From: Planctomycetota bacterium
GTDB lineage: Bacteria > Planctomycetota > Phycisphaerae > WQYP01
Assembly (NCBI GenBank): GCA_021827645.1
Contig: JAKAVA010000055.1
Coordinates: forward strand, 23,185-87,184
Length of the DNA stretch: 64,000 nucleotides
Direction of reading: 5' to 3'
How positions within the stretch are numbered: the first letter of the stretch is position 1; each line of letters begins with the position of its first letter. Below are positions 1 to 64,000 of the stretch, piece by piece. Made by a program: the position numbers and the translations under genes. The notes beneath the pieces are model-generated. The model searched no databases. It was given only the letters and a program-made list of their open reading frames with translations, and was not told where the DNA came from.

Positions 1-4
1 TGCC

Positions 5-1252
5 TTGGAAATCCGCAAAGCAAGTATCCAGCGGCAGATCCAACGTGAGAAAAATCGCCTCACTGCAAGAGCCAAAGTTGAAATGCTTGAAGAAGCCCGT
101 AACAAAATGCTTGGCGCAGAGGCGATGGCACTTGATGCCGTCAAGCGGCTCAAGGCTGAGCATCAAAATATCAGCGACTTGGAAACCGCCCTGACCAAAT
201 ATGAGGCTCTCAAATCATCCCTCAGCCACGCGGAAAAACTTTTGGCGCAGGTCACCAAGCAGGCGAGTCTTCTGAATCTGGATCGAGCCAGTGACATGGT
301 TCACGTTCGGCTGACCTCACTGGCGGTTAAGCCAAAAAGGCGAGCTTTCCCTTTGATCAGTCATTTTCTCATTGTGGGAGTTATCGCTTCGCTGCTCCTC
401 TCCTTGGGCCTCGCATATCTGGTTGAAGTGACAAATACCAAAGTCAATACACCGCGCGACATCACGGGCATCATGCGGTTGCCGCTCCTGGGCTTTATTC
501 CGGATCACGCGGATGACCCGATGCTTTCCGGTAGTCCCATGACCAGTGTTCGTACCAGCCCATCCTCAATGACGGCCGAATCGTTTCGGCAGATTCGAGG
601 TCGGCTCGCCGCGTGCGTGACGAACAAACCGTTGCAAACCATTCTTGTAGCGAGCTTCTCGCCAGGCGGAGGGGCCACGACGGTTGCGAGTAATCTTGCA
701 ATTGGTATCGCCTTAAGCGAACTTCGTGTTTTACTGGTCGATGCAAATTTTTACCGACCTAACTTGAGCTCCGTTTACAAAAACATTCCAGAAGTTGGCT
801 TAACCGATGTATTGGCTGGCAATGCATCATTGGAGGACGCGGTCGTCCAGTCCCCGGATCTGCCGACGCTATTCCTTATTGGCGGCGGGTCGCGTGAGAG
901 GGTGCCGACCGAGCTTACTGAACACCGTGCTTTCCCTGAATTGCTGGAAAAGCTCAAATCCTCTTATGATATGGTGATTTTCGACGGTGCACCGCTGACC
1001 TTTGTATCCGATTCGATCAACTTGGCGGCGAGAGTGGATGGCGTTATTGCGGTATTGCGTGCCGGTATGATAACTCGTGGAACCGTCACACGCATCCGCG
1101 AACAACTCAGATCCGTCCATGCCAATCTTCTTGGTCTGGTGCTCAATGCGACCCAGGCCTTCAGTTCCGGTTACTTCCGCCAGAATTATCGCGCGTTTTT
1201 CCAATACGCGAGTGCCGGAAAAGAATCCAGACCCCGGCTCACGGGAAAATAA
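5..1252 (+). CDS. Polysaccharide co-polymerase / tyrosine autokinase (Wzc/EpsB-like BY-kinase), 5'-truncated by window edge
   Basis: C-terminal P-loop ATPase of MinD/ParA-like BY-kinase type (LVASFSPGGGATTVASNLAIGIA...LLVDANFYRPN, DMVIFDGAPL), TM segment before it, tyrosine-rich C-terminal tail (SSGYFRQNYRAFFQY). Frame is open to position 5, so the gene most likely continues upstream. Confidence 0.6.
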   Translation: MEIRKASIQRQIQREKNRLTARAKVEMLEEARNKMLGAEAMALDAVKRLKAEHQNISDLETALTKYEALKSSLSHAEKLLAQVTKQASLLNLDRASDMVHVRLTSLAVKPKRRAFPLISHFLIVGVIASLLLSLGLAYLVEVTNTKVNTPRDITGIMRLPLLGFIPDHADDPMLSGSPMTSVRTSPSSMTAESFRQIRGRLAACVTNKPLQTILVASFSPGGGATTVASNLAIGIALSELRVLLVDANFYRPNLSSVYKNIPEVGLTDVLAGNASLEDAVVQSPDLPTLFLIGGGSRERVPTELTEHRAFPELLEKLKSSYDMVIFDGAPLTFVSDSINLAARVDGVIAVLRAGMITRGTVTRIREQLRSVHANLLGLVLNATQAFSSGYFRQNYRAFFQYASAGKESRPRLTGK

Positions 1253-1285
1253 AACGCACGGTTTCCGTTTGGCATTTTTATAAAC

Positions 1286-1314
1286 TTGACGGAATATTAG
1301 CGCAAAGTTATCAT
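1286..1314 (+). promoter_or_regulatory. Putative sigma70-type promoter (TTGACG - 17 bp - TATCAT) in AT-richer patch about 650 nt upstream of rny
   Basis: Seen directly: TTGACG at 1286-1291, 17-bp spacer, TATCAT at 1309-1314, inside a locally AT-rich stretch of an otherwise GC-rich intergenic region. No experimental support. Confidence 0.25.
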
Positions 1315-1937
1315 CTTTATACGTTTACGAGACATCGACTGCGGTGCTGCAGGCCGATTCAAAGTATTGGCGGCTGAAAATGGTGCACCGTAGAGATTAT
1401 CTCCAAACGATTAGTCCGGGTTGAAACGGCTTGTCGGACGGTAAACGTTCACGTGAGTGTGGTTCTGAAGCCAACTCGCGGCTGGACAGGCTGGATTAGC
1501 TGCCGATGAGTTCTATAATTGGAACTTCGTTAGCAGCAGGGCTGTTAAAGCCTCGAATAGATTGATGAACTGGTAAAGGTCTCGCGCTTTTATATCTCGG
1601 CACGGAGGTTTTGGTAAAATCACGTGGGTCGCTCGGTGTTAGATGCAAATCATGAAGCTGCGTCAATCTCACTTGGCAGAGGTGTATCTTCGGTGATAAT
1701 TTGGTCATCGATTTCACCGAACGGCGGCCCACATACTCCGGTCCGGACTTAGCGCTGGAAAAACTGAGGTCTTCTGACTTCGCATATCAGTCTGAAATCT
1801 AATCCAGCATAGTTGAATTTGCGGTCATCAAGCTCGCCAACCCCTGCCCGGCGGTAAACCGGTCAGGCAATGCTTTGCCTCCGGTCGTTACACGGCATAG
1901 TCCGTGATATGCGCCGCTGATATCGGGATTTTCATAC

Positions 1938-3548
1938 ATGGTTGCCTCCCATATTGATGTTCCTGTTCTGCTCGCCTCAAACACCCTTAACCTTTCGACC
2001 GTGGTCATAGCGGTCGTGGTGGGAGTTTTGGTTGGTGTTGCGATTGCGTATCTGATACTCAAGTTGGCGGACGTGCGTTCGCTCAGACGTGGCCGCGAGC
2101 AATCGGCTCAAATACTTTCCGAAGCTCAGGCCAAAGTAGCTGATCTCTTCCGCGTAGCTGAGATATCCGCGCGAGATGAATCGTTGAAGCAGCGTCAGGA
2201 GGCTGAAAAGGAATTACAGGCTTCGCGCGAAGAACTTAACCGTATTGAGCAGCGACTGCTGAAACGAGAGGATACTCTCGACCAGAAACTTGATGTGCTG
2301 ACCACTAAAGAGCGAAATTTGGAGACACTTGAGAAAACTCTCGCAGATCGTACCGGCCAGGTCGCAGCCAAGGAGAAGGAACTCCAGGATATGCTGGCGC
2401 GTGAAAAGGACATGTTATTACGTATCAGTTCCATGACGGAGTCCGATGCACGTGAATTGCTTCTCAAAAGAGTGGAGAGTGAAGCTCGCCATGAAATGGC
2501 CCTGGTACTTGAAAAAGTGGAACTCCAGGCACAGGATGAGGCCAAGCAAAAAGCCACCAACATCATGCTCCAGGCCATGCAGCGCTACGCAGCCGAAGTT
2601 ACCAGCGAAGGGACGACCAAGACTGTAACCATCCCCAGTGATGACATGAAGGGGCGCATCATAGGGCGTGAAGGGCGAAATATTCGTGCCTTTGAGCAGG
2701 CGACCGGAGTTGACGTCAATATTGATGATACTCCAGGGATTATTACCGTGAATTGTTTTGATCCAATTCGTCGCGAGGTGGGGCGCCTCACTCTTGAAAA
2801 GCTGATCGCCGATGGACGAATCCATCCTGCGCGAATCGAAGAGGTGCTGCAGGCCACGCAGAGGGAAATGGAAAACAACGTCAGACAAGCCGGTAAAAAG
2901 GCTGTTGTCGAGGCCAACGTTTCAGGAATCCACCCCCGCATTGTCGAAATGCTCGGTCGGCTGCATTACCGCACCAGTTATGGTCAGAATATTCTCAAAC
3001 ATTCGCTTGAAGTCGCCTTTCTATCGCAGATGATAGCCGATGAGCTTGGACTCGATGGCGCCATGGCCCGCCGGGCGGGGTTATTGCATGATATCGGTAA
3101 GGCGATGGATCACGATCAGGAGGGGGGCCATCCCGCACTCGGTATGGAATTTTGCCGTAAGCTCGGTGAACCGCCCGCAGTGCTCAATGCCATAGGTGGA
3201 CATCACAATGACATCCCTTCAACGACTCCATATACGCCGATTGTCATGGCCGCCGATGCGATCAGTGGCGCGCGTCCCGGTGCCAGGCGCGAATCCTTGG
3301 AACGCTACATCAAGCGATTACAGGAGTTGGAGGGTATCGCCACCAGTTTCCCGGGAGTTCGCCATGCGTTTGCCATTCAGGCTGGCAGAGAGGTCCGGGT
3401 CATAGTCGATCCGGAACGCTGTGACGATGCAACGGCTCGCTTGATCGCCCGCGATATTGCCAAGAGGGTTAAGTCTGAATTGACTTTTCCGGGAGAGATA
3501 CGCATTACTGTCCTGCGGGAAACCCGTGCCGTTGAATTAGCGCGTTAA
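1938..3548 (+). CDS. rny: Ribonuclease Y (N-terminal TM anchor, coiled coil, KH domain, HD domain)
   Basis: N-terminal hydrophobic helix (VVIAVVVGVLVGVAIAYLIL), long charged coiled-coil, KH motif (IIGREGRNIRAFE), HD motif (LLHDIGKA...GGHH), typical ~520-aa architecture. Confidence 0.9.
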   Translation: MVASHIDVPVLLASNTLNLSTVVIAVVVGVLVGVAIAYLILKLADVRSLRRGREQSAQILSEAQAKVADLFRVAEISARDESLKQRQEAEKELQASREELNRIEQRLLKREDTLDQKLDVLTTKERNLETLEKTLADRTGQVAAKEKELQDMLAREKDMLLRISSMTESDARELLLKRVESEARHEMALVLEKVELQAQDEAKQKATNIMLQAMQRYAAEVTSEGTTKTVTIPSDDMKGRIIGREGRNIRAFEQATGVDVNIDDTPGIITVNCFDPIRREVGRLTLEKLIADGRIHPARIEEVLQATQREMENNVRQAGKKAVVEANVSGIHPRIVEMLGRLHYRTSYGQNILKHSLEVAFLSQMIADELGLDGAMARRAGLLHDIGKAMDHDQEGGHPALGMEFCRKLGEPPAVLNAIGGHHNDIPSTTPYTPIVMAADAISGARPGARRESLERYIKRLQELEGIATSFPGVRHAFAIQAGREVRVIVDPERCDDATARLIARDIAKRVKSELTFPGEIRITVLRETRAVELAR

Positions 3549-3587
3549 ATTCCGACGATGTTCGGAGCGTTTGACAGAACGCGGGGC

Positions 3588-3619
3588 GAGCGGCGTACGT
3601 GGTGGCCGCTTCTTCTTTT
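3588..3619 (+). terminator. Possible rho-independent terminator after rny
   Basis: Stem AGCGGC (3588-3593) / GCCGCT (3604-3609) with 10-nt loop, followed by a T-rich run TCTTCTTTTC. Loop is long, so weak. Confidence 0.3.
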
Positions 3620-4208
3620 CAGCTTGTCAAGATTCTTACCATGCGAGATGATTGACATTTATCCATTATCCCCCAAAAAACTTAGGCAACAAAGCAAATC
3701 GGCTTGACAAATTAGTCTAATAGCATACCATTCCTGTATCGACGGGTATCGATGAAGAATTACCCTGACTTTCAGGCGGAATTTCGGAGAATATCGGAGA
3801 TTCATTTACCTCGAAGGTCATGGATGAATAGTAACCGTACCCTGCGAAATTCCGCTTCAGTATGCCCTCTGGGTATCCTGGAAGTGGGGTACTTAAGAAT
3901 ATAACGGTCTGCGATGTTCAACAACGTTGACATCAATGACGGGTGTTGTGAGTTAGTGTCTCGCTTGGCGAACACCGGCTCATGATATTTGATCTTGCCG
4001 CCACCGTGCGGGTTCCCACTTTGCCCGCCCGAAAGGCTGTCGCGCCCCACTCGCCAGCCCCGTGGCGGCAATTTTTTTCAAGGCCTGCAAGACCTCTTTA
4101 TAATTTGGGAATTTCACCGCGGAGCCACTGGTTGACGCTGTGACCCTGGCGCGTCAGACAAAATTGCAGTATGTTACTCATCAGTCATCGCTGTTTTTGG
4201 AAAGGTAG

Positions 4209-4850
4209 ATGATGGCGCTGAAGTCACACTTGAACCCGGATCCTATCCTTCTTGATGTGGCGGATGAAAAAGGTTTCCTGTCGCCTCAGGAAATTTTCGC
4301 TCGCTCCGGACCCCTTGAATTGGAAATAGGATCGGGCAAGGGGGCATTCCTGATGCAAATGGCGGTGGCGTTTCCTGATCGAAACTTTATTGGAATCGAA
4401 TGGGCCAACGCCTATGCGCGATATGCCGCAGACCGATTTCGCCGGCATGGTTTTCAAAACGTTCGCATGGTTCATGGGGAGGCGATATGGTGGATAAGAA
4501 TTCATATAGCAGATAATACTCTCGATGCCATGCACGTCTATTTCCCCGATCCATGGCCTAAAACTCGACATCATAAAAGGCGGCTCATCCAGCAACCCTT
4601 TCTTCAACAGGCGCTGCGGGTGCTCAAACCTCTGGCTCATTTGAACATCGTTACCGATCATGCGGAGTATTTCGCGCATATCCGGCTCACCCTGGCGGAA
4701 TTTGGACATTTTTCTCTGGAGCCATTTGAATCACCTCTGCGATCCGTCGGGCGCAATTTTATGGTGGGTACCAATTTTGAAAAAAAATATGCTGCGCAGA
4801 ACCGGCCGTTTTACTCCGTCACCGCTGTAAAACCCGGAGGCATGCAGTAA
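4209..4850 (+). CDS. trmB: tRNA (guanine46-N7)-methyltransferase
   Basis: SAM-binding motif ELEIGSGKGAFL and the TrmB signature VYFPDPWPKTRHHKRRL. Confidence 0.85.
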   Translation: MMALKSHLNPDPILLDVADEKGFLSPQEIFARSGPLELEIGSGKGAFLMQMAVAFPDRNFIGIEWANAYARYAADRFRRHGFQNVRMVHGEAIWWIRIHIADNTLDAMHVYFPDPWPKTRHHKRRLIQQPFLQQALRVLKPLAHLNIVTDHAEYFAHIRLTLAEFGHFSLEPFESPLRSVGRNFMVGTNFEKKYAAQNRPFYSVTAVKPGGMQ

Positions 4851-5014
4851 CTATCAACTTATTCAGTCGTCGTTGAATAACATAGGGAGCCCGCAACATA
4901 TCGATCTGACGATAATCGCCATATTCCTGGCAGCCCGAAGTTGCACGACGGCCCCATTGTATCGAACGTCGGGTTGCGGCGAATATCTCAGATATCAGAG
5001 CGAAGCATACCCGA

Positions 5015-5389
5015 TTACTTGCTCGCATTGACGAATTGCATTCGGACTTCGTAGAGCGCCATATCGAGCATCTGCTTCTCATCAGCGGTGAGATTGCCCT
5101 TGGTTTTCTGCTCCAGAATTCCGAGCGTATCGATATAAAGTTTGGCCACATCCAAATCGCGGTTACGCTGGCCGTCAGGTGATTCGATGATTCCCATCGC
5201 CATCAGTGCCGGTACGGCCATCTGCTGAATGATCAATTCAAATGATGGTTCAGGTATCTCCGGAGTTTCGTCGTCCGCGGACGCAGCGCCCTGCATTGTG
5301 CCCGCCAACTGGTCTTTTTCTCTGCGGGCCTGTTCCTTAAAATCATTATCAACATTCATTCCGGGATTAACATTATCGAACTTCGACAT
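5015..5389 (-). CDS. Conserved hypothetical protein, DUF1844-like
   Basis: ~120-aa acidic protein with the central hydrophobic segment and C-terminal ID.LGILEQKTKGNL...E..L motif that I associate with DUF1844. Function unknown. Confidence 0.45.
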   Translation of the reverse strand: MSKFDNVNPGMNVDNDFKEQARREKDQLAGTMQGAASADDETPEIPEPSFELIIQQMAVPALMAMGIIESPDGQRNRDLDVAKLYIDTLGILEQKTKGNLTADEKQMLDMALYEVRMQFVNASK

Positions 5390-5514
5390 ATACTTATCCT
5401 TTCCTCGTTTGTCTCATGCCCTTATCTTAACAGGTTCCCGGGGCTTTGGCAGCCGCCGTATCGACAAGGGGTGTGGTTGCCGATAGATGAACGGGCGCAG
5501 TTGTGGATGATTGA

Positions 5515-6978
5515 GTGAAAGGCAATAACAGAGAACCTATGACCGAAATCAGTATTCATCAGACGTACCAAAGTCCGTTATCCACTCGCAATGCGTCTCC
5601 GGAGATGCTGGCGGTGTTTTCCGCTCAGCGCAAATTCTCCACCTGGCGGCGTATCTGGCTGGCATTGGCGGAAGCACAACGTGAGATCGGACTCCCCATT
5701 ACCGATGCGCAGCTTGCCGAGATGCGTGCTCATCTGGACGACATCGACTTTCAGGAAGCGGCCCGGCAGGAAGCCAAATTACGCCATGATGTGATGGCCC
5801 ACCTGCATACGTTTGCCAAGGCCGCGCCTCTGGCCAAGCCGATTCTGCATCTGGGCGCCACATCCATGGATATTGTCGACAATACGGATGTTCTCCTGTT
5901 GCGCGACGGACTCGATATCGTCACCCGCAAACTGGCGAATTTAATTGACGCGTTGGCGGCATTCGCCATGCAATGGAAGGACCTCCCGACGCTGGCCTAT
6001 ACGCATCTTCAACCGGCTCAACCCACAACCCTTGGCAAGCGGGCGGTATTGTGGTGCTATGACTTTGTGCTGGCGCTGGGGGAAATTGAACTTCGGCGTG
6101 AAACGCTCATGCTGCGGGGAATCAAAGGAACCACCGGGACGCAGGCTTCCTTTCTGGAGCTTTTCGAAGGGGATCATGAACGCGTGCGGCAATTGGAATA
6201 CGCGGTGGCGGCCAAACTCGGATTTGACCGGGTGCACCCTGTCTCCGGGCAAACGTATTCCCGAATTGTGGATGTGCAGGTGATTACGAGTCTGGCACTG
6301 GTCGGGGCCGCAGCGCATAAAATGGCGCAGGACATTCGACTCCTGTCTGCGTTTAAGGAAATTGACGAACCATTTGAAGAATTTCAGGTCGGCTCATCGG
6401 CGATGGCCTACAAACGCAATCCGGTCCTATCAGAGCGGGCGACCGGCCTGGCCCGCTGGCTGATGGGCATCGTATCGCAGCCCATGTTTACGGCCGCTCA
6501 GCAGATGTTTGAGCGCACGCTGGATGATTCGTCCAATAAGCGGCTCAGCGTGCCTGAGGCATTTCTCACCTGCGATGCGATTCTCGATTTAATGATTCAT
6601 GTCGCCCGTGGCCTTGTCGTCAACACCAAGGTTATCGAGCGTCGCCTCAACGACGAACTGCCGTTTATGGCAACCGAAAATATTCTCATGGCGGCGGTGA
6701 AAGCGGGCGGCGACCGTCAGGAACTGCATGAAAAAATTCGGGCCCATGCCATGGAGGCGGCGCGCCAGGTGAAGGAATTTGGCAAACCCAACGACCTGCT
6801 GGATCGGTTGAAAGGGGACGCTGCATTCCGCGGAGCGGATATCACGGCGGCCATGGCGGCTGAAAAGTTCATTGGCCGTTCGCCGCAGCAGGTGGAGGAG
6901 TTTGTTACCTACACGGTGGCCCCCATTCGCAAGCGATACTCCGGTCAATTGGATCATCAGGTCAAGCTGAAGGTGTAG
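5515..6978 (+). CDS. purB: Adenylosuccinate lyase
   Basis: Fumarate-lyase superfamily signature (GSSAMAYKRNP), PurB-specific N-terminus (YQSPLSTRNASPEMLAVFS) and C-terminal ADSL domain. Alternative start Met at about 5539. Confidence 0.9.
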   Translation: MKGNNREPMTEISIHQTYQSPLSTRNASPEMLAVFSAQRKFSTWRRIWLALAEAQREIGLPITDAQLAEMRAHLDDIDFQEAARQEAKLRHDVMAHLHTFAKAAPLAKPILHLGATSMDIVDNTDVLLLRDGLDIVTRKLANLIDALAAFAMQWKDLPTLAYTHLQPAQPTTLGKRAVLWCYDFVLALGEIELRRETLMLRGIKGTTGTQASFLELFEGDHERVRQLEYAVAAKLGFDRVHPVSGQTYSRIVDVQVITSLALVGAAAHKMAQDIRLLSAFKEIDEPFEEFQVGSSAMAYKRNPVLSERATGLARWLMGIVSQPMFTAAQQMFERTLDDSSNKRLSVPEAFLTCDAILDLMIHVARGLVVNTKVIERRLNDELPFMATENILMAAVKAGGDRQELHEKIRAHAMEAARQVKEFGKPNDLLDRLKGDAAFRGADITAAMAAEKFIGRSPQQVEEFVTYTVAPIRKRYSGQLDHQVKLKV

Positions 6979-6995
6979 CGGCGCGGGGCAATCCA

Positions 6996-8159
6996 ATGGC
7001 CCGCAGCCCGGCGCCATGCAATGTGAGGATCGGCGTCATGTCCGAAGGTGTACCATTGAGCCTCCTTGAAAATTCAGTGCTGATCTCCGGCGGCGCCGGG
7101 ATACAGTGGGTGAATCTCTCCGCGGAATTGGAATGGTCATTTGATGAATTCCAGCGACGCCATCGTCTGGATGCCGCCGCTGCACGCATGGCGTATCGGA
7201 GCCGCTTCAGCGATTCAAATCCGGAAAATTGCCTCCCGATCAGCGCCGTCCTGCCTGACGGAGATGCCGCCAAATTCGTTTTTTGTGTCGGCTGGCGGTG
7301 GGGTGGTTCTGCTTCCCCGCAGGAGCCCCTGGAAATTGAATCGGTCATGTTGCCGATGAAGAATCGCCATGGCGGTCGATGGCTGACGCTCTGTATTTCA
7401 TCCCAGATCGGGTGTCGAATGGGATGTGAATTCTGTCAAACCGGACGGATGGGGCTCATCGGCCAACTTCCGGCATCGCACATCATTGCCCAGGTTCTTA
7501 CGGTGCAGCATTGGCTCAGGGAGAAGCGCCCCGGCAGTACCATTAAAAATATAGTGTTCATGGGGATGGGGGAGCCGTTGGATAATGCCGACGCCGTCTT
7601 CAAAGCCATTCGGCTTTTTACGGAACCCCGGGGGTTGGCTTTTGCCCCCGCATGTATTACCCTTTCGACGGTGGGGCGGATCGATGGGCTGCAACGATTC
7701 GCCCGGGAAGATATTCCGCCGGTAAGACTGGCCATATCCATCACCAGCGCCGATGACCATCTCCGCAGCCGGCTCATGCCGATCAACCGATCCATGCCCC
7801 TGGCCAAACTCAGGCAAACCCTGTTGGACTTGCCCCGCTCCTCCCGAAGCCGCTATCTGATTCAATATGTCATGCTCAAGGGGATCAATGATGATCCACG
7901 CGATGCACATCAGTTGGCCCAATGGTGTCAGGACCTGCCCGTGACAGTTAACCTGATTGCCTACAATCCGCAGGACCCGCCGATTTTTGAGGCATCCACT
8001 CCCGATCGAATCGAGGCATTTTCCGCCGTTCTGAAAAATTCCGGCATATTGGTCAAACAGCGTGCGACGATCTGTCAGGCCAGAATGGGTGCCTGCGGCC
8101 AATTGGGCAACCGACATCTGCGTCGCCGCCCGAGCGAAAGCACCAGCAACCGTGCATGA
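6996..8159 (+). CDS. rlmN: Radical-SAM 23S rRNA/tRNA m2A methyltransferase RlmN/Cfr family
   Basis: CxxxCxxC radical-SAM motif in RlmN context (GCRMGCEFCQTGRMGL), GMGEPLDN, C-terminal catalytic Cys region (ACGQL). True start may be the internal Met at about 7036. Confidence 0.8.
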   Translation: MARSPAPCNVRIGVMSEGVPLSLLENSVLISGGAGIQWVNLSAELEWSFDEFQRRHRLDAAAARMAYRSRFSDSNPENCLPISAVLPDGDAAKFVFCVGWRWGGSASPQEPLEIESVMLPMKNRHGGRWLTLCISSQIGCRMGCEFCQTGRMGLIGQLPASHIIAQVLTVQHWLREKRPGSTIKNIVFMGMGEPLDNADAVFKAIRLFTEPRGLAFAPACITLSTVGRIDGLQRFAREDIPPVRLAISITSADDHLRSRLMPINRSMPLAKLRQTLLDLPRSSRSRYLIQYVMLKGINDDPRDAHQLAQWCQDLPVTVNLIAYNPQDPPIFEASTPDRIEAFSAVLKNSGILVKQRATICQARMGACGQLGNRHLRRRPSESTSNRA

Positions 8160-8177
8160 TCCGTTTGCGGCTGGAAA

Positions 8178-9284
8178 TCAAAACATCACCAGATCGTCTT
8201 TGTGGATGATGCACTCGGGAGATTTTTCCCGCTGTAGCGCCGCCGGGATTTGAGCCGACGCAAGCCCTTTGATCTTGTTCATCTCTTCGCTGCTGAATTT
8301 AATCTTGCCTCGACCGAGCACGCCTGATCCCGATTCGGCAATTTCCACGATGTCACCGGCAGAAAAGATTCCCGTCACACCGACGACTCCTTTGGCCAGA
8401 AGCGATTTTTCTTTCCGCAATGCCGCCGCCGCTCCGGTGTCCACGTGGACGATCCCGCTGGGTTGATGCGTCATGATCCATCGATCCCACGCTGCGAGGC
8501 GTTTTTTGCCGGGCATGATGAGCGTACCGGTTGATTCGCCTTGCAGCAGTTTACGAATGATGTCGGGCGTTTTGCCATTCGCAATCAGAACGGGCCGGCC
8601 GGCGGTTTTCACCGTTCCGGCCGCGATAAGTTTGCTTCCCATTCCGCCGGTTCCACGTGAGCTCTTTTCAGGCCGGACAATCGATGCAACCTGATCATCC
8701 ATCGCGTGAACAACGCTCAGCACTTGATTGTTTTTATCCAGCAGGCCGTCCACCACCGAGAGCAGAATCAGCAGGTCGGCCCCGACCAGATTGGTAACGT
8801 GAGCGGCGATCAGATCATTATCGCCGAAGCGAATTTCATCCACCGCGACGGCATCGTTTTCGTTGATGATGGGTAGGGCCGCACTGCGTTGAAGGGCGTC
8901 AATGCAATTTCGCAGATTCAGATATCGAGTACGGTCTTCGAAATCGGAGCGGGTGACCAGAATCTGTCCCGCATGAAGATGGTAGCGGTGCAGAGCCTGC
9001 GCAAAATGACTCATCAGAACATACTGTCCGACCGCTGCGGCGGCTTGAAGCATGGACATTCGCTTGGGGCGCACGCGCAGGCCAAGCTGATGCATTCCGG
9101 TGCTGATGGCGCCGCTGGACACGAGCGTAATTGAAACGCGGTTTTGAATCAGCTCCGCCAGATTCGAGCAGAGGTTGATGAGGATATTCTCGTCCAGACC
9201 GCCTTCAGAACGCGTGAGCGCATTGGAACCTATTTTGACAACAATGCTCTTGAGGCCTGTTAAAGTCTTTACACGATCCGTCAT
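8178..9284 (-). CDS. proB: Glutamate 5-kinase with C-terminal PUA domain
   Basis: Amino-acid kinase fold N-terminus (IVVKIGSNALT), ProB-type central region, C-terminal PUA domain (GKIKFSSEE...), ~368 aa. Confidence 0.9.
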   Translation of the reverse strand: MTDRVKTLTGLKSIVVKIGSNALTRSEGGLDENILINLCSNLAELIQNRVSITLVSSGAISTGMHQLGLRVRPKRMSMLQAAAAVGQYVLMSHFAQALHRYHLHAGQILVTRSDFEDRTRYLNLRNCIDALQRSAALPIINENDAVAVDEIRFGDNDLIAAHVTNLVGADLLILLSVVDGLLDKNNQVLSVVHAMDDQVASIVRPEKSSRGTGGMGSKLIAAGTVKTAGRPVLIANGKTPDIIRKLLQGESTGTLIMPGKKRLAAWDRWIMTHQPSGIVHVDTGAAAALRKEKSLLAKGVVGVTGIFSAGDIVEIAESGSGVLGRGKIKFSSEEMNKIKGLASAQIPAALQREKSPECIIHKDDLVMF

Positions 9285-9605
9285 ACCTTTGATCCACTAA
9301 AACCTTAAAACTCACACGGTGCCATTATGCACGGAAGGGGGATGGATATCACGGCAGCATGGACGACGGAGGTTGGCCAGCGAAGTTTTTCCGGCTCGAC
9401 CCGTTATCGGCACTGGCTCTGCTATCAAATATGTCGCCCATAATGCAGGTCCATGGTGGGGGGGTGTCAGTACCTGCGGACGCGATCGGGGCGTTTCCGC
9501 CTGATTGGTGACAATCGGTGGCGCGTCAGGGCGACTCGGCTGAGGTTCGCTAACGCATCGCCTTTCGTGAAGCTCATTTTTTCTGGGACTTAATCGACAG
9601 CCGCA

Positions 9606-9626
9606 CTGGCAATAATCGATTGCCAG
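9606..9626. promoter_or_regulatory. Perfect 8-bp inverted repeat CTGGCAAT-N5-ATTGCCAG in proB / GGDEF divergent intergenic region
   Basis: Seen directly in sequence. Candidate operator or hairpin. No partner protein assigned. Confidence 0.2.
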
Positions 9627-9885
9627 CAACATCGAAGTCGCATCGCAAAACAAAAAGGGCAGAATATAAAAAATAGAAAAGAGGACGTTGCAGGATTTAA
9701 TTCGGTACGCCAAGAAAAATCTTTGCCTGGAGGGCGAATTTGAATTAAGATTAGATAGGTGGATCAGTCGGCATCGTGGCAGTTGCCCACTGACGGCGGT
9801 AAAGTATTGAAAGCGTTGCGATTCCCATTGCTTGAAGTGGAAATGTGTCGGCAAACGCAGCGGCCGGCGCATCTGAGGGTCACGG

Positions 9886-11106
9886 ATGAAGCCTTCCTCA
9901 ATTCGGCTGATGGATGTGGCTGAGGAAACTGTATCTCCCCGTACTCCGAGACTGGCGTCTCAGGATGCGCGGGTTACGAGAGAGAGGTGTGACGTGTCCG
10001 ATTTTGATCCGCAGGATCCGAGAGACCAGCCTGCACCGGCGGAGGAGGTCTTCAAGCGGCAGCCTGCAAAGGAAGGCAAGGGGGGGCAGGACCGTAAGCG
10101 AAGCATTGAAGGCGAGTCCGAGACCGGACGCCCGGTCACAGGACGCCAGCCGACCGCGCCCGGCTCAGCGTCGACAGCAACGTCTTCGGCTGCGGCCGCA
10201 GCGAGTTTGAAAATCTCACTGCAAGCTCAGATCGATATCCTCGACATGATGCGGGCGGGTAAGCCGGGCGTCATGCAGGCCGCTTTACAGATATTACAGA
10301 ATAATTTTCGCTGGAATGGAATTCTTAAAATCGAATCTCATGATGCCGAAGCCGGCGCGACGGCTGGTAATCGATTGATGGCGGGAATTTTTGACGGCAC
10401 GACAACCGATCAGGCCGGTGGTGAAAAGCCTCGTCCAACGCATTGGCTGACCCTGGAAACAGCCAGCCACAGTGCGCGGGTCGCAGAGCAACTCAGGCAA
10501 GCTGCCGTATGGCTCTCGTCCATCGCCGCAGCGGTAAGGCAGACCGAACATCTTCGTCGGCTTGCGGATACTGATGAACTCTCCGGTGCGTACAACCGGC
10601 GTTATTTTTTGCAGAAGGTGCCGGAGATTATTGATCTCGCACGCCGAAAGCGGTTCTGCGTATCCCTGCTGCTTTTTGATATTGATGATTTCAAACACTA
10701 TAACGACAACTTCGGTCATGCAGCCGGTGATGCCATCATTCGAGAGGTGATTAACCTGCTGCGTCGCTGCACCCGCAGTAACGACCTGGTGGCGCGCGTC
10801 GGTGGCGATGAATTTGCGGTGGTATTCGGTGATGACGGCTCCCAGCGCCAGCCGGACAGCCAGCACCCGCGTACCGTTTTTGCCATGGCTCAACGTTTCC
10901 GTAAGGCTGTCGCTGAGCACCCGTGGAATACGGAAGGGGGCCCGATTGCCGGGCGGTTGAGCATTTCCGGCGGGCTGGCAACATTTCCGTGGGACGCACA
11001 GAGCCTCAATGATCTGATGGCGGTTGCCGATGCAGAATTGATGAAAGCCAAGTCGATGGGAAAAAACGCCATTGTTCTGGCGAATCCACAGACTGACGAA
11101 ACCTGA
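9886..11106 (+). CDS. Diguanylate cyclase (GGDEF domain) with long low-complexity N-terminal region
   Basis: Intact GGDEF active site (RVGGDEFAV), I-site RxxD (RSND) five residues upstream, LSGAYNRRYF and LLFDIDDFKHYND motifs. N-terminal ~230 aa is Pro/Ala/Ser/Arg-rich with no recognisable sensor domain. Confidence 0.8.
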   Translation: MKPSSIRLMDVAEETVSPRTPRLASQDARVTRERCDVSDFDPQDPRDQPAPAEEVFKRQPAKEGKGGQDRKRSIEGESETGRPVTGRQPTAPGSASTATSSAAAAASLKISLQAQIDILDMMRAGKPGVMQAALQILQNNFRWNGILKIESHDAEAGATAGNRLMAGIFDGTTTDQAGGEKPRPTHWLTLETASHSARVAEQLRQAAVWLSSIAAAVRQTEHLRRLADTDELSGAYNRRYFLQKVPEIIDLARRKRFCVSLLLFDIDDFKHYNDNFGHAAGDAIIREVINLLRRCTRSNDLVARVGGDEFAVVFGDDGSQRQPDSQHPRTVFAMAQRFRKAVAEHPWNTEGGPIAGRLSISGGLATFPWDAQSLNDLMAVADAELMKAKSMGKNAIVLANPQTDET

Positions 11107-11154
11107 ACCTCTTATCTGTTACTCCGGCCGCAGCGATCTGAAATGCGCCTTCTG

Positions 11155-11970
11155 CTAAGATGGCTGCCAACTTCCACCGGCTGCTTCGCCGCGGTATCGA
11201 CCGCTGTGATGCCGGATGGTAATGGGCCAATTGAATGCCGCACTGAATTGTTCGCTGGTCATAACGTGTGACGGCCCGCCCGCCGCCTGAATCCCGCCGC
11301 CGCTGTTGAGCAGAAGAATATGGTGCGTTTTTCGCGGCAATTCTTCCGGATAATGGGTGACCACCAGAATGGCCGGCCGATGCGGCGCATCACAGATGGC
11401 GTTGACCGTCGCGAGATACGATTCACGGCTGGGGATATCGAGCCCATTGGTGCATTCGTCAAGTATTAAAAGCTGCGGATGGCCGATAAGCCCGCGTGCC
11501 AGCAAGGCCCGCATGCGTTCTCCGGTCGAGAGCGTTTCATAGGCCTGATCCAGGTGGTGATGGAGTCCGACCAGTTCGGCGATTTCCGCGGCCCGATCCG
11601 TTTCCTCGGTCGTGAAATGATCGTAGGCGGTGGTCAATTTGCCCACGAGTCCGCTGCAAACGACGTCCAGGGCTGTCATGTCCTGGGCAAAAGGCAATAC
11701 GGATGAGGCCTCGACGATGGCGACCTGTCGCCGCAACTCGGCGACGGGGAAGGTGCCGAGCTGAATTCCATTAAAAAAACAATTTCCTGTCGTGGGCCAG
11801 AGATATCCCGTGGCGATGCGGAGCAGGGTCGATTTGCCGCTCCCATTGGGGCCGAGGATGGCTCCCACGCCCCCGGCAGGCAGCTCCCACGTGATGCCGC
11901 AGAGAATGTCGCGGCCGGATCGCACCAGCCGAACATCTTCAAATCGGAGAACCGGCGGAGTTTCAGCCAT
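11155..11970 (-). CDS. ABC transporter ATP-binding protein (orphan, no permease adjacent)
   Basis: Walker A GPNGSGKST, ABC signature LSTGERMR, Walker B LLILDECTNGLD, H-loop VTHY. Confidence 0.75.
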   Translation of the reverse strand: MAETPPVLRFEDVRLVRSGRDILCGITWELPAGGVGAILGPNGSGKSTLLRIATGYLWPTTGNCFFNGIQLGTFPVAELRRQVAIVEASSVLPFAQDMTALDVVCSGLVGKLTTAYDHFTTEETDRAAEIAELVGLHHHLDQAYETLSTGERMRALLARGLIGHPQLLILDECTNGLDIPSRESYLATVNAICDAPHRPAILVVTHYPEELPRKTHHILLLNSGGGIQAAGGPSHVMTSEQFSAAFNWPITIRHHSGRYRGEAAGGSWQPS

Positions 11971-12008
11971 GTTAATGATCGCGCATCCTTTTGAGATTCA
12001 ATATCGGT

Positions 12009-12932
12009 TCACCAGACATGATCCACACCGTGTGCCAGCCGTGCCGCGCGCAGGGTGTTGCTCAGCAGCATGGCGACGGTAACGGGACCGACACCGCCGG
12101 GAACGGGTGTTATCCATCCGGCAACCTCGCGGGCGGAATCGAAATCCACATCACCCACAATTCGATGGATCCGGTTTCCTTCGGCGTCGACATCGGCCCG
12201 GCGATTGATCCCCACATCGATAATCACCGCTCCAGGCTTGATATCGCGCCCGCTGATGAGACCCGGCTTTCCAACCGCCACCACCAGAATGTCCGCCCTG
12301 CGGCAGTGGGCCGCGACATCATGCGTGTCGATATGGCATAGGGTTACCGTGGCTCCGCGCTCGGTGAGGAGGAGCGAAATCGGGCGGCCGGCGATCCGGC
12401 TTGCCCCCACGACGCAGGCCTCCGCGCCGCGCAGCGGTACACCGGTGCTCTCGATAAGTCCCACCGCCGCTGATGCCGTGCAGGGAGAAATGATCGGATG
12501 CCCATAAAGCAGGTGGCCGATGTTCGCTGGATTCACCCCCTCCACATCCTTGATGACATCAATGGCATATTGCGCCTGCTGGGCGTTGAGCGTCGACGGC
12601 AGCGGCAGATGCAGCATGATGCCGGTCACCAGCGGATCTTCCGCCAGCCGATGCAGTTGTCGATGCAGTTCTTCCTGCCCGGTGTCACCGGGCAGTTCCA
12701 AAAGACGATATTCAATTCCTACCTCACTGCAGGTTTTAGCCTGATTTGCGGCATAAACCCGCGCCGCTTCCGCCCCGCCCACCAAGACGGCCGTGAGGCT
12801 TACCTTTTTACCCTGTTCGCTCAGCAGTTCGACGCCGGACCGGACGCGCTGACGTATTTCAGCCGCGTAAGCTTTTCCGTCGATGAGTCGTGCAGACGCT
12901 ATATTCATTATCTTAATCGACGCTCCTCGCAA
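12009..12932 (-). CDS. folD: Bifunctional methylenetetrahydrofolate dehydrogenase / methenyl-THF cyclohydrolase
   Basis: FolD N-terminus (ARLIDGKAYAAEIR), LTAVLVG, GIMLHLPLP, and NAD(P) Rossmann motif VVGASRIAGRP. Likely start at MNIASA about 12908. Confidence 0.9.
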   Translation of the reverse strand: MRGASIKIMNIASARLIDGKAYAAEIRQRVRSGVELLSEQGKKVSLTAVLVGGAEAARVYAANQAKTCSEVGIEYRLLELPGDTGQEELHRQLHRLAEDPLVTGIMLHLPLPSTLNAQQAQYAIDVIKDVEGVNPANIGHLLYGHPIISPCTASAAVGLIESTGVPLRGAEACVVGASRIAGRPISLLLTERGATVTLCHIDTHDVAAHCRRADILVVAVGKPGLISGRDIKPGAVIIDVGINRRADVDAEGNRIHRIVGDVDFDSAREVAGWITPVPGGVGPVTVAMLLSNTLRAARLAHGVDHVW

Positions 12933-13100
12933 TTAAGGTGGAGATTATAGAGGCAATGTTCCTAACGCGCAATAACAAGCCTCACCATCGCCGCCATTCG
13001 CCGCGAGAAGCGTCTCAAGCTTTCGAATCAACCAAGTGGCCCGCCGGTATCTGACGCGAATTATTGCTATGATGTCAGAGTGTCTGAAAGGAGACGGAAC

Positions 13101-14117
13101 ATGAGGAAATTGCGCCTGATAAATCTCGCCGTTATTGCGATCGTGGGGTGTACCTCGGCTCAATATGTGTCGCTGGCTGTCGGTGCGACCCCCGCGCATG
13201 GAAAGGCGGTTGCCGCATCGCTTCGCCAGAATGTCACCTTTACGCCGCAGGGGACCAGATGGTTGATCGCGCTGAATTTCAACGTTACGGGCAGTCTGGC
13301 AGCGAAGCAAAGGAGCTTTTTTGCCGTCACGGTTGAAAACCGTCCCTGGTTTCGTCACATGCAGCAGGAAATTCAGCGGACGCTGGGCGTTAACGCGACG
13401 AAACAAATTCGCAGCCTTTGGGCCTTTGGCGCAGCTCAGGGCCGCAGATCGGGATCCTTTATTCTGGACACCACCGTCCCGGCGAAGACGATCACTGCTC
13501 AACTCGGAAAAAGTTCGGCGACATCGCTCGATTCGTATGACGGTGTTAATATTTTCCGGGTTAAAAACACCTACGGTCCCCCGCAGCACCGGCACACGGG
13601 CAAACTCTTTCTGGCAGTGGTCGCCCCGGGGATCGTTGTGGGGTCGATGAGCGAAAAACTTCTTGAACAATCGCTGGATGCCCATCTTGGTATCAAAAAA
13701 AGCCTGTCACCGAAAAGTCACCTCTTCGACGGACAGACATCCAACCAGATATTTTATTTTTCGTTTGTACACCTTCAGCGGGCAATCGACGCGGCACAAA
13801 ACCCGCTGAGTGTACCGCCGCAGGTGCGAGCCATCAGAGCCGTCCATCTGATGGCCGTAGCGGGACCCAAGGCGGTGGAAATGCATGGTTATCTGCAGAT
13901 GCTCAGTGCAAAAGCGGCGAATCGATCAGCCGCCCAATTAAAGCTTCTGAAAAAAATGGCTTATCACGCCAATACAGGAGCCAATGCCACAGATCACCAG
14001 ATGGTTCTCGCCGGGCTTATCGAACGTCTCAAACTCAGCACCCAGAATGACCGGGTGATCATCGAGTGGCGAATGCCCTATGCACTTCTGCATCATCTGG
14101 CACCACCGCATCACTGA
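13101..14117 (+). CDS. Hypothetical lipoprotein
   Basis: ATG at 13101 preceded by AAGGAG. Signal peptide with lipobox (LAVIAIVGC). No recognisable domain in the remainder. Confidence 0.45.
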   Translation: MRKLRLINLAVIAIVGCTSAQYVSLAVGATPAHGKAVAASLRQNVTFTPQGTRWLIALNFNVTGSLAAKQRSFFAVTVENRPWFRHMQQEIQRTLGVNATKQIRSLWAFGAAQGRRSGSFILDTTVPAKTITAQLGKSSATSLDSYDGVNIFRVKNTYGPPQHRHTGKLFLAVVAPGIVVGSMSEKLLEQSLDAHLGIKKSLSPKSHLFDGQTSNQIFYFSFVHLQRAIDAAQNPLSVPPQVRAIRAVHLMAVAGPKAVEMHGYLQMLSAKAANRSAAQLKLLKKMAYHANTGANATDHQMVLAGLIERLKLSTQNDRVIIEWRMPYALLHHLAPPHH

Positions 14118-14131
14118 TGCCCGATTGCTAC

Positions 14132-15313
14132 ATGAATGTCTCGCGTATTCTGATATACTCTTCGGATATGGAAACGCAGACTCTGGCAGATTCGTTACCG
14201 ATTTCGATAGCTGATCCGATCAACGCGCGCATACTGGCGATTTCAGAAGATCGGATTATCGGATTTTCGGCGGACCCCATCGGGGAAATATCGATGCAAT
14301 CCGGCGTCGACACCGACACCGTCATCGCACGGATCAGGGCGATGCTTCAGGCGGGGGTGATTCGCCGCGTCCGGCAGACCTTGCTGGCAACCAGCCTTGC
14401 GGATGGGGCACTGGTGGCGTGGAAGGTTCCGGCAGAAAAGCTCAATGACGCCTTCGACTTCATGTTTCGGGAGGACCCATTCTCCGGGCATGTTGTCATT
14501 CGGTCTACAGACGGCAATACCACCGGTTCAGCCTATCGGCTTTGGACGACGCTTAAAGTCCCGCAGGGATATTCCATTGAGCGACATTGCCGGGAATTGC
14601 TCAAACTTGTCGGCGCTGATGCGTTTCTCACAATGCCCGCCAAATGTCTCTTCACGCTGGGGGTCGGGCATGTCCGGCGCCGCCAGATTGAGCCCGGCAG
14701 CATGTCGGATGAGCCCGCCGTCGTGACTTCAACGGATGTTGTGGAACTCACTCCGGAGCAGTGGGCGGTGCTGGTGGTACTCAAGCGGGAATTTACCGCC
14801 GTGGAACTGCAGCGGGATTTATGGTCGCCGCGTGCGGCCGAGGCTGGTTTTTCAAAGCAAGATTTTCTGCGTATTGCGGGAGAACTCTCCGCCAAAGGGG
14901 TGATCGGCCGATTTTCAACCTTTCTGGAGCACGTCAAACCACTGACCACCGGAGAAAAAGTCACCCAATACAACGCCCTGTATCATTGGGCGGTCGAGCC
15001 GGGCAGGGAGTTGGATGCCGGTCGGCAGGTGGGGCGGTTTCATATCATGACCCACGCGTATTGGCGTGAAGGCGGGCCGGAATTCGGAAATGTCAACATC
15101 ATGGGGGTCGCCCATGGCCGGGATAAGCAACTCCTGCTGGATCACAAAAAAGCGATTGATGCCCACCTTGAAAAATCCGGTATTAAAGTTTCGTACACCA
15201 ACGTGTTCTGGGGCGGCCGCAGTGAGATTAAACCCAGTGAATTTATTCCGGTTGAATATGAGCGCTGGTGCCGAAAATGGAACATCAATCCCGATTCAAT
15301 GCGTAAGGCGTAA
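14132..15313 (+). CDS. Tandem Lrp/AsnC-fold protein resembling siroheme decarboxylase subunits (AhbA/AhbB, NirD/L/G/H type)
   Basis: Two repeats of an HTH plus ligand-binding unit with the pattern D.IN.RIL......GVIRR.....L...ALVAWKVP typical of NirDL/AhbAB. Start ambiguous: 14117 (TGATG overlap with upstream stop), 14132, or 14170. Assignment from memory of the family pattern only. Confidence 0.35.
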   Translation: MNVSRILIYSSDMETQTLADSLPISIADPINARILAISEDRIIGFSADPIGEISMQSGVDTDTVIARIRAMLQAGVIRRVRQTLLATSLADGALVAWKVPAEKLNDAFDFMFREDPFSGHVVIRSTDGNTTGSAYRLWTTLKVPQGYSIERHCRELLKLVGADAFLTMPAKCLFTLGVGHVRRRQIEPGSMSDEPAVVTSTDVVELTPEQWAVLVVLKREFTAVELQRDLWSPRAAEAGFSKQDFLRIAGELSAKGVIGRFSTFLEHVKPLTTGEKVTQYNALYHWAVEPGRELDAGRQVGRFHIMTHAYWREGGPEFGNVNIMGVAHGRDKQLLLDHKKAIDAHLEKSGIKVSYTNVFWGGRSEIKPSEFIPVEYERWCRKWNINPDSMRKA

Positions 15314-15346
15314 AAGGTCGCCCGGTTGTGGAAGGAAAAAACAGGA

Positions 15347-16678
15347 ATGATGAATACAAATATATTGAATAACCCTTCAGATGACGGCCACCCGGCGGAG
15401 CCGTTCGATATTGACAAGGCCGTCACCGACGCGATGGCCGGACTGACCATGGATGACCTGCTCTCCCGGGTCAGCGGGGCCGATCCGGTCGCTGAGCCAG
15501 ATCAGTCACGCCCGGTGCGGGGCGGTCGTCCCGCCGGTGGGGCAGAGCCGCAGGGTGGGGGTCATCGGATACGCAAAGGTGTTATCGCCGCCATACGCGG
15601 CGGAAATGTATTTGTAGATCTGGGCGGAAAATCGCAGGGGGTCTGTCCGTTAGAGCAGTTCGCCCCGGCGGATCTCAATAAGCCGGAAGAAGCCGTTCAT
15701 GTTGGTGAAGAACATGAATTCGTTTACGCCGGTTACAACGCGGCCGAGGGGCTTGTCCTGCTCGCCCGTCGCGGATCGGTGAACCATGGCGGCTGGGATG
15801 ATCTGCACCCCGGTGATGTGGTGGAGGGGCAGGTGACCGGCGTCAATAAGGGAGGGCTGGAGATTAAAATTAATAATCTCCGCGCCTTCATGCCGGCCGG
15901 GCAGGTGGACGTGAAATTCATGCCGGATCTGGCCGTGTTTGCCGGTGAGCGGATGAAGTGTGAAGTGGTGGAGGTCGATCGAGCCGACAAACGGCTGATC
16001 GTCAGCCGCCGCAAGTTGCTCGAGGCGGAATTGGAGGTCAAACGGGCCGAGTTATGGTCGCGTCTGGCCACCGGTCAGATTGTCTCCGGTACCGTGACAC
16101 GGATCATGCCCTTTGGAGCGTTTGTCGATCTGGGGGGAGCCGAGGGACTCATCCACGTTTCGGCCATGAGCCACGGGCACGTGAGTGATCCGACGAAGAT
16201 TGTGCAGGTGGGCGATACCGTTGAGGTTATGGTGCAGTCGCTGGATGCGGAAAAGCAGCGTATTGCACTTGATCTTCGCTATCGCATTGCAGATCCCTGG
16301 CAGGATGCTCCCGATCGATATCCGGTGGGTTCGACAGTGGAAGGTGTGGTGACGCGCGTGGTGGATTTCGGCGCGTTTGTTGAAATCGAACCCGGGCTGG
16401 AGGGTTTGGTGCACATTTCCGAACTTTCCCATCGCCGGATCGGTCATGCCCGGGAAGCGGTGTCGGCGGGCGATCGTATCAAAGCGAAGGTGCTCAGCGT
16501 AGACTTGGGCAAAAAACGCATCAGCTTATCCATCAGCCAGGCGGGAGCGTCAGGTGATTCCAAGCCCAGCACCGATGCAAGCCGAGAGACTGTTCCCGAA
16601 GCGGTAACCCGTAAAGTTTCGACCGCGACTGCGGACCGGTCGGCCGGTCGATCGCGTCCACTCAAAGGGGGACTGTAG
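15347..16678 (+). CDS. S1 RNA-binding domain protein (ribosomal protein S1-like, four S1 repeats)
   Basis: Four repeats of the S1 OB-fold pattern (G.VV.G.V..V...G..V.L..G..GL.H.S). ATG at 15347 follows GGAAGGA. Shorter than canonical six-domain RpsA. Confidence 0.7.
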   Translation: MMNTNILNNPSDDGHPAEPFDIDKAVTDAMAGLTMDDLLSRVSGADPVAEPDQSRPVRGGRPAGGAEPQGGGHRIRKGVIAAIRGGNVFVDLGGKSQGVCPLEQFAPADLNKPEEAVHVGEEHEFVYAGYNAAEGLVLLARRGSVNHGGWDDLHPGDVVEGQVTGVNKGGLEIKINNLRAFMPAGQVDVKFMPDLAVFAGERMKCEVVEVDRADKRLIVSRRKLLEAELEVKRAELWSRLATGQIVSGTVTRIMPFGAFVDLGGAEGLIHVSAMSHGHVSDPTKIVQVGDTVEVMVQSLDAEKQRIALDLRYRIADPWQDAPDRYPVGSTVEGVVTRVVDFGAFVEIEPGLEGLVHISELSHRRIGHAREAVSAGDRIKAKVLSVDLGKKRISLSISQAGASGDSKPSTDASRETVPEAVTRKVSTATADRSAGRSRPLKGGL

Positions 16679-16738
16679 CATCGTCTGTGCAGAGGATTGG
16701 GGCTTGTTTGTCGGAGGGCCTGAAAAAGGGGGTTCTGC

Positions 16739-17107
16739 TTGACAAACATTGTGAAAAATAGTACAAAGTCAGAAAGTGAGAGCGCTGGGCAGAGCGGTAA
16801 TGGAAGCGGTGCCCAATCGGGGCGGGAATCGGATTCAGGCAATACTCCCCCGAGCGGGGGGGCATTGGGGCGGCTGGAAGCGCATGTCGAAAAAAAAAGT
16901 CAGGAGCAGGGATTTACTGGATGGCGACGGCTGGCGGGAATGGGATTTGAGTTTTTCGGTATTGTGCTGATGTGCGCATTGGTCGGAATGTGGCTTGATC
17001 AAAAATTCAAGCTTGGTGGTATGGGTGCATTGGGCGGTGTTGTGGTCGGAGTGGTAGGCGGGGCTTACCTGCAGATCCGAACCATCCTGCAGAATGATAA
17101 GAAATAG
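16739..17107 (+). CDS. Small membrane protein of the AtpZ / putative F0F1-ATPase-subunit family, first gene of the ATP synthase operon
   Basis: Two TM helices with a GW..aG.GfEF.G.VL..al.G.wLD pattern, positioned immediately upstream of atpI / atpB. Start codon uncertain (track starts at TTG). Confidence 0.4.
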   Translation: MTNIVKNSTKSESESAGQSGNGSGAQSGRESDSGNTPPSGGALGRLEAHVEKKSQEQGFTGWRRLAGMGFEFFGIVLMCALVGMWLDQKFKLGGMGALGGVVVGVVGGAYLQIRTILQNDKK

Positions 17108-17116
17108 GTTCTCAGC

Positions 17117-17545
17117 GTGGCGCAAGGAAACGAAACCAAGGTCTTTTCTTCCGCATACCTGCGATTAAGTCTGCTTTTTTGTCCGGTTGTGCTCGTGGTG
17201 CTGGGCGCCGGCATCGGGGCGGTGGGAGCGTTAATTCTCAGCAGACCGGTTCATCCGTTGGAACTGAGTGTTGCGGCCCTCATCAGCATTGCCGTCGGAG
17301 TGCTCGCGGTATTACCGATGGTGATCATGATTCGGGCAGGCGGTCTGGTGCTGCTCCGCTGCGCAACGATGGCCAACATGGCGCGGCTGGTTGGCATTGC
17401 GATCGGGGGAGTGGCGGCGGTGTTATTACTGCCCAAGGACGCCCACAAGATGGTTTTGATCCTGTGGTTGATTGCGTTCTACTTTCTGCTTCTGATCGGG
17501 GAAAGCATTGTTTCGTCGTGGGTCATGAAGCATTCGCGCCTGTAA
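17117..17545 (+). CDS. ATP synthase protein I-like hydrophobic protein
   Basis: 142-aa protein with four predicted TM helices located between the AtpZ-like gene and atpB, the usual atpI position. Confidence 0.4.
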   Translation: MAQGNETKVFSSAYLRLSLLFCPVVLVVLGAGIGAVGALILSRPVHPLELSVAALISIAVGVLAVLPMVIMIRAGGLVLLRCATMANMARLVGIAIGGVAAVLLLPKDAHKMVLILWLIAFYFLLLIGESIVSSWVMKHSRL

Positions 17546-17679
17546 CGGTGGTCCACGCATGGTGGTTGCGGTGCTCGGCGTTTGACGCTGCACGTTTATT
17601 GGGTTAAAACCTCAAACCCTGCGTGTTTGAGGGCGGCTCTGGCGGGTCGTACCTAACCCAGGGGTAAATTGTAATTCGA

Positions 17680-18681
17680 GTGGTTATGATCTCCGGTTGT
17701 CTTACCGAAGTTTGCAGGATGCCTTTAGCGGCCGTTGATGTGCTCAACGGAACCGTACCGCATAAGATTTTTCCTCAGCCTCTCTTTGATTTATTTGGTC
17801 AGAAAACCTATTTCACCAGCCACATCCTGATGCTGCTTCTTTCGGCCGGATTGATGCTGGCCATATTCCCCTATATGGCCCGTAAACTGCAATCCGACCC
17901 GGTTCCCACCGGCGCCCGAAACTTTCTCGAAGCGATGCTGGTGTTTCTGAAAAAGGAAACTTTCGATCCAATGCTGGGAAAATGGTCGGATGTATTTACA
18001 CCCTATCTTTGGACGGCATTTTTCTTCATTCTATTTGCGAATCTCTTCGGCATGTTGCCGGTCGATGAAGTGGTGGAGATCATCAACCGCACCTTCGGAA
18101 TTCATATTCCGCAGTTCTGGGGCGGCGCAACGGGTGATCTTACTGTCACCGCCACCCTGGCTGTCTGCACGTTTCTCACCGTGCATGTCACCGGTATCGG
18201 AGAATTTATCCGCAATGCCCGCCGTCCCGCCCACGCCCGGCATGGAGTCGCGCATGGACAGGGGCATGAACATCATGGCAGTCATGCCGCGGCGGATGAT
18301 TCCGCACCCAAGCGGGCTCTGCCGGTGGCGATTGTATTGGGAGTGGGAAAATATTTGGCCCATCTGGTTCCGCCGGGTGTGCCGATCTTTCTTTGGCCGC
18401 TGATGTTCATCCTTGAACTGATGGGAACTTTTGTCAAACCCCTGGCCCTGTGTATGCGACTCTTTGCCGTGATGATGTCGGGCCCGCTGGTGGTGGCCGT
18501 TCTGGTCAGCATCGTTTTTGCCCTCGGGGGGATTCTCGTGCGGGGAATTGCCGGAGTGCCGGTGATCCTCTTCGGAACGGCATTTGAAGCGTTGCACCTT
18601 CTGGAGGCGTTTCTCCAGGCCTACATATTTACGCTGCTCAGCGCCGCGTATATCGCGGAAGCGGTGGCGACGGAACATTAA
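17680..18681 (+). CDS. atpB: F0F1 ATP synthase subunit a
   Basis: C-terminal conserved region with essential Arg (LCMRLFAVMMSG) and LFGTAFEALHLLEAFLQAYIFTLLSAAYIAEA. Contains a His-rich insertion (HARHGVAHGQGHEHHGSHAAADD) in a loop. Confidence 0.85.
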   Translation: MVMISGCLTEVCRMPLAAVDVLNGTVPHKIFPQPLFDLFGQKTYFTSHILMLLLSAGLMLAIFPYMARKLQSDPVPTGARNFLEAMLVFLKKETFDPMLGKWSDVFTPYLWTAFFFILFANLFGMLPVDEVVEIINRTFGIHIPQFWGGATGDLTVTATLAVCTFLTVHVTGIGEFIRNARRPAHARHGVAHGQGHEHHGSHAAADDSAPKRALPVAIVLGVGKYLAHLVPPGVPIFLWPLMFILELMGTFVKPLALCMRLFAVMMSGPLVVAVLVSIVFALGGILVRGIAGVPVILFGTAFEALHLLEAFLQAYIFTLLSAAYIAEAVATEH

Positions 18682-18740
18682 TTTCGATCGGGCGTGGTGC
18701 CGTCGAAGGACTTTTTTTTTGACCTCCAAAGGAGTTGTTT

Positions 18741-19043
18741 ATGGATGCCGCTGCGGTGACTCATGTCTCTCATGTCGTGGTCAACACGACGGATTCAATG
18801 GATTCGCTGGTGAAATCGATTGAAATCGCCGGGGCGCTCATCGGCGCCGGTGCCGGTGTTGCCGGTGCGGGTGCCGGTGTCGGTGCCATCGGACAGGGCA
18901 TGTGCGAAGCGTCCGCCCGTCAGCCGGAACTCATCAACATGATCCGGACGCAGTTTTTTCTTGCCGCGGCCATCATTGAAGGTTTCACCTTCCTTCTGCT
19001 CGTGCTGGCGATGATCGTGCTCATCCGCAACGGGGGTCTTTAA
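18741..19043 (+). CDS. atpE: F0F1 ATP synthase subunit c
   Basis: Gly-rich helix 1 (GAGAGVAGAGAGVGAIGQG), loop ARQPE, helix 2 with carboxylate (AAAIIEGFTFL). ATG at 18741 after AAAGGAG. Confidence 0.85.
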   Translation: MDAAAVTHVSHVVVNTTDSMDSLVKSIEIAGALIGAGAGVAGAGAGVGAIGQGMCEASARQPELINMIRTQFFLAAAIIEGFTFLLLVLAMIVLIRNGGL

Positions 19044-19132
19044 TCCGCCCGGCGTTCGGCGGATGGCCCCAGTGCAGCACATGCAGCGGATGCGGCGGAT
19101 ATGGACTAATATAAAAACAGTTGGACAGACCT

Positions 19133-19762
19133 ATGCTTAGTATCAAGGGATTTATCCTCCGATGCGGAAACAAAGCCGGGTGGCTGGCGCCGGCTACGGC
19201 GGCGGTCATGAGCCTCACGGCCGTGTCGTCGGCGTACGCATCCGGCGGCGGAAAATCGGCGCAGCAGGGCTCTTCGCTCATGTCCATTCAGGTGGGCATG
19301 GCCGTCATCACCCTCATTATTTTTATCCTGCTCATCGTGCTGCTGGGCAAGTTTGCGTGGCGTCCTCTGATAACCGGCCTCAAACGCCGCGAGGAGGCAA
19401 TCCGGGAAAGCATCCGTGCCGCCGCGGAAGCCGAAGCCCAAGTGGAGCGGACCCGCAAAAACCTGGAGGAAAAAATTGCCGAAGTGCAGCGCCAGGCTTC
19501 CATGCAGCTTCAGCAGGCCAAAGCCGATGCCGCCAAAGCTGCGGAGATGATTCGGCAGCACGCCGAAGCGGAATCACGGGCCATCAAAGATCAGGCCCTG
19601 CGCGACATTCAAAATGCCAAACAGCAGGCACTCTCCGAGATCGCTCTTCAGTCGGTGGAATTGAGCACGCGGATGGCCAGCAAAATACTTTCACGTAATC
19701 TGACGGTGGATGATCAGCAGCGTCTCATTGATGAGACGGTTTCAGAATTGGCCCGGCAATAA
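19133..19762 (+). CDS. atpF: F0F1 ATP synthase subunit b
   Basis: Single TM helix (MAVITLIIFILLIVLLGKFAWRPL) followed by a long Ala/Glu/Lys-rich coiled coil. The ORF carries ~50 extra N-terminal residues that look like a signal peptide (…AVSSAYASGGG). True start may instead be the Met at about 19282. Confidence 0.75.
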   Translation: MLSIKGFILRCGNKAGWLAPATAAVMSLTAVSSAYASGGGKSAQQGSSLMSIQVGMAVITLIIFILLIVLLGKFAWRPLITGLKRREEAIRESIRAAAEAEAQVERTRKNLEEKIAEVQRQASMQLQQAKADAAKAAEMIRQHAEAESRAIKDQALRDIQNAKQQALSEIALQSVELSTRMASKILSRNLTVDDQQRLIDETVSELARQ

Positions 19763-19832
19763 CGGCACGGACTTTCCCGGGCGGTGCGCGGCATCGCCGG
19801 GATGAGAACCGTTTTCGGGTTGGGATAATGGT

Positions 19833-20432
19833 ATGAGTCAACAAAGCACGCTTAACAATTCTATCGCCGCAGTTTATGCCACTGCGCTCTATGACGCAGC
19901 GATCAGTGCCGGCGTGCTGGACGATGTGCTCCGCGATATTGCATCTCTGGTTGAGTTGATCCATAACAAGCCGGTTCTCATTGACTTCTTTCATTCGCCC
20001 GCTATCAGCAGCGACCAGAAAATGCAGGTGTTGGAGCGTTCGATCGGGGGTTATCTCAATCCCCTCACACTTCAAACACTCAAATCGATGGCCCACCGCA
20101 ACCGTCTTGAACTGTTTCGGGAATTTGTGCAGCAGATGGAATGGCTTCATAGGAATCGGCGTGGCCGGATGATGATTGAAGCGGTATGCCCCGCACCCCT
20201 TTCGCCGCCGCAGATCCAGCAGATTGAAAGCGCACTGAGTACCAAATACAAGGCACAGGTCAGTTTGAATGTCACACTCTCGCCGAGCCTCATCGGCGGT
20301 ATTCAGCTGAAAATCGGCGATACCTTTGTGGACGGTTCGGTACGACAGAAACTCTTCGACATGACCCGTCGAATCAAGCATGCGGCTTTGACGGATGTTA
20401 TCGCCGACTCACAGCGGCTGGTCGTGAAGTAG
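19833..20432 (+). CDS. atpH: F0F1 ATP synthase subunit delta (OSCP)
   Basis: Typical N-terminus (AAVYATALYDAA) and C-terminal IGG.qlkIGDtfvDGSvr.kL motif. Confidence 0.8.
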   Translation: MSQQSTLNNSIAAVYATALYDAAISAGVLDDVLRDIASLVELIHNKPVLIDFFHSPAISSDQKMQVLERSIGGYLNPLTLQTLKSMAHRNRLELFREFVQQMEWLHRNRRGRMMIEAVCPAPLSPPQIQQIESALSTKYKAQVSLNVTLSPSLIGGIQLKIGDTFVDGSVRQKLFDMTRRIKHAALTDVIADSQRLVVK

Positions 20433-20485
20433 GAATACTGCGCCGCCGGGCTCTTTGAATGGGTATTTATGGAAGGTGTTAGAAT

Positions 20486-22096
20486 ATGAAATTCAAGGTT
20501 GATGAGATAGCCGCCGTCATTCAGCGGGAAATCAGCAATTACAAAGACCAGCTCGATGTGTCGCAGACCGGTCGCGTCATCGATGTCGGTGACGGTATCG
20601 CTCATATTTACGGCCTCAATCAGGCCATGGCGGGGGAGATGCTTGAATTTCCGAACGGCATCTTCGGCCAAGTGTTTAATCTTGAGGAGGAGACGGTCGG
20701 TGCCGTTATCTTCGGCGATTACGCGGAGATCAAGGAGGGAGATGTGGTCAAGGCCACCGGCAAGCTCCTCTCCGTGCCCGTCGGAAATGCCCTGCTGGGG
20801 CGTGTGGTTAATCCGTTGGGCCAGCCTATTGACGGTGGCGCCGCCATTGAAACCAGCGACCGCCTTCTTGTGGATATCATCGCTCCCGGTATCGCCGATC
20901 GGCAGCCCGTCAAAGAGCCTCTGCAAACGGGTATCAAAGCCATCGATTCGATGATCCCGATCGGGCGTGGCCAGCGTGAATTGATCATCGGCGACCGCAA
21001 AACCGGCAAGACCGCCATCGCCGTAGATACCATCATCAATCAGAAGAAATTTTTCGGCACACCCGACGAAGTGATCTGCGTCTATGTCGCCATCGGGCAG
21101 AAAGAATCCACCGTTGCCGGTGTGGTGGATATGCTGCGTAAAAACGGTGCGATGGATTACACCATTGTCGTCAACGCCAGTGCCGCCTACAGCGCACCGC
21201 TGCAATACATCGCACCCTATGCCGCCTGTGCCATGGCGGAACATTTCATGTGGCAGGGCAAGGCAACCCTGTGCGTCTATGACGATCTTTCCAAACAGGC
21301 CCAGGCGTATCGGCAGCTCTCGCTTCTGCTGCGACGGCCGCCGGGTCGTGAGGCCTATCCGGGCGATGTGTTTTATCTCCACAGCCGCCTTCTGGAGCGT
21401 GCCTGTAAACTCTCCAAGGAAAACGGCGGCGGATCGCTAACCGCCCTGCCGGTCATCGAAACGCAGGAGGGTGAGGTTTCGGCCTATATCCCCACCAACG
21501 TGATCAGTATTACCGACGGACAGATTTATCTGGAACCGGATCTTTTCTATGCCGGTGTCCGGCCTGCCATTAACGTAGGTATCTCGGTGAGCCGTGTCGG
21601 TGGATCGGCTCAGATCAAGGCGATGAAGCACAAGAAGGTCGCTGCCTCGCTGCGTCTGGATCTGGCCTCTTACCGGGCGCTGGAGGCATTCACCCAGATC
21701 GGCACCGATCTCGATGCCGCGACGCAGAAGCAATTGGATCGTGGCGCCCGTATGGTGGAAGTGCTTAAACAGCCGCAGTATCAGCCGATGGATGTCGTCG
21801 ATCAGATTGCCGTCATCTATGCCGCCACGCAGGGCTTTGTTGACAACGTGGCGATTAAAGATGTGCAGCAGTGGGAAAATGATTTCGTCGATTACTGGAA
21901 AACCGCCGGTGAGGCCGTCCGAAAGGATCTGATCGCCCGCCGCGAGCTGACCGACGATATCGAACGGCGGCTGATTGAAGTTATTAAAAATTTCACCAAT
22001 GTCACACCGCTGAACCGCAAGAAGCTTGACGGACTGCTCGGCAAGGCCCCCAGCGGAAACGTCGCCGAGCCCAAACAGCCGGAGGCGGCCCGCTGA
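20486..22096 (+). CDS. atpA: F0F1 ATP synthase subunit alpha
   Basis: Walker [40 protein letters not shown], ~30-aa C-terminal extension. Confidence 0.95.
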
Positions 22097-22108
22097 CGGT
22101 CGGTAGAT

Positions 22109-22993
22109 ATGGCAAAAGCACGGGAAATCACCAAGCGCCGCAAGGCCGTCCGTAACATCCGCAAGATCACCAAGGTGATGCAGATGGTCGCCACCGCGCG
22201 CTTTCAGAAATCGCTCAAACGCGCCAAAGCCACCCGCCCCTATGTTGAACATCTCACCGATCTGGTGCATACCGTTGCGGCTTCGGTCGGCAACTTGCCA
22301 CCGTCCATTCAGCATCCGCTTTTGGCCCGGCGCACGATCAAACGTGTCGGGCTGCTGGTGGTCACCAGCAATCGGGGACTGGCGGGGGCGTTCAACGGCA
22401 ATATTCTCCGCCTTGCGATGGCGCAAATCCGCGAGCTTGAAGAGTCGGGTAAACAAGTTGAAATCTATGTCGGCGGTCGTAAGGGAGCGGCCTATTTCCG
22501 CTTTGCCCGCCGGGCAGTCCGTCATGCCTACACCACCATCAGTGATAACCCGCAGGCCCAGGAAGTGGCCCAGGTCGCTCGCGATTTGATGGACGACTTT
22601 GCCGGCGGACACATTGACGCCATCAAGATTGCCTATGTGAAATTTATCAGCGTCGGGCAGCAGAAACCGACCATTCAGCACGTGCTGCCGCTGGATATCG
22701 CCGCCGTCGGCCAAGGCTCTGCACCGGCGATCAAGGCCGATGTCGAATTCAGCCCCGATCCGCAGATATTACTTGCGGATCTGCTTCCCACCATGGTCCG
22801 ATCGGCGGCTTTTCAGGCATTTATAGATTCGGCCGTATCCGAACAGATCGCCCGTATGCTGGCCATGGCCGCCGCGACGGAAAATGCCGAAAACATGACC
22901 AAGCTGCTGACCCGCGATTACAACCGGGCCCGGCAGTCGCAGATCACGTCGGAGCTTGCCGAACTCATGGGCGGTGTTGAGGCGATGAAATAG
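22109..22993 (+). CDS. atpG: F0F1 ATP synthase subunit gamma
   Basis: N-terminal KITKVMQMVATARF and C-terminal ITSELAELMGGVEA helices characteristic of gamma. Confidence 0.9.
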   Translation: MAKAREITKRRKAVRNIRKITKVMQMVATARFQKSLKRAKATRPYVEHLTDLVHTVAASVGNLPPSIQHPLLARRTIKRVGLLVVTSNRGLAGAFNGNILRLAMAQIRELEESGKQVEIYVGGRKGAAYFRFARRAVRHAYTTISDNPQAQEVAQVARDLMDDFAGGHIDAIKIAYVKFISVGQQKPTIQHVLPLDIAAVGQGSAPAIKADVEFSPDPQILLADLLPTMVRSAAFQAFIDSAVSEQIARMLAMAAATENAENMTKLLTRDYNRARQSQITSELAELMGGVEAMK

Positions 22994-23030
22994 AAGATTG
23001 GTGTATCGAAAGTAAATGCCGGCCGCATGA

Positions 23031-24503
<1,473 letters not shown>

Positions 24504-24734
24504 TTGCCGGCACCCCGGCTTGGGCAACCCGCGTCTCAGCCGTCGGCTCATGGCCGCGCCACTGCACACTGATTGGCGCCCATGGTCTGCCCACTCAGAC
24601 ACCAAAACCGCCCCCTTGGCCAGAACTCTACAATGGTGTTACCCTATTAAACGGCGCACAGCTCTTTTGAGGCCGCGTTAAAGCCAAGGTGGCACCGCGT
24701 GGCGAGTGAACGCAGGCGAATAAGGGGATGGAAC

Positions 24735-25067
24735 ATGCTCGTGACGACGACGGAAAATATCATCGGTTATCGTGTTACCAAGGTCTATGGGCAGGTATTC
24801 GGCGTGCTGGTGCGCAGCCGCGGGGTGGCAGGAAATTTCATGGCATCGCTGAGAACCATCGTCGGTGGGGAGATCAAGGAATATTCCAACATGCTGGAAG
24901 AAGCCCGTCGCCACGCCACCGATCGAATGGTGAAAAATGCCGCAACGATGGGGGCCAACGCGGTGGTGATGATGCGTTTTGACTCATCGGAGATGGGGCA
25001 GACCATGTGCGAAATCGTCGCTTATGGCACGGCGGTGCAGATTGAACCGGTCGCCGGGGCCATGTAA
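24735..25067 (+). CDS. YbjQ/UPF0145 (DUF74) family protein
   Basis: ~110-aa protein with the family pattern (IIGYRVTKVYGQVFGVLVRSRG...GANAVVMMRFDSSEMG). ATG at 24735 after AAGGGG. It occupies the position where atpC would normally be. Confidence 0.65.
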   Translation: MLVTTTENIIGYRVTKVYGQVFGVLVRSRGVAGNFMASLRTIVGGEIKEYSNMLEEARRHATDRMVKNAATMGANAVVMMRFDSSEMGQTMCEIVAYGTAVQIEPVAGAM

Positions 25068-25080
25068 TCAAGGCTTCCGC

Positions 25081-25389
25081 ATGCGTAAATTCTGTTACAG
25101 CCTCGGTTGGTCCCTGCTGGCGCTGAGCCTGATCTGCTTCGCCACCATTATCCTCATCCCATTTGGAATTTATCTTTTCGTTTTTGGCGTCGGGCTCCTC
25201 ATCCTTACCCGATTGGAAAGCTGGCGGTATCAAAAGCGTGTGGGCAGGGGCGACGGATTCGTTCCGACCGATGAAAAATATATTGATGTTGAATCGGGAC
25301 GGCTGATGCGGGTTTATTACAATCCTGCGACCGGCGACCGCGATTACCGGCCGGAAGGCCCGGAAAACCCCGAAAGTCCGCAGGCCTGA
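25081..25389 (+). CDS. Small hypothetical membrane protein
   Basis: ATG at 25081. Two TM helices followed by a hydrophilic tail. No known domain recognised. Confidence 0.35.
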   Translation: MRKFCYSLGWSLLALSLICFATIILIPFGIYLFVFGVGLLILTRLESWRYQKRVGRGDGFVPTDEKYIDVESGRLMRVYYNPATGDRDYRPEGPENPESPQA

Positions 25390-25415
25390 CGCCTTCCGAT
25401 GCGCATGGGCCGCGA

Positions 25416-26645
25416 TTATGCCCCGGTCTTTTCCGTTACATGGTTTCGCCGCTTCTGGGCCTCCGCCATTTCTTCAGCGCGCGGGCTGCGGCCGGTTTTC
25501 ATCATCATCGTAAAGCAGTCGAAAAGATAAGTGGCATCATGCGGCCCCGGGCTGGCTTCCGGATGGTACTGCACGGCAAATACCGGTTCATCCTTCATGC
25601 GGAACCCTTCCAGCGTCTGATCGTTGAGGTTGATGTGCGTCGGTTCGCCGCCCCGTTTCCGGAGCGATTCCAGGTCCACCGCAAAGCCATGATTCTGTGA
25701 AGTAATCTCCACCTTGCCCGTGCCCATATTCTGCACCGGCTGATTGCCGCCGCGGTGGCCAAATTTCAGTTTGTAGGTGCTCGATCCAATCGCCAATCCC
25801 AGAAGCTGATGCCCGAGGCAGATGCCAAAAATCGGTTTTTTGCCAATCAGCTTCTTGAGTGTCTCCTGCGCGTAGTGGATCGGTTCCGGATCGCCCGGAC
25901 CGTTACTCACAAATACGCCGTCGGGCTGTTGCGAGAGTATCTCTTCCGCAGAAGTCTTCGCCGGCACCACCGTCACGCGGCATCCGCTCTGCACCAGATT
26001 GCGCAGGATGTTGCGCTTGGCCCCGCAATCAATCGCCACCACATGATGTTCCGCGACCGGCTGCTGGATATCCGTCTGCTGCGCCCAAACTCCCTTGCCG
26101 TCGGTCCACGTATATGCGGTTTTGGGGCTTACCTCCGAAACCAGATCCATCCCCACCAATCCCGGCCATGCGGTCGCGCGATCCATCAGCCCCTGCAGAT
26201 TCTCCAGCAGGTGGCTCTGTGTGCAGATCACTCCGCGGAGCGCGCCCTGGATACGCAATTTGCGAACCAGCGCCCGGGTATCGATGCCCGCGATACCGGC
26301 GATGCCGTGTTTCTCCAGATAATGATCCAGATCGTCAATCGACCGGAAATTGCTCGTCACCGGTGATAAATCTTTAATAACAAATCCCTGCACCTGCGGC
26401 CGGCCCGATTCCTCATCGACCGCATCGGCGATACCATAATTGCCGATCTGCGGATAGGTCATCGTGACGATCTGCCCGCGATAGGATGGATCGGTGAGTA
26501 TCTCCTGATACCCCATCAGCGAGGTGTTGAAGACCACTTCGCCGACGGCGCATGCCGAGGCGCCGAAACCCGTGCCAATGAAAACTGAACCATCTTCGAG
26601 AACCAGCGCCGCTTTTTCTGTTATTGCCATGTCTGCTGCCGTCAC
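25416..26645 (-). CDS. carA: Carbamoyl-phosphate synthase small (glutamine amidotransferase) subunit
   Basis: CarA N-domain (KAALVLEDGSVFIGTGFGA), class-I GATase catalytic Cys (GICLGHQLL) and His/Glu region. Confidence 0.9.
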   Translation of the reverse strand: MTAADMAITEKAALVLEDGSVFIGTGFGASACAVGEVVFNTSLMGYQEILTDPSYRGQIVTMTYPQIGNYGIADAVDEESGRPQVQGFVIKDLSPVTSNFRSIDDLDHYLEKHGIAGIAGIDTRALVRKLRIQGALRGVICTQSHLLENLQGLMDRATAWPGLVGMDLVSEVSPKTAYTWTDGKGVWAQQTDIQQPVAEHHVVAIDCGAKRNILRNLVQSGCRVTVVPAKTSAEEILSQQPDGVFVSNGPGDPEPIHYAQETLKKLIGKKPIFGICLGHQLLGLAIGSSTYKLKFGHRGGNQPVQNMGTGKVEITSQNHGFAVDLESLRKRGGEPTHINLNDQTLEGFRMKDEPVFAVQYHPEASPGPHDATYLFDCFTMMMKTGRSPRAEEMAEAQKRRNHVTEKTGA

Positions 26646-26753
26646 CCCTGAACGTGCCGCCCCCCGTGGGCCGCACTCATGGAAAGAGTATAACGGATTC
26701 CGGGCTGGCGGACTGTTCGCCGGAGTCGCGGCGCGGTATATTATCCGTGCGTC

Positions 26754-26837
26754 GCCCGGGTGGCGAAATTGGCAGACGCGCCAGCTTGAGGTGCTGGTGG
26801 GAGCAATCCCTTGCAGGTTCGAATCCTGTCCCGGGCA
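26754..26837 (+). tRNA. tRNA-Leu (anticodon GAG)
   Basis: Read by eye: 7-bp acceptor stem GCCCGGG / CCCGGGC, anticodon stem CCAGC / GCTGG with loop TTGAGGT (anticodon GAG), long variable arm, T-loop GGTTCGAATCC, discriminator A. CCA is not encoded. Confidence 0.8.
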
Positions 26838-27010
26838 TCCCCTTACATCCTGTTTCGTCAGCTTCAGTTAATCCGCAGCAAGAGCCAAATTGCGGGCTCT
26901 GTGCGGGCGGGGTACACTTCACCATGAGCGATGGGGGCAGAGGCAATTCCCCGATAGTTCAGCCCCCGATAGCCGGTCAGTAATCGACGCCATGTGGTAA
27001 GCCAATTTCG

Positions 27011-29287
27011 ATGGGAAGCGATGTGAATAAGAAGCTTGACGCAGCAGCCCAAAAGACAGGCAAGGGATGGGCCACGCGGATCATCTGCCGCGCATGGGGC
27101 AGCGCAATTTTGGCGGCGCTCGCGGGTGCCTGCACGGCCGTGGTGATTTCGGAGGCCTTGCTGTGGCGATGGGTTGGCGCCGGGGGTGCATGGGGCGGGG
27201 TGCCATTCTTTGCGTGCCTCCTCTTTGCCATCGGTGCGTGGGCGGTGTTGGCGAGGTATGCCTTCGGCAAAGGCTCGGTGTCGCTACACTGGAAAAAACT
27301 TCCCCCGACCTGGGTGTTGATTGTTTTGGCGCCATTATTGTTCTGGGCCGCAAGTTGGCCCATCGGTCTGCCTCCAAGCTCCGAATCCAAGCATGTGCCC
27401 TGGGGCGTCTGGATCACCTTCACCCACGGCTGGGTTTGGCTTTGGGGTGCGATCATTGCCGCCGGCGTGGCCACCGCGTTTTGGCACGCCCTTCTGCCGC
27501 GCCTTCTTGCCCGCGCGAAGCCTGAGCAACCCGGCGAGGAACTCAAACCCCTGCCGGTGGAAGCGGGGCTGGCGCCGATCGAACGGCTGGTGGCGGCGCA
27601 GCCGAAACGGCCGGGCCCACCTCCACCCGATTACACCGACGGAGGGTTGCTGCGTTGGCTCACGGAGAACGACGGTCCCCTGGGCCCCCAAGAGAAGCCG
27701 CTCTTCGATTTGGGGCTTAAGCCCGAGCGGATTATTCAGTCATTACGGCCGCTGCACATTTTCAGCCCGGCTCGAACCCTGGCGCTGATCGGTGTGCGTG
27801 GCTCCGGAAAGTCCACTCTGCTCCGCCTGGCGGAGGGCTGTAGCGCCGCAAAAGAGGGCGTCACGCTTAAGTTCGCCTATATCTCGCTTTGGGAGTATGA
27901 ATCCGCTTCCGCCGCCATCCGGGCGGTAGCAGATGAGATTCTCGCTGTCGCCGCCGATCACATCGACACCACGCCATTTTCCAGTGCCGCCGGGGCTTTG
28001 ATGCGCACCGTTACCGGCAACGAACGCTACTGGAATATTGCCGCCGCGTTCGGCCTCCAGCCCCGTACCGACGAATTGCTCGGTGGGCTTTCGACGGCGT
28101 TGCTCCTCGCCCGATGCCGCGTGATCCTCTGCATCGAAGATGATGACCGCATCAGCGATGAGGGAAAGAAGCAATTTCGGCAGACCGTTACCGGTTGTCT
28201 CGATTACTTGCGCCGGTTCCCCGCTTTCGGCTACGTCATATGCGTGAGCAGCAAAGATTGGGGGAGCGTATTCGCCGCTGCATTGGATGTAATTGAGCCG
28301 CCGGAGGCGCGGGAAGCCCGCACTAAGGACGTCAGAGCCAAGATCGAGTCCGCTGAAAAGAACAGGGGCACGGGCGAGGGCGCTCAAGCCGCCGCGGACA
28401 TATGGACAGAAGAGATGGTCGACACCAGAAAGCTGCGCCGGGCGCGGGAGCGGGCGGTGGCCGACATTCTCGACGGCCTTGATACTACCCGCCTCTGCCG
28501 CGAGGAATTGGTGATCAAGCCGCTGGAGGCCAGCCAATGGCAGCCCGTCTTGGAAAGCGTCCGAAAAATGATGTTTGAACATGCGGGCGCTTCGGCGGAT
28601 AACGACTCCTTTGGGCTATCTGCCGACGACCGCAGAGTTGTTTGGGCGAAGTTTATCCAAGGCGCTTGCGGAGATACACTCCGAACGCAGTTGGGGAATC
28701 CTGCATCCGCCCCTTGGGAAAACACGCACGTGGGCTTCGCCTTTACCCCGCGCATCCTTCGATTGGGCTTGGGCGATGCGTGGCGGAAGTGGCGGGCGAT
28801 TGTGCCCATGCTCGGAAAGAGTACCGTCATCGATCCGGACAGTGTCCTCGTGGCGTGCCTGGTGCGGGCATGTCGGCCGGACGTCTGGAACGCCCTGATC
28901 CGCGACCCCAACGTGCCGAGCGGCGGTGAATGGCCGCCCACCAATTACGTCGTGCAATCGGCCCGCCGTCGGCGGGATGCGGAAATCCGATGGCAAGAAG
29001 GGCTCGCACGTGCGGCGGGGCCGCGCTACCATAATTCTCCGATACCGCACCTCGACCTCCAACCAGCAATAAAAAACCTCATGCTGAAGCAGCACGACAG
29101 GCCCCACCCGGAATCGAGACAACCGGACCCGGAGGCGGGCGAACCGCAGGACGGCGGCGAAGCCGCCGATCGGAAAACAACGCTAACTTGCATGGAGCCG
29201 CCTACCATCACCCGCCCCGGCGGCCTGATCGGCAACATTGGTGGACTCGACCCCGGCTACAACTGGCGCTTATTCCTCAACGCCTGA
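27011..29287 (+). CDS. KAP-family-like P-loop NTPase with N-terminal multi-TM domain
   Basis: Five or six predicted TM helices in the first ~170 aa, then Walker A (IGVRGSGKSTLL) and a KAP-style Walker B hhhhDDxDR (VILCIEDDDRIS). No other recognisable domain. Gene sits ~170 bp downstream of tRNA-Leu. Confidence 0.45.
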   Translation: MGSDVNKKLDAAAQKTGKGWATRIICRAWGSAILAALAGACTAVVISEALLWRWVGAGGAWGGVPFFACLLFAIGAWAVLARYAFGKGSVSLHWKKLPPTWVLIVLAPLLFWAASWPIGLPPSSESKHVPWGVWITFTHGWVWLWGAIIAAGVATAFWHALLPRLLARAKPEQPGEELKPLPVEAGLAPIERLVAAQPKRPGPPPPDYTDGGLLRWLTENDGPLGPQEKPLFDLGLKPERIIQSLRPLHIFSPARTLALIGVRGSGKSTLLRLAEGCSAAKEGVTLKFAYISLWEYESASAAIRAVADEILAVAADHIDTTPFSSAAGALMRTVTGNERYWNIAAAFGLQPRTDELLGGLSTALLLARCRVILCIEDDDRISDEGKKQFRQTVTGCLDYLRRFPAFGYVICVSSKDWGSVFAAALDVIEPPEAREARTKDVRAKIESAEKNRGTGEGAQAAADIWTEEMVDTRKLRRARERAVADILDGLDTTRLCREELVIKPLEASQWQPVLESVRKMMFEHAGASADNDSFGLSADDRRVVWAKFIQGACGDTLRTQLGNPASAPWENTHVGFAFTPRILRLGLGDAWRKWRAIVPMLGKSTVIDPDSVLVACLVRACRPDVWNALIRDPNVPSGGEWPPTNYVVQSARRRRDAEIRWQEGLARAAGPRYHNSPIPHLDLQPAIKNLMLKQHDRPHPESRQPDPEAGEPQDGGEAADRKTTLTCMEPPTITRPGGLIGNIGGLDPGYNWRLFLNA

Positions 29288-29758
29288 TGCGCCGCACTGC
29301 CGCGTTCCGCCGCCCCGGCAAATTGCAGCTACCGCCCCGGCTGCACAGGCACGCCGTGAACTTTTCACGCGCCATCGCCTGCGGCTTGGGATGAGCGAAT
29401 AATATCGCCCATGGCCTATGCCCATACTTATGGGATCATTCTCCTCCAGTTAATATTTTCAGTAACGCCGCAACGAGAACAACCCCCACGCCGGCAGGAT
29501 GGCCAGTGCAGGCCCCGCCGCCGGTTCGGGAGTGGTCAGCGAGAATACGGCACCATCATTGTCGGCCCCTCCGCGGAAGTATTCCCCTTATTGTCTTGCA
29601 GGCAGGACGCACCATAACCCGACGCCTGTTGCGACGCCAATATCATCGCCGGGACTTGGCGGAACGCTTTGTCTATCGCCTCAAGCATTTCCGCCGTGTC
29701 GCCACCCGTTCCGAGAAAACAGCGCGGAATTTCCTTGCGTTCGTCCAGTTTGCCGTAT

Positions 29759-32700
29759 TCATGTTTTTGGCTTGGGCACGGTCAACATCGCGGCAACGGT
29801 TAATTTAACCGGCCCAAGGAGTCCGGATGGATGTAACCGCGAGTCTTTCCGGTAAAAATTCCACGTTTCAAAGGTGTAGCATTTTTTTGACGGTTGCGGT
29901 GCGTTATGAATGACCCAACCAGGAAACCGAACCAGCGGCCGGCCGATATAACCATAGGTGGCTGCACGCAGCGGCGAACCCCATTGCAAATCCGAGGGCT
30001 GCTGATCGTCCCCTATGAGTCGATTTTGCCAGGTATTGGTTACGGCAATGCGCAGGACATTATGCCCAGGTTGAATGGCCGACGTTATATCCATGCGAAA
30101 CGGCGGATGCCAAAGCACACCCAAATCATGCCCATTGACCCACACTTGGGCTAAATCATTAACCCGTCCCAAATGCAGGATGACGCGTTTGCCGGCGCCA
30201 ACGTATGAATTTGGGATATCAATGGTTCGGAGATAAGTCCCCGTGCCTGAAAAATATTTGATGCCGCTCTGGGGAGAATTTGTCCACGAGATTAATTTAT
30301 TGAATGTCGCAGTGGAAGGCGCGCCCCAGCCCGGAGTAAATGCAATCTTCCACGGACCATGCACTTTTAAAGTTGCAGGCAATGCACGCACATCCATCGC
30401 AACTTTGGCACGGGATTTCAGTGTAAGTTCGTAAGCTCCAGGTTTGAACGCCGTAAGCATAAGTGCATGGCTGTCATCAACAGTTACTCTCGCGGACCGG
30501 GACGGCTCACCATTACGAGTTATCGCTACCGCGGGATTCAGTTTGCCGATGGCATGACGAAAAACGACAAATACCGACCCATACGGACCAAGTTGCAACG
30601 GTAGGTTCGTGCGACCGGCATCCTCAGAAAAATCACCATCGGTCATACATTTGCCTGAATCGGGATACCAGAGTTCAGGAATTTTTCCGGTAATATGGAA
30701 AGACGTTACCACGTTTACAGGTTTGTTATTTCTATTGACGACAAAATATATGTCCAGCCCGGGCGCTTGACGATGAATCGCATCCACCCGCACCCCAACA
30801 TTTCCCGATGGTTGTGCTAAGAGTTCAAAGTCTGGTGCGATCCCCAATTGCCCAAGAACTCTTGATACGGGCACGTTCCACGCGACCATACCTTTGCCAA
30901 ATTTATGCTCCCGTACAGTTCGGCCGTTACAATGATCCCACACTTCCCGTCCGATTCTGGCCACTTCGTCATCGCACTGCGGATAATCCGTAAGACTCGG
31001 CGAAGCTGTCGGCCGGGGACCTATGACTGTGGCCCCAGCGGCAATGAGCTTTTTCAACTTCTCGGCGACCCATGGCAGCATCTTGCGGGAATGCGGCAGT
31101 ATAAGTACCGCATATGAGCGTCCGGTCGGCAGCACAATCCAACGATGCTTAACCGCGGCCTGCTTAAACAAAGACAGACTCAGGGCATCGCATGAAAGCA
31201 TGGTGGGATAACAGTTCAGTGTGCACACGTTGCACACCTGCGACCCCTGTTGCAGCATCAAACAACAGCGATTGATATAAGTAAAAAAAGCGATTCCCGG
31301 CTTGAACCATGTTTGATTTTCACCAAAATGCGTGCCAAAACAACCCATTAAGATACCGGGCTTATATTTTTTATTAAGGGCCTGGAGCGTCCAATCATGA
31401 AGATAGCAACGATTTACCCCGCTTAAAAAACCCCCGTCAAGTTCTGGTTTCAGAGAAGCGGGGGTCTCCGTCATGCGACTGTCCCACGGCGCACCGGTAA
31501 GGGTTTCTGAACCGACCACCTTTCGGCCGTCGGCTCTCGCCGCACCCGCGACATCAAGATCGATGCCGGATCGTGTTCGATTGAAATAAAATTGCTGAAG
31601 TTTTCCCACCGTCTGCCCGGCAAAATCCGTGTCTATGTTCGTGAAACGATGTGCGGGGTTGGTCACCGGCCGAAGCGCTTCACCATTAAAACGATCGGCG
31701 GCCGACGCGTAAAGACCGAACGGTTTGCGACTATGGTTCCAAAATTCTCCCATCGTTACATCGCACGAGGCGGCACACGCGATCGAATTAAAGGGGCCGT
31801 GATAGGGTTCAAGACACATCTTGAGTCCGGCTGCATCAATGAGCCTGTGATATACGTCAAAGTCGTTTCGCCGGAATTCCTGCTCGATGGTTCTGGTAAA
31901 ATCATAGATGAAGCGCTGCGACTGCCCACGACTGCCGACAACGACCCCATTAAGCGCCGGCAGCCATGGCAAGGGGTCGTAATGCCGCAAAGCAATAAAA
32001 TCCCTGCGGAAATTCCCGGTCCATGTCTGCGGACCCGCCTCGTAGCTGTCGAAGAGCACGTGGGTAAATGTATGACCTATCGACCTTCCCAGGTGAGACT
32101 GCAGGGCATGAATAACATGTTCAATTTGAAAGGTGGCGGCCTTCGCACTGAGCTTGTCGGCCTCCAAGGAGTGCACACCATCCGGCACAGGATGGTCGGT
32201 GGTGCCTTCAGATGTATAACCATAGCGATAGATGTGCCACATCCCTGCCGGCGCGTGCCACGTCAATACACCCTTCTTATTCATATCGGTTGAAATATTC
32301 AGGATGCGGTCAGGTTGAACCGTTTTGGCGACCGGCACTGCCAAAACGCATATGTCATGATAGACGTGCAGGACGATTGGTGGTTTTTGCAAGGTTCGGT
32401 CTATTTTGCCCGGTCCTTTTACCGAAGTCATGGTCCAGACAAATTTCTTCATGGAAAGAGCGGGGGAGATCCATGGTCCGCCACTGGCAGACCATCCCGG
32501 ACAGTTTTCCATGCCCAATTTGAGATGCAGCCGCTTGGCAATCTTGACCGCATAGGCCACCATACGCCAGAATTTCGGGCTCCAATAGTGTACCGCTGGA
32601 ACGCCGCTGTTGGCGATATTCGGCGCAGTTCCGGCCTGCGAAGCCAGGAGACAAATTGTCGCACCGGCGACACCCGCTTTTTTCATTGCAGTCAGATCGC

Positions 32701-32932
32701 GTTTGATCCCATATTGACTGATGGTCAAACCCATCCAATGCCACCAGACATAGGTTCGATATTTGGCCGGTGGATGCAGAAAGTCACTTCGCAGGTTGGT
32801 GGAGTGACGATTGGTTGACGTGCGTGCGACGGCAAAGCCAGAAAATCCGGCAATTGCCGCAACTGCCATGACGAAATAATATATGCCTACACGTGTGTGT
32901 GTCCTGCTCCTCAGAAACAATATCTTACTCAA
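29759..32932 (-). CDS. Secreted glycoside hydrolase, GH106-like (alpha-L-rhamnosidase family)
   Basis: 1057 aa with signal peptide. N-terminal FLHPPAKYRTYVWWHWMG motif and C-terminal sugar-binding module (LHLGRVNDLAQVWVNGHDLGVLWHPPFRMDITSAIQPGHNVLRIAVTNTWQNRLIGD), both of which I recognise as GH106 hallmarks. Family assignment from memory. Confidence 0.5.
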   Translation of the reverse strand: MSKILFLRSRTHTRVGIYYFVMAVAAIAGFSGFAVARTSTNRHSTNLRSDFLHPPAKYRTYVWWHWMGLTISQYGIKRDLTAMKKAGVAGATICLLASQAGTAPNIANSGVPAVHYWSPKFWRMVAYAVKIAKRLHLKLGMENCPGWSASGGPWISPALSMKKFVWTMTSVKGPGKIDRTLQKPPIVLHVYHDICVLAVPVAKTVQPDRILNISTDMNKKGVLTWHAPAGMWHIYRYGYTSEGTTDHPVPDGVHSLEADKLSAKAATFQIEHVIHALQSHLGRSIGHTFTHVLFDSYEAGPQTWTGNFRRDFIALRHYDPLPWLPALNGVVVGSRGQSQRFIYDFTRTIEQEFRRNDFDVYHRLIDAAGLKMCLEPYHGPFNSIACAASCDVTMGEFWNHSRKPFGLYASAADRFNGEALRPVTNPAHRFTNIDTDFAGQTVGKLQQFYFNRTRSGIDLDVAGAARADGRKVVGSETLTGAPWDSRMTETPASLKPELDGGFLSGVNRCYLHDWTLQALNKKYKPGILMGCFGTHFGENQTWFKPGIAFFTYINRCCLMLQQGSQVCNVCTLNCYPTMLSCDALSLSLFKQAAVKHRWIVLPTGRSYAVLILPHSRKMLPWVAEKLKKLIAAGATVIGPRPTASPSLTDYPQCDDEVARIGREVWDHCNGRTVREHKFGKGMVAWNVPVSRVLGQLGIAPDFELLAQPSGNVGVRVDAIHRQAPGLDIYFVVNRNNKPVNVVTSFHITGKIPELWYPDSGKCMTDGDFSEDAGRTNLPLQLGPYGSVFVVFRHAIGKLNPAVAITRNGEPSRSARVTVDDSHALMLTAFKPGAYELTLKSRAKVAMDVRALPATLKVHGPWKIAFTPGWGAPSTATFNKLISWTNSPQSGIKYFSGTGTYLRTIDIPNSYVGAGKRVILHLGRVNDLAQVWVNGHDLGVLWHPPFRMDITSAIQPGHNVLRIAVTNTWQNRLIGDDQQPSDLQWGSPLRAATYGYIGRPLVRFPGWVIHNAPQPSKKCYTFETWNFYRKDSRLHPSGLLGPVKLTVAAMLTVPKPKT

Positions 32933-33334
32933 GTAAATACTCCTGAATCAATGGCCAGTGGACGCTCCACCAGCGAAGCCTTCAACGAGAGAGAACTACC
33001 TCTTTCGATTCTATCTCGCAGCCTGAATCGAATGCCAATACAATGGGGCGAAACTTGTCGCCGGCGCGGGACAATGTGTGATCTGATGCGATGAAAATAA
33101 TTTGCGAGCAAGAGTTGCTGGTGCATCTCCGCAAGCGCTTATTCAGGATGATCTCCTGGCGATGAGTTGAAGCCCAAGCGTGCCTGTGTCGGTCGATCAG
33201 GCGGCAGTTCAGCCGATACCTTTCAAGTTCACATTCCCGCAAGAGCGCCATGATGGATGCCTCCGCATCGATTGGATCAGAAAACCGATCTTTGAGAATA
33301 CGGCAAAATCATCCTGCTGAAAAAGTTGCTCTCT

Positions 33335-36328
33335 TTACCCGGGTAATTCGGAGGTAAAGACATAATCACCCGACTCAACGCGGTATAGCGCAAGGTGGTG
33401 GCCAAACCCGAGCAACTTTACATAAGGCGATCGGTCGATTTCCTGGCCCGCCAACTGCACCGATTGCACGGATTGTGCCGGTATCTCGACCGTCGCATAA
33501 CTGTCAGGTGGAATCTGCACCTGCCATTGGAACAGTCCATTGGATTTCAACTTCCAATCACTGACAATCTTCCCATACGGCGATTGGTGCCAGGCACGCA
33601 CCCATTTCACCTGGTGCAGCAGTTCGGGGCGCATGATAATATGCCCGAAACCGGGATGGTGGCGACCGCTTTCAATGCCCGCGACATCTTTGAAAAGCCA
33701 CGAAATCATGTCTCCAATGAGCATGACATGATCTTGTGAGTTCATCGCTGGGCTCGCGGTATTACCGTTCCAGAGCTCCCAAATACATGTCGCGCCGTGT
33801 TCCGCCATGTAGCCCCAACCCGGATAGCTCGGATCGTCAAGCATTCTCCAAGCGGTAGCGCCATGTCCGCAGGCGGAGAGCTCGCCAAACATCCACTGCA
33901 GGCCGATAACACCACAACCTACATGCCCATCCTGCCGTACGTTTATGCGCCACATCAAACGCCTGATCACCGCGCTGCGTCGGTCAGCGGGTACTATTCC
34001 TGCCGCCAGAGGCAAAATACACGAAGTGTCCGAGCCATTCCCGTAATAGCCCAACCGAGGATGATAAATATACCGGTTGAAGGCGACATAGAGTTTGTGG
34101 GCTGCCATCAGCCAGTGCGCCCTATCCAGAGGTTTGTGCAGCAGTGTGGCGTAGCGGGCCATCAACTTCAGGTCTTTGTAGAGCATCGCGCTGGCCAGCA
34201 CCGCTGCGGGGGTCAACCTGTTTGGGTCGCGCGTGTGTATACGCTGCCGTGACTTGGCCGGTGCACACCAGTCGCCATACCGGTCAGCTATCGAATAGCC
34301 CTTCTTGGTCAGTTTGCCCAATTCATAGTTCACCCACAGCGCCATGGCCGCATAGTGTTGTCGCAGCGGTCGTAGGTCACCATACATGCGGTAGAGTTCG
34401 CCGGGTATGACAATAAACGTGCTGGGCCATGTGACGTTACCGGTATAAAATCCGCGGGCCGGCGCCAGGTAGGGAGGATTAATGTCGCTGATATCGCCGT
34501 CCGGTTTCTGAGCGTCCTGTATGTCCCACAGCCATTTAGCATAAAACCGATGGGTGTTATATAGAAACATTTCGCTGGCCGCCTCTTTACAGCGAGCTCC
34601 CATCCACCCCTGCCGTTCATCGCGCTGTGGACAATCTGTTGGAATCGACCGCCAGTTGTTTTGCATGCTCCAACGACAATTGTGCACGATTTCATTGACG
34701 AGTTTTGACGAGCAACTAAACCCTCCCGCAACAGGCAATGCATCGTGCACCGCCTGTGCCTCAAGTGTATTAAGCGTGGGTCGCCCCGGATAGCCACGGA
34801 GTTCAACGTACCTGAACCCATGAGTGGTAAATATCGGATGCCAGCTCTGCGGCCCCTGCCTGTTGAATATCACCGTGTCGGTCTGCTTCGCCGTTCGCAA
34901 ATTGATGGTGTAGAGATGAAGACTCTTCGCGGGGCCCGCCATCAGATTCATTGTCTGCCTGCCGTCACGAACTAAGCTTTCGCCAAAACGCATGACCACT
35001 TTGCCGACGCCATGCGACTTAGGCAGCCGCAATTTGCACCAGCCCGCCATATTCTGCCCAAAATCGTATATCCATACCCCCGGGGCAACCTCGCGTAGTG
35101 CTCGGGGAGTGAATATTTTTATCACCCGTATCGGCTGTTGCTTCATGGCGGTCAAGCGGCCGCCGGGAGACGTGAGCACGACAGCCTTACGCCACCCCAT
35201 TGGTTTATAGTTCGGCCGGCTCCACCCCGGTATGGAGAAATTGGCGTTGTACAATTCCCCGTTGTATTCATTGTTCATTCGAATAGGACCGGAAATTGTC
35301 ATCCTCCAATCGCGGTTGCTTACAATCCGGGTCGTGGTTCCGTCGGCGTAGGTAATGTCTAAAATCAGAATCATCCGCGGCGAGATGTGAATTCTGTACG
35401 GATTAAATGCTTTGATGCCATAAAGGCGACCATTGCCGAGCGCAACGCCAAGGGCATTGCGTCCGACCTTGAGCAGCGACGTTACGTTGGTTGCGACATA
35501 ATAGCATCGCTTGGGATACCAACTTAATGGCGGCGAGAGTTGATCATGGTTGGCCGCCTTGCCGTTGATATAGAGTCGGGAAAGCCCCAGTCCGCACATA
35601 TACACCACCGCGGACTTGATCCGTTTGTTGATTGAAAAATGACGACGCAGGTACGTTGCCGGCATCGGATGCCGCAATCCGGTGGGGTATTGGCTTGGCC
35701 AACCTATCCATTGGGCACCATGCCAATCCGACTTTTGCAGGAGCCCCTCCCGCCAGACGGCTGTCCGACTCCAGCGACTGCGAGTGCCGTTCTGGTTCCA
35801 GACGCGAAGCTTCCAAAAACACTGCTCCCGATCTGTAAGCGCTTTGCCTGCATACTGAATTCCGAAGCACCGACTGCTTGATACTTTATGTGAGCTCCAG
35901 ATATTTCCAATATTCTTCGCCAATAACTTCCGTGATGACGCCACCAATATTTGATAGGCCGTTTGACGCTGGCCGTGGCCCGGCCACGGTAGCATCCAGC
36001 TTAAAACCGGGTGGACTGAATTAATGGCCAATGGATCATCGCTCCACTGAACCTGCAAATGCTCCGGCGCGACTGCCACCGGTACATCTGATCCTCCTCC
36101 GCCCGACGCTGCCGTACTGCAACCCGCCTGCATGACCATGCCGATCAGTCCAAATACGACCAGGAACAACTTGATGCAGGGTTGGAACACCCGAGCTCGA
36201 ACGGCCGGTTCGGTTACACCATGACAAATGGCTGCCGGTGCATCAGGCTCGTTACGCACGTTTGAATCGCTTAAGTAAAGGAATACGTTTTTTAATCGCA
36301 ACGACCGGCTCCTTGACGTAGAAATCAA
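33335..36328 (-). CDS. Alpha-L-rhamnosidase, GH78
   Basis: GH78 N-domain pattern (YLRRHFSINKRIKSAVVYMCGLGLSRLYINGK...VTSLLKVGRNALGVALGNG) and catalytic-domain motif TDCPQRDERQGWMGA. (alpha/alpha)6 region. 997 aa. Confidence 0.8.
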   Translation of the reverse strand: MISTSRSRSLRLKNVFLYLSDSNVRNEPDAPAAICHGVTEPAVRARVFQPCIKLFLVVFGLIGMVMQAGCSTAASGGGGSDVPVAVAPEHLQVQWSDDPLAINSVHPVLSWMLPWPGHGQRQTAYQILVASSRKLLAKNIGNIWSSHKVSSSRCFGIQYAGKALTDREQCFWKLRVWNQNGTRSRWSRTAVWREGLLQKSDWHGAQWIGWPSQYPTGLRHPMPATYLRRHFSINKRIKSAVVYMCGLGLSRLYINGKAANHDQLSPPLSWYPKRCYYVATNVTSLLKVGRNALGVALGNGRLYGIKAFNPYRIHISPRMILILDITYADGTTTRIVSNRDWRMTISGPIRMNNEYNGELYNANFSIPGWSRPNYKPMGWRKAVVLTSPGGRLTAMKQQPIRVIKIFTPRALREVAPGVWIYDFGQNMAGWCKLRLPKSHGVGKVVMRFGESLVRDGRQTMNLMAGPAKSLHLYTINLRTAKQTDTVIFNRQGPQSWHPIFTTHGFRYVELRGYPGRPTLNTLEAQAVHDALPVAGGFSCSSKLVNEIVHNCRWSMQNNWRSIPTDCPQRDERQGWMGARCKEAASEMFLYNTHRFYAKWLWDIQDAQKPDGDISDINPPYLAPARGFYTGNVTWPSTFIVIPGELYRMYGDLRPLRQHYAAMALWVNYELGKLTKKGYSIADRYGDWCAPAKSRQRIHTRDPNRLTPAAVLASAMLYKDLKLMARYATLLHKPLDRAHWLMAAHKLYVAFNRYIYHPRLGYYGNGSDTSCILPLAAGIVPADRRSAVIRRLMWRINVRQDGHVGCGVIGLQWMFGELSACGHGATAWRMLDDPSYPGWGYMAEHGATCIWELWNGNTASPAMNSQDHVMLIGDMISWLFKDVAGIESGRHHPGFGHIIMRPELLHQVKWVRAWHQSPYGKIVSDWKLKSNGLFQWQVQIPPDSYATVEIPAQSVQSVQLAGQEIDRSPYVKLLGFGHHLALYRVESGDYVFTSELPG

Positions 36329-36427
36329 TGCTTATCACACAAGCCGCCGGAAATATCCGGCGAACTGCAAGCGATGAAAGAGCTTACACGACTCGCTGCG
36401 TCAACGTCAAACCGCCCTTTCCGTCCT

Positions 36428-37657
36428 TTAATGTTTCATCAGGTTGGCAACTACACCAATGATAAGCGTGGAGACCAGCAGCAGCACAACGCCGCCGGCA
36501 ATCATCAAATGCGCCTTTTTACTTGTGCCTTTCCACTCATGGCGAACCAGTCCCCACAGTGTTGCGAAAAGGATGACGCTGGCCATGTGCAGCGTCCAGC
36601 CGGAAAAAGCCAAAGCTGGCGGCATAAAAGTCTGCCCTGCCGTAAAAAAGAAAAACTGCAGATACCAGATGATGCCCGCGAGGGCTGAAAAGATGTAATT
36701 GTTCAAAAGGGGAACACTCACCAGTTGTGTCGATGTGGCAAACTTGGGGAAATGGCCTGCTTCCGTTGTAGGCTCAGCCTTACCATTTTCTGAATCGTCC
36801 GATGATCGAACTACAGACCGGTCGTTTTTTGCGTGGATATTCGCGGAGGTTGCGATGTATTCCCGTCCGGATTTGTTTTTAAGGTGTAAGATCACGCATC
36901 CAATCAAGTTGGTAGTAAAGCCGCCAGCCAGCACAATGATCAATGTGGGTAAGCCATCGGCCCATTTCGGACCACCGTGTCGCATCAGCAGGACTGCCGC
37001 GGCTGAGGTTATTGGATTTTGTCCATGTACCGCATTGAATCCACGCAGGCCGGCATAGCCGAAGTTGATACATGAGCTCATAACGCCTGAAAAGGTTGCT
37101 ACCAGAATGCCTTTCCGAAAATTAAACTCACGCACCACAGCGGTTCGCTTTTCCTCGGAGAGTTCCTTTTCTTTAGCGCGCCCGGCGGCGCCACTCAAAA
37201 AGATACCCGCCAGGCAAACGAGTACACCCAACATCGTCACCCATCCCCACGTGTGGGTAAAAAGCTCCGGCAATTTACCCGCAAAAAGAGGGGGGATCAT
37301 GGTTCCAAATGCGGCCGTATAGCTCAGTGCCACGGCCATTCCAAGACCGATCCCCAGATAACGCAATGTCAGGCCGAAGGTCAGCGACCCCAGTCCCCAG
37401 AGTACGCCGAAAAAGTAGGTCCAGAAAAGAGTGTGACCGCTGACCTGCTGAAAAATCTGCATGAAATGGGGAACCAGCAGATAAGCAAATATAAACGGTG
37501 CAGCGATCCAACTGACCCATCCACCCACGAGCCAGTACGTCTCCCATGACCAGCGGCGTACGCGTGAAAACGGCAGGTAGAAACTCGCCGAACCTAATCC
37601 GCCGATCCACTGCAACGTGACCGCCAGATAGGCATTAGGGGATGATGAAACAATCAA
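36428..37657 (-). CDS. rhaT: L-rhamnose-proton symporter
   Basis: Strong match to the RhaT N-terminus (FYLPFSRVRRWSWETYWLVGGWVSWI...LWGLGSLTFGLTLRYLGIGLGMAV) and 10-TM topology. Contains a ~60-aa hydrophilic insertion relative to the E. coli length. Confidence 0.85.
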   Translation of the reverse strand: MIVSSSPNAYLAVTLQWIGGLGSASFYLPFSRVRRWSWETYWLVGGWVSWIAAPFIFAYLLVPHFMQIFQQVSGHTLFWTYFFGVLWGLGSLTFGLTLRYLGIGLGMAVALSYTAAFGTMIPPLFAGKLPELFTHTWGWVTMLGVLVCLAGIFLSGAAGRAKEKELSEEKRTAVVREFNFRKGILVATFSGVMSSCINFGYAGLRGFNAVHGQNPITSAAAVLLMRHGGPKWADGLPTLIIVLAGGFTTNLIGCVILHLKNKSGREYIATSANIHAKNDRSVVRSSDDSENGKAEPTTEAGHFPKFATSTQLVSVPLLNNYIFSALAGIIWYLQFFFFTAGQTFMPPALAFSGWTLHMASVILFATLWGLVRHEWKGTSKKAHLMIAGGVVLLLVSTLIIGVVANLMKH

Positions 37658-37691
37658 TGATAAACTCCGGGCAGACCCTCTTTATGGCATT

Positions 37692-39095
37692 TTATCGTGG
37701 TGGGGATTCAGTTGCTGGTTGGACCATAGACCCCGGTGGATGCATCTCAAGCTCGCGTTTTTTCCAAAGGTCCAAGACGCCATAGTGCCTCATCATATCT
37801 TCTGTGGGTAAAAATAGATCACCCGTCCGCTCGAGCCATTGATCCAGCATGCTTCGCAGTCGCGTCTGAATTGCTGAGTGCCGACCATCAGCGACAAGAT
37901 TTTGCAGCTGAAAAGGATCGATCTGATTATCAAAAAGCAGCCACGGTCGGCGGCCCACTGTTTCCGCATACGTGTAGCGGCGGGTGCGAACGCCGCGCCA
38001 TTCGGCAACGTGCTGCATGACAGCTTCATCGTAACACCCATGATTGGCGATAAAGACCGATTCAATGTCACTGTCTTGAAATAGCGCGGTTGAAAGGTTG
38101 CGGCCTTCCCATTGGGGAGGTATTGTCCAGCCCAGCCAACCGGCTAACGTCGGTGCAACATCAACCGTCCCCATGGGCAAACTGCGGATTTCCCCTGCGG
38201 GTATCCGACCCGGAAAGCGGGCTATAAACGGTACCAGAATGGATTCCTCGTAAGGAGTCTGCTTTTTCATCAGGCCATGGGACCAGAGCATATCCCCATG
38301 ATCGGAAGTGAAGACAACCAGCGTGTCATCCGCAATACCCAGCTTATCCAACGTATCCAATAAGCGGCCCAACTCATGATCCAGCGCTGTAATGGCTGCG
38401 TAGTAATCGGCAGTGACTCGGCGACACTCCAGACCTTTTGCCAATGGGTTATTTGAATCGGGCTGCACATTGGGGCGAAGCAGAAGTTTGGCCGGATCAT
38501 ATTGATCACGGTACACAGAAGGAACCTGGTCGTAGGGATCATGCGGTGGTCCCCAGGACAGTATCAGAGAAAATGGATCGGGTGCTCCGGCGCGTTGCTG
38601 GAGGAATTCAATAGCCAGATTGGTTTGAACCGTCGGCTCATATCCACCCGGTTCAATAACCTTTGGATCATCCCGGTAATAGCGAGGATGAAAATAGTCA
38701 TGGGAACAGTTGTATGCAGCCCAGAAATCCCATCCGAATCGGCGCGGCCCCGGAGGCGTGAATTTATCACGGGGCATTCCATCCAGGTGCCACTTTCCAA
38801 TGTATCCGGTTTGGTAACCCTCCGCACGAGCGGTCGAACCCAGTGTGACGCGGCCTTCAGGTAATGGAATGTCATTCGCCATCACGGCCGTCGTTGTGGG
38901 ATAACTGGCGGTAAAAAGAATCCCACGGTTTGGTCCGCAAACCGGTGAGGTGGCAATGGCGTTGGTCAGACGTAAACCTTGTCCGGCCAATCGGTCCATG
39001 TTAGGCGTGTGCACCTGCCGATTGCCTGCACAGCACATATCCATACCGCGCATCTGATCCGCAAAAACCAATAATAAATTAGGTCTCTTTGACAT
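37692..39095 (-). CDS. Sulfatase (Cys-type formylglycine arylsulfatase family)
   Basis: N-terminal PNLLLVFADQMR and the C-x-P-x-R formylglycine motif (SPVCGPNRGILFT), GKWHLG, C-terminal sulfatase domain. Confidence 0.85.
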   Translation of the reverse strand: MSKRPNLLLVFADQMRGMDMCCAGNRQVHTPNMDRLAGQGLRLTNAIATSPVCGPNRGILFTASYPTTTAVMANDIPLPEGRVTLGSTARAEGYQTGYIGKWHLDGMPRDKFTPPGPRRFGWDFWAAYNCSHDYFHPRYYRDDPKVIEPGGYEPTVQTNLAIEFLQQRAGAPDPFSLILSWGPPHDPYDQVPSVYRDQYDPAKLLLRPNVQPDSNNPLAKGLECRRVTADYYAAITALDHELGRLLDTLDKLGIADDTLVVFTSDHGDMLWSHGLMKKQTPYEESILVPFIARFPGRIPAGEIRSLPMGTVDVAPTLAGWLGWTIPPQWEGRNLSTALFQDSDIESVFIANHGCYDEAVMQHVAEWRGVRTRRYTYAETVGRRPWLLFDNQIDPFQLQNLVADGRHSAIQTRLRSMLDQWLERTGDLFLPTEDMMRHYGVLDLWKKRELEMHPPGSMVQPATESPPR

Positions 39096-39824
39096 AGGTC
39101 TCCAGAAACAGCGGCCACATCGTTCAGCACCTCCCGGTTTGCAAAGCTTATAACCAGTCTAATTGCGGGACAAGTTATCGTCTTCGATGAAACGCAATTA
39201 TATCGAGGAAGTACCATCTGGCGCGAAAAACATTTTCACCTCATGGAGGGAACCGGCTTGACTCGGGAAGATTTTAAGTGAGATCGAATATTGACCGCTC
39301 TTTGGCATCTGAACTCATCAACAGTGCTGTAAAACTATACAGATCGACCGTCAATGATCGATTTCGGAGTTGGCCTTGTACTCTTGGGTCATCCCATCGG
39401 TCGGTGAACGATTACGAAATCTTCATCGGCACCACCACGGTGCTGAGCATTTCCGGGCCACCGATTTTTGCACCCGTGCAGACCGGCAATTCGACTCTCC
39501 CCGGCCTTGAGTTCCACACGCTCGCAGCCTACCAGCGGTCGTAACGTTTCCATACCCTATTGTTTTTGCCGATCTGTTCCGGTGGATTTGCCCAGAGAAT
39601 CCAAGTTTTGAGTACGTAAAGCACAGCATGAGGCAATAGACGATTATCCGCAACTCGACGCCCCGGATCGCAGATGTTCCGGGGAAGCAAAGATTCAATA
39701 TATTGCCACTGGGCACTCTTCAGTTCATGGCGAAGTGACGTCGGGGCCCTTATAAACTCACTTCAACGCAGAATATGATTGTCCGCACCCGCCAGCTTGC
39801 GGGGGCAATAAAAAAGACAAAACA

Positions 39825-41702
39825 TCACTCCCGAATTTTTGCCCGGTAATAAAACCGGAATGGAGGGGCGCAGTCACCGTTGAGATAAAAATCAGTCCAC
39901 TTTCCGTTCTGCCTGATGTTATCCGCCCATTTGAAGTTGATATCCGCAGGCATGGAACCTTTGATACCCAATACGGATCGTGGAATCGCCATTTGCATTT
40001 GATTGCCCTTGACACGGATACGAGCCTTTCCTGCGGATGTCCACAGGTATTTGCCGTCGATATTTTTCTCAATGGTTGACGCACGATCGTTGAGAACCTG
40101 CCGGTCAACCACATAGTTAAAACCCATCCATTGACTGCTGCCGGAGTGAGGAATGTGTAAAAACAGAAGCATCCAGGATTTATCCCGCCAGGATGTCAGG
40201 GGTTTGTGGGTTTTCACCCAGAGATAGATATTGGATGAATCGTATGTAAATTTGCTTGCCACGATGTCATTGCGACCAGTATTGTTGATATAGTGTGCAT
40301 TCCCCCAGCCGGGTGAATTGCGGTGTACCGCCAGGCCCACATTATTGATAAACAGAGGGCCGATTCTATTCCATTGAGAAAATGGGCCGCGGATATGAAT
40401 CACCGCAGGATGGACGCAAGGCAGGCGATGGACGCCCTTATAGCGACGTATATTGGCGACCATCTGATAATAATAGTTATCGCCGAACCCCCCATAAAGA
40501 CCCCCTTTATCCTCCTTCATAGGTTCGATATCCCGGCTGAATTCAGGGCTATATTCATCTACAAAAACGGGTTGGCCCTTGGAGACCCAGCGGCCTGCAA
40601 AATAGTTTTTACTCGATGCACGCCTGCAACCGCAGGTCCACTCATTCCAGCCTGTAATAAAAATGAAGGCGGGATCAACACGGAGAGCGTGCTGCCACTG
40701 TTCCGCGAAACAGATACCGCGTCCGGGATGCTGCCGACTTGGAGTGGGTTCAATACCGTTGGACGAACTTCGCCCAGTGCTTCCGGTGGCCCAGCCAGCG
40801 GCGGCCACCGGCATTTCTTCTGGAGTATGCGGGTTGATATGCCAACCGAAGAGCCAGTTGAATTTGTGCGCAGTCGCAGCTTTCCGGGGCGTGTTATTCC
40901 AACTCCACCTATTCTTCCCCCCGGTATGTTCCCAGCAATATCGCAGGGTAAACAAATGCCGGATGGCGGCGGGTAATTTATGAATATTGCCGTAAATGAG
41001 CATCAGCGGCTTGCCATCCCAATAAAACCACAGTTTTTTGGCCAATCCGGTCTTATAAATATTTTGGTAGTCTGCGGTCCATGCGCCGTTGCCCCCATGA
41101 AAGATGAAATGACCTGCACTGCGTACCGCGCCCCTGCCTGCGAAACATACAAAATCCGGTACGGTATTGCCCAACGCCTTCATATGTAGCCATGTCTTAA
41201 ATAGCTTTTGATCTACCCTGAAAAAAGTCACTCCATAGGTGTTATCTAATATGATCGAATTAATACCCGCATCGCCGAGCATAACGGCGTGCTCACGCAA
41301 TACAAATGGATCCGAATCGATGTAGAAACCGAATAATGGCTCGCCCCACCAATGAGGGGAATAGAGCGGTCCCAGGACCGCGTTGGGGGTCTTTTCAAGG
41401 ATAGCCGCATTGTTCCATATGCGTTGACCTGGCCGATTACTATGCGTGAAATAGAATATTCCCACCGTTCTATCAGGTTTGGGTGGTCCTACCTGCCGGT
41501 AATCCGGTAGCACACGTCCGAGCCCATCGACGGCTCCCCATGTATCGGGTCCGGCGACGGGAATGACGGTGTGGCGATGACCAGAATGCCATGGAGCGGC
41601 ACATGACGCATCAGTTAGACATAGCCCCGTAAAAAGGATGATAATCCCAGTCACGACCGGTCTTGAAAGTCGATGAAGGGCTGAACCAAAGTTAAATCTC
41701 AT
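39825..41702 (-). CDS. Secreted hypothetical protein, probable carbohydrate-active enzyme (unassigned family)
   Basis: Signal peptide. Contains an ITGWNEW...DEYSPEFSRDIEP segment reminiscent of the catalytic NEW motif of GH99/GH71-like TIM-barrel hydrolases. No confident family call. It lies in the rhamnosidase/sulfatase cluster. Confidence 0.3.
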   Translation of the reverse strand: MRFNFGSALHRLSRPVVTGIIILFTGLCLTDASCAAPWHSGHRHTVIPVAGPDTWGAVDGLGRVLPDYRQVGPPKPDRTVGIFYFTHSNRPGQRIWNNAAILEKTPNAVLGPLYSPHWWGEPLFGFYIDSDPFVLREHAVMLGDAGINSIILDNTYGVTFFRVDQKLFKTWLHMKALGNTVPDFVCFAGRGAVRSAGHFIFHGGNGAWTADYQNIYKTGLAKKLWFYWDGKPLMLIYGNIHKLPAAIRHLFTLRYCWEHTGGKNRWSWNNTPRKAATAHKFNWLFGWHINPHTPEEMPVAAAGWATGSTGRSSSNGIEPTPSRQHPGRGICFAEQWQHALRVDPAFIFITGWNEWTCGCRRASSKNYFAGRWVSKGQPVFVDEYSPEFSRDIEPMKEDKGGLYGGFGDNYYYQMVANIRRYKGVHRLPCVHPAVIHIRGPFSQWNRIGPLFINNVGLAVHRNSPGWGNAHYINNTGRNDIVASKFTYDSSNIYLWVKTHKPLTSWRDKSWMLLFLHIPHSGSSQWMGFNYVVDRQVLNDRASTIEKNIDGKYLWTSAGKARIRVKGNQMQMAIPRSVLGIKGSMPADINFKWADNIRQNGKWTDFYLNGDCAPPFRFYYRAKIRE

Positions 41703-42129
41703 TCTTCTCGGCCCCGGTTCATAAAAAAGAGTAGGAATGTTCTAGTAATCGGTTCAAACCTTTCGAGCCATAAAATTTACATAAGAATCTGACATTGATT
41801 CTCATTATATTCAAATCTCGATAAAACAGACAATTGTATTTCCCAAATAAAGTATCTTGTGATTGATTCCGGAAATAGCGGCGTGCTCCCGCCGATGAGA
41901 ACTGGCTACTGTGAACCAGAGAGGCAAAAAGAACTGCGAGTCAAGCACCTTGGCCTCTTAAAAGTGGCCCCATCATGCTCAGGCTTGGTAATATCCTTTG
42001 GCGAAAGAAGTTGCGGCTAACGCCCCCGCACCATACACTCATTAAAGCTTAATAAGACAGGGCGCGGCCGGCGGCGCTATCAGCCGTCACATACACCAAC
42101 GGGCAAAATGGCGAGGATAAAGAATCACC

Positions 42130-43080
42130 ATGGCCAGAAAACCCTACAGCAAGATGCGATCGCAGTTGTGGAAATTCATCGAGATTAACCGCCAGTTGCG
42201 AGAACAAAAACGCACCGGGCGCCCATGCACAAAAGAAACCTTGCTTAAAGGACTCCGTTACGATGTCAACGAGCGAACCCTTCGCCGCACGCTTGAATTA
42301 ATGCGCGACGAACTCGGTGCTCCGATCGTCTACGACCGATTGCTGCAAACGTACAAATTGCAACATGACGATTGGCGTATGCCGAATATTTCCCTGGATG
42401 AGGCTGAACTGCAGGTGTTGGCGACCGCCATCCAAGCCGTCAGACCGGTTTTGCCCAAACCAATGTCCGAGCGTCTCGATAAGTTGCTGGCGAAATTGCT
42501 GGATGCCTTACCGCTTAGCCGTTGCGACGCCGTCCGACGGGCTCAAGGGCAGATTGAATTCGTTCCGGCCCCGATTCTATCCAAAGGTATGGAGTGGTTG
42601 GAACCGCTTTACCTGGCGATTCTTGATCGATATTCGGTGGATATGGTCTACCATGTGCCGAGCCGGGATGAGAATACCCGTCGCCGCTTTGATCCCTACT
42701 ACCTGCGCAACGTCCAAAGCATCTGGTATGTCGTCGGTTATGACCATTTCACCAGACATTGGCCGATCTTCAAACTGGCGCGGATTCGAGAATTAACGGT
42801 TTCTGAAGACTTATATACCGTCAAACCCTTCAGCGCCGCGAAATATTTCAAAAACAGTTTGGGCATTATGGTCGGCGGCAAGCCGCAGCACGTGCGTATC
42901 CGATTGACCGGCTATGCGGCGAGCACCGCGGAGGAGTATGTGTGGCCGGATGGCTTCACGTGCCGGCGCAACGGCCCCGGTGAGGTGATTCTTTCCGGTC
43001 AGATTGTTCATATGGCAGAGTTGCTGCAATGGACAGTGGCGTTTCAGGGGGATGCGGAAATCCTGCCGGAAGAGAAATAA
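42130..43080 (+). CDS. WYL-domain transcriptional regulator (N-terminal wHTH, WYL, C-terminal WCX-like region), BrxR/CapW-like
   Basis: N-terminal HTH (SKMRSQLWKFIEINRQLREQKRTGRPCTKETLLKGLRYDVNERTLRRTLELMRDELGAPI), central WYL-type beta region (RRRFDPYYLRNVQSIWYVVGYDHFTRHWPIFKLARIRELTV), C-terminal extension. ~316 aa, the typical size. Preceded by a ~430-bp AT-rich intergenic region. Confidence 0.75.
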   Translation: MARKPYSKMRSQLWKFIEINRQLREQKRTGRPCTKETLLKGLRYDVNERTLRRTLELMRDELGAPIVYDRLLQTYKLQHDDWRMPNISLDEAELQVLATAIQAVRPVLPKPMSERLDKLLAKLLDALPLSRCDAVRRAQGQIEFVPAPILSKGMEWLEPLYLAILDRYSVDMVYHVPSRDENTRRRFDPYYLRNVQSIWYVVGYDHFTRHWPIFKLARIRELTVSEDLYTVKPFSAAKYFKNSLGIMVGGKPQHVRIRLTGYAASTAEEYVWPDGFTCRRNGPGEVILSGQIVHMAELLQWTVAFQGDAEILPEEK

Positions 43081-43270
43081 TCTACCATCGACCCTCCGTT
43101 GCCCCTTTGCCCATGTTTATGCAAAGGTCAAAGGTCGAAGAGCCGTGGCCGGCCAAACCCGTAGGACAACATCTGTCCGTGGCATGTGGTATGACATATG
43201 CGTTAACTATTTGGCGTAGCCGGAGGCTTTCCCTCCCGTAATTGGCCTGCATGCGGAAAGGAGCTTAATC

Positions 43271-45601
43271 ATGAATGACCAGACCCAATCCACGGTCGCC
43301 GCACATCAATTCCCCTCTGTCGTCATCTGCAGTGAAGACGCCGCACCCTCCATGAGCTTTACCCAAGTTCGCGAAAACCCTTACCTCTGCGTCAAAACGC
43401 TCAAGTTTTTAGAGACATTTCTGCAGTCGGAAAAAGGCATCTTGGAAGATAATGACTTTTTTCATTTTATAGTTCACATCCTCGGCAAGCACAACACCCT
43501 TGATATGGGACGGCAATATTGTTCATTTGATGGGCTGCGCAGCATCACCAAAAGCATGCTGGAGGAATCAAATGAAGACGTAGCATCTCATGTGCTCGCG
43601 GATCTCTGGAGCCATCCCCGCACTCATGCGGCCATTAAGAAGGCCCTCCTTGCCGCCCTGGCCGAACAGAGTGAACATTGGAACAGGATCGCGGCAGAAA
43701 CAAAGGATCAAGACGTCATACGACATCGCTTCGAAGAGTTGTCGCGTCTCCTCGGGCTTACGGATGTCGAATTGGATATGCTGCTCCTCGCCTATGTCCG
43801 CTACGCGGATATCTGGGACTGGTGCTCCCTTGGGCGCACGCGCCCCGTCCGCAGGGCGTTTCAGCGAATTTGCGTCATCGCACGAATTCTCAGCCTTCCG
43901 CAGGCGGTGGCCGCAAAATATCTCCTGGAAAACGCCAAGCTCCGTTCGCTCGGGTGTCTTGATTCCGACCTTGACTTCCGATCTGAATTGGAGCCTTTCC
44001 TGATCGGCCTCTCAGAGGATCCGCTGGCGTCGAAATATTTTGTCCGCTGCAACGAGCCAGCCCTGCCGTGGTCGATGCACGGCACCCTTGCCGATCAGCA
44101 CGGCGAATGGCTCAAACGGCTCATTTGCAACCGTGATCCGAATCGCGGATTGAATATTCTGCTTTACGGCGTCCCCGGTACCGGCAAAACATCCTTTGCT
44201 CTCTCGCTGGCTGCCGAACTTGGCTATGAAATGTATCGTATTCGCGGGGCGGAGGAATTTGACAGCGATCCGATCAACTTCTGGCCCCGCTTCGCCGCGC
44301 TGCGTATCTGCGATGGTCAGGCGAATCGTGACCGCAGCCTGATCCTGATTGATGAGGCCGATGATATGCTTGATAGCGCCGGGGTCCCGTTGGGGGAGGT
44401 TAGCGCAGGTGTGACTGACGGGCGAACCGACAAAAAAGAAACACTTAATATCATCTTGGATCAACTCAGGACGCCGTGTATCTGGATCACCAACAATCAA
44501 CCGCATCATCTGGCGTCCTCGTCGCGCCGCCGGTTTGATTACTCCATTGAATTTACGCCCCTCCCGCAGCAGAAACGTCAACAAGTGTGGAAAAATCTGC
44601 GTCTGCGGTATGGACTGGCGGAAGTCATCAATGACGAAATGGTTGAGAGCCTTGCGCGACGATTCTCCATCAGCGCCGGTGGAATCGATCTGGCACTTCG
44701 CAATTTCGGCCGATTGGCACACGATCCGGCAGTTGCGGCCACCGCCATGGAATCCCTTGAGCACTTACTTCGACCGCATTGCGAACTAATGGGTATTGAC
44801 CTCGATGGCGATGCACCAACATCGATAGAATATTACTCGCTTTCCGGCCTCAATATCCGTGGACCGATTGGGCCGCAGCGTCTCTTGCAGGCAGCACGAG
44901 AGTTCCATCTGCGGCACGAGCATCGGGGGCCAACTGATAGGCGTATTCCCGGTTGTGCGCATCTGGCGGTGCTTCTCTCCGGGCCGCCGGGAACAGGCAA
45001 AACCGAATTCGTTAAATTTCTCTCCCGCGACTTGGATTGTGCTGTCCGCACCATCATGCCCGGCGATCTGCTGAGCCGATATGTCGGCGGTACGGAGCAG
45101 AACATCCGGCGGGTATTTCGAGCCGCTGCGGCTGATAAAGCCATTCTCTTTCTCGATGAAGCCGATGGCCTGTTTCGATCCCGTTCCCTTTCAGACCGAA
45201 GCTGGGAAGTGACGCAGGTTAACGAATTGCTGTCTGCCATGGATCAATTTGCAGGCATACTGGTTTGTGCTACCAATTCAGTCCAAATGCTCGATGCCGC
45301 GACCATTCGCCGCTTCACCTTTAAGCTGGAATTTGATTATCTGGATGCGGCCGGAAAGAGGGAATTTTATCAGCGCTTGCTGGTGGAACTGTGCCAGGAG
45401 CCATTGGATGGCAATCAGCAGCGCCGCCTGAATCAGATTGCCGATCTGGCGCCCGGCGATTTTTACACCGTGCGACAGGCGATGTCCTATCTGGGCGAGG
45501 GTCACAACTTCACTCACGACGATCTGCTCGCTGCTTTGGAAGCAGAAAGTCGTGCCAAACGCTTCGGCAAATCGGGCAATTTCGGTTTCGGACGGGGGTG
45601 A
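43271..45601 (+). CDS. Tandem AAA+ ATPase with ~290-aa N-terminal domain of unknown function
   Basis: Two classical AAA modules. Module 1: Walker A GVPGTGKTS, Walker B LILIDEADDM, sensor ITNN, Arg finger SSRRRFDYSIEF. Module 2: Walker A GPPGTGKTE, Walker B ILFLDEADGLF, sensor ATNS, ATIRRFTFKLEF. The RRF-type second region of homology resembles Vps4/spastin-clade AAA. The N-terminal domain is not recognisable. Confidence 0.75.
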   Translation: MNDQTQSTVAAHQFPSVVICSEDAAPSMSFTQVRENPYLCVKTLKFLETFLQSEKGILEDNDFFHFIVHILGKHNTLDMGRQYCSFDGLRSITKSMLEESNEDVASHVLADLWSHPRTHAAIKKALLAALAEQSEHWNRIAAETKDQDVIRHRFEELSRLLGLTDVELDMLLLAYVRYADIWDWCSLGRTRPVRRAFQRICVIARILSLPQAVAAKYLLENAKLRSLGCLDSDLDFRSELEPFLIGLSEDPLASKYFVRCNEPALPWSMHGTLADQHGEWLKRLICNRDPNRGLNILLYGVPGTGKTSFALSLAAELGYEMYRIRGAEEFDSDPINFWPRFAALRICDGQANRDRSLILIDEADDMLDSAGVPLGEVSAGVTDGRTDKKETLNIILDQLRTPCIWITNNQPHHLASSSRRRFDYSIEFTPLPQQKRQQVWKNLRLRYGLAEVINDEMVESLARRFSISAGGIDLALRNFGRLAHDPAVAATAMESLEHLLRPHCELMGIDLDGDAPTSIEYYSLSGLNIRGPIGPQRLLQAAREFHLRHEHRGPTDRRIPGCAHLAVLLSGPPGTGKTEFVKFLSRDLDCAVRTIMPGDLLSRYVGGTEQNIRRVFRAAAADKAILFLDEADGLFRSRSLSDRSWEVTQVNELLSAMDQFAGILVCATNSVQMLDAATIRRFTFKLEFDYLDAAGKREFYQRLLVELCQEPLDGNQQRRLNQIADLAPGDFYTVRQAMSYLGEGHNFTHDDLLAALEAESRAKRFGKSGNFGFGRG

Positions 45602-46177
45602 ATGGTGAATTTTATAGCTATTGATTTTGAAACCGCCAACCGATCTGACGAAAGCATCTGTGCCGCAGGTATGGCGATATTTACCCATGGTAGGCTTTTG
45701 GACGTGCGGCATTGGCTGATCCGACCGCCAAGGGGTTTTGATCGGTTCCGTTCGGATTGGACGGAAAGCCTCCATGGCATCGGGCACGCCGATGTGCAGA
45801 ACTCACCCTATTTCCCGGGTATCGCTGAACTATTATTTCCTCAGCTGGCCTCGGCCGATGTGGTCATTGCGCATAACGCCGCTTTCGATCTGCGAAAACT
45901 TCTGGCTACAGCCCGATGTTTCAACTTGGTCGTTCCACAGTTTGATTGCTTGTGCACGCTGGCACTGGCTCGCCGGGTTTGGCCTGATTTAGAAGGTCAT
46001 TCTCTCGACGTGCTCTGCGCCCACATCGGCCATCGGGGCCATCATCATCATGCCGGTGCAGATGCCGAGGCCGCGGGGCGTTTACTACTGGCGATGATGG
46101 CCACTACCAACACCGCGACGCCGCGTGCCTTGGCCAAAAAGCTCGGAATCCAGCCGCGCCCCGTGCCGGGCCGGTAA
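45602..46177 (+). CDS. DEDDh 3'-5' exonuclease (DnaQ/RNase T-like)
   Basis: Exo I (IAIDFETAN), Exo II (VVIAHNAAFDLRKL), Exo III with a His-rich run (HRGHHHHAGADAEAAG). Start ATG overlaps the stop of the AAA+ gene (TGAATG), suggesting translational coupling. Confidence 0.75.
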   Translation: MVNFIAIDFETANRSDESICAAGMAIFTHGRLLDVRHWLIRPPRGFDRFRSDWTESLHGIGHADVQNSPYFPGIAELLFPQLASADVVIAHNAAFDLRKLLATARCFNLVVPQFDCLCTLALARRVWPDLEGHSLDVLCAHIGHRGHHHHAGADAEAAGRLLLAMMATTNTATPRALAKKLGIQPRPVPGR

Positions 46178-46658
46178 TCGGCTGGGCGTGCCCATTGCCC
46201 ATTTTCTGCATAAAGCCGCGACCGGCGGCCGAACCGCTTTGTTTTCTGGCGTGGCCCCACCATTTGCCGGCCACGCTGCGTGTTGGCTGGGCCACGGATG
46301 GTGAACGCGGCCTTCTGCGCGATCACACTTCCGTCATCTCCGGGCAGGTAAAACGCATAGGACAATATCTGTCCGCATCATCGGGTAACTTTATCCGTGT
46401 TGAGCGTCCGGGCCGGCCGGGCGGATGGCATTTTAATGGAAGGGGAAATCATGAAGCCGTTGCTTGAAACCACACCGGCGCTGCTGGGCATGTCCGTATC
46501 AGGGGCGGTGGCCTGCGCGGGCAGCCCCGCCGATTATTATCCTTACCACGCACGGGAATGAGATTATTATTGACGAGTGATAGCCGCCGGTACCGGCCAG
46601 GTACCACGGATGTTTTGGTTGTTTTGTGGTTCGAATTCGCTAATAAGGGGGTATTATC

Positions 46659-47783
46659 ATGGCCAACATGGATGATCGTTACTTTGACTACTACGGCAAG
46701 TTGGTCGAGGCGTTTGTCCGCGACGTTGAGTCGCTGCAGCATCCGGACGTCGACAAGATGCCTTATCCGCATCTGCCGCTATTCGGGGGTGGCTATGAAC
46801 AGTCCGCCCTCAAACTGGTGATAGTTGGACAGGATACGAAGGGATGGGGCGACCTGAAAAAGTACCTGGCGGACGCCAAGGGCGACCCCGGCGCCGCACT
46901 CCGGTCTGATCTGGAGGAGTTCCGCCGGCATGAGTTCACCAAATGGGGATCGCACCGCCACACCTTCTGGGGTTTCGCCATTATGGCGCTTGCGGCGATC
47001 CATGGCCAGCCCAATTGGGGGGTGATGAAAAATGGTGGCCTGAAGGAAGTCTTGGATAGCTTCGCGTGGGCCGAGGCCAACGCGGTCGAGCTTTTTAAGG
47101 GGGAATGGAAGGGTGTGCCGCGTGATTACTGGGAGAAGGTGCAGGCCGCCGGGAAACGTTTCGACGGTATCCACCATCTGGTCGAGGTGCTCAAACCCAA
47201 TGTGGTCATCGTTTTGTATTGGGGGCTCAAGAAAGAAGACTACTTCCATGGCTACGATCGCGAGGACGTGAGCCAGAACGGTCGATTTACGCACTTCAGG
47301 CTGCCGACAGCTAAACTCGACGTCCTGCATATGCCGCATCCAAGGAGCATGGGCCCTAGAGAAAAGGCGGATTTCTTCTGCAAGGCGGCCAAATCCCTTA
47401 TGGACGACCTTGGTTTCGCGAAGAACTTTCCGGAGTTCGTGAACGGTACCCAGGAGGCTGCCCAAACCGTCGAGTTTCTGACCAAAAACGCTCCGGAAAT
47501 CTCTGGTGAGTTTGACAAATACGCGCTGGTCGCTTGGATTGCCACGGAGCTTGCCAAGCGCCAGGCGTTTATGTCGGTGCCTACACTCGCAAGCATTATT
47601 AACGCGAAGGGGGGACGCACCAACGGCGGCGAACGCTTCTCCGGCGGCCGCGGCACCTACCGGCTCGTCAGTGGTTCCTACCAACGCTACGATAAACAGG
47701 GCAAGGGCAAAATTGCGGAATCCATAGCGGAGGCCTTTCGTAGGCCAAATTTCGATTACGCCTACCCCCGTGGAGCAAGCTGA
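46659..47783 (+). CDS. Hypothetical protein with motifs resembling the uracil-DNA glycosylase superfamily
   Basis: LKLVIVGQDTKGW resembles UDG motif A (GQDPY, water-activating Asp). NVVIVLYWGLKK ... LDVLHMPHPRS resembles the LLWG strand and HPSPLS motif B of family-1 UDG, with similar spacing. Weak, memory-based similarity. Own AT-rich upstream region. Confidence 0.3.
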   Translation: MANMDDRYFDYYGKLVEAFVRDVESLQHPDVDKMPYPHLPLFGGGYEQSALKLVIVGQDTKGWGDLKKYLADAKGDPGAALRSDLEEFRRHEFTKWGSHRHTFWGFAIMALAAIHGQPNWGVMKNGGLKEVLDSFAWAEANAVELFKGEWKGVPRDYWEKVQAAGKRFDGIHHLVEVLKPNVVIVLYWGLKKEDYFHGYDREDVSQNGRFTHFRLPTAKLDVLHMPHPRSMGPREKADFFCKAAKSLMDDLGFAKNFPEFVNGTQEAAQTVEFLTKNAPEISGEFDKYALVAWIATELAKRQAFMSVPTLASIINAKGGRTNGGERFSGGRGTYRLVSGSYQRYDKQGKGKIAESIAEAFRRPNFDYAYPRGAS

Positions 47784-48042
47784 GCCACGCCCGGTTTATC
47801 GGCCACCCTGTTGGGCCGGTGCTCACCGCTTCGCGTTACCGTCTGCGATTCAATCCTGCCAAGATGGCACGGCCGGTGGCCGTGCCATCCTTTTCCCCGC
47901 GGCGCTTGGCCGGGCGGCCTCAACACTTCCGGCACCGACTGCGCACCACGCCGCCCGCCCCCAACGCCAACGGTCTATATGCTTTCCGGGAAAAATGCTA
48001 AGATGCTCCGAACCGCGATGGCGGTTTGTGAAGGGGTGATAT

Positions 48043-48918
48043 TTGCCGGGCCGACCATTGCACGATTTCCATATCGACGCACCGATAGCCGTCTACGATT
48101 CCGGTCTTGGAGGGCTCACCGTTGTGCGGGCGATCCAGCGCCTTCTTCCCGGCGAATCGATCGCTTATTTCGGCGATACGGCCCGCGTTCCCTACGGAAA
48201 CAAATCCGCTCGCACCGTCGCACAATTTGCATCCCAATGTCTGCGGTTCCTGACGCGGCTGAATCCGAAGATTATCGTAGTGGCGTGTAATACCGTAAGT
48301 GCGACCGCGATGCCCGAACTGCTGGCAGAATTCAGTACCCCGATCATCGGCGTGCTGGAACCCGGCGCCGCGGCCGCCATTCGCATCACCCGGCAGAAGA
48401 TTCCCCACGGGAAGTGTGCGGTGGGGTTAATAGCCACTGAGGCGACGGTAGCAAGCCGGGCCTATCAGATGGCCATCAGTCGGCTGGATGATGGCGTGCA
48501 CGTTGCGGCTCGCGCCTGCCCGCTGCTGGTGCCGCTGATTGAGGAAGGGCGGGAGGCGGATTCGCCGTTGGTGAAATTGGTACTTGATGAATATCTCGAT
48601 CCGCTGCGGCAGATTGCCCCGGCAGCGCTGATTCTCGGTTGTACGCATTACCCGATCTTGGCCGATGCGGTTGCGGCGGCAGTGAGTCCCGATACGATTC
48701 TGATCGATTCAGCCGGTGAAACGGCCGCGGTGGTGCGAAAGCAATTGGAATCCATGGGTTTGCTGCGAAGCGGCACCGTGGCCAGGCTTTCCTGCTACGT
48801 GACCGATCAGGGGCAGCGATTCGAAACCATTGCATCAAGATTTCTGGGCCGGCCGGTCGGCCAGCCGGTTTGGGTTGATCCGGAAAGTATTGAAACGCTC
48901 ACAACGGAAAACAGATGA
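48043..48918 (+). CDS. murI: Glutamate racemase
   Basis: IAVYDSGLGGLTVV, catalytic Cys motifs IIVVACNTVSA and LILGCTHYPIL. Confidence 0.85.
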   Translation: MPGRPLHDFHIDAPIAVYDSGLGGLTVVRAIQRLLPGESIAYFGDTARVPYGNKSARTVAQFASQCLRFLTRLNPKIIVVACNTVSATAMPELLAEFSTPIIGVLEPGAAAAIRITRQKIPHGKCAVGLIATEATVASRAYQMAISRLDDGVHVAARACPLLVPLIEEGREADSPLVKLVLDEYLDPLRQIAPAALILGCTHYPILADAVAAAVSPDTILIDSAGETAAVVRKQLESMGLLRSGTVARLSCYVTDQGQRFETIASRFLGRPVGQPVWVDPESIETLTTENR

Positions 48919-49622
48919 TTCAAAGATGTCGAAATAGAATACCCCGCATCGGTGCGATGAAATGGGTGGCGGCAGCAGCCATATGCAGTCTGCTGGCAGG
49001 GTGCTCGTCGGGCCCCAGCACACCGCACGATTTCAATGTGTTTATGAACGGCCTTTTGCGGCGCTTATCCGGCGGCCATGGAAGTCAGAAGACGCCGCTC
49101 AAAGAAGCCGCCCGCATGTTCGATAACGCCACGCCCGATCTTCAGCGGGAAGCGATCGCGTGGCTTGCCAAGCAGCCTTATGGCCATGACCCGGCGTATC
49201 TGAAGGCGTATCAGATCGCGGCGCAGGCGCCCTCGCCGTTGGTGCGCGGGCAGGCGATGATGGCCATCGGCACTTCGCATGATCCCGAGCTGGCGCCCAC
49301 CTTGGCCACGGGATTGGCGGACCCGTCGGTGTTTGTACGAATGAGCGCGGCGATTGCCGCCGCGGAAGTCAACAACCCGATTTTAATCGGCCCGCTGATT
49401 AAAGACCTGCAATCCAAGTCCAATTCCCAAGTGCGTATTGATGCGGCACTGGCGCTGACCCCTTACAACACCTATCGCGTGCATCGCGCGCTGATTTACG
49501 TACTGGATGATGCAAATGTCGGTGTGGCCCAGACGGCATGGAATGTGCTGCAAAAACAGACCGGTCAGAAATTGCCGATGCGAACCGGGCCATGGCTTAA
49601 ATGGCTCCATCACTCGCGTTGA
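48915..49622 (+). CDS. HEAT-repeat lipoprotein
   Basis: ATGA overlap with murI stop. Signal peptide plus lipobox at residues 15-30 (MKWVAAAAICSLLAGC; alternative start 48957). Four or five HEAT-like repeats (VRGQAMMAIG...VFVRMSAAIAAAEV...). Confidence 0.5.
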   Translation: MIQRCRNRIPRIGAMKWVAAAAICSLLAGCSSGPSTPHDFNVFMNGLLRRLSGGHGSQKTPLKEAARMFDNATPDLQREAIAWLAKQPYGHDPAYLKAYQIAAQAPSPLVRGQAMMAIGTSHDPELAPTLATGLADPSVFVRMSAAIAAAEVNNPILIGPLIKDLQSKSNSQVRIDAALALTPYNTYRVHRALIYVLDDANVGVAQTAWNVLQKQTGQKLPMRTGPWLKWLHHSR

Positions 49623-49702
49623 TTCGTGACGGCGGCCGGCGCGAAAATGATCGCCTTAATCGTCCCCCAGATTCTGTAATCCACGGCCGTGCTGCGCATC
49701 TG

Positions 49703-50491
49703 TCACCGATTCTCAATCCGACCGAGTAAACGCAGCAGACCGTCGAGAATGGTGAGCGGATGCGGTGGGCAGCCGGGAATGTAAAGGTCCACCGGTAATA
49801 AATCTCCAATGCCATTATGTGTTTCCGGATGATCCACATACGGCCCGCCTGAGCAGGCGCAGGCACCTACGGCAACGACTATTTTCGGTGAAGGCGTGGC
49901 GTGATAGGCCGAAAGCAGTGCGTCCTTCATATTTGCGGTGACCGGGCCGGTAACGATTAAACCGTCCGCATGCCGCGGTGAGGCGACAAACGAAATCCCA
50001 AAGCGTGATAAATCCCAGCCGATGGTGGTAAGCACATTCAGATCGGATTCACATCCGTTGCACCCACCGGCAGAAACCTGTCTCAGGTGCAGGCTTCGGC
50101 CGAAAATCTTCCGCGTTTTTTCGTTCAGCGCGGCTGCAAGTCTTATTTCGTCCCCGTTGTTAATCGTCAGATCAATCTCACTGCGCACGGCAAGGCGATA
50201 ATCCTGCGCATGACGGATTGCGCCATGTGGGCAGGCATCGGCACAATCGGTACAGAAAAGGCATCGGCCGAGATTGACGCGGATACGTCCGGCTTCAATC
50301 TGGATCGCGTCAGTGGGGCAGGCACGCACGCATTCTTCGCACCCCTCCGGGCACCGGGCCGTGTCGATTATGGGGCGTCCACGGAATCGGCCCGGCAATT
50401 CGGGCGGCGGCCCGTCGGGAAATGCCATCGTGCGATACCCCTGCTCCAATCGAGTTTTAAGCTGTTCGAGCATCTGCATCTCCGAAATCAT
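49703..50491 (-). CDS. Fusion of 2x[4Fe-4S] ferredoxin (HycF/NuoI-like) and NuoB/HycG-like small subunit
   Basis: N-terminal two CxxCxxCxxxCP motifs (CPEGCEECVRACP; CLFCTDCADACP). C-terminal NuoB-type cluster ligands (GGCNGCESD, GACACSGGPY, IPGCPPHP). Confidence 0.8.
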   Translation of the reverse strand: MISEMQMLEQLKTRLEQGYRTMAFPDGPPPELPGRFRGRPIIDTARCPEGCEECVRACPTDAIQIEAGRIRVNLGRCLFCTDCADACPHGAIRHAQDYRLAVRSEIDLTINNGDEIRLAAALNEKTRKIFGRSLHLRQVSAGGCNGCESDLNVLTTIGWDLSRFGISFVASPRHADGLIVTGPVTANMKDALLSAYHATPSPKIVVAVGACACSGGPYVDHPETHNGIGDLLPVDLYIPGCPPHPLTILDGLLRLLGRIENR

Positions 50492-50527
50492 ATTTTCGCG
50501 AGCGGTGGCTGACGGATAACGGACGAA

Positions 50528-52075
50528 TCATAAGTCGCACCCGCAATAGGATAAGCTGAAACTTTTATTACAAAGTGGAAAGTCTGATATCTGTCCTCCC
50601 CGCATCGCCATGGCCAGGCCAAACCAGTTGTGGATCGACGGATCGGTGATGTTGTAATGTTCAAAGCGGCCGTCTGCATCGGTTAACACTGCGTGACACA
50701 GCTCGCCACGCCATGACTCCTGCAGGCTTACGGCAAACATGTCGGCTCCCAGGGCGGCGAACGGAGTGAAAGTATCACCCGACGGCAGAGATTGGAGTTG
50801 TTCACGAACAAAAGCGATGGAGTGTTGAATTTCCAGCCCACGAACATATGCCCTGGACAGCACATCGCCACCTTGGGCCGTCACCACAGGCAGATGCGTA
50901 AAGCGATATATTCCGCTCGGGTGATCGCGGCGGCTGTCCATATCAATACCACAGGCCCGTGCGGCTACACCGACCACACCGAGCTCTAACGCTGTTTTCC
51001 GCGGCAGGATGCCGGTGTGTTCAAACCGGGCGGTGACCGAAGGGGTGTTCCATAAAAGTTCAACAGCCGGCAGAAGGTTTTGCTGCGCATCAGCAAGTCT
51101 GCGGAGCAACTCAGCTCTGAGTTGATCATCGATATCAAAACCGGTTCCTCCAACTTTCACCAGCCCCCGTCCAAATCGGTTGCCGCAGAGCATCGCCGTC
51201 ATATTGAGAAAATCGCCGCGAATACGGCCGCAGTAGGATGCAGTCGGAAGAAATGCGGCATCTTTGGCCAGACCACCCAGGTCGCCGACATGGTTGGCGA
51301 TCCGCTCAAGCTCCAGAGCAATGCCTCGGATCGCGGCTGCCCGCGGACTCACCCGGCACGACGCCAAGGCCTCGACATTCTGGGCATAGGCGCATCCGTG
51401 GGCGATGGTTGAATCGCCGCAGAGCGTTTCGGCATAATGCCAGGAGCGTTTATTCGGCCCACCTTTCAGCGCCCGTTGTACCCCTCGATGCTGATATCCC
51501 AACGATATCTCCAGGTGCAGGATGGTTTCGCCGTCGCACTGGAATCGGAAATGTCCCGGTTCAATGACGCCGGCATGAATGGGCCCGACCGCCACCTCAT
51601 GCACCTGCCCGCCGTCAATGTGATAAAAATCCATGATCCCGACCTTATCATCCGCCCCGGCGAAAGGTGAACTGCGTTCGGCTCTCCGGTCCACGCTGCC
51701 AGGAAACGCCACCGGCTTGAGCCACGGGTGGCCATGCAGAGGAACCGCCAGATTTTCTGCGATCTGCCTCTCAAAGAGATGCATCTGAAAGCAGCGAGGG
51801 GTCAGGGACGGATAGCCGCTTCGGGGAGCTGAAGTAGCAGATATGTAGAGCCGCCCTGTGTGATCGTGCGCCAAAACCGCATATAACACTATTAACTCGT
51901 CACTTGTCGGATCGGGGAGCCCGAAGTGGGTTACCACACGGCAACCGTCTTTGGCGACAGCGTTGGCAATCGCGTCCTGAAACGCGGACATTGGAAGCAC
52001 GGGGATATCTGCCCGCAGCACGGCACGGCCGCCGGTGATCGCGAGCATGGTATCGCGGTATGCGGGGGTGTTCAT
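50528..52075 (-). CDS. Fused NuoC-NuoD / HycE-like large subunit lacking Ni-Fe ligands (Ehr-type)
   Basis: NuoC-like N-terminal part and NuoD / [NiFe]-large-subunit fold (GPIHAGVIEPGHFRF). The L1 position reads ETLCGDSTIAH (RxCGxCxxxH with the second Cys changed to Ser). The L2 position reads DPSIHNW (DPCxxC with both Cys lost). Confidence 0.8.
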   Translation of the reverse strand: MNTPAYRDTMLAITGGRAVLRADIPVLPMSAFQDAIANAVAKDGCRVVTHFGLPDPTSDELIVLYAVLAHDHTGRLYISATSAPRSGYPSLTPRCFQMHLFERQIAENLAVPLHGHPWLKPVAFPGSVDRRAERSSPFAGADDKVGIMDFYHIDGGQVHEVAVGPIHAGVIEPGHFRFQCDGETILHLEISLGYQHRGVQRALKGGPNKRSWHYAETLCGDSTIAHGCAYAQNVEALASCRVSPRAAAIRGIALELERIANHVGDLGGLAKDAAFLPTASYCGRIRGDFLNMTAMLCGNRFGRGLVKVGGTGFDIDDQLRAELLRRLADAQQNLLPAVELLWNTPSVTARFEHTGILPRKTALELGVVGVAARACGIDMDSRRDHPSGIYRFTHLPVVTAQGGDVLSRAYVRGLEIQHSIAFVREQLQSLPSGDTFTPFAALGADMFAVSLQESWRGELCHAVLTDADGRFEHYNITDPSIHNWFGLAMAMRGGQISDFPLCNKSFSLSYCGCDL

Positions 52076-53511
52076 GGAGATACCTCGATGTATCGCTGTG
52101 CCTGATGCAGGAGTTTAACCAACGGGGCTGGCACATGGAGCCCGAGCAGAAGGATCAGCGCCAGTAACATGAGCGGTGGGGCTACCGACAAAAAACTATC
52201 CCGAAACTGGGTATGGTAGAGGCGTCCGGGGAGCGGACGCCCCATGGTAACCGCCAGAACCGTCCGCCCCATCCCGAGAAATACCAGCAGCAGAAGGCCG
52301 ACGAAAGCCGCACCTAATAGAAAAAGATGGTCAACAAACGCTGCTTTCAGGATGGTAAATATGCCGACGAACGGCCCAAAAGGTGGCGATCCGGTGATGG
52401 CCAGAAATCCAATCATGAAGAGGGTTCCGGAAACAGGCTCTCGGCGGACGGCGCCGTGAACATCATCCGAGGATTTACTTCCATAGGCGCGATGAATATT
52501 CCCTGCCGATAGAAAGAGCATTCCCTTGGTAAGTCCATTATTGATCATCTGAAGCAGGGCACCATAGAGAGCGGGCCCGCCAATCCCGGCCCCCAGTGCC
52601 AGAATACCCATCTGCTCAACACTGGAATATGCCAGCATCCGCTTGAAATCTTTCTGTCCCATTAGAAAGACCGCCGCGACCGCCATCGAAAAGATACCGA
52701 TTGCAATAAGCAGATGGCCGGTGTAGGCACGCATGCCGGCTGCCACACAGACTCGCATGATTCGCAGGATGGCAAGAAAGGCGCAGCTCGTAAGAACACC
52801 CGCGAGTAGAGCACCAACGATGCCCGGCACTTCGCCATAGGCATCCGGCTTCCAGGTGTGCATGGGCGCCAAACCCATCTTAGTTCCGTATCCGATAAGC
52901 AGAAGCACAAATGCCATTTTCAACCAGACCGGATCTGCATCTCGGGCGTGGGCTAACAGTTGCGAAAAAAGCAGACCGGGTGTGTGATGATGAACCAGAA
53001 ACGCATAGACGAGAAAAAATGAACCAAGCAATGCTATTGCGATACCGACCGAGCAGATGAGCAGATATTTCCAGGTGGCTTCAATACTTTCCGGTGTGCG
53101 TCGGAAGTAAATCATGGGCGCGGTACACAAAGCAGTGGTCTCCATCGCAATCCAGATGAGCCCCAACTGCTGGGAACAGGTCATCAGCGTGGCACCGCCC
53201 AGAAAACCCAGCAGACAAGGAGCCAGCACGCGATTGAATCGCCCCGGCCATTGGCGCAGATAGCCGGTTCCATAGAGCGTACAGATGAAGAACAGAATAC
53301 TGGTGAGTAGCAGAACCAACTCACCGGGCGGGTCAAGACCTATCCAACCGCCGCAGATGGCTGGCGGCGGGTCGATCAGAATGGCAGCAGTGAGGAACAA
53401 ATGCGTAGCAGACGCTGCAAACACAATCCACGGTCTTAAACGGTCGGAATGGACGGCGGCGGCGGGCAGAGCGGCCAGGAAGGGGAGCAATATGATCGCG
53501 GCAAGCAGCAT
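52072..53511 (-). CDS. NuoN/NuoM/HyfF-like proton-pumping antiporter subunit
   Basis: ~14 TM helices. Mrp/complex-I antiporter-like conserved core. ATGA-type overlap with neighbours. Confidence 0.75.
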   Translation of the reverse strand: MLLAAIILLPFLAALPAAAVHSDRLRPWIVFAASATHLFLTAAILIDPPPAICGGWIGLDPPGELVLLLTSILFFICTLYGTGYLRQWPGRFNRVLAPCLLGFLGGATLMTCSQQLGLIWIAMETTALCTAPMIYFRRTPESIEATWKYLLICSVGIAIALLGSFFLVYAFLVHHHTPGLLFSQLLAHARDADPVWLKMAFVLLLIGYGTKMGLAPMHTWKPDAYGEVPGIVGALLAGVLTSCAFLAILRIMRVCVAAGMRAYTGHLLIAIGIFSMAVAAVFLMGQKDFKRMLAYSSVEQMGILALGAGIGGPALYGALLQMINNGLTKGMLFLSAGNIHRAYGSKSSDDVHGAVRREPVSGTLFMIGFLAITGSPPFGPFVGIFTILKAAFVDHLFLLGAAFVGLLLLVFLGMGRTVLAVTMGRPLPGRLYHTQFRDSFLSVAPPLMLLALILLLGLHVPAPLVKLLHQAQRYIEVSP

Positions 53512-53516
53512 GAAGT

Positions 53517-54164
53517 CTATTCCTTCAATGAAGTAAGCCTGCGAGTATCAAGCGAGGCAAAAGCGGAATGAATGTGATTGAGGATGATACAAACCACAAA
53601 AATCCCGACGAACAAATCCAGCAGGATGCCCAGTTCAACGAGAAAAGGGACCACCGCAAGCAGCAACATGCCGAAGATATAAATGCCGTTTTCAAGTATC
53701 AGGTAGCCGATGATCTGCGTCAGGGCCTTGAATCGCGTTGTCAGCAGAAGCAGTCCGGTCAGGATGGTGGACATGGATGCGGGAATGACCAGCAGAGATT
53801 TCGGATGATGCAGGCCAGATGCATGAATCGTCATCATCAGCGCTGCGGCCGTACCGGCGGCGCCGATGAGCATGCTGGGGATAAATCCGATCAGCGGCTC
53901 AACCTCATGTTTGATCCGGACGTCCCGCAACGCCTTGTCGAGCATTCGTGGTATGGTCCATCCCTTGATCCCAGCCGTAACCAGCGCCGTGATGAGAATC
54001 AGCGGGTCCACCTCTTTCACAAGCAGCAGGGGCAGGATGCTCAGCATGATCCCCTGCAGTGCGACCCCGGATATGAGTGATTTCATACGACTGACGCTCA
54101 GCAGGAAAAGATTCAGTAGCAGCACCATCGTCAGAATAGCATTAACCAGCCATGCCATCGCCAT
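53517..54164 (-). CDS. HyfE / MnhC-like small membrane subunit
   Basis: 215-aa polytopic membrane protein at the hyfE position of hyf/ehr-type operons. Confidence 0.5.
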   Translation of the reverse strand: MAMAWLVNAILTMVLLLNLFLLSVSRMKSLISGVALQGIMLSILPLLLVKEVDPLILITALVTAGIKGWTIPRMLDKALRDVRIKHEVEPLIGFIPSMLIGAAGTAAALMMTIHASGLHHPKSLLVIPASMSTILTGLLLLTTRFKALTQIIGYLILENGIYIFGMLLLAVVPFLVELGILLDLFVGIFVVCIILNHIHSAFASLDTRRLTSLKE

Positions 54165-55114
54165 TACCTCAACGCCAGAATAAAACCCAGGCCGCTGAGC
54201 ACGGCGGCGGCCGCCAGCAGCGTCGGAACATGGCGCAGCGGCAGGCGGGCCATTACCGATTCAATAATGCCGACAAGCACCGCCGTCGCAGATGCCTCCA
54301 AAATAAACAGCACCCAACTGAGGATGGGTATGCCGGTGTGCGGCGGGCCGATAAACAGCAGCACCAGATTGATCAGAATCAGCAACCGGAGACTGGAGGC
54401 GTACTGAACCGCCGCCAGCAGGGGACCGCTGTGATCCAGTACCATCACTTCATGGATCATGGTCAGTTCCAGATGTGTGTCGGGATCGTCGACCGGGACG
54501 CGGGACGTTTCCGCCAGCAGAAAGACAAACAGGCCAACGGCCGCCATGAGCCGTGGTCCGACCGAGCCCTGTTTGAAAGGTGCCAGCAGTAAGGTGTTGA
54601 GGCTCAGGCCGCTGGAAAACCGGATCATGATCAGCAGACTGAAAATAAGGGCGGCCTCGGAGACAACGGCAAAAGATACCTCTCGGGCAGCGCCCATCCC
54701 TTCAAAGGATGAGCCGGTATCCAGCGCCGCAGAGGTGGTAAAGAAGCGGGCCGCCGCGAACAGGTAAACAAATAATATGACATCACCGGCGAAATGGATT
54801 GGCGCCGGTGAGGAGCCGATGGGGATCAGTAATTCCACCGCGAGCATCGCTCCCACCGCAACGAGCGGACCGGCAAAGAATATCCATGTCGTTGTATTGC
54901 TGATGACAAGGGTTTTGCGGAGGAGTTTGAAGATATCCAGATATGGCTGCCGCAGGGGAGGGCCGCGCCGACCGGCCATCGCCGCTTTTACCTTGTTGAT
55001 GATGCCGGGAAATAGGGGCGCAATCGCCAGCGGAACTAGAAAATGCGTGGCGATGGAGAGGATGAGTTGCGGTGTCGTCGTGTGCAGCATGTCAGTGTCC
55101 CCATAGCCGGGCAA
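54164..55114 (-). CDS. NuoH / HycD-like membrane subunit
   Basis: N-terminal quinone-site-like region (LVPLAIAPLFPGIINKVKAAMAGRRGPPLRQPYLDIFKLLRK) and eight TM helices. Confidence 0.8.
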   Translation of the reverse strand: MPGYGDTDMLHTTTPQLILSIATHFLVPLAIAPLFPGIINKVKAAMAGRRGPPLRQPYLDIFKLLRKTLVISNTTTWIFFAGPLVAVGAMLAVELLIPIGSSPAPIHFAGDVILFVYLFAAARFFTTSAALDTGSSFEGMGAAREVSFAVVSEAALIFSLLIMIRFSSGLSLNTLLLAPFKQGSVGPRLMAAVGLFVFLLAETSRVPVDDPDTHLELTMIHEVMVLDHSGPLLAAVQYASSLRLLILINLVLLFIGPPHTGIPILSWVLFILEASATAVLVGIIESVMARLPLRHVPTLLAAAAVLSGLGFILALR

Positions 55115-57110
55115 AGAGGTTGCCGAACGGAATCAAGGCCAGCAGCACGACCACTGCCGCCAGCATGTAGAAGAGATATTGCTGCACGCTCCCTTGCTGC
55201 AGCCACCGAATCGGTCGTGTGCCGAGTTTGATGTAGTGCCAGAGCGTATGTGTTGCCCGGTCCGTTATGAAAGGGGGTATCTCCGTTTCATATTCGATGG
55301 GCTTGGGAAATAATCCGATGGGAGTTTTGCCGTGCGCAAGGGGCCGAAGCACCCAGCTCCAGAGGCCCACCAAAATGCCGGCGAACGATGTGCCTGTATA
55401 TTGCATGCGGCTTCCAGTGGCCGAATATCCACAGCCCCACGTGGGTGCGCTGGCGACGGGGATAAATCTCCGCGAGATTCGGACAAGGTAAAAAATGGCA
55501 ACGGCCACGACGACCATGCTGAAATTCAGCACGGTAAGCGTCCCCCATGGAAAAGCCCGGATCAGCATGCCCTGCACGTGAGCACGGCCCATCCACACCG
55601 CAGCGGCATGGCTCAGCGGAACCAGCACCACCAGAGGAAACACCCCCACGAGCCCGCAGAGCCCCGCAAGCAGAAGCATCGGTGCAATCATGCTGCCCGG
55701 GGATTCATGCACCTTGGCGGCACGCTCTGTGCGCGGCGAACCCAGAAACACAACCCCGTATACTTTCACAAAGCAAGCCACAGCCAAACTTCCAACCACT
55801 GCAAGAATGACGGCGTCGGCCGAGATCAGTGCCCAGATTCCCGAATCCTTTCCCGCAGTTGGATGGAAGAGCCCCAGATAGACGAGCAGTTCGCTGACGA
55901 ACCCGTTGAGCGGGGGCAGCCCGCAGATGGCCAAGGCTCCAACCAGAAAGAGATTACTGCTCCAGGCCATATGCCGCGCCAGTCCGCCCAGCGCATCGAT
56001 CTGCCGCGTTCGCGCTGCAGAAATGACCGAACCGGCTGAAAAAAACAGAAGCGATTTAAAGAGTGCGTGATTCCAGACATGCAGGAGACATCCGGCAATT
56101 CCCAGCACTTCCCAGACCGGGTGATCGGTTGCGGCTCCGATCATCGCCACGCCCAATCCCATGAGAATAATGCCAATGTTTTCAATGCTGTGATACGCCA
56201 GCAGTCTTTTCATATCATGCTGCCCCAGAGCGTAGACGACGCCCAGCAGTGCATTGATGGAGCCGAGAATCAGAACCATCACACCCCAGAGGGCGGGGGG
56301 GTGCGGCAGTAACGTCAGAATTCTCAGCAATCCATAGATGCCGATTTTCAGCAGAACGCCGGAAAGCAGGGCGGAAATATGGCTGGGTGCCTGGGCATGT
56401 GCCCCGGGCAGCCAGAAATGCAGCGGCATAATACCAGCCTTAAGCCCGAAGCCGACAAGGGCCAGCAGGAATAGAGCAGTTTCAATCTTCCATCCTGCTG
56501 CAGCCGGTAAGGGGACCAGCAGAAAACTGCCCGAGGCGGCGTGCAGAAGCGCGAATAATGCCATGAGCAAAAGTGTGGCAAGATGGGTGGCAACAAAATA
56601 AATCCAAGCCGCCTGTCGACACGCCGGATTCTGATCCTCGGTCGCAATCAGAAAAAAGCTCGCCAGTGCCATGATTTCCCATGCCATGATGAACGCCAAA
56701 CCGTCATCGGCAACCGTTACCAGCACCATGCCGGCAACGAACAGTCCGTAAAAAAAACGCAACCGGCGCCCGGTGCGAGGATGCCGACGCTCATTCCAAT
56801 ATCCCTGCCCGTAAACAGATCCGGCTGCGGCCATCACAAAGACCGGCAGTGCAAAAAAAGCGGAAAGCGGATCAAGGCGGAAATGGAGCGGCCAGTTGGG
56901 ATACACCGCCCGTACGGTCAATACGGGTGCCGGCCCATTTAAAAAGAGCAGTACGTCGAGACAGACCGCCGCACCTAAGGCGCCGCCAAGACAGGTGAGT
57001 GCGGTTGCAGACATTTGTCCCCACGAGGCTCGAGCTTTTGCCGCCAGTCCAAGTGTTCCGGCGACCATGAGCAGCAATGCCGCACCCAAGAGTAAAATCA
57101 ATGGAAACAT
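55092..57110 (-). CDS. NuoL / HyfB-like antiporter subunit
   Basis: 672-aa, ~16 TM helices, conserved NuoL-family core (WLPGAHAQAPSHISALL...). Confidence 0.8.
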   Translation of the reverse strand: MFPLILLLGAALLLMVAGTLGLAAKARASWGQMSATALTCLGGALGAAVCLDVLLFLNGPAPVLTVRAVYPNWPLHFRLDPLSAFFALPVFVMAAAGSVYGQGYWNERRHPRTGRRLRFFYGLFVAGMVLVTVADDGLAFIMAWEIMALASFFLIATEDQNPACRQAAWIYFVATHLATLLLMALFALLHAASGSFLLVPLPAAAGWKIETALFLLALVGFGLKAGIMPLHFWLPGAHAQAPSHISALLSGVLLKIGIYGLLRILTLLPHPPALWGVMVLILGSINALLGVVYALGQHDMKRLLAYHSIENIGIILMGLGVAMIGAATDHPVWEVLGIAGCLLHVWNHALFKSLLFFSAGSVISAARTRQIDALGGLARHMAWSSNLFLVGALAICGLPPLNGFVSELLVYLGLFHPTAGKDSGIWALISADAVILAVVGSLAVACFVKVYGVVFLGSPRTERAAKVHESPGSMIAPMLLLAGLCGLVGVFPLVVLVPLSHAAAVWMGRAHVQGMLIRAFPWGTLTVLNFSMVVVAVAIFYLVRISRRFIPVASAPTWGCGYSATGSRMQYTGTSFAGILVGLWSWVLRPLAHGKTPIGLFPKPIEYETEIPPFITDRATHTLWHYIKLGTRPIRWLQQGSVQQYLFYMLAAVVVLLALIPFGNLFARLWGH

Positions 57111-57116
57111 CTTGAC

Positions 57117-57836
57117 CTATCGCCTTACGTTCGATGCTATCGGTGCGGCTGAGGAAGGAATTTCCGCCTCCGCCAGAACCAGCGCATCCAGCAGGCCCTC
57201 GCGGGAAATCTGATCCAGTACAGCACGGCGAAAAAAGCCGTTCCGCAGGACAAAACCCAAGCGGGACAGAAGATGAAGATGCGCCCGTACCGTCGGGCTT
57301 ACGAGTGTGAATAACGTGGTGACGGGTCGTTGATCCATGGCGCCGAACTCAATCGGGTTCTCCAGAAAGCACAGCGCAACCAGCGGCCGCGAAAGGTGCA
57401 AAACGACAGGATTGCGGACATGTGGAATGGCAATACCGTCACCGATTGCCGTGGAGCCCAGCATTTCACGTGCGAGCAGAACCTGGTAGAGAAATTCTCG
57501 ATCAACCTCATCGGGAAGATTCATAATGTCGACCACCGCCCGGAGCACCTCTTCGCGATTGGTGCCGCCGACGCGGTAATGCACGCCGCCAGCGCGAAGG
57601 GCATCGGTCAAAGTTGGAAGGGGGGAATCTCCCCCTTCCGGCTCCTGAAATATTTCCGGCGAGACGTTAAGCCGATGGGATGTAGCCCACTCCAGGAGTT
57701 CAGCACGGTTGAAACGATATTGATCACTCACCTGGTAGGCTGGGATGGAGCCATTTTTGATCCACCGGTAAATGCTCTTTTCCGACACATTCAGCAATCT
57801 CGCAGCATCTTTGACGGTCAGTTTCACGGCGATCAT
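57117..57836 (-). CDS. HTH_17 (excisionase/MerR-like) DNA-binding domain fused to PTS EIIA type-2 (EIIA-Ntr-like) domain
   Basis: N-terminal HTH (LTVKDAARLLNVSEKSIYRWIKNGSIPAYQV), C-terminal EIIA-2 domain with phosphorylatable His motif GIAIPHV. First gene of the Ehr-like operon, 6 bp before the NuoL-like gene. Real start may be the GTG at 57827 (AGGAG 9 nt upstream). Confidence 0.7.
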   Translation of the reverse strand: MIAVKLTVKDAARLLNVSEKSIYRWIKNGSIPAYQVSDQYRFNRAELLEWATSHRLNVSPEIFQEPEGGDSPLPTLTDALRAGGVHYRVGGTNREEVLRAVVDIMNLPDEVDREFLYQVLLAREMLGSTAIGDGIAIPHVRNPVVLHLSRPLVALCFLENPIEFGAMDQRPVTTLFTLVSPTVRAHLHLLSRLGFVLRNGFFRRAVLDQISREGLLDALVLAEAEIPSSAAPIASNVRR

Positions 57837-57845
57837 CTCCTACAG

Positions 57846-57886
57846 AAATGTCCATATATTACTCAAAATGTCCATAAATGTCCAAC
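57846..57886. promoter_or_regulatory. Triple direct repeat AAATGTCCA (TGGACATTT on minus strand) upstream of the regulator / Ehr operon
   Basis: Seen directly: ATGTCCA at 57848-57854, 57868-57874 and 57878-57884, i.e. spaced 20 and 10 bp apart in phase with the helical repeat, 10-50 bp upstream of the first minus-strand start codon. Confidence 0.35.
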
Positions 57887-58039
57887 GATAAGAAACAATT
57901 AGAAAGTACGCCGATGCGGTGGATATTCTTAGGTGTTTTGCCGGTATTTACGTATTCGCAAATATATATGATATATTCGCGTTTATCAATGTTTTAAGAA
58001 CAGTGGTTCTGGTAGTCTGGTAAGACGATATGACGCGTG

Positions 58040-58462
58040 TCATTTCCCAAGTTGGTTGAAAATATCCTTCAGGGCACAGGTTGCCGCGAGTACTGCAGGA
58101 AACCCCGCATACAGCGCGCAGTGTTCGGTGATGCCGATGATTTCTTCTCTGGTGATTCCGAGTTTCAGCGCGGCGCGGACATGCGATTGAAATTCGCGTC
58201 CCAGATGCCCAAGACATATCAGGGCGGTAAGGGTGGAGATCTGACGAGATCGTGCGTCAATTTTTGGACTCTGGTAAACGGTACCGTAGCCGAACTCAAT
58301 AATCCATTTTTTCAGTTCGGGATTGATCTCATCCAGCGACGAGAGAACCTCAACCCCAAAGTCACCATGAAGTTGCCGGAGCCTGTTTTGCCCTGATTGC
58401 GTTTTTTTCTTTCGGCCTGCGGTGGGATTTTTTCGATGTGGAAGCGGTGCACTTTTTGCCAA
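58040..58462 (-). CDS. Carboxymuconolactone decarboxylase (AhpD-like) family protein
   Basis: CMD-family core including the conserved EIIGITEHCALYAGFP helix with Cys-x-x-x-His. Lys/Arg-rich N-terminus makes the true start uncertain. Confidence 0.65.
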   Translation of the reverse strand: MAKSAPLPHRKNPTAGRKKKTQSGQNRLRQLHGDFGVEVLSSLDEINPELKKWIIEFGYGTVYQSPKIDARSRQISTLTALICLGHLGREFQSHVRAALKLGITREEIIGITEHCALYAGFPAVLAATCALKDIFNQLGK

Positions 58463-58543
58463 AATTCATTCCTTTATCACGAGCGGATTGCCGCAGGACT
58501 CATGGAGGCTGAGACCCCCTCGTAGAAACGGTGGGCCCAGTCA

Positions 58544-59896
58544 TCAGTGTCTGGACTTTTGACGCAACCAGTTGGCAAGCGCCGACGGCCAATGCCGCAA
58601 CTGGTAAAGAAGCGATTCATAACGAATGCGATTTGAAATCTGCCGCAGATAGTGATCATCCGGTGCAATATCCAGTGCTTCGCCAAGCCAATAGCGGGCA
58701 CGGGCAAAATCTCGTCGATTCAGATAAGCCATCGCCAGATTGGACATGGCCAGAACGTGCTTCGGCTGGATTTTGAGCGTCTCTTTGCATTCCTTGATTC
58801 CCGCATCCATATCCCCACTGATCAGACACGCGACAGCGAGTCCGTGGTGCGCATCGGCATTCGTATCTGAATTTTTCAATACGCGGCGCATGGCCAATTT
58901 GGCGGCCTCCAATTGCCCCAGATCAATCAGCAAACTGCCGAGTTCAAGCAATGTGTGGTCATCGATTTCAGGTTGTGCGAGTTCGCAGTTGGCGTGATAA
59001 AGCGTTTCGGCCCGATTCTTGGCGCGATGGTAGAGTTGCGCCATCTTCAGATGGGCGCCGACGAATTGCGGATCGTGCCTGAGGACAAACTTGAATCGAT
59101 CCAGCGCGAGCCGCGAATCTCCCTCCAGTTGCGCCAGAACTCCCAACTGGAAGTGAGCGGAGCAGTTTTCCGGATCCAGATCCAGTACTTGGCGGAATTT
59201 TTCCGCCGCTGACCCGTTGTTACCCATTTCCATCAGCAGTTCGCCGAGATCGAGCAGGGTATCGATATTCCCGGGGTCTGACCGCAGTTCTTCCATCAGA
59301 TGGCGGCGAGCTTCCGAGTGTTGGTTCTTAGCCCAGTAAACATCGGCAATTCGAGCGTGCACCTGGGGATAGTCCGCATCGATTTCAAGCACCTGCTGCC
59401 AGCACCACAGCGCCCGGTCATAGCGACCGCGGGCGTAGAGCGACACGCCGATGTTGTATAGGCATACCGGGCATTTTTCCTTGTATTGTCGGGCGATATA
59501 GAACATTTCCTCTGCCCGGTCATGTTCGTCAAGTTCGGTATACGCCACGATCCGATTGCAGTAGCTGGATTCATAATTCGGATCGATCGCCTCAACACGC
59601 TCAAAATAACTGATCGCATCACGGTAGCGTTCCAGACGATTGCAATTGGTGCCCGCGGCACTGAGCGATTCAATGTCCTGCGGATCAATCTCCAGCGCCC
59701 GACGGTAGGCGTCGAGTGCTTCTTCATGGCGTTCCATCATGTCAAGCGTCAGGCCCAGATTGAAGTACCAAGCACCCATGTGGGGATTAATTTCGATGGC
59801 TCGTTTTAATTCAAAAAGCGCTTCTTCCCACTTGCCACGTTCATACAGGTCGTGGGCTCGTTCTATGCGCCGTTCTGCTTCCTGCCAGTCACTCAT
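58544..59896 (-). CDS. TPR-repeat protein
   Basis: About 11 tetratricopeptide repeats throughout (W..A...Y..G.Y..A...F..AL...P). Confidence 0.75.
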   Translation of the reverse strand: MSDWQEAERRIERAHDLYERGKWEEALFELKRAIEINPHMGAWYFNLGLTLDMMERHEEALDAYRRALEIDPQDIESLSAAGTNCNRLERYRDAISYFERVEAIDPNYESSYCNRIVAYTELDEHDRAEEMFYIARQYKEKCPVCLYNIGVSLYARGRYDRALWCWQQVLEIDADYPQVHARIADVYWAKNQHSEARRHLMEELRSDPGNIDTLLDLGELLMEMGNNGSAAEKFRQVLDLDPENCSAHFQLGVLAQLEGDSRLALDRFKFVLRHDPQFVGAHLKMAQLYHRAKNRAETLYHANCELAQPEIDDHTLLELGSLLIDLGQLEAAKLAMRRVLKNSDTNADAHHGLAVACLISGDMDAGIKECKETLKIQPKHVLAMSNLAMAYLNRRDFARARYWLGEALDIAPDDHYLRQISNRIRYESLLYQLRHWPSALANWLRQKSRH

Positions 59897-59956
59897 CCGG
59901 AGAGAGCTCCAAAACTATCTACCATGCTAGCAGACGGAGCATGGCAATCCAAGTGG

Positions 59957-60520
59957 TCAGTATATGAGGATGTCCAATAGCGTATTGAGGGGTGATCCAC
60001 CGCTGTATCCGCCGCCCGAAATCCAGTTGCTGCCCGGGTTGATCATGCCGGTTTGCGGCATGGGTTTGGCGGCCTTGGCATCAATCACGGCGCTGGTTGC
60101 TTCCACCCTGGCGCACCGCTCCCGCAGAGAGACAATTCGGGGATCGGTGCTGGTTTTCATCGCGTGGAATAATTGTTTGATCAGCGGTCGCTTGCCGACA
60201 TCCGTCCATACGCAGCCGCACTTGATGCATTCCTGAACGTTTATCGGGATCATCAGATGCAGGCGACCAATCCGCATCGTTTGCCGACATTCTGGACACG
60301 GAAACGGCCGTTTGGAGTCAGACTCGGCAACGAGGGCCGCCAGTTCTTTCAGGCCCGGCTCATCGGCCGATGTTTCCGACGGAGTCGGGTCGGCCATGAC
60401 CCAATGCAGCAGATTTGGCTTGGGCGACCAGTTCCCAAAGCAGTTGCTGCAGGTGCAATAGTGATATTGCGGTTCCTGAACACGTGACATCAGCGTAAAA
60501 CACGATGGGCATCTCGGCAT
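59957..60520 (-). CDS. Double zinc-ribbon protein
   Basis: Two CxxC...CxxC ribbons (CPSC...CTCSNC; CPEC...CIKCGC). Start taken at the MPRC Met; the track ORF extends 33 codons further upstream. Confidence 0.4.
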   Translation of the reverse strand: MPRCPSCFTLMSRVQEPQYHYCTCSNCFGNWSPKPNLLHWVMADPTPSETSADEPGLKELAALVAESDSKRPFPCPECRQTMRIGRLHLMIPINVQECIKCGCVWTDVGKRPLIKQLFHAMKTSTDPRIVSLRERCARVEATSAVIDAKAAKPMPQTGMINPGSNWISGGGYSGGSPLNTLLDILIY

Positions 60521-60687
60521 GGTCTTGACCTCGATACGTAAACGACTGTACGTATGAGATGATATCCGAGAAGAGCCCGAGAATAAAATGATCAGATGAG
60601 TAAAACCGGTCTTTATCAACCGTAATCAGCTGACCATAAAGCTCGCATATCTTGCCGCCGTTTACCCTGCGTTCATGCCCACCGTCA

Positions 60688-62118
60688 CTATCTCGCGGCC
60701 ACACTTTGCTTAGAAACCGGAACCGCTGATGGGCGTCGGGTACCGGCTGACTCGTCCGCCATGCGGCGGGATTTTGCGGGGCTCGGCTGAAGCGCTTCCG
60801 CACCCGTCTCGATATCTCGCTTTACCTTTGCAAGACCTCGCAGAATATCGGAGGCGGTTTTATACGGGCTATTGGCACGATCTTCCGGCCGTAATATCTC
60901 GCTGGTCAGATACTTGATATGCCGCGCTTCAGGGCTTCGTGGATCGTAACTGATCAGACCGACAAAATCAGGGTTCTGGTGGGGCGTATTCATCTGGTAA
61001 GCGAGGTAGAACAGATCTACAGCCTTATCCACCTTGTGCACACCCTGGCAAAGGACATCGGATGTCACCAATCCTTTTTCGCTCATGGTGTACAGCATGC
61101 GCTGAATCTGGCTGGTCCGCATCATTTCCTCAAAGAGCGTTGAGAGCAGCGTGTTATCCCCGAAAGACTCGCCTACACGCACGGCAGAGCCGAAATCGAT
61201 GAAGCCGACACCCTCGGATGTAATGACGAAATTATCCAGCCGGAGATCAAGATGAATCACGCCGACCTTATCGTGAAGCACCTGCAGCAATTCGGTCGCC
61301 TGGGTTGCAAATTCGAGTTGCGAAATCATTCGTCCGCCGTTGCGAAGCCAGTTCATATAGAGCGTCCGAACAAACCCCTTGGAATCATGCTCGACGCCCA
61401 GACATCGGGGAACACGGTCGCTGTATGGTTTGGGCAGATCTCGCTGAAGGATTTTGAGCATGGCCGCCTCGCGGCTCAGGAATACAGGAAATATTTTGTC
61501 CGTAAATTTCAGCGCCCGACGCCGTAACTCATCCATCGGGGTGTCTGGAAATTTCTGGCGCAGTCTCGACATCACGCGGTCCACCGTGGGTACCTGTTTC
61601 ACTACGACGTATTCGACCTCATTGCCGTTTCGGCGGCTGGCGAGCTGCACACTGTAAGTGAATCGGTCGGTCGATTCCCCCGGCCTCAACAGATGGACCC
61701 TCCGGGCGATAAAATAATGGTACTTTTTGCCGAAGATTGGGAGTCCGAAAAAAGTTTTCTTCAGTTCTGTCGGCGGCAGATCGATGACAAATCCCTCGTG
61801 TTTCACATACCGGGCAGCCAACTCGCGCAACTCCGCCATATCTTCCGAGGCAACGATCACCCTGCCACCCCAGCGGATCATAGAAAATGACTCCTCAGGG
61901 CCGTAACGCTTGTCGGCAGGCAGGAACACATGGTAGGGAAGGCCCCTATCTTCACCCTTATCCGATTCATGGGTAACGCTGTCCGCCCGCAGATATTCCG
62001 CATCTCGGGCAAAACGCTTTTCTTTGACAAAGCCGGTGGCATCTGTCAGGGGAATGCTTGCCGCATTCAGAGGTTTTCGACGTACTGCCGATTTGGATTC
62101 AGGAGTTGGTTCAGGCAT
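60688..62118 (-). CDS. Protein-kinase-like (ePK fold) protein with unknown N-terminal domain
   Basis: Catalytic loop HLDLRLDNFVI (HxDxxxxN) followed by the DFG motif (GFIDFGSA). No canonical Gly-rich loop seen. The N-terminal ~230 aa is unassigned. Confidence 0.5.
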   Translation of the reverse strand: MPEPTPESKSAVRRKPLNAASIPLTDATGFVKEKRFARDAEYLRADSVTHESDKGEDRGLPYHVFLPADKRYGPEESFSMIRWGGRVIVASEDMAELRELAARYVKHEGFVIDLPPTELKKTFFGLPIFGKKYHYFIARRVHLLRPGESTDRFTYSVQLASRRNGNEVEYVVVKQVPTVDRVMSRLRQKFPDTPMDELRRRALKFTDKIFPVFLSREAAMLKILQRDLPKPYSDRVPRCLGVEHDSKGFVRTLYMNWLRNGGRMISQLEFATQATELLQVLHDKVGVIHLDLRLDNFVITSEGVGFIDFGSAVRVGESFGDNTLLSTLFEEMMRTSQIQRMLYTMSEKGLVTSDVLCQGVHKVDKAVDLFYLAYQMNTPHQNPDFVGLISYDPRSPEARHIKYLTSEILRPEDRANSPYKTASDILRGLAKVKRDIETGAEALQPSPAKSRRMADESAGTRRPSAVPVSKQSVAAR

Positions 62119-62358
62119 GCCTTCCTCGCTTCGTTCTACGGCGCCGCAGGCGCGATGCTTTCGCTGTCGATGTGCTGGCGCTATCAGATTGCCAAGCCGA
62201 TTAAAACCGGCACATCAGCCTGAGTGTCATCGGGAGATTTGCGGTCTGGGCATGAGATTTTCACATGCGAATCGATCCAATAAATGCGCATGAAAAAAGG
62301 ACCTCGCTATCGGAATAGCGAAATCCGGGAATACTTTCCGCCGAATGACGCAGAAATA

Positions 62359-63954
62359 TTATCGGGCGGAATCGATCAGATGCGACACATCGCGGCGGAG
62401 CCTGATCAGCATGTCGTGCGGGTGATACACCATATGTCCGCCCCGAAAAAACACCATATGGATATGCGACTGAAGTTTTTTGCTCAGATGCAGATGATCC
62501 ATTGAATAAATGGTTCCAAAAAACGGTGTGGCCAGATCAAAATAGCCGCTGCACACGAGAACCTGCATGCCGGGATCGCGGATCATTCCCTGCTGCATGT
62601 TATCGGTCACGTACAGATATCCCATGCCGCCGGTTCCAAAATGCCATGGGAAGACACGAGGAGTGAGCGTGCGATAGGGGAGGTAGTTCCGGTAATGCAG
62701 TTTAGACTGAACCAACTCATTAAACCCGGTGGTAAAAGCAGGGGTGAAACGTGACATGGCGGGATCAAAATTGGATCGTTCTGAAAGCGCGTTCGGGGTA
62801 TACGCGGAAAGGCGCGTGTCCATGCGACCGATGACGCGGTGTTCGCTCCGCAGGAGTTGTTGTTCAAACATGTTCGGCCCCACCCGCAGATTCGCCGCCA
62901 GAATATAGCGCGTGGAAAGCCCGGTTAGATGCGACATTTCCTCAGCCGTTTTTAATTTCTGGGTTTTGCTCAAATCACTCCCCATCTCCAGTGCCGGCAG
63001 ATAATCATAAACCGCAAAATGCTCGGCCTCGGCGATGGTTCGGTGAAAGTGCTTTTCCAATTTTGGCGAGAGTTTATGGTAGTACCAGGCCGTTGTGGCA
63101 TACGTCGGCATGAAGAGCGGATAAGGCGTTTCATTACCGAAGCTCGGCATGAGTATTTGAAAATTTAACGCGCAGGAGATCAGGATCATCCCGTTAATGT
63201 CGATGCCGTCGTGCTGACTCAGATATTCACTCAGGCCAGCCGCACGAGTGGTACCATAACTTTCCCCCGCCAGAAATATCGGTGATCCCCACCGCCGGTA
63301 CATGGTCATATAGAGACGGATAAAATCGGCCACGGATGAGATATCCTGCTGTACGCCGTAAAATGCCCCTCCCGGCACCCCCGGTTCCTTGCGACTGTAG
63401 CCGGTACCGACCGGGTCAATAAACACCAAATCTGTTTTCCCGAGCCATGTCTGGTGATTTTTCACCAGTTTGAACGGCGGCGGCGTAACATTCCCGCCCG
63501 GCGTTAAAAGTACGCGGTACGGCCCTGCACAACCGATGTTCAGCCAGTTTGAGGCGGCTCCCGGGCCGCCATTGAAGCAGAAGGTGAGCGGTCGATGATT
63601 TGCTTTTCCTTTTGGTTCATCTCTGGTGTACGCAATGAAAAATATCTTCGCGAGAAGTTTGCCGTTTTCCCCTTTGATCGGCATGTATCCGGCTCTTGCG
63701 GTGAATGCGACTCGCTTGCCATTGAGCGTAATAGTGTGGTGCGTAATCGCCAGCGCATCGGGGGCGGCGGGGGGCAGATGGGAATCGATAACTTTCGGCA
63801 TAACCTTTTTCGCGACTGTCGGCCTGGCGCCGGTCGCTCCACGCGCCGAGATCGTCCACATACAAGGCTGCGCAATTGCAATAAGTCCGACAACGAGCCA
63901 CGGGAGCAGCCGCGAAATGCGGCACAATCCGGTATTCGATCTGTGGTTAAGCAT
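62359..63954 (-). CDS. Serine carboxypeptidase, peptidase family S10
   Basis: Signal peptide. S10 motifs FCFNGGPGAAS and catalytic Ser motif FLAGESYGT. ~530 aa. Confidence 0.75.
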   Translation of the reverse strand: MLNHRSNTGLCRISRLLPWLVVGLIAIAQPCMWTISARGATGARPTVAKKVMPKVIDSHLPPAAPDALAITHHTITLNGKRVAFTARAGYMPIKGENGKLLAKIFFIAYTRDEPKGKANHRPLTFCFNGGPGAASNWLNIGCAGPYRVLLTPGGNVTPPPFKLVKNHQTWLGKTDLVFIDPVGTGYSRKEPGVPGGAFYGVQQDISSVADFIRLYMTMYRRWGSPIFLAGESYGTTRAAGLSEYLSQHDGIDINGMILISCALNFQILMPSFGNETPYPLFMPTYATTAWYYHKLSPKLEKHFHRTIAEAEHFAVYDYLPALEMGSDLSKTQKLKTAEEMSHLTGLSTRYILAANLRVGPNMFEQQLLRSEHRVIGRMDTRLSAYTPNALSERSNFDPAMSRFTPAFTTGFNELVQSKLHYRNYLPYRTLTPRVFPWHFGTGGMGYLYVTDNMQQGMIRDPGMQVLVCSGYFDLATPFFGTIYSMDHLHLSKKLQSHIHMVFFRGGHMVYHPHDMLIRLRRDVSHLIDSAR

Positions 63955-64000
63955 TATTCCTCCTTAAATTGACGGTCAAGCATTTTAAGCGAACCGGCGC

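Follow-up and report, generated by a model that had tools for sequence, protein, structure and literature searches.

Transcription factors of the wHTH-WYL-WCX type bind ssDNA in all characterised cases, CapW included (PMC11662680; PMC10853764). PafBC of Actinobacteria, a "sigma adaptation" activator with ssDNA as ligand, is a heterodimer or fusion that controls ~150 genes from a non-palindromic half-site; in its promoter, tGTCgg(N10)tA(N3)T, a -26 element takes the place of the -35 (PMC8635444). DriD of Caulobacter crescentus and DdaA of Moraxellaceae are homodimeric activators, switched on by ssDNA, whose boxes are ATACGAC(N7)GTCGTAT (PMC13004042) and CGWCA-N5-TGWCG (PMC12392091), respectively; their operators overlap the -35 position of promoters devoid of a -35 element and serve several separately promoted units, among them genes for an exonuclease, for nucleases and for a small membrane protein, to which DdaA adds R-M and CRISPR defence genes. 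DriD and PafBC are not autoregulated (PMC8635444; PMC13004042), and canonical repair genes belong to the regulons of PafBC, DdaA and DriD. BrxR and CapW, WYL repressors of BREX and CBASS, have the same three-domain architecture and are placed directly before the genes that they control. Among ATPases, IetA of the IetAS toxin-antitoxin/defence system has one AAA module in ~370 aa, and the type II unfoldases Cdc48/p97/VAT/AFG2 carry two classical AAA modules, an aromatic-hydrophobic-Gly pore loop and a double-psi barrel N-domain. To our knowledge, no WYL regulon has been described in the PVC phyla.

The locus reported here lies in a 64-kb stretch of DNA (the window) and is a genuine gene module, conserved among planctomycete-group (PVC) bacteria. 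Judging from the sequence, its WYL-type sensor appears to switch on a double-ring AAA+ ATPase, a small exonuclease and a glycosylase-like gene through a repeated promoter cassette. With modest confidence, it is read as the local regulon of an ssDNA-sensing wHTH-WYL-WCX factor, an activator resembling PafBC, DriD and DdaA.

Layout and conservation of the locus

The three ORFs of 316, 776 and 191 aa proposed in the sequence-only reading were recovered with identical coordinates, all on the + strand (Table 1), and Pfam confirmed the two AAA modules, the WYL domain and the DEDDh domain attributed to them (PF00004 twice; WYL, 1.9e-15; RNase_T, 4.9e-12). The region upstream of the WYL gene had been described as AT-rich and 430 bp long; it is AT-rich, though moderately (45.7% GC against 55.2% across the window), and measures 427 bp. 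The end of the module had been placed too early, at 46177, as operator 2 and a co-regulated gene extend it to 47783.

Table 1. Coordinates (window numbering) of the features of the locus
Feature	Position	Strand	Remarks
Upstream intergenic region of WYL gene	41703..42129	.	427 bp, 45.7% GC, without operator copy
wHTH-WYL-WCX transcription factor, 316 aa	42130..43080	+	Pfam, PADLOC, profile comparison
Operator 1, palindrome GGACAACATCTGTCC	43164..43178	+	92 nt 5' of AAA+ start codon
-10-like hexamer TATGAC	43190..43195	+	11 nt past operator 1; preceding TGG makes it extended -10-like
Tandem classical-clade AAA+ ATPase, 776 aa	43271..45601	+	
DEDDh (RNase_T family) 3'-5' exonuclease, 191 aa	45602..46177	+	
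1,651-bp insertion relative to syntenic relative L001	46232..47882	.	Holds operator 2 and UDG-fold gene
Operator 2, palindrome GGACAATATCTGTCC	46360..46374	+	
-10-like hexamer TAACTT	46386..46391	+	11 nt past operator 2
36-codon ORF between operator 2 and UDG-fold gene	46451..46561	+	
UDG-fold protein, 374 aa	46659..47783	+	

The combination of WYL factor, tandem AAA+ ATPase and DEDDh exonuclease is a conserved arrangement in Planctomycetota: at AAA+ identities of at least 44% the cassette was found in 14/14 cases, the WYL gene in 9 of 11 and the exonuclease in 13 of 17. The arrangement persists over AAA+ identities between 87% and 45%, while the link between operator and AAA+ gene is kept across phyla. 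Occurrence is patchy, with 259 stretches in a set of 185,579 species genomes, and these belong almost entirely to PVC phyla; some MAGs have two diverged copies, and the neighbourhoods of relatives hold GmrSD, Mrr_cat, PD-(D/E)XK, PIN/MazE and NERD genes as well as SIR2 and recombinase genes. The module had been assigned to an accessory stretch with a KAP NTPase; however, an 87%-identical relative has it at the same chromosomal site, with rhamnose-utilisation genes on one side and murI/nuo on the other, and the supposed KAP NTPase (27011-29287) is an AAA_16 match below threshold, 13 kb from the module.

The WYL regulator and its promoter cassette

Besides the WYL domain, Pfam gives a weak WCX match (18.5 bits, cutoff 23.9) and no HTH match in the regulator, and the PADLOC WYL model spans aa 44-312. 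In the putative recognition helix, ERTLRR, T50 and R53 are invariant across the family alignment. Profile comparison ranked PafBC (1e-25) as the closest solved relative, followed by PafB (6e-13), BrxR (9e-10), CapW (5e-7) and DriD (7e-7); the likeness to solved WYL factors is remote throughout, and the HMMER alignments do not include the HTH region. The alignment with PafBC and PafB runs from the linker to the WCX domain, whereas that with BrxR and CapW is confined to the WYL domain, so that the earlier classification as BrxR/CapW-type is not borne out; an operator/promoter geometry of the PafBC/DriD activator kind and the absence of an operator before the WYL gene in the window likewise speak against it.

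Exactly two copies of the 15-bp palindrome GGACA-N5-TGTCC are present in the window (0.03 expected), one 5' of the AAA+/exonuclease bicistron and the other 5' of the 374-aa UDG-fold gene, and a 45-nt stretch around operator 2 is 76% identical to the operator-1 region. In related loci the cassette reads cGGACAAyAwCTGTCCG-N10-TAnnnT; 273 kb of clade loci contain 36 perfect copies where 0.35 are expected from shuffling, an enrichment of ~100-fold, with TA at +11 in 32 of the 36 and identical orientation throughout. In the five loci compared with called genes all perfect copies are intergenic, 72-139 nt before a gene start with one exception at 365 nt. L001, L002, L005 and no fewer than 12 other loci likewise have the operator 5' of the AAA+ gene, and the cassette precedes this gene in loci from Planctomycetota, Verrucomicrobiota and Victivallales. 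Its other targets in related loci are the exonuclease unit, which is usually separate, PD-(D/E)XK and Mrr nucleases, Cys-phosphatases, a UDG-superfamily gene and small membrane proteins; the AAA+ gene is the most conserved target of this cassette-driven island.

The element TGTCCG-N10-TAnnnT has the exact spacing of the PafBC promoter and very nearly its sequence, and the core GACA-N5-TGTC, with its spacing, is that of the DriD and DdaA boxes (CGACA-N5-TGTCG in DriD). As in the promoters of these two activators, the operator overlaps the -35 position, and inspection by eye found no -35 hexamer at 16-18 nt from TATGAC. That the window has no operator copy 5' of the WYL gene counts for a DriD/PafBC-like factor, since neither of these is autoregulated. 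Based on the PafBC-like geometry, the DriD/DdaA-like core and the profile ranking, the regulator is most probably an activator that ssDNA switches on and whose regulon is local and rich in nucleases, and two clade loci in which the cassette and the AAA+ gene occur with no adjoining WYL gene imply that it acts in trans. Counted against this are the presence of a palindrome, at a different spacing, also 5' of the WYL gene in Victivallales loci, which suggests autoregulation there; the TGn extended -10 of AAA+-driving cassettes, operator 1 included, which could give constitutive activity and hence fit repression by occlusion; and the consideration that the palindrome might in principle belong to another regulator, for example LexA.

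The DriD regulon (exonuclease, endonuclease, small membrane protein) resembles the set under the cassette, with DEDDh exonuclease, PDDEXK_3, Mrr_cat, UDG and TM2, whereas a tandem AAA+ as main target has no counterpart in the published DriD/DdaA regulons. Unlike PafBC, the factor here is encoded by one gene and reads a complete palindrome; its regulon is small, local and island-like instead of genome-wide. Canonical repair genes such as recA, uvr and ssb were not found under the cassette, the unbiased sample being four metagenome matches.

The AAA+ ATPase, the exonuclease and the UDG-fold protein

The ATPase consists of a helical, winged-helix-like N-domain (aa 1-290), D1 (~aa 290-450) and D2 (~aa 560-700). 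Both modules have invariant Walker A, Walker B, sensor-1 Asn and RR arginine fingers across 24 homologues, and a YVG pore loop is kept in D2, while D1 is without a canonical one. Walker A/B, SRH arginine fingers and the D2 pore loop are shared with Cdc48/p97/VAT/AFG2, which give the best PDB matches (~1e-26); however, the likeness is confined to the ATPase cores, the N-domain is of a different fold, D1 departs in its pore loop and the gene stands under a predicted ssDNA-responsive promoter. That the locus corresponds to no named system was upheld, as PADLOC and NCBIfam gave no full match: the best, IetA, covers D2 alone (PADLOC, 2.4e-37; NCBIfam, 112 bits, far under the equivalog cutoff of 510), the ATPase has a second module and another N-terminal domain, and the IetS subtilase partner is absent. 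The family is virtually absent from viral contigs.

All 16 of the relatives compared keep D8, E10, H91, D96 and H149 of the exonuclease, and D154 of the H-x4-D motif is present in the window sequence. The AAA+ stop codon (TGA, 45599-45601) and the exonuclease start codon (ATG, 45602-45604), previously called overlapping, abut and share no base; this TGA|ATG junction, which recurs in L001, is compatible with translational coupling. A coupled two-component system, as had been supposed, nevertheless finds no support in the relatives: in most of them a separate cassette serves the exonuclease unit, which intervening genes set apart from the AAA+ gene; the exonuclease subfamily exceeds 500 members, is common without AAA+, WYL or cassette and is typically paired with PDDEXK_4; and among 44 distant AAA+ homologues the exonuclease lies downstream in 2 and is missing in 42. 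The AAA+ and exonuclease genes do not form an obligate two-gene system.

These data weigh on the proposal that a BrxR/CapW-type repressor silences a two-gene anti-phage system until infection, whereupon the AAA+ protein and a processive exonuclease would hit the invader's nucleic acid. The WYL gene directly upstream on the same strand, the sensing of ssDNA also by CapW-type repressors (PMC11662680), the extended -10, which would allow constitutive promoters needing repression, the TGA|ATG junction, the defence-island-like neighbours of several relatives and the two diverged copies per MAG are all in its favour, but it is made unlikely by the independence of the exonuclease, a regulator nearer to PafBC, target promoters with no -35 element, a WYL promoter with no operator, and the absence of a full-length PADLOC match or of a known defence system downstream of the regulator; moreover, a pore loop of the classical clade points to protein, not nucleic acid, as the substrate.

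The 374-aa protein has a UDG-superfamily fold with a GQDT motif (G57, D59 and T60 invariant), an HP motif (H227 and P228 invariant) and a helical C-terminal extension, and no Pfam domain, UDG models included, was found in it. It differs from families 1, 4, 5, MUG/TDG and UdgX by inserted helices, the ~120-aa C-terminal extension and its rarity (59 proteins found), and is a probable DNA glycosylase. Its gene has the behaviour of a lone mobile gene, with R-M/ParE/SNF2 contexts, and seems to have arrived on the 1.65-kb insertion. An imperfect direct repeat (GACCGGCGGCCG / GGCCGGTGGCCG) flanks this insertion; its right boundary was set by visual inspection, since BLAST homology to L001 picks up again only at 47955. 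The 36-codon ORF has no likeness to the equivalent place in L002/L004 and is therefore probably a leader sequence and not a gene.

Predicted regulation and role

Another doubtful reading is an SOS-independent DNA-damage repair regulon with no role in immunity, in which the AAA+ protein would act as p97/Cdc48 does and strip DNA of stalled or cross-linked proteins, while the exonuclease, the UDG-fold enzyme and, in relatives, a Cys-phosphatase would tidy DNA ends and lesions. It agrees with a regulator and promoter of the PafBC/DriD/DdaA/SiwR type, all DNA-damage activators, with repair-like products (3'-5' exonuclease, UDG fold with Asp/His motifs kept, CX5R phosphatase), with the winged-helix N-domains, with the stable chromosomal site in the 87%-identical relative and with the near absence from viral contigs. 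Against it stand the patchy, nearly PVC-restricted spread, the duplicate copies, a cassette never seen at recA, uvr or ssb, the mobility of the UDG-fold gene and a gene content that varies strongly: type IV restriction-like genes (Mrr_cat, GmrSD) and those for PIN/MazE and NERD occur within the regulon or next to it. A fortuitous adjacency of three families each known from other contexts, with the palindrome as a repeat element of no regulatory meaning, is strongly disfavoured and highly improbable given the enrichment, intergenic position, orientation and phasing to the -10 of the palindrome and the conservation of the arrangement.

In the preferred reading, the local regulon of an ssDNA-sensing activator, the regulator would be made constitutively, and ssDNA accumulating through DNA damage, or through replication or degradation of invading DNA, would bind the WYL domain and free the winged-helix domains; these would bind GGACA-N5-TGTCC at -26 to -40, in promoters with a -10 and no -35, and recruit RNA polymerase. 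The gene content, the recurrence of the operator, the geometry of the promoters, the conservation and the folds are observed, whereas the ligand ssDNA, activation as opposed to repression, the protein nature of the AAA+ substrate and the physiological role are inferred. The two promoters of this kind in the window would serve the AAA+/exonuclease bicistron and the glycosylase-like gene, giving rise to a hexameric machine of the classical clade, equipped with a D2 pore loop and N-domains of winged-helix type, that may unfold or extract a protein substrate, possibly DNA-bound, together with a predicted 3'-5' exonuclease and a probable DNA glycosylase. Since relatives have additional nucleases, Cys-phosphatases and small membrane proteins under the cassette, the module as a whole would represent a stress-induced, nuclease-rich accessory island, for which a defence function is plausible.

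A palindromic operator-promoter cassette and its probable WYL regulator

A scan of the 64-kb window for the 17-nt motif TAGGACAAnATCTGTCC, whose core is the palindrome GGACA-N5-TGTCC, gave exactly two copies, where 0.03 would be expected. The first copy lies 92 nt 5' of the start codon of the tandem AAA+ gene and the second past the exonuclease gene and before a 374-aa ORF; the likeness between the surroundings of both copies spans 45 nt. In 273 kb of clade loci 36 perfect palindromes were found versus 0.35 expected by shuffling, all intergenic in the five loci compared with called genes; their orientation relative to the downstream gene is identical in every case (36/36) and a TA is placed exactly 11 nt past the palindrome in 32 of them, in the format TGTCCG-N10-TAnnnT. 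The palindrome and its -10-like hexamer form a cassette with the consensus cGGACAAyAwCTGTCCGc-N8-gGTAnnnT, in which, in our reading, the position 16-18 nt 5' of the hexamer is occupied by the AT-rich palindrome centre and nothing resembles TTGACA. The predicted promoters would have a -10 but no -35 element and an operator overlapping the -35/-26 region, in the style of PafBC, DriD, and DdaA.

The PafBC promoter, tGTCgg(N10)tA(N3)T, has a -26 element in place of the -35 (PMC8635444), and the cassette shows exactly its -26/-10 spacing; the DriD box ATACGAC(N7)GTCGTAT, for example ACGACAGTAACTGTCGT, overlaps the -35 position in promoters lacking a -35 (PMC13004042), the DdaA box is CGWCA-N5-TGWCG (PMC12392091), and SiwR relies on a -26 GGA element (PMC10693628). 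The cassette therefore joins a DriD-type palindrome with the spacing of PafBC. No palindrome with up to two mismatches is present in the region upstream of the WYL gene, which in the window lacks an operator of its own, a lack also reported for DriD and PafBC; in Victivallales loci the palindrome is also found ahead of the WYL gene. The AT richness attributed to this upstream region, described as 430 bp long, is relative (45.7% GC over 427 bp versus 55.2% in the window), and an Rfam search over 41600-48100 gave no family at gathering score, so that a structured leader RNA was not found.

Two cassette subtypes can be distinguished. In type A, TG-n-TAAnnn precedes a conserved TATCC(g/a)nnTTGAA leader; this subtype drives a membrane protein and the AAA+ gene, its leader being shared by operator 2 of the window, before the UDG-fold gene; type B, GGGTAGCATGAAAT or GGGTAATATGAA, drives the phosphatase/exonuclease unit. 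The conserved type A leader could be a second regulatory element.

The regulator was compared with the wHTH-WYL-WCX transcription factors. It contains a WYL (Sm-like) ligand-binding domain (PF13280, 1.9e-15, 57 bits vs a cutoff of 21.8 in Pfam), and the PADLOC WYL model aligns to the protein from aa 44 onward; the region of the C-terminal WCX dimerisation domain scores 18.5 bits, under the Pfam cutoff of 23.9, and no HTH match was obtained in Pfam. W199 and R218 are invariant in the family alignment and Y200 is conserved in at least 90% of the sequences. The assignment to the BrxR/CapW type, proposed in the sequence-only reading, was not supported: a profile built from 12 module regulators ranked PafBC first (1e-25), followed by PafB (6e-13), BrxR (9e-10), PafC, CapW (5e-7), and DriD (7e-7), and BrxR and CapW aligned over the WYL domain only. 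The alignment with DriD runs from the linker to the C-terminus, that with PafB and DriD extends up to position ~320-325, and a single-sequence search of solved structures retrieved PafBC entries only. By motif matching, the conserved putative recognition helix ERTLRR carries R49-x3-R53, the pattern of PafB R46/R50 and DriD R37/R41, which read the GxC core of their operators, and the same pair may read the GxC core here. Covariation between helix position 52 and operator position 1 (Arg with G here, Glu with C in DriD) was weakened as a candidate by the Victivallales regulators, which have Gln with the same G.

The regulator is probably of the activator type rather than a repressor, and by analogy with PafBC, DriD, and DdaA transcription is predicted to be activated by ssDNA or DNA damage. 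Repression could be favored by the TGn extended -10 of the AAA+-type cassettes, which could allow basal transcription, and the palindrome ahead of the Victivallales WYL genes is a further caveat. BrxR/CapW repressors have an operator at their own promoter and directly control a recognised defence system next to them (BREX, CBASS, or another), and the window offers neither, PADLOC giving for the downstream proteins domain-level matches only (IetA over the second AAA module, a DEDDh model, and PDC-S48). PafBC/DriD/DdaA-type regulons, in turn, include canonical repair genes, whereas none (recA, uvr, ssb, recJ) was found under the cassette in ~50 units of the fetched loci and in four AAA+-independent metagenome matches.

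Proteins of the module and their relatives

The three ORFs previously read from the sequence were recovered at exactly the same positions with their WYL, tandem AAA, and DEDDh domains (see the table). The AAA+ and exonuclease genes are adjacent as described but do not overlap, TGA and ATG being abutted.

Positions of features in the window and in related loci (L numbers)
Feature	Location	Strand	Size
ORF presumably read earlier as KAP NTPase	27011-29287	+	758 aa
ORF divergent from the WYL gene	39825-41702	-	625 aa
Region upstream of the WYL gene	41703-42129		427 bp
WYL regulator gene	42130-43080	+	316 aa
Operator 1	43164-43178		
Tandem AAA+ gene	43271-45601	+	776 aa
Exonuclease gene	45602-46177	+	191 aa
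Insertion relative to L001	46232-47882		1,651 bp
Operator 2	46360-46374		
Small ORF in the insertion	46451-46561		36 codons
UDG-fold gene	46659-47783	+	374 aa
AT-skewed stretch	52000-57000		
Type A cassettes	L008:1326, L011:9286, L015:9577, L020:2670, window:46360		
Type B cassettes	L013:3048, L015:12390, L017:12356		
Cys-phosphatase genes	L013:3103-3585, L015:12434-12928, L090:3153-3599, L115:1269-1706(-)		~150 aa
DEDDh exonuclease + PDDEXK_4 pairs	L116:8001-9417, L117:8001-9693, L006:3887-5613, L090:3637-5373		
Homologues of the UDG-fold gene	L087:7001-8155, L089:7001-8113		
AAA+ relative on a viral contig	L093:5626-7875		749 aa

The AAA+ protein shows two PF00004 stretches in Pfam, here D1 and D2, and in 24 homologues GxxGxGK[T/S], DE, sensor-1 N, and the RR arginine fingers are invariant or nearly so in both modules, the YVG pore loop being kept in D2 only. 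It thus has the Walker A/B, sensor-1, SRH arginine fingers, and pore-loop 1 of the classical AAA+ clade, and its closest solved relatives are the ATPase cores of Cdc48/VAT/AFG2/p97. The earlier view that the locus matches no named system was confirmed: the IetA/IteA model NF042959 reached 111.9 bits against a cutoff of 510 and over D2 only, no IetS subtilase or protease gene is present in the locus, and membership in IetAS was rejected. Because the pore loop of the classical clade points to it, we infer that the substrate is a protein, and the winged-helix N-domain suggests that it is met on DNA.

Homology within the AAA+ family covers the full length, in more than 460 proteins of the protein database and in 259 genomic stretches of 185,579 species genomes, with hardly any outside Planctomycetota, Lentisphaerota/Victivallales, Kiritimatiellia, and Verrucomicrobiota. 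Viral contigs (IMG/VR) gave a single distant full-length relative and, among PHROG families, phrog_10401 matched the protein of the window (2e-62); a phage or prophage origin of the module, which itself is not viral, was ruled out. The viral relative (IMGVR_UViG_3300050151_000071, a 76-kb contig) is 29% identical from aa 144 to the C-terminus, and has a degenerate D1 Walker A; its neighbours are genes for CCA-adding enzyme, NAD synthase, 2OG-Fe oxygenase, and DUF488. Several module copies occur in single MAGs, with AAA+ identities of 83% (L008/L011, JAJYFE01), 79% (L039/L041, UBA7640), and 96% (L040/L044), the CAYMSF01 MAG holding three (L040, L044, L062), and this could reflect true paralogy or strain mixtures in bins. 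A sigma-54 activator and SIR2, considered as partners of distant Lentisphaeria copies, look like ordinary neighbours.

The 191-aa protein is a DEDDh exonuclease (RNase_T, 4.9e-12 in Pfam) whose D8, E10, H91, D96, and H149 are invariant in 16/16 relatives; D8, E10, D96, and H149, together with D154 as read from the window sequence, would supply the Exo I DxE, the Exo II D, and the Exo III H-x4-D of the DnaQ-like type. For DNA polymerase III epsilon the scores stay below equivalog level (TIGR01406, 48 vs 222.7 bits; PRK06195, 129 vs 373). The exonuclease subfamily (~188 aa, 50-59% identical, more than 500 members) is found on long contigs with neither the AAA+ or WYL gene nor the cassette, usually adjoining a PDDEXK_4 nuclease near SNF2, PIN, or TIR genes. 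The exonuclease is an independent gene and not an obligate AAA+ partner; its stand-alone occurrence speaks against such a pair by one of the refuting conditions named in the sequence-only reading, but not by that of a housekeeping context. Pairs of small DEDDh exonuclease and PDDEXK_4 recur independently near SNF2, PIN, and TIR-pentapeptide genes and may represent a separate two-nuclease module.

The 374-aa protein has the UDG alpha/beta fold with motif A (the water-activating loop) and motif B (the His-Pro loop); G57-Q58-D59-T60 and H227-P228 are kept in the family, where family 1 has its catalytic Asp and His. Pfam, PADLOC, NCBIfam, and PHROGs gave no match to it, and the search for homologues yielded only 59. 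The gene and the second cassette are brought by an insertion with an imperfect direct repeat of 12 nt on its flanks, GACCGGCGGCCG / GGCCGGTGGCCG, and no recombinase gene nearby; the insertion is absent in L001, the syntenic relative (AAA+ 87% identical) whose flanks are those of the window (sulfatase/RhaT/rhamnosidases on one side, murI/HEAT/nuo on the other). The 36-codon ORF in the insertion is unlike the small ORF at the equivalent place in L004 and is probably not a gene. Elsewhere the family appears as a single mobile-like gene: within a [NiFe]-hydrogenase operon (L087/L088), in Cerasicoccus fimbriatus (L089) directly 3' of a type I R-M system beside ParE and SNF2 genes, and, in another context, beside UvrD- and SbcCD-like genes. 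None of these places has a cassette, and the gene does not move together with it: L087 and L089 lack the cassette, and in the L002 island a degenerate one precedes a 55%-identical copy; the family may comprise stand-alone defence or anti-modification glycosylases.

Around the module, the 625-aa ORF without Pfam domain is kept at the same position in L001, also without a Pfam match, carries a signal-like hydrophobic stretch at its N-terminus, and is probably part of the glycan-utilisation cluster. The supposed KAP NTPase context was not borne out, the unclassified 758-aa ORF giving a sub-threshold AAA_16 P-loop match only and being set apart from the module by rhamnosidase genes. The positive AT skew of 0.20-0.29 over the minus-strand nuo/Mrp-like operon, far above the rest of the window, is probably an effect of codon or membrane-protein composition.

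Cassette-controlled genes in related loci

Among loci with enough flanking sequence to judge, those whose AAA+ protein is at least 44% identical to that of the window (mostly Planctomycetota) have the cassette upstream in 14/14 cases, a WYL gene nearby in 9/11, and the exonuclease downstream in 13/17, versus 6/49, 3/41, and 2/44 below 44% identity, in other PVC lineages. The distant loci that keep the WYL gene (one Verrucomicrobia MAG and several Victivallales MAGs) also retain the palindrome 5' of the AAA+ gene, and therefore the link between regulator, operator, and AAA+ protein is old.

The AAA+ gene of most relatives lies behind one cassette, which it often shares with an upstream membrane-anchored protein of ~178 aa, and the exonuclease unit has its own, ~2.4-2.8 kb past the AAA+ start; the direct junction, found in the window and in the close relative L001, is therefore exceptional and probably derived. 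The exonuclease is preceded in relatives by a CX5R Cys-phosphatase (~150 aa), a zinc-ribbon/TM2 membrane protein, or a PD-(D/E)XK_3 nuclease. Further cassettes drive a UDG-superfamily gene, a gene with the Mrr_cat restriction-endonuclease domain, an ankyrin/FtsK-alpha protein, additional phosphatases, and a 168-aa gene with two GmrSD genes behind it. An AAA+-independent scan of metagenome contigs for the cassette pattern gave only four matches, none before a canonical repair gene and all in islands of the same type, with phosphatase and RNase_T, a 900-aa AAA+ homologue, or Mrr_cat, NERD, and HTH genes.

The Cys-phosphatase has an HCxxGxSRS loop and weak DSPc matches only; absent from the window, it accompanies the AAA+ gene in Planctomycetota and Lentisphaerota (also in L035, L037, L061, and L079) and across phyla is a more persistent neighbour than the exonuclease. 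The neighbour cluster C23 was discarded as a wrong-frame artefact of this phosphatase gene (cluster C2).

Possible roles and significance

The ssDNA-sensing WYL activators PafBC, DriD, DdaA, and SiwR are an emerging alternative to LexA/SOS that links DNA damage with immunity. The module can be read in two ways. A role in defence or conflict is favored by the nuclease-rich gene content that varies between loci, by the presence, within or next to the regulon, of type IV restriction-like, toxin-antitoxin, and NERD genes, by diverged module copies in single MAGs (the pairs at 83% and 79%), by the patchy distribution, and by a cassette that is not located at canonical repair genes in the loci sampled; a role in DNA damage by the response to such damage of every characterised regulator with the same promoter logic, by enzymes resembling repair enzymes, by a locus that is chromosomally stable between close relatives, and by an AAA+ family nearly absent from viral contigs. 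The two may be compatible, since DdaA is one WYL activator that drives both DNA-damage and defence genes. The interpretation as a nucleic-acid-targeting immunity system made in the sequence-only reading is partly supported, the module not being a demonstrated new defence system; nothing was found in the literature on this gene combination.

It is conceivable, although we hold it to be unlikely, that the AAA+ protein is an ssDNA-induced bacterial p97-like "segregase", docked on DNA by its winged-helix N-domains, which would unfold DNA-bound proteins or strip them off and leave the co-regulated enzymes to finish, the CX5R phosphatase (on phosphotyrosyl adducts), the DEDDh exonuclease, and the UDG-fold glycosylase processing the ends; this would be a new route of DNA-protein crosslink repair or a new immune mechanism. 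Its targets could be either host proteins that have become trapped or cross-linked, poisoned topoisomerases for example, or phage proteins essential for replication. If this unlikely reading were true, the PVC superphylum would also gain its first described WYL-activator regulon.

By analogy, the locus would extend ssDNA-responsive WYL regulons to a new group of phyla and add a new core target. To our knowledge, the WYL activators studied so far are all from Actinobacteria and Proteobacteria, and the same regulatory logic is now seen in Planctomycetota, Verrucomicrobiota, and Lentisphaerota, with an uncharacterised tandem AAA+ family as its main target and a new UDG-fold family recruited too. 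The cassette is a simple and specific sequence tag that could be used for listing inducible genes in poorly studied phyla and, if the AAA+ protein acts on DNA-bound proteins, it would represent a new type of bacterial protein-remodelling enzyme induced by stress or infection.

Follow-up and report, generated by a model that had tools for sequence, protein, structure and literature searches.

The gene described here appears, on balance, to encode a stand-alone, mobile DNA glycosylase of the UDG superfamily that would be active on modified phage bases in antiphage defense, as judged from its sequence and from a structure model. It lies in a stretch of 64,000 nucleotides from a bacterium of the Planctomycetota (hereafter the window, to which all positions refer), and catalysis, substrate and defense phenotype are what we infer from the fold, from how well the motifs are conserved and from the genomic surroundings. 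A role in defense is rather likely. The protein most likely represents a distinct, unannotated sequence family of UDG-superfamily defense glycosylases, a distinction that in the case of Brig3 is drawn from its description only.

The gene and the predicted fold of its product

A previous reading of this DNA from sequence only had pointed to a 374-aa protein with UDG-superfamily-like motifs. The ORF at 46,659 to 47,783 on the plus strand is real, its translation gives 374 aa, and the Shine-Dalgarno sequence AAGGGGG is found 8 nt 5' of the ATG. All three peptides quoted at that time are present in the translation, namely LKLVIVGQDTKGW (residues 51-63), NVVIVLYWGLKKEDYF (residues 181-196) and LDVLHMPHPRS (residues 220-230). 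The spacing between the motifs amounts to 124 residues and not to the "about 130" given. The AF2 model of the 374-aa protein (pLDDT 92, pTM 0.91) leads to the following features of the gene.

46659..47783, plus strand: coding sequence of the two-domain UDG-like protein, 374 aa, stop codon included (ORF and translation)
46659..47408, plus strand: N-terminal domain, residues 1-250, predicted divergent UDG-superfamily fold
46815..46847, plus strand: beta1 and motif A, LVIVGQDTKGW, residues 53-63 (model strand 53-57; conservation; UNG alignment)
47058..47090, plus strand: beta2 and proposed base-reading motif, SFAWAEANAVE, residues 134-144 (model strand 135-139)
47199..47225, plus strand: beta3, NVVIVLYWG, residues 181-189 (model strand 182-186; equivalent of the UNG VVFLLWG strand)
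47325..47351, plus strand: beta4 and motif B, LHMPHPRSM, residues 223-231 (model strand 220-225)
47412..47753, plus strand: C-terminal domain, residues 252-365, predicted independent helical, winged-helix-like module

The N-terminal 250 residues very probably adopt a UDG-like fold, and the structure prediction bore out this part of the previous reading. In the model, they form the three-layer alpha/beta/alpha architecture with a four-stranded parallel sheet that is characteristic of the UDG superfamily. The strands follow in the order beta1 (53-57), beta2 (135-139), beta3 (182-186), a beta-hairpin insertion and beta4 (220-225), and lead into Q-D-T after beta1, A-N-A-V-E after beta2, Y-W-G after beta3 and P-H-P-R-S-M after beta4. 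In the comparison of the folds, ~150 residues are aligned. The first 23 Foldseek matches of the model were all family 4 UDGs or TDGs, these matches being weak (E 2.7e-3, TM ~0.48), and the matches below them were noise. Motif A is located directly after beta1 (Q58-D59-T60) and the His loop of motif B (P226-H227-P228) directly after the last core strand, both as in the UDG superfamily, the part of the motif A assignment taken from the UNG alignment being weak. The most conserved residues of the family are situated, according to the model, in the loops after beta1, beta2 and beta4, which are the loops that form the active site of UDGs, and the strand-loop topology suggests that the motif residues share one DNA-facing pocket. 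From the motif positions we propose D59 as the water-activating catalytic residue, H227 as the His that stabilizes the leaving group and M231 as the intercalating wedge.

Alignments with characterized UDGs are consistent with the structure; they are individually weak and do not constitute independent proof. Comparison by hhalign with E. coli UNG (query sequence identical to 1LQG) aligned beta3 and motif B, the latter to APHPSPLS, with an E value of 0.026. Under permissive settings the alignment was collinear over 188 columns (E 0.017) and all four motifs were mapped, with G57-Q58-D59 corresponding to G62-Q63-D64, position 139 to N123 (in a low-confidence region), VVIVLYWG to VVFLLWGS, H227 to H187 and M231 to L191; global hhalign against UNG was uninformative. 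A profile built from 105 divergent relatives (A2) gave a single match in an hmmsearch of the whole PDB, the family 4 UDG of S. tokodaii (4zbx, E 0.0025), which spans beta3 and motif B ("taHPrw" to "TYHPAA"). Beta3 aligns to "PKIIVTLGRH" of the S. tokodaii UDG and to "VVFLLWGS" of UNG. No PDB sequence was matched by phmmer with the protein itself or by a profile of 57 close homologs.

For the winged-helix-like domain at the C-terminus, a contribution to DNA binding or to docking is probable. Many relatives are ~255-270 aa long and consist of the N-domain only, others carry the N-domain with unrelated C-termini, and the C-domain occurs also in other proteins. A stand-alone C-domain protein of 87 aa is encoded on a Chryseobacterium plasmid beside a WYL gene and a PD-(D/E)XK nuclease. 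Only one plasmid match to the protein was found, and it is to the C-domain.

Conservation and distribution of the family

A search of 5.8 billion proteins led to 59 clusters of full-length homologs of ~370-390 aa, none of them named, with 40-55% identity to the protein and one at 97%; an exhaustive profile search extended the family to 608 representative clusters (at 50% identity). In the alignment of 57 homologs (40-55% identity), G57, D59, T60, H227 and P228 show no variation, and conservation is at least 90% at Q58, P226 and M231 (M231 in 56 of 57). The pattern extends to 105 divergent relatives with 19-43% identity, in which G57 is retained in 104, an acidic residue (D/E) at position 59 in 102, H227 in 103, P228 in 101, W137 in 100, N139 in 97 and E144 in 94. 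The UDG-like motifs are a family signature kept in close and divergent homologs, and not a chance resemblance in a single sequence. Position 139 divides the two-domain subfamily (n = 57) into 40 members with Asn ("WGN" subtype) and 17 with Glu ("WAE" subtype). Our protein carries Glu (E139) in place of the usual Asn, and no correlation was seen between the Asn/Glu subtype and genomic context.

It might be argued that the UDG fold serves in this family as an inactive DNA reader or sensor, which, on binding or flipping a base, modified or not, would recruit or license neighboring effectors in the way of the vaccinia D4 scaffold. We consider this unlikely, since the residues retained across the 105 divergent members, the acidic residue and the His-Pro pair, are those expected for catalysis, and since the partner systems described below are too varied for one specific protein-protein interface. 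An active glycosylase is the reading we follow.

Direct searches with the protein gave no match in Pfam, PADLOC, NCBIfam or PHROGs, and the gathering threshold of Pfam PF03167 was not reached. Pfam UDG was the commonest sub-threshold match among the relatives (7 of 105, best E 0.0035). A family of 608 clusters for which Pfam, NCBIfam, PHROGs and PADLOC hold no model is overlooked by current defense-finding pipelines. The gene is rare and patchy in its distribution, with only 19 loci among one genome per species for 185,579 species. The two-domain form occurs mainly in Verrucomicrobiota and Planctomycetota, and no relatives were found in phage records.

The neighboring operon and a shared operator in the window

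The gene had been placed immediately downstream of a candidate defense operon. This does not hold strictly, as 481 bp separate the stop codon of the exonuclease gene from the gene studied here, and within this gap there are hairpins resembling terminators, a palindromic operator (46360-46374) and an ORF of 36 codons. The features upstream of the gene are the following.

42130..43080, plus strand: WYL/WCX-domain regulator of the BrxR/CapW type (Pfam WYL 1.9e-15 plus WCX; PADLOC WYL 1.5e-22)
43164..43178, no strand: second operator copy GGACAACATCTGTCC, between the WYL and AAA+ genes, 92 nt upstream of the AAA+ ATG
43271-45601, plus strand: 776-aa double AAA+ ATPase (Pfam AAA 2.7e-41; PADLOC IetA-like 2.4e-37)
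45602-46177, plus strand: 191-aa DEDDh exonuclease, abutting the AAA+ gene (RNase_T 4.9e-12; PADLOC DEDDh 2e-23)
46360..46374, no strand: palindromic operator GGACAATATCTGTCC, 284 nt upstream of the ATG of the gene
46451..46561, plus strand: 36-codon ORF with a Shine-Dalgarno sequence, 76 nt after the operator and upstream of the gene (sequence reading)

The gene forms its own transcription unit in the window. The 15-bp element GGACA-N5-TGTCC occurs in only two copies in the 64-kb window, for which 0.05 were expected and which none of 100 shuffles reached. One inverted repeat is thus shared by the regions preceding both units, as in a WYL regulon, and this suggests, from sequence, common control of the gene and the AAA+ operon by the WYL regulator. 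Both copies are conserved in the locus of the 97%-identical homolog (L030). In another Planctomycetota locus (L001), five copies were found, each preceding a transcription unit; one of them lies ahead of a UDG gene recognized by Pfam (26.1 bits, cut-off 24.3), which the homolog of our gene follows. This Pfam-UDG neighbor, tested as kin, is related neither to the family studied here nor to Brig1. From the operator onward, 61 nt show 77% identity between the window and L001, where a 178-aa gene and a TM2 gene are driven by the same promoter cassette. L012 has one operator copy 174 bp upstream of the homolog, and the element is present in none of the Verrucomicrobiota loci examined. When the 481-bp gap was compared with the upstream regions of other homologs, nothing was conserved except the operator cassette. 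An Rfam scan of the leader gave no match, and the 36-codon ORF is possibly a leader peptide or a relic.

WYL repressors of the BrxR type bind inverted repeats with a 5-bp spacer, two such boxes being present in one defense island (PMC9122601), and repressors of the CapW type sense single-stranded DNA (PMC11662680). By analogy, the WYL regulator of the window is presumed to be a putative operator-binding repressor. As the gene stands as its own unit behind a palindrome shared with the AAA+/exonuclease operon, it is probably WYL-repressed and induced together with that operon.

It had further been suggested that the protein may act with, or alongside, the AAA+/exonuclease module. In its strict form, this makes the glycosylase an obligate third component of a WYL/AAA+/DEDDh system, in which it would generate abasic sites that are processed by the exonuclease and the ATPase. 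The genes are adjacent in the window, in L030 and in L001/L011 (there with toxin-antitoxin and UDG genes interposed), a DEDDh homolog is located 447 bp upstream of the homolog in L017, and both units have the operator in common. A context survey of ~23 independent neighborhoods (lineages) argues against such a partnership and makes it improbable. Homologs of the AAA+ and WYL genes of the window were present in only 2 of them, being confined to the window (with L030) and one Planctomycetota MAG (L001-3/L011), and the DEDDh exonuclease in only 3, L017 included, which leaves 21 and 20 lineages, respectively, lacking them. The 481-bp gap, the separate operator and the terminator-like hairpins after the exonuclease gene point in the same direction, as do other genomes, in which the close neighbors of the gene, 6-14 bp away or overlapping it, belong to quite different systems. 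The AAA+/exonuclease operon is probably co-regulated with the gene rather than its obligate partner. On account of its patchy distribution and variable partners, the gene is most likely a portable, stand-alone, single-gene defense cassette and not a subunit of the AAA+/exonuclease system.

Base composition gave no clear island signal. Large minus-strand ORFs at 33-39 kb, considered as candidates for type I R-M genes, were identified as a rhamnosidase, RhaT and a sulfatase.

Genomic neighborhoods of the homologs

Co-occurrence of the homologs with defense genes, which the sequence-only reading had made a test of its proposal, was confirmed, since defense genes adjoin the homolog in at least 15 of the ~23 lineages, an enrichment; taken as a whole, that reading is partly supported. 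In 11 of the ~23 neighborhoods the gene is located inside or beside BREX (in the PglX-PglZ slot), DISARM-like or type I R-M operons, of which type 1 BREX accounts for four lineages, DISARM-like operons for two and type I R-M for five (L004, L007, L020, L021, L035). Their gene orders are as follows.

L013, BREX: BrxC, PglX (overlapping the gene), homolog, PglZ, BrxL (PADLOC BrxC 1414, PglX 1447, PglZ 926 bits)
L033, BREX: PglX, 10-bp gap, homolog, PglZ (930 bits), BrxL
L031/32, BREX: PglX, UvrD-like gene, homolog, GmrSD, unknown gene, PglZ, BrxL, pAgo
L006/16, BREX: PglX, 341-aa gene, homolog, further genes, PglZ, BrxL
L005 and L015, DISARM-like: DEAD-MZB giant helicase, DrmD/DpdE-like SNF2 helicase, homolog
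L004, type I R-M: homolog directly after hsdR, 14-bp gap
L020, type I R-M: homolog 6 bp after hsdS
L007, L021, L035, type I R-M: homolog beside type I genes

A DrmMI-like methylase lies directly downstream of the homolog in L005; the contig of L015 ends inside an unannotated 399-aa ORF, and this locus also contains an AbiEii toxin. The BREX locus of L031/32 carries a CBASS insert upstream. The BREX locus of L031 has another gene of 374 aa, which was tested as a possible paralog and is not one. Other defense neighbors include a TIR gene (L028, a distant Bacteroidota member), SNIPE and a PIN_12 giant protein, and further neighbors are toxin-antitoxin pairs and an Hsp70/UvrD/SbcCD-like cluster. 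Four lineages have no defense genes nearby. In L008/9, the homolog interrupts a hydrogenase operon between hoxY and hoxH.

These neighborhoods also bring to mind a base-excision effector that is functionally tied to immunity by N6-adenine methylation (type 1 BREX, DISARM-like, type I R-M), a reading to which we give little credence. In such an arrangement, the winged-helix-like C-domain would dock the enzyme to those machines or their DNA intermediates, and the class of base that is excised would depend on whether residue 139 is Asn or Glu. Even less probable is a restriction glycosylase coupled to N6-adenine methyltransferases, which would serve BREX, DISARM or type I systems as an effector by excising a base at unmethylated target sites. 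The 11 loci of N6-methyltransferase-based systems would fit, as would the frequent position of the gene immediately behind PglX or HsdS/HsdR, in the same orientation and with gaps of 6-14 bp or overlaps. However, no methyltransferase is found near the gene in the window, L001, L017, L024 and others, and the gene is missing from most BREX, DISARM and type I systems. To our knowledge, the substrates of UDG-fold enzymes are pyrimidines or deaminated purines and not adenine, which also counts against such a coupling. Base-excision restriction enzymes do exist in the R.PabI family (PMC10273834), but R.PabI has a different fold.

A housekeeping base-excision repair UDG of PVC-group bacteria, to which the UDG-like fold, the active-site motifs and a few loci devoid of defense genes might be ascribed, is hardly credible for a gene of such patchy occurrence whose location differs per genome, which is embedded in defense operons behind a defense-type WYL operator, and which shows no synteny with repair genes.

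Comparison with known UDGs and defense glycosylases

The protein shares with family 1 UNG (E. coli Ung, 1LQG) the G-Q-D after beta1, the WG-type beta3 and, after beta4, the His-Pro with a hydrophobic wedge four residues later, all in the same order. Membership in family 1 (GQDPYH, HPSPLS, sequence homology) was nevertheless rejected, as there is no sequence-level match and the Tyr gate of GQDPYH is missing. Neither does the protein belong to family 4, having a single, non-conserved Cys instead of the four Cys of the 4Fe-4S cluster. The family 4/5 UDGs (T. maritima 1L9G, S. tokodaii 4ZBX/4ZBY, T. thermophilus 2D3Y) have GEAPG as motif A, whereas our protein has GQDT and no cluster cysteines.

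The concept of a defense glycosylase is anticipated by Brig1-3, and Getz et al. described 11 UDG-like clusters in integrons. Brig1 (Hossain et al., 2024; PMC11078745) has the motif A GLNPG without Asp, no HP motif B, and the residues Y121 and E147. It is a single-domain protein of 261 aa, whereas the protein described here has an extra C-terminal domain, and its taxonomic center is in Actinobacteria rather than in Verrucomicrobiota and Planctomycetota. Comparison by hhalign gave a probability of 0.1% (E 0.41) over an irrelevant C-terminal stretch, and membership in Brig1 was rejected. Brig2 and Brig3 resemble our family in being UDG-superfamily defense glycosylases that are mobile and associated with defense islands, Brig2 acting on modified thymidines and Brig3 on 5hmC (10.1101/2025.10.29.685425; 10.64898/2026.02.25.707755). 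By its description, Brig3 (N50-P51-S52, D127, the inserting residue N225, single domain) differs from our protein in its motifs and their order. The family studied here is characterized by its added domain, its Asp-type motif A and its niche inside methylation-based systems.

This niche is shared with the Type IV (modification-dependent) restriction enzymes of the BrxU/GmrSD type that are found in BREX loci, and in L031 the homolog adjoins a GmrSD gene between PglX and PglZ. By analogy, the same logic is likely to apply to both, that is, a modification-dependent back-up inside a methylation-based system; the BrxU/GmrSD type are phosphodiesterases, whereas our protein has a glycosylase fold. 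A survey of BREX diversity from 2026 lists only nucleases as "auxiliary and backup effectors" and mentions neither glycosylase nor UDG nor uracil (PMC12839542).

Proposed mechanism

A monofunctional glycosylase would flip a non-canonical pyrimidine out of the invading DNA and excise it, with Asp59 activating the water, His227 stabilizing the leaving base, residue 139 reading the Watson-Crick edge and Met231 filling the gap. The resulting abasic sites would block phage replication or be cut by host AP endonucleases, a route to defense that was demonstrated for Brig1 and Brig3 (PMC11078745; 10.64898/2026.02.25.707755; 10.1101/2025.10.29.685425). As a single-gene cassette, the gene would land in defense loci, above all between PglX and PglZ of type 1 BREX and in operons of the DISARM-like and type I R-M kinds, where it would serve as a back-up against phages that escape methylation-based systems through their base modifications. 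In the window, the adjacent WYL regulator would repress the gene, and its induction would occur together with that of the AAA+/exonuclease operon.

The residue at position 139 may bear on the substrate. Human UNG gains cytosine excision by the substitution N204D. In Brig1, E147 represents a Glu where UDGs usually have Asn, and it is needed for action on a cytosine derivative (PMC11078745). Because of these two precedents, we speculate that the Glu-139 subtype might act on a cytosine-derived modified base of the 5hmC type, and the Asn subtype on bases derived from U or T.

Significance

The recognition of defense DNA glycosylases dates only from 2024-2026 (Brig1-3 and the Dag families), and with every new family a different phage base modification has come to light as a target. 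The protein described here brings together a family 1-like motif of the Asp type, a scaffold like that of families 4/5 and an additional DNA-binding-like domain, and the natural Asn/Glu switch at its putative base-reading position could be used to study or to engineer specificity. The PglX-PglZ slot of BREX is repeatedly occupied by this family. If the activity is confirmed, a glycosylase class would join the back-up effectors of methylation-based immunity, and a handle would be gained on the DNA modifications of the barely studied phages of Verrucomicrobiota and Planctomycetota. Should the enzyme indeed be wired to N6-adenine-methylation immunity, BREX-type systems, whose means of stopping phages are still debated, would gain a glycosylase arm in PVC-group bacteria.

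Genes preceding the UDG-like gene

Three genes located upstream of the gene for the 374-aa UDG-like protein showed, as a trio, no match to any named defence system.

Window 39825-41702, minus strand: 625-aa ORF
Window 42130-46177: genes for a WYL/WCX regulator, a 776-aa protein and a 191-aa DEDDh exonuclease, in this order
Window 46451-46561, plus strand: 36-codon ORF MKPLLETTPALLGMSVSGAVACAGSPADYYPYHARE with a Shine-Dalgarno sequence

The 776-aa protein contains two AAA+ modules, the C-terminal one being IetA-like at a score far under the NCBIfam IteA cut-off, and its gene abuts the exonuclease gene (gap of 0). The same trio was found in a Planctomycetota MAG, with 59-64% identity for the WYL and AAA+ proteins and 53% for the exonuclease. 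The 625-aa ORF, which gave no match in Pfam, PADLOC, NCBIfam or PHROGs, adjoins the WYL gene also in a locus 97% identical to the window (L030) and may be part of the island. The 36-codon ORF lies 76 nt after the palindromic operator, the presumed site of the WYL regulator, and 97 nt before the ATG of the UDG-like gene; it may encode a leader peptide, be a relic or have no meaning at all. In L001, a Planctomycetota MAG locus, a promoter cassette homologous to the one preceding this ORF has two genes under its control, one of 178 aa and one with a TM2 domain.

Neighbours of the homologues in other genomes

The following genes were found close to homologues or relatives of the UDG-like gene.

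L001:6763-7488 (= L011:8763-9488, same MAG): 241-aa Pfam UDG protein (26.1 bits, threshold 24.3)
L028:8916-10678, Runella chromosome: distant family member and TIR gene
L004:9731-11737 and L005:13914-15920: unannotated 668-aa protein, a few kb downstream of the homologue in both

The gene for the 241-aa protein is preceded by an operator copy and directly followed by the homologue. By sequence, this protein is a relative neither of the family nor of the antiphage glycosylase Brig1, so that L001 carries two divergent UDG-like genes in tandem.

The gene order in L017:1976-7262 is RtcB RNA ligase, 376-aa and 171-aa unknown genes, DEDDh exonuclease (52% identical to that of the window), 98-aa ORF and homologue; here the exonuclease stands beside the homologue and the AAA+ ATPase is absent.

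The Runella member (30% identity), in which the N-domain is joined to a different C-terminus, overlaps the 3' end of a CAP12/Pycsar-type TIR-domain gene by 4 bp, and the two may form a two-gene system. The 668-aa protein adjoins SNF2 helicase or methylase genes, gave weak LmuB/SMC-like matches in L005 (PADLOC) and may be a recurring partner of the DISARM-like system.

A further island, L031:1-17125, is densely layered. Its type 1 BREX locus includes a CBASS pair (CD-NTase and Cap15), and the interval between PglX and PglZ is occupied by a UvrD-like helicase, the homologue of the UDG-like gene, GmrSD and a 374-aa gene of unknown type; a Piwi/pAgo gene comes next.

Probable mobility of the gene, and its C-terminal domain as a separate protein

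The C-terminal domain also occurs alone.

L034 (NZ_CP094531.1 25069-25332), Chryseobacterium oryzae plasmid: 87-aa stand-alone C-terminal domain, WP_243577856.1

Genes for a WYL-domain protein, a PD-(D/E)XK nuclease, and zincin-like and JAB-domain proteins lie in its vicinity. The homologue at L008/L009:8001-9155 is 50% identical and has no defence genes around it; it interrupts a NiFe-hydrogenase operon, in the orientation of the operon genes, and separates the gene for the hoxY-like small subunit from hoxH. This insertion suggests that the UDG-like gene moves as an autonomous cassette.

Follow-up and report, generated by a model that had tools for sequence, protein, structure and literature searches.

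An Ehr-type operon that probably encodes a ferredoxin-linked, ion-translocating oxidoreductase lacking three of four Ni-Fe ligands

The six-gene operon in the window, the whole 64-kb stretch of DNA analysed here, is an ordinary member of the very widespread and already named Ehr family. We consider it likely that the Ehr complex is a six-subunit membrane core from the group-4 [NiFe] hydrogenases, with a large subunit devoid of Ni-Fe, fed by ferredoxin and coupled to ions. Judged from its sequence, the operon product is probably a ferredoxin-linked, ion-translocating oxidoreductase. The operon comprises the following genes.

55092..57110, minus strand: EhrA, HyfB-like (NuoL/M family) antiporter-like subunit, 672 aa (PF00361, 2.3e-50)
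54164..55090, minus strand: EhrB, NuoH-HycD-HyfC-like membrane anchor subunit, 308 aa (PF00146, 3.3e-32)
53517..54164, minus strand: EhrC, HyfE-like small membrane subunit, 213-215 aa (NCBIfam PRK11492, 1.9e-19)
52072..53511, minus strand: EhrD, HyfF-like (NuoN/M family) antiporter-like subunit, 479 aa (PF00361, 1.3e-44; HyfF models, 2e-90)
50528..52075, minus strand: EhrL, NuoC::NuoD / HycE-like large subunit without Ni-Fe site, 515 aa (PF00346, 2.4e-31)
49703..50491, minus strand: EhrS, NuoI/HycF/HyfH-like 2x[4Fe-4S] domain fused to a NuoB/HycG/HyfI-like domain (Fer4 families; PF01058, 1.1e-28)

These six minus-strand ORFs run in one direction from 57110 to 49703 in the ORF listing, with the coordinates and order given by an earlier sequence-only reading. 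Pfam and NCBIfam assign the membrane genes to Proton_antipo_M/HyfB, NADHdh/NuoH, HyfE (PRK11492) and Proton_antipo_M/HyfF, and the last two to Complex1_49kDa with a NuoC-like N-terminus and to Fer4 plus Oxidored_q6. The membrane subunits are accordingly HyfB/NuoL-, NuoH-, HyfE- and HyfF/NuoN-like, and the redox subunits are the NuoC::NuoD/HycE-like large one and the NuoI/HycF(2x[4Fe-4S])::NuoB/HycG fusion. EhrA matches the NCBIfam hydrogenase 4 subunit B at 2.4e-171, below the equivalog cut-off, and EhrC matches PRK11492 (hydrogenase 4 membrane subunit) over its full length with no match in the Pfam search.

The genes were said to be joined by ATGA-type overlaps, which is right for the F/G (EhrD/EhrL) junction only. 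The C/E (EhrB/EhrC) junction is a TAATG overlap, and the remaining ones, that of the upstream regulator included, are gaps of 1, 5, 6 and 36 nt. The EhrA/EhrB junction reads TGA-C-ATG, and EhrB starts at ATG 55090, the 308-aa start that gene callers on identical contigs also choose, whereas the mechanical ORF begins at TTG 55114.

The Ehr family is strongly conserved. EhrL has at least 8000 database matches, its family comprises 794 representatives at 50% identity (E<1e-30), and members occur in at least 590 GTDB species representatives from many phyla, Geobacterales included. The gene order is near-universal across 82 related loci. The operon is genuine, and its recurrence across hundreds of genomes leaves no room for a chance arrangement.

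The loss of the catalytic ligands, and of two channel residues from the HyfF-like subunit, would suit a hydrogenase operon in decay or a cation transporter independent of redox. However, all seven ORFs (regulator and six structural genes) are intact and tightly packed, the twelve Fe-S cysteines are all kept, dozens of EhrL-family residues are invariant across phyla and the same operon is found in those 590 or more species. In Geobacter, where the orthologues were detected at the protein level, proteomics covered all Ehr subunits (PMC7894505). Such decay or redox independence is thus highly improbable.

The Ehr (energy-converting / Ech-hydrogenase-related) complex was defined in the Geobacterales (PMC7894505), and that of Geobacter sulfurreducens is GSU0739-0745 (Coppi; Marreiros et al. 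2013; both by way of PMC7894505, PMC6349859 and PMC10284858). It shares the subunit types of the window, namely NuoL-like EhrA, EhrB, HyfE-like EhrC, EhrD, large EhrL and small EhrS, and its large subunit is also without CxxC motifs. The Ehr-type label is upheld by the Geobacterales loci compared, G. sulfurreducens itself not among them, which have the same gene order, 53-55% identical large subunits and the motifs ETxAGDTTxGH and SYCGFDL. They differ in that the window has a single HyfB/EhrA-like gene, against two in the Geobacterales and in 18 of 56 loci, and in that the window clade has Cys at the first L1 position and Cys, not His, Phe or Asn, at 513.

In EhrL, three stretches are relevant to the former Ni-Fe site.

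51398..51430, minus strand: L1 region ETLCGDSTIAH, aa 216-226 (alignment to HycE, MbhL and 4-Cys relatives)
50624..50644, minus strand: DPSIHNW, aa 478-484, a distinct conserved motif some 30 residues ahead of L2
50531..50563, minus strand: true L2 region, KSFSLSYCGCDL, aa 504-515 (gap-free alignment to 4-Cys relatives)

The ligand alignment took in HycE, HyfG, MbhL and three 4-Cys relatives, which are 35-36% identical to EhrL and probably the "group 4f" neighbours named in PMC10284858. The L1 region aligns to DRVCGICGFAH of HycE and ERICGVCxxSH of the 4-Cys relatives, so the placement of L1 at LCGDSTIAH with its second Cys changed to Ser was correct: the first ligand is kept as C219 (MbhL C68) and the second is S222 (MbhL C71). 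L2 had been placed at DPSIHNW, out of register. This motif, with family-conserved D478, P479, S480, N483 and W484, aligns instead to AATYANW of HyfG, RSASYANW of the 4-Cys relatives and RTPSFAHL of NuoCD.

The cysteine-containing C-terminal tail, earlier taken to be present in place of L2, is L2 itself. There K-S-F-S-L-S-Y-C-G-C-D-L matches K-S-F-E-L-C-Y-S-C-T-D-L of the 4-Cys relatives without gaps, and it was also aligned to KSFELCYSCTDL/R of these relatives and SLDPCYSCTDR of HyfG. The chain ends at L2 with no C-terminal extension, just as the 4-Cys relatives end exactly at this motif. The count of three lost ligands out of four survives the corrected register, because S509 and G512 occupy both ligand positions in the true L2, while C511 and C513 are one residue out of register. 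Hence one motif was indeed misplaced, yet four cysteines are not there, and the product is not a canonical [NiFe] hydrogenase.

We mapped the pocket residues onto MbhL E21, C68, C71, H75, R320, D372, C374 and C377, as numbered in PMC8679088. The pocket keeps the proton-delivery Glu as E172 (MbhL E21), the His after L1 as H226 (MbhL H75) and the canonical Arg as R456 (MbhL R320). Just at the pocket, the AlphaFold model of EhrL is unreliable: residues 121-195 and 483-515 have pLDDT values under 50. The family signature is [A/S/C]-G-D-[S/T]...H and S-Y-[C/S/A]-G-x-D-L. C219 is clade-specific because the L1 consensus of the family reads ETLAGDTTVGH, and by alignment C513 is likewise a variant of the clade.

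The modified site might still interconvert H+ and H2, an activity claimed for the rhizobial Hyq "endo-hydrogenase" (Azorhizobium, Rhizobium; hyqRBCEFGI). Hyq has the same B-C-E-F-G-I order (hyqBCEFGI) with a regulator gene first, a NuoC::NuoD fusion large subunit of ~504 aa and similarly degenerate L1/L2 with GDST and SYSGHDL (GRTSGDSTVAY, KSFNCSYSGHDL), and its deletion in Azorhizobium alters H2 phenotypes (PMC2650096, PMC3357923). The kept Glu, His and Arg of a hydrogenase pocket, and C219, C511 and C513 near the former site in the window clade, would also agree with it. However, three of the four ligands are absent in register, C219 and C513 are not family-conserved (A/S/C at 219; H/N/F at 513) and the case for Hyq comes from genetics and physiology, not from enzymology. 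Moreover, HyqG is only 33% identical to EhrL, and the Hyq small subunit (177 aa) has no fused NuoI-like ferredoxin domain. In Azorhizobium, Hyq is nif-regulated.

With HycE as a positive control, found in all, no homologue of hyp, hycI or hycH is present in the 64-kb window or within ~10 kb of the 82 related loci, in line with the suggestion that absent maturation genes would fit a non-hydrogenase. We therefore regard this modified-site hydrogenase as unlikely. Equally, no partner dehydrogenase or other recurrent partner gene outside the operon is found in the window or ~10 kb around the 82 loci, which extends the earlier remark that none lies adjacent.

The small subunit EhrS is a true fusion by alignment, as first described, and its ferredoxin part is specifically NuoI/HycF-like. 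NCBIfam models of NuoB, HycF type and NuoI all match. Eight Cys (47, 51, 54, 58, 77, 80, 83, 87) lie in the N-terminal part, which aligns to HyfH/NuoI, and the proximal [4Fe-4S] ligands C144, C147, C211 and C241 lie in the C-terminal part, which aligns to HyfI/NuoB. Of 80 homologues from related loci, 69 span the two domains, so the fusion is family-wide and not peculiar to this locus.

The complex could alternatively reduce sulfane sulfur (polysulfide) at a catalytic proximal [4Fe-4S] cluster, as MBS/Mbx. MBS of Pyrococcus furiosus is a sulfane-sulfur reductase and the one characterised hydrogenase-derived membrane complex that has lost part of its Ni-Fe ligands, with two Cys kept, and it is also ferredoxin-fed via three [4Fe-4S] clusters (PMC7684303). 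But its small-subunit loop is three residues shorter, leaving a 3-Cys proximal cluster and therefore one Fe without Cys ligand, whereas the window loop is the normal hydrogenase GGCNGCE. MBS has a full Mrp module and no proton pathway; the window operon has no such module and E172 is conserved. MbsL matches EhrL at only 5.9e-17, far weaker than HycE, MbhL or Nqo4. This chemistry is very unlikely here. The earlier generalisation that Ehr and Mbx-like complexes are not hydrogenases and have largely unknown substrates no longer holds for the substrate of MBS/Mbx (PMC7684303), and H2 activity has been claimed for Hyq (PMC2650096, PMC3357923).

The E. coli hydrogenase 4 and formate hydrogenlyase (Hyf, Hyc; group 4a) are closer. 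HycE is the best PDB sequence match of EhrL (7z0s_E, 6.9e-41, ~24% identity), followed by MbhL and Nqo4, and 7z0s_E is also the best fold match. The operon is syntenic with hyfB-C-E-F-G-H-I, and Hyf/Hyc and the 4-Cys relatives share the hydrogenase-type CxxC in the small subunit and the EPGHF beta1-beta2 loop. In the window operon, by contrast, three of the four Ni-Fe cysteines and the DPC-motif Asp are replaced, the HyfH and HyfI counterparts are fused into one gene, hyfA, hyfD and hyfJ are absent, and no genes for formate dehydrogenase, Hyp proteins or a protease lie nearby.

Within our preferred reading, the acceptor could specifically be a quinone, the proximal cluster passing electrons to menaquinone with ion pumping, as in enzymes that lack an NADH module (11-subunit complex I, photosynthetic NDH-1, Fpo). 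Homologous NuoB-, C-, D-, H-, I- and L/M/N-type parts with conserved antiporter-like residues are all encoded, and the family occurs in many aerobes and anaerobes that contain quinones (Gemmatimonadota, Variovorax, Rhizobium, Geobacterales, Acidobacteriota). Hyq was modelled as a quinone reductase by its authors (PMC3357923). But the Tyr/His quinone site of complex I is missing, with G220 at the Nqo4 Tyr87 position and I171 at His38, and the EhrS proximal cluster has CxxC spacing, not the tandem CC of cluster N2. EhrL is nearer to HycE and MbhL than to NuoD, and the operon encodes neither NuoEFG nor separate NuoA, NuoJ and NuoK. The quinone choice is thus possible but doubtful.

As to the ion path, the proposal of a probably ion-translocating complex is supported by EhrA. 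There the key residues of E. coli NuoL/M/N and HyfB are matched by E145, K224, K255, H344, H348, K352 and E407, so that the Glu/Lys/His/Glu chain of antiporter-like subunits is complete. In EhrD, the chain is partly degenerate: E124, K211 and K329 are kept, and the TM8 Lys and TM12 Lys/Glu positions are S242 and I384.

For the ferredoxin-linked oxidoreductase, we infer the electron donor, acceptor and ion by homology only, since HycE, the best PDB match, is so distant. A low-potential soluble donor, probably ferredoxin, would feed the NuoI/HycF-like domain, whose cluster ligands are present, and electrons would pass to the proximal cluster at the CxxC...C...C site of the NuoB/HycG-type domain. 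An acceptor would then be reduced in the pocket at the large/small/NuoH-like interface, where the signature [A/S/C]-G-D-[S/T] and S-Y-[C/S/A]-G-x-D-L replaces the former thiolate ligands. The redox step may drive, or be driven by, H+ or Na+ translocation, mainly through the HyfB-like subunit. Canonical Ni-Fe H2 chemistry is not expected. Against this mechanism stand the two key charged residues lost from the HyfF-like subunit, the genetic evidence for H2 handling by the related Hyq, itself without canonical ligands (PMC2650096, PMC3357923), and the chance that hyp genes lie elsewhere in the genome.

Upstream lies a regulator gene that fell outside the span of the sequence-only reading and was missed there, preceded by a putative promoter.

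57117..57836, minus strand: HTH_17-PTS-EIIA regulator (Pfam PF12728, 8.7e-17; PF00359, 5.1e-21; NCBIfam PtsN/fruA domains)
57961..57989, minus strand: best sigma-70-like promoter match, TTGATA-17-TATATT (10/12), intergenic, upstream of the regulator; weak evidence

The promoter match alone is not significant because seven sigma-70-like sites were observed where shuffled sequence would give 5.6; no sigma-54 consensus occurs in the intergenic region ahead of the regulator. In Rhizobium johnstonii, the sole regulator-like gene listed upstream in the hyq locus encodes a short HTH protein, ~5 kb from the large-subunit gene, putatively HyqR at most and too small for an EIIA domain.

The regulator fuses an HTH_17 (excisionase/MerR-like) DNA-binding domain to a PTS EIIA type-2 (PtsN-like) domain with the conserved phospho-His motif GDGIAIPH, and its stop codon is 6 nt ahead of the first structural gene. 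In at least 40 of the 56 related loci with upstream sequence (about three-quarters), the operon is preceded by a homologue of this regulator, and the phospho-His is invariant among these homologues. The regulator would be co-transcribed with the operon, and expression would therefore probably follow the PTS (Ntr-like) phosphorylation state and with it carbon, nitrogen or energy status.

The sequence-only reading described a minus-strand operon of six genes, and the ORF listing bears out six same-direction genes at 57110-49703, with the subunit order recovered by Pfam and NCBIfam searches. It left out a regulator gene on the same strand, with a stop codon 6 nt before the first of the structural genes. 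The operon is thus composed as follows.

Genes of the operon, assigned by Pfam and NCBIfam searches
57836-57117, minus strand: regulator (the seventh gene), fusion of an HTH_17 DNA-binding domain and a PTS EIIA type-2 (PtsN-like) domain
First structural gene, minus strand: HyfB/NuoL-type antiporter-like subunit, 672 aa
Second gene, ATG at 55090, minus strand: NuoH/HycD-type subunit, 308 aa
Third gene, minus strand: HyfE-type subunit
Fourth gene, minus strand: HyfF/NuoN-type antiporter-like subunit, 479 aa
Fifth gene, minus strand: large subunit, 515 aa, with a NuoC-like part N-terminal to a NuoD-like Complex1_49kDa domain
Sixth gene, minus strand: small-subunit fusion, 262 aa, with two 4Fe-4S ferredoxin motifs followed by Oxidored_q6 (NuoB)

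The ATGA-type overlaps first described between the genes hold only for the junction of the HyfF-like and large-subunit genes. The NuoH-like and HyfE-like genes meet in TAATG, and the remaining structural-gene junctions are gaps of 1, 5 and 36 nt. As for the NuoC-like N-terminus, PF00329 is precomputed for most close relatives of the large subunit, the alignment of which begins at residue 83 against HycE and at residue 46 against E. coli NuoCD.

The operon very probably encodes an Ehr-family complex. The name was given to Geobacter sulfurreducens GSU0739-0745 (EhrA-1, further membrane subunits, HyfE-like EhrC, EhrL and EhrS) and later widened to a broad class without Ni-Fe ligands; these sources call its function unknown or never investigated (PMC7894505, PMC6349859, PMC10284858, PMC4758237). 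The group-4/complex I core of antiporter-, NuoH- and HyfE-like, large and small subunits is present here. Moreover, collinear loci of Geomonas, Geobacter, Pelobacter and Geobacteraceae are 53-55% identical among 80 loci that do not include G. sulfurreducens, so the membership is well supported.

With this orthology and the ligand alignment below, the original assignment to an Ehr-type, non-canonical complex was essentially right. We came across no published functional or structural work on Ehr in the literature searched, and the PDB copy contained no Ehr structure; the best sequence and fold match there is HycE of the FHL complex. Identity of the large subunit falls from 40% with a Variovorax plasmid copy to 35-36% with homologues keeping all four Ni-Fe cysteines (4-Cys relatives), 33% with rhizobial HyqG, 27% with HyfG and 25% with NuoCD.

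The Ni-Fe ligands of [NiFe]-hydrogenase large subunits are held by two CxxC motifs, L1 and L2. In phmmer alignments with PDB sequences, residues 216-226 (ETLCGDSTIAH) align with DRVCGICGFAH of HycE and ERMCGICSFSH of MbhL. Hence C219 preserves the first ligand cysteine and S222 stands in place of the second, just as L1 had been read from LCGDSTIAH. The HycE alignment runs to the C-terminus, where GSLDPCY stands opposite KSFSLSY, so L2 is at the extreme C-terminus of the large subunit, which carries no C-terminal extension.

Against the closer 4-Cys relatives from the representative search, the C-terminal L2 register is unambiguous, as KSFELCYSCTDL/R aligns gap-free with KSFSLSYCGCDL of the window large subunit. 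By both alignments, the L2 ligand positions are S509 and G512, and C511 and C513 each lie one residue off. In register with HycE, HyfG and the 4-Cys relatives, L1 reads C-G-D-S and L2 reads S-Y-C-G, neither being a CxxC motif. Scored by the four-ligand patterns RxCGxCxxxH (L1) and [DE][PL]CxxCxx[RH] (L2), C219 alone is in register.

The HycE/NuoD alignment suggested earlier therefore supports the L1 substitution but not the L2 register as first placed. DPSIHNW (478-484), taken then for L2, is a separate conserved block; its counterparts are AATYANW (HyfG), RSASYANW (4-Cys relatives) and RTPSFAHL (NuoCD). The count of three lost ligands stands (S222, S509 and G512), while its grounds were partly wrong. 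The retained cysteine and the tail rich in cysteines come down to mis-registration or to noise within the lineage.

This is also the picture across the family, the consensus of which is ETLAGDTTVGH ... KSFNLSYCGHDL. The residue at 219 is A, S or C; at 511 it is Cys in ~45% of diverse representatives and otherwise Ser or Ala; and at 513 it varies among H, N, F and others. Hence C219, C511 and C513 are lineage variants rather than conserved ligands. Conserved family-wide are H167, E172, D221, S/T222, H226, R456, D478, N483, S509, Y510, G512 and D514.

A conserved 4-Cys constellation for a new Fe-S cluster in the large subunit was considered and rejected as a family trait. C180, C282, C297, C460, C502 and C511 are invariant among relatives with at least 57% identity, but these six are only 22-70% conserved among 50%-identity representatives.

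The pocket was mapped by the phmmer alignment and the MbhL residue numbers of PMC8679088. E172 corresponds to Glu21, which donates protons from the beta1-beta2 loop, C219 to Cys68, S222 to Cys71, H226 to His75, R456 to Arg320, S507 to Asp372, S509 to Cys374 and G512 to Cys377. I171 corresponds to MbhL Glu20, which is equivalent to Nqo4 His38 (PMC8679088), and G220 occupies the position of Nqo4 Tyr87. By this mapping, the proton path of hydrogenases and the canonical arginine are kept in the pocket, and thiolate and quinone ligands are absent. The pocket is thus neither a Ni-Fe site nor the complex I quinone site.

Quinone is the most economical guess for the electron acceptor, yet the residues defining a quinone site are absent. 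Complex I has the quinone ligands Tyr87 and His38 in Nqo4 and tandem N2 cysteines in NuoB, whereas here are G220, I171 and a CxxC. We consider a quinone acceptor possible but rather doubtful. The AlphaFold2 model of the large subunit has pLDDT below 50 in the pocket regions, so it is good for fold assignment only.

Over its N-terminal 110 residues, the small subunit matches HyfH and NuoI, with eight cysteines arranged as two ferredoxin motifs. Its C-terminal domain aligns with HyfI, HycG-type proteins and NuoB and carries C144, C147, C211 and C241, with the hydrogenase CxxC spacing (GGCNGCE) rather than SCCY of E. coli NuoB. From the cysteines of the two fused domains, a complete three-cluster electron wire is encoded.

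A three-residue shortening of a small-subunit loop leads to the three-Cys catalytic cluster in MBS (PMC7684303), the Pyrococcus furiosus sulfane-sulfur reductase also called Mbx. MBS combines this shortened loop and three-Cys proximal cluster with a full Mrp module (PMC7684303). Here the loop is of normal hydrogenase length and the ORF listing gives only four membrane genes, and an MBS-like enzyme is highly improbable.

The membrane subunits were aligned with E. coli NuoL/M/N and HyfB/D/F. The HyfB-like subunit has all key residues (E145, K224, K255, H344, H348, K352 and E407), while the HyfF-like one keeps the TM5 Glu and the TM7 Lys, with the TM8 and TM12 positions occupied by Ser and Ile. 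Ion translocation is plausible, mainly via the HyfB-like subunit. Altogether, the sequence shows an intact Fe-S wire, an intact antiporter-like channel and a PTS-type regulator, with no linked partner; that the genes are a remnant seems most unlikely.

The general mechanism is probably a ferredoxin-linked redox reaction at the pocket coupled to ion movement. By homology, ferredoxin or a similar low-potential carrier would be the cytoplasmic redox partner and would dock at the NuoI-like domain, as in the MBH, MBS, FHL-type and NDH-1 complexes.

The family is large. An identical large subunit is found in public Phycisphaerae-type MAGs, and >8000 database proteins match it above threshold, the best 120 all being at least 57% identical. 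Among 50%-identity representatives, 794 matches are below 1e-30. Scanning one genome per GTDB species for the family pattern gave at least 590 species of Planctomycetota, Verrucomicrobiota, Geobacterales, Acidobacteriota, Gemmatimonadota, Spirochaetota, Lentisphaerota, Fibrobacterota, Omnitrophota, Chlamydiota, Cloacimonadota, Desulfovibrionaceae, Alphaproteobacteria and others. The window operon is an ordinary representative of this known and extremely common family and nothing new in kind.

The window proteins served as queries against ORFs called in 82 related loci, where regulator, one or two HyfB-like genes, NuoH-, HyfE- and HyfF-like genes, large and small subunits follow one another in a nearly invariant order. 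Where a HyfB-like gene and upstream room are present, it is single in 38/56 loci and double in 18/56, including Geomonas and Pelobacter. The small subunit spans both ferredoxin and NuoB domains in 69/80 cases.

Eight loci of Verrucomicrobiota and related MAGs (L045, L052, L054, L056, L058, L065, L070 and L072) have the regulator between two HyfB-like genes, and three (L024, L032 and L066) have a divergent HyfB-regulator pair facing the operon. A second group-4-type operon adjoins the Ehr operon in a Verrucomicrobia MAG (L053) and a Geobacteraceae MAG (L032). With 300 bits in the comparison with E. coli HycE, the second large subunit of L053 may belong to a true hydrogenase. Ehr and a real hydrogenase could be compared directly within one genome at loci of this kind.

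The regulator is beside the operon in at least 40 of the 56 loci with upstream room, a minimum because some Verrucomicrobia with the regulator between two HyfB-like genes were missed by the distance rule. Its GDGIAIPH histidine is invariant in the related loci. This phospho-His motif in a regulator beside Ehr operons suggests PTS(Ntr)-type control of Ehr expression. We found no mention of an HTH_17-EIIA regulator in the searchable literature.

It adjoins or is co-transcribed with Ehr operons across many phyla (L005 2175-2900, L006 2309-2989 and most of L008-L086). Immediately upstream of the regulator, and co-directional with it, is a 140-aa CMD/AhpD-like carboxymuconolactone decarboxylase gene, 58040-58462 (minus). 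This gene is kept in the near-identical contigs L002-L004 and absent from the families common to at least 3 of the 82 wider loci.

Because the regulator is PtsN-like and hyq is under NifA/sigma-54 control, we searched for sigma-54 promoters; the upstream intergenic region has none and the window-wide count is below chance. A counterpart of this regulator was also sought at the Rhizobium hyq locus. The only regulator-like gene listed upstream there codes for a 104-aa HTH protein ~5 kb off, too short for EIIA and at most a putative HyqR.

Clustering of all non-operon ORFs of the 82 loci yielded no recurrent partner gene, in line with the earlier remark that no partner dehydrogenase module is adjacent. 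Only generic families recur: a histidine kinase (12 loci), an ABC ATPase (8) and a SulP transporter (7, mostly in Verrucomicrobia). Group 4 [NiFe] hydrogenases depend for Ni-Fe maturation on HypA-F and, given a C-terminal extension, on an endopeptidase. The hyp check, run at the locus level with E. coli queries, found no HypA-F, HycI or HycH homologue in the 64-kb window or the flanks of the 82 loci, while HycE as positive control found the large subunit in every locus. Outside the operon, the window contains no hydrogenase-related gene, only housekeeping genes, rhamnose/sulfatase genes and an F-type ATP synthase operon among those identified.

A non-canonical hydrogenase is kept as a rival of very low probability, mainly for the H2-related phenotypes reported for Hyq, the rhizobial 'endo-hydrogenase' (PMC2650096, PMC3357923). 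Hyq (hyqRBCEFGI) has the same gene order and similarly degenerate motifs. However, HyqG is 33% identical and the Hyq small subunit is an unfused, NuoB-only protein of 177 aa, in contrast to the NuoI-like fusion here, so the operon lacks the marks of Hyq membership.

Ehr is among the most widespread members of the complex I/hydrogenase superfamily without an assigned function. It is now sharpened to a fixed unit of seven to eight genes with a near-universal NuoI::NuoB fusion, a conserved EIIA-type regulator and no linked partner enzyme, and to a defined motif in place of the Ni-Fe ligands beside a retained hydrogenase proton path. Cultivable carriers such as Geobacter, Geothrix, Fontivita and Variovorax offer experimental handles. 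The matches are mostly annotated as 'NADH-quinone oxidoreductase subunit C' or 'Ni,Fe-hydrogenase III large subunit', and such routine mis-annotation calls for caution against scoring Ehr genes as hydrogenases in metagenomic surveys.

A bolder reading, to which we give little credence, is that the Ehr pocket is not dead but a new type of catalytic site, with another metal or substrate bound there. Ehr would in that case be an ion pump driven by ferredoxin and regulated by the PTS, with a reaction undescribed in the complex I superfamily. The family-wide invariant set of the pocket is E172, D221, S/T222, H226, R456, S509, Y510 and D514, to which this clade adds C219, C511 and C513. Its chemistry may possibly include non-Ni-Fe proton/H2 reactions, as claimed for Hyq.

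Several other features of the window were observed. An ordinary-looking F-type ATP synthase operon (17680-24503, plus; a, b, alpha, gamma and beta subunits) is ~25 kb from the Ehr operon. A polysaccharide-use cluster (29759-39095, minus) has GH106 and GH78 alpha-L-rhamnosidases, a RhaT-type rhamnose transporter and a sulfatase, and so fits a Phycisphaerae-type heterotroph.

A possible defence-like island (42130-47783, plus) comprises a WYL-domain regulator, a 776-aa protein with two AAA+ domains (PADLOC IetA-like, 2.4e-37), a DEDDh/RNase T-like exonuclease (PADLOC DEDDh 2e-23, PDC-S48 4e-23) and a 374-aa protein without a family match. This block is beside the operon also on the identical MAG contig L001. 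Large ORFs without a Pfam match are at 27011-29287 (plus, 758 aa), 39825-41702 (minus, 625 aa) and 60688-62118 (minus, 476 aa), the last with an HLDLRLDNF...DFGSA stretch that recalls a protein-kinase catalytic loop.

Follow-up and report, generated by a model that had tools for sequence, protein, structure and literature searches.

An HTH–EIIA fusion protein as a probable dedicated regulator of an Ehr-type operon in a Planctomycetota bacterium

Organization of the locus

The window, the whole 64,000-nucleotide stretch of Planctomycetota DNA analysed here, carries on its minus strand a regulator gene followed by six Ehr/Hyf-like genes (Table 1). As originally described, the regulator gene ends 6 nt before the NuoL-like gene on the same strand, its stop codon occupying 57117–57119. 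The downstream genes supply the Ehr subunit set, with Proton_antipo_M twice, NADHdh, a HyfE-like subunit, Complex1_49kDa, and Oxidored_q6 together with Fer4, and the last of them is followed by convergent genes. The HyfB-like product scores 571 bits against the hydrogenase 4 subunit B model (NF005086), below its cut-off of 667. In the large subunit, the two CxxC pairs are replaced by LCGDSTIAH, in which the second Cys has become Ser, and a C-terminal SYCGCDL (CxC), a loss judged by eye against literature motifs rather than by a curated classifier (PMC10284858). The operon resembles Ehr complexes such as Geobacter GSU0739-45 in its NuoL/M/N-like, NuoH-like, HyfE-like, CxxC-lacking large and small subunits, but differs from them in its fused NuoC-D and NuoI-B genes. 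The placement of a fusion regulator at the head of an Ehr operon is upheld, both in domain architecture and in its first position before Ehr-type genes. Published accounts call the function of Ehr unknown, and in the Ehr papers searched an HTH-EIIA regulator linked to it goes unmentioned (10.1101/765248, PMC6349859, PMC10284858, PMC7894505).

The open reading frame list begins the regulator at ATG 57836 (57117–57836, minus strand), which gives the 239-aa protein of the original prediction. Since the AGGAG at 57841–57837 abuts this ATG and the regulator homologues begin with MKLTV, the start is probably the GTG at 57827, 9 nt downstream of the listed ATG; an (A)GGAG stands at the same place in close relatives. 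The reading frame and both predicted domains are retained, whereas the length is more likely 236 aa. Residue numbers below follow the 239-aa frame.

Table 1. Coordinates of the regulator gene, its promoter elements and the downstream operon in the window
Feature	Position	Strand	Details
Regulator gene (REG)	57117..57827	-	236 aa from the probable GTG start at 57827; ORF list, Pfam, homologue starts
AGGAG, putative ribosome-binding site for the GTG start	57837..57841	-	9 nt upstream of GTG 57827
HTH_17 (excisionase/MerR-like winged helix)	57675..57821	-	Residues 6-54 of the 239-aa ORF; PF12728
PTS EIIA-2 (PtsN-like) domain	57192..57575	-	Residues 88-215; PF00359
His139 (GIAIPH), putative phosphorylation site	57420..57422	-	CAT codon; PtsN alignment, homologues
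Box 1, TGGACATTT	57876..57884	-	TGGACA inside is a -35-like hexamer
Box 2, TGGACATTT	57866..57874	-	In promoter spacer, 10 bp from box 1
-10-like hexamer TAATAT	57856..57861	-	17 bp after TGGACA of box 1 (promoter scan)
Box 3, TGGACATTT	57846..57854	-	2 nt after -10, over the expected transcription start
Imperfect palindrome, CGCAAATATAT/ATATATTCGCG	57957..57981	.	Between CMD-family gene and promoter
HyfB/NuoL-like antiporter-type subunit (EhrA-like), first structural gene	55092..57110	-	672 aa, ATG at 57110; PF00361
NuoH/HyfC-like membrane subunit	54164..55114	-	PF00146
HyfE-like membrane subunit	53517..54164	-	NF008556, E = 1.9e-19, below its cut-off
HyfF/NuoM/N-like antiporter-type subunit	52072..53511	-	PF00361; hydrogenase-4 subunit F models
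NuoC-NuoD-like large subunit (Ehr type)	50528..52075	-	PF00346; without intact NiFe CxxC motifs
Fused 2x[4Fe-4S] ferredoxin (NuoI-like) and NuoB-like small subunit	49703..50491	-	PF01058 + Fer4; NuoB, HyfH models

The regulator joins a DNA-binding domain to a PtsN-like domain

Both domains of the regulator exceed their Pfam cut-offs by a wide margin, with 61.6 bits for HTH_17 and 75.6 bits for PTS_EIIA_2 (cut-off 27 in each case), and the N-terminal part also matches the excisionase family model TIGR01764 (54.7 bits, cut-off 28.8). No PRD or EIIB family was detected by Pfam in the protein, whose interdomain linker has only about 30 residues and is nearly invariant among close homologues. The EIIA fold on which the original prediction depended is well supported, as some 150 residues align by profile to the PtsN structures 4gqx, 3urr and 1a6j (E = 4e-18 to 4e-17). 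When an AF2 model of the protein is overlaid on PtsN (3urr, 4gqx and 2a0j), the target-normalised TM-scores are 0.77–0.80 and the rmsd is 2.7–2.9 Å, and PtsN gives the top Foldseek matches. The AF2 model itself is of moderate quality, with a mean pLDDT of 66 overall and 70–90 over most of the EIIA domain, because the underlying alignment is shallow (22 sequences, about 70% identical). The predicted phosphorylatable His also appears to be in place: His139 of GIAIPH aligns with the IAIPH His of E. coli PtsN and the VAIPH His of Burkholderia proteins. It is invariant in 22 close homologues, and in 22 divergent ones its conservation is at least 90%. A second His, in the motif AHLH, shows the same pattern, with no variation among close members and a conservation of at least 90% across the family.

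The regulator shares with PtsN (EIIA-Ntr, PF00359) the fold of its C-terminal 150 residues and both His motifs, and PtsN is likewise purely regulatory, its phosphorylation state reporting metabolic status. However, PtsN stands alone, has about 160 aa and works through contacts with other proteins, whereas the window regulator includes a DNA-binding domain and is encoded alongside its proposed target operon. Judged by its scores, it does not appear to be a PtsN orthologue, as it falls short of the equivalog cut-offs (NF008145, 56.3 versus 221 bits; TIGR01419, 55.4 versus 138.7 bits) and has an extra N-terminal HTH and an Ehr context.

The PtsN-like domain would serve as the input of the regulator, with an HPr/NPr-type carrier from a regulatory PTS as the probable phosphate donor to the conserved His. 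It is the conserved His that points to the PTS, and we also considered that the domain is not a PTS phospho-acceptor but a PTS-independent module for ligand binding, protein docking or oligomerisation, which would respond to a signal other than PEP/pyruvate. PTS genes are not among the neighbours of the module, with no HPr or EI gene linked to it, and no HPr-like gene matched in the 1.42 Mb of window and loci, which is a weak test. In addition, members of the family occur in many phyla, the His motif is replaced by IPQ and IPN in two divergent members, and the structure search returned EIIA-2-like folds from outside the PTS, such as the cytoplasmic domains of anion exchangers. The unusual conservation of the linker and of the whole protein also hints at additional partners. 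Against this stand the invariance of both His motifs among close members, the position of genuine PtsN proteins as the best sequence and structure matches, and the presence in Planctomycetes of a regulatory enzyme I, in genomes that have no PTS transporters (PMC2405797). We regard a non-PTS role of the EIIA-like domain as fairly unlikely.

The regulator is linked to Ehr genes across phyla

The original prediction suggested looking for HTH_17-EIIA-2 fusions before ehr/hyf-like operons in other genomes, and the outcome was strongly positive. Relatives of the regulator gene occur in at least 584 species genomes, and among the neighbourhoods taken from the best 80, Ehr genes lie downstream on the same strand in all 79 loci that reach past the regulator gene, covering about 10 phyla. 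In 74 of those 79 loci the HyfB-like gene starts between -14 and +218 nt after the regulator stop. One of the carriers, Fontivita pretiosa (locus L022), is culturable. Divergent relatives with 38–44% identity keep the same arrangement in 5 of 5 cases, often with a 4-nt overlap; these members were traced by direct look-up, and a profile search seeded with them returned the core group again. A reverse search from the HyfB-like gene found the regulator upstream in 60 of 72 informative metagenome loci. The coupling had been called unusual; the arrangement is uncharacterised rather than rare. No published description of the fusion family or of its link to Ehr was found in the non-subscription literature searched. 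A candidate natural fusion between the regulator and the HyfB-like gene, P0173, in which half an EIIA domain is joined to the antiporter domain, occurs in a single cluster and is most likely a frameshift or assembly artefact.

The same linkage bears on a different origin for the gene. The matches to HTH_17 and to the excisionase family would suit a remnant of a mobile-element excisionase of the Xis/AlpA type, with the upstream repeats as recombination-directionality sites, and excisionases do bind phased direct repeats. However, no integrase or other mobile-element gene was seen beside the regulator, and the gene is fused to an EIIA domain. The Ehr synteny, fixed in about 10 phyla, effectively refutes this idea, which we consider extremely improbable.

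The regulator is also the most conserved protein of the cluster, with a median identity of 69% compared to 50–56% for the Ehr subunits, in loci that were picked by regulator similarity; the same trend is seen in the set picked by the HyfB-like gene. PtsN docks on TrkA or KdpD. By analogy, the HTH-EIIA protein could be a conserved signal-input subunit of the Ehr module, bound to the promoter in one phosphorylation state and, in the other, docked through its EIIA domain on the Ehr membrane arm, where it would gate ion translocation. Such docking, if true, would place the protein under dual constraint from DNA, phospho-donor and complex, and would account for its top rank in conservation within the cluster. 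We view this extended role as improbable.

Phased boxes overlap the regulator promoter

Just upstream of the regulator lie the three predicted repeats, exact copies of TGGACATTT with minus-strand starts at 57884, 57874 and 57854, spaced start to start by 10 and 20 bp. One further exact copy is found in the 64-kb window, at 4703–4711 on the plus strand. TGGACATTT is the only non-trivial 9-mer with three occurrences within 45 nt in the window, and any such 9-mer triple appeared in 1 of 100 first-order Markov simulations of it. A promoter scan matches the -35 (TGGACA) and -10 (TAATAT) hexamers at 9 of 12 positions, with a 17-bp spacer. In the nearest relative (L001, 92% identical), box 1 is kept as TAGACATTT and box 3 as TGGACACTT, box 2 and TAATAT are identical, and the box block is the best-conserved stretch of the intergenic region. 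A reading of TGGACA as part of a sigma-54 promoter was rejected by eye, as GC is missing at the required +10/11 position, and no Rfam RNA element matched in the leader or intergenic region at E <= 1.

The boxes recur in the relatives. Across 77 genomes, the 130 nt that precede the regulator gene show enrichment of TTGACA (48-fold), TGGACA (24-fold), TGTCCA (21-fold) and TTGTCC (18-fold); because box 1 doubles as the -35 hexamer, part of this enrichment is plain promoter signal. The boxes keep fixed offsets upstream of the regulator, with a direct pair at -76/-66 over the -35 and spacer, and an inverted pair at -49/-39 after the -10. Most relatives have a perfect TTGACA, a near-consensus -10 and a 17-bp spacer, and in 39 TTGAC[AG]-anchored promoters a tGGACAt element that matches box 2 of the window follows 10 bp after TTGACA. 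Where the window has box 3, most relatives have inverted TGTCC boxes. From these sequences, the operator design is read as four near-palindromic hexamers, two direct and two inverted, around the -10 element. The window, with three direct boxes, is a variant of this common design, which counts against the explanation that we favour below. When a paired box is defined as two T[GT]GACA hexamers 10 bp apart with at most one mismatch in total, 65 of the 75 in 836 kb of loci fall within 140 nt upstream of the regulator gene, and the sole one in the 64-kb window is at 57884. By this measure, the window offers no candidate for another member of the regulon.

These patterns argue for the original view of the repeats as candidate operator sites, with TGGACA/TGTCCA at fixed promoter positions in many phyla and almost nowhere else in the loci. 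The repeats might instead be mere promoter architecture (-35-like hexamers and AT-rich phasing) or the site of another factor, with the HTH-EIIA protein acting elsewhere or on the Ehr complex. A single substitution separates TGGACA from TTGACA, and box 1 is itself the -35. Yet the inverted TGTCC boxes and the second direct box are not promoter elements and still keep their offsets across many phyla. The paired motif hardly occurs away from the regulator promoter, and the presence of boxes tracks the type of recognition helix. Proteins with a ...YRWIK recognition helix are preceded by a mean of 2.0 half-sites (71% with at least two), compared to 0.9 (26% with at least two) for other helices and none for the most divergent proteins. 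In a Myxococcota-type subgroup whose helix is almost the same (SEKSVYRWIK), 0–1 boxes are present, so this covariation does not prove recognition of the boxes; the counts are also inflated by the relatedness of the genomes. Taken together, we find it quite unlikely that the repeats serve the promoter only or belong to another factor.

A model for regulation of the Ehr operon

The regulator is most likely a dedicated autoregulator of its own promoter and the Ehr operon, and we consider it reasonably probable that it is a one-component transcription factor that represses this promoter, and with it the six co-transcribed Ehr genes, under modulation through the EIIA His. In this model, the HTH_17 winged helix would read the TGGACA hexamers, and several regulator molecules would sit side by side on one helix face, in keeping with the 10-bp phasing, and so occupy a sigma-70-type promoter from its -35 hexamer through the spacer to the transcription start. 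As the boxes lie over -35 and -10 elements that are near consensus and 17 bp apart, their occupation should shut the promoter, and the regulator probably acts as a repressor. The phosphorylation state of the EIIA domain may then change DNA affinity or oligomerisation and so tie Ehr expression to the PEP/pyruvate (carbon/energy) state. The domain content, the conserved His, the gene linkage and a conserved box layout specific to the promoter are observed; we infer that the regulator binds the boxes, that binding represses, that His139 is phosphorylated and by what donor.

The same protein could use the same boxes as an activator, binding beside or over the -35 and recruiting or remodelling RNA polymerase in a class II or MerR-like manner, so that the operon would be off without it. 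The fold of HTH_17 is related to that of MerR, box 2 occupies the spacer in the manner of MerR sites, and the window -35 and -10 are imperfect and could need help from an activator. However, the spacer is 17 bp compared to 19–20 bp in MerR-type promoters, most relatives combine a perfect TTGACA with a near-consensus -10, and the further boxes at and beyond the start site form an occluding layout. Moreover, the regulator has no coiled coil or MerR effector domain and scores 19.7 bits against Pfam MerR (cut-off 28.2), so that it differs from classical MerR-type activators in both protein and promoter. We judge activation to be rather unlikely and retain autorepression as the preferred mode.

Relation to known regulators

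In PRD-containing activators of the MtlR, LicR and ManR type, an EIIA(Mtl/Fru)-type domain forms the C-terminus, and PTS phosphorylation serves as the switch. These proteins have about 650–700 aa, with a DeoR/Mga-type HTH, two PRDs and an EIIB-like domain. The window regulator is likewise a DNA-binding protein with a C-terminal EIIA-type domain, but it falls outside this class, as its HTH is excisionase/MerR-like, PRD and EIIB are not detected, and it is proposed to control a respiratory-type complex, not a sugar operon. DNA-binding fusions go unmentioned in a 2026 review of PTS-Ntr.

For the proposed DNA recognition, the closest parallels are BldC and Xis-type HTH_17/MerR-like proteins, which bind direct repeats head-to-tail (PMC5859096). 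The likeness lies in a small, MerR-like winged helix that lacks the coiled coil of MerR and in short candidate direct repeats at one-turn spacing, and the 10-bp phased direct boxes are compatible with BldC-like head-to-tail multimers. In contrast to the window regulator, BldC and Xis each consist of one domain and have no sensor domain, and most promoters of the regulator family add an inverted box pair. The similarity of the regulator to the BldC structures 6amk and 6ama is not significant (E of about 1).

Ehr complexes, which are related to complex I and to membrane-bound hydrogenases, are widespread. A strongly conserved, dedicated regulator whose input domain is recognisable and whose operator is defined would offer a direct experimental entry to them; the signal behind the phosphorylation or ligand state of its EIIA domain would indicate the condition in which cells want Ehr. 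The pairing of regulator and Ehr genes in many phyla likewise gives a testable handle on the control of a complex-I-like membrane complex. If borne out, the model would extend regulatory PTS signalling to a minimal protein of two domains whose output is direct DNA binding, and to Planctomycetota, Lentisphaerota, Spirochaetota, Acidobacteriota, Myxococcota and other phyla, in which the role of a transporter-less PTS is poorly understood. In addition, the box layout is a compact test case for DNA reading by HTH_17 domains.

A palindrome upstream of the promoter

The imperfect palindrome reported upstream of the repeats is real, with 11-nt arms that are 91% complementary and a 3-nt loop. It is absent from all 168 loci and appears specific to the window, and it is doubtful that it is part of the regulator-Ehr system. 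We rejected it as a second operator or terminator on these grounds, together with the lack of a U tract and of conservation in L001, in which only the outer GCGAA/TTCGC (5 bp) is kept. A promoter-like TTGATA-17-TATATT overlaps the palindrome and is not conserved in L001 either. As RNA, the palindrome is predicted to fold into a hairpin of -10.5 kcal/mol (z = -2.15).

Regulator architecture and start codon

The two-domain make-up originally predicted for the regulator that heads the operon of the energy-converting hydrogenase-related (Ehr) complex, a helix-turn-helix followed by an EIIA-2 domain, was recovered by Pfam as HTH_17 (residues 6-54, 61.6 bits) and PTS_EIIA_2 (residues 88-215, 75.6 bits). 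An excisionase-family domain scored above the NCBIfam threshold, and the NCBIfam PtsN equivalogs stayed far below theirs (~56 bits against cut-offs of 139-221). A 22-homologue profile matched the PtsN structures 4gqx, 3urr, 1a6j and 2a0j over ~150 residues (E = 4e-18 to 4e-14), with GDGIAIPH of the regulator aligned on the PtsN G-x-G-[IV]-A-I-P-H motif and AHLHLLS on the second conserved histidine motif. With a shallow alignment behind it, the AF2 model came out moderate (mean pLDDT 66); the PDB entries that it matched best were PtsN proteins, with target-normalised TM-scores of 0.77-0.80, and together with the profile matches these bear out the predicted EIIA fold. The N-terminal domain alone matched RacA and BldC (6amk/6ama) weakly and non-significantly (E 0.5-1.2). 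Judged by these comparisons, the domain is PtsN-like and the protein is not a PtsN orthologue; public annotations label the family 'PTS sugar transporter subunit IIA' or 'PTS system nitrogen regulatory IIA component'. Firmicutes have PTS-controlled transcription factors of the MtlR/LicR type, which carry PRD and EIIB domains. The regulator would resemble these in working but differs in composition, as Pfam found no PRD, EIIB or MerR effector domain in it.

The predicted 239-aa ORF is present, with its mechanical start at ATG 57836. However, MKLTV is the N-terminus of every homologue and this ATG directly abuts AGGAG, so GTG 57827, which sits 9 nt after AGGAG and gives 236 aa, is the likelier start. 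Architecture variants outside the window include EIIA-HTH_17-EIIA (P0271, 421 aa), 2xHTH_17-EIIA (P0272, 332 aa) and HTH_17-half EIIA-Proton_antipo_M (P0173, 836 aa), the last probably a frameshift or assembly artefact and not a true fusion.

Features of the regulator-Ehr region and its surroundings in the window
Feature	Position	Strand	Remark
WYL-domain protein (316 aa), two-AAA-ATPase-domain protein (776 aa), RNase_T-type exonuclease (191 aa)	42130-46177	+	consecutive genes
NuoI-NuoB fusion	49703-50491	-	
NuoC-NuoD fusion	50528-52075	-	
HyfF/NuoM/N-like	52072-53511	-	
HyfE-like	53517-54164	-	
NuoH/HyfC-like	54164-55114	-	
HyfB/NuoL-like	55092-57110	-	start 6 nt past regulator stop
Regulator ORF	57117-57836	-	
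AGGAG	57841-57837	-	downstream of box 3
Box 3	57854-57846	-	starts 2 nt past -10, over expected start site
TAATAT	57861-57856	-	-10
Box 2	57874-57866	-	in promoter spacer
Box 1	57884-57876	-	supplies predicted -35
TGGACA	57884-57879	-	-35
Imperfect palindrome	57957-57981		AT-rich
Carboxymuconolactone-decarboxylase-family protein	58040-58462	-	
TPR protein (450 aa)	58544-59896	-	

Conserved boxes at the regulator promoter

The minus strand from 57884 to 57846 reads TGGACATTTA TGGACATTTT GAGTAATATA TGGACATTT. As predicted, three exact copies of TGGACATTT lie upstream of the regulator at spacings of 10 and 20 bp, and one further exact copy occurs elsewhere in the window. Nowhere in the 64 kb does another non-trivial 9-mer come up three times in a stretch of 45 nt, and a triple of this kind arose in 1 of 100 Markov-simulated windows. 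A consensus scan places a sigma-70-like promoter with a 17-bp spacer across the boxes. The predicted palindrome is also present and could fold into an 11-bp hairpin (-10.5 kcal/mol, z = -2.15) with no U tract; it overlaps a promoter-like TTGATA-17-TATATT and was found in none of 168 related loci.

Across 80 genome loci, a common design recurs upstream of the regulator gene (aTTGACATyt-N-tGGACAt, ~9 nt, ataat, (A)TGTCC, N5, TTGTCC), in which a direct hexamer pair 10 bp apart is followed by the -10 and an inverted hexamer pair 10 bp apart. The first direct hexamer doubles as a perfect -35, and the symmetry of the four hexamers is centred on the upstream edge of the -10. Their distances from the start codon are nearly fixed across phyla (-76, -66, -49 and -39), and the 130 nt upstream are enriched over the rest of the loci 48-fold for TTGACA, 24-fold for TGGACA, 21-fold for TGTCCA and 18-fold for TTGTCC. 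Paired boxes, for which two T[GT]GACA hexamers had to stand 10 bp apart and have no more than one mismatch between them, number 75 in 836 kb of loci; 65 fall within 140 nt upstream of the regulator gene, three of the other ten lie 160-430 nt upstream of it, and the window holds exactly one, at 57884. The design, the fixed positions and the 18- to 48-fold enrichment, seen in genomes that are not phylogenetically independent, sustain the original proposal of operator sites, and the repeats are a conserved candidate operator.

In the Phycisphaerae relatives L002-L005 the common design is kept and the leader is shorter. In the window and its nearest relative L001, a Phycisphaerae MAG (regulator 92-93% identical, HyfB-like protein 89%), the -10 is instead closely followed by a third direct TGGACA. 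The identities to L001 make a Phycisphaerae genome the most likely source of the window. Only the two central bases distinguish TGGACA from TGTCCA, and the switch in orientation therefore needs two substitutions. Between the window and L001, the block of boxes and -10 is the best-conserved intergenic stretch. In genomes of several phyla (L036, L039, L041, L043, L053, L064, L067 and others), a short GGGCA element also recurs ~27 nt before the start codon, past the last TGTCC box and within the predicted 5' leader.

Over 127 loci, proteins with a ...YRWIK recognition helix have a mean of 2.0 half-sites (at least two in 71%) against 0.9 (at least two in 26%) for other helices, and the most divergent helices (SESTVTRWIKHR, DENTIYQWIRQD, PEETVNRWIDKK, SPNQVRQWIK, SERTVSEWAR) have none. 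This covariation supports a pairing of protein and box; shared ancestry weakens that support, as does a Myxococcota-type subgroup (SEKSVYRWIK) with 0-1 boxes.

In the best-supported reading, the protein would be a dedicated one-component regulator that binds the phased TGGACA boxes stretching from the -35 to +1 in its own promoter; it would thereby control itself and the co-transcribed Ehr genes. The near-consensus promoter hexamers and the boxes over and past the -10 argue for repression, the main rival being that the regulator acts as an activator. BldC, whose MerR-like winged helix binds head-to-tail on direct repeats, is a precedent for the binding proposed here (PMC5859096), and the inverted box pair suggests a dimer of head-to-tail pairs, which the EIIA domains may hold together. 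The input would most plausibly be phosphorylation of His139 (the GIAIPH histidine, numbered in the 239-aa ORF) by an HPr/NPr-type carrier; Planctomycetes have a regulatory enzyme I but lack PTS transporters (PMC2405797). A PTS-independent role of the EIIA domain is a serious rival, favoured by the finding that no phospho-donor gene is linked to the module in the window and the related loci.

Linkage to Ehr operons

Six genes follow the regulator on the same strand, with no convincing terminator between it and the HyfB-like gene, and convergent genes bound the unit at its end. The large subunit has, judged by eye, LCGDSTIAH and a C-terminal SYCGCDL at the positions of the two CxxC pairs of NiFe hydrogenases, which fits the published Ehr definition (PMC10284858, PMC6349859).

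A search of 5.8 billion proteins with the regulator gave more than 6,700 matches, the best 120 of which all share the two-domain make-up (68-95% identity), and an exhaustive representative search gave 423 clusters (50% identity level) at E <= 1e-30. Scanning one genome per species gave 584 relatives, of which the best 80 belong to Planctomycetota (Phycisphaerae, Tepidisphaerales, Sedimentisphaerales, Pirellulales), Myxococcota, Spirochaetota, Acidobacteriota (Thermoanaerobaculia), Lentisphaerota, Kiritimatiellia, Verrucomicrobiota, Latescibacterota, Chloroflexota and Desulfobacterota.

Three tests of linkage took up the originally proposed survey, and each showed such fusions recurring before ehr/hyf-like operons, in counts that are not phylogenetically independent. 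Of these best 80, 79 loci reach past the gene, and every one of them has Ehr genes next on the same strand. In 74 of the 79, the start of the HyfB-like gene lies -14 to +218 nt from the regulator stop, often with a 4-nt overlap; four Acidobacteriota loci have one extra ~2-kb gene in between, and one locus differs in gene order. Divergent members (38-44% identity) lie directly upstream of the HyfB-like gene in 5/5 informative loci. Metagenome loci chosen independently, by the HyfB-like protein, have the regulator in 60 of the 72 with enough upstream sequence; the flank covered was 2.5 kb, and in some loci a regulator counted as absent may lie beyond it. Within the module, no gene is better conserved than that of the regulator (median identity 69% against 50-56% for Ehr subunits) in a set picked by similarity to it, and the trend is the same in the HyfB-like-chosen set.

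The regulator appears to be a DNA-binding domain with a PTS-type sensor fused directly to it, devoted to a respiratory-type complex. In the mostly open-access literature searched, we found no paper on the fusion, its operator or the Ehr linkage. The role of Ehr is stated to be unknown (10.1101/765248, PMC6349859, PMC10284858), with Ehr subunits up with formate in one Geobacter proteomics study (PMC7894505), and the regulator makes this open question experimentally approachable.

Some of the remaining HyfB-like-chosen loci have a response regulator and histidine kinase instead, or another gene order. Directly upstream of the HyfB-like gene, L157 and L168 (about 800-2490) carry a response regulator and a HAMP histidine kinase; L137 (1636-2433) has a NuoI-NuoB fusion gene upstream, and all three lack an HTH-EIIA gene. 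Sensor or gene order seem to have been swapped in different lineages. About half of the related operons (L002-L004, L007, L012-L016, L019-L020, L022-L023 and many others) have an extra ~2-kb antiporter-like gene between the HyfB-like and NuoH-like (HyfC-like) genes, which the window and L001 lack. In one divergent lineage (L082 441-5000, L083 725-4926), genes for malic enzyme and CitMHS and SulP(-STAS) transporters precede the regulator on the same strand, with a gap of only 2 nt after the SulP gene in L082; this arrangement is a hint of some connection with dicarboxylate or anion metabolism. In the window, the carboxymuconolactone-decarboxylase-family and TPR genes are placed outside the conserved module because they are shared only with L001 (77% and 96% identity). 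The layout of the three genes at 42130-46177 resembles a defence or regulatory cassette.
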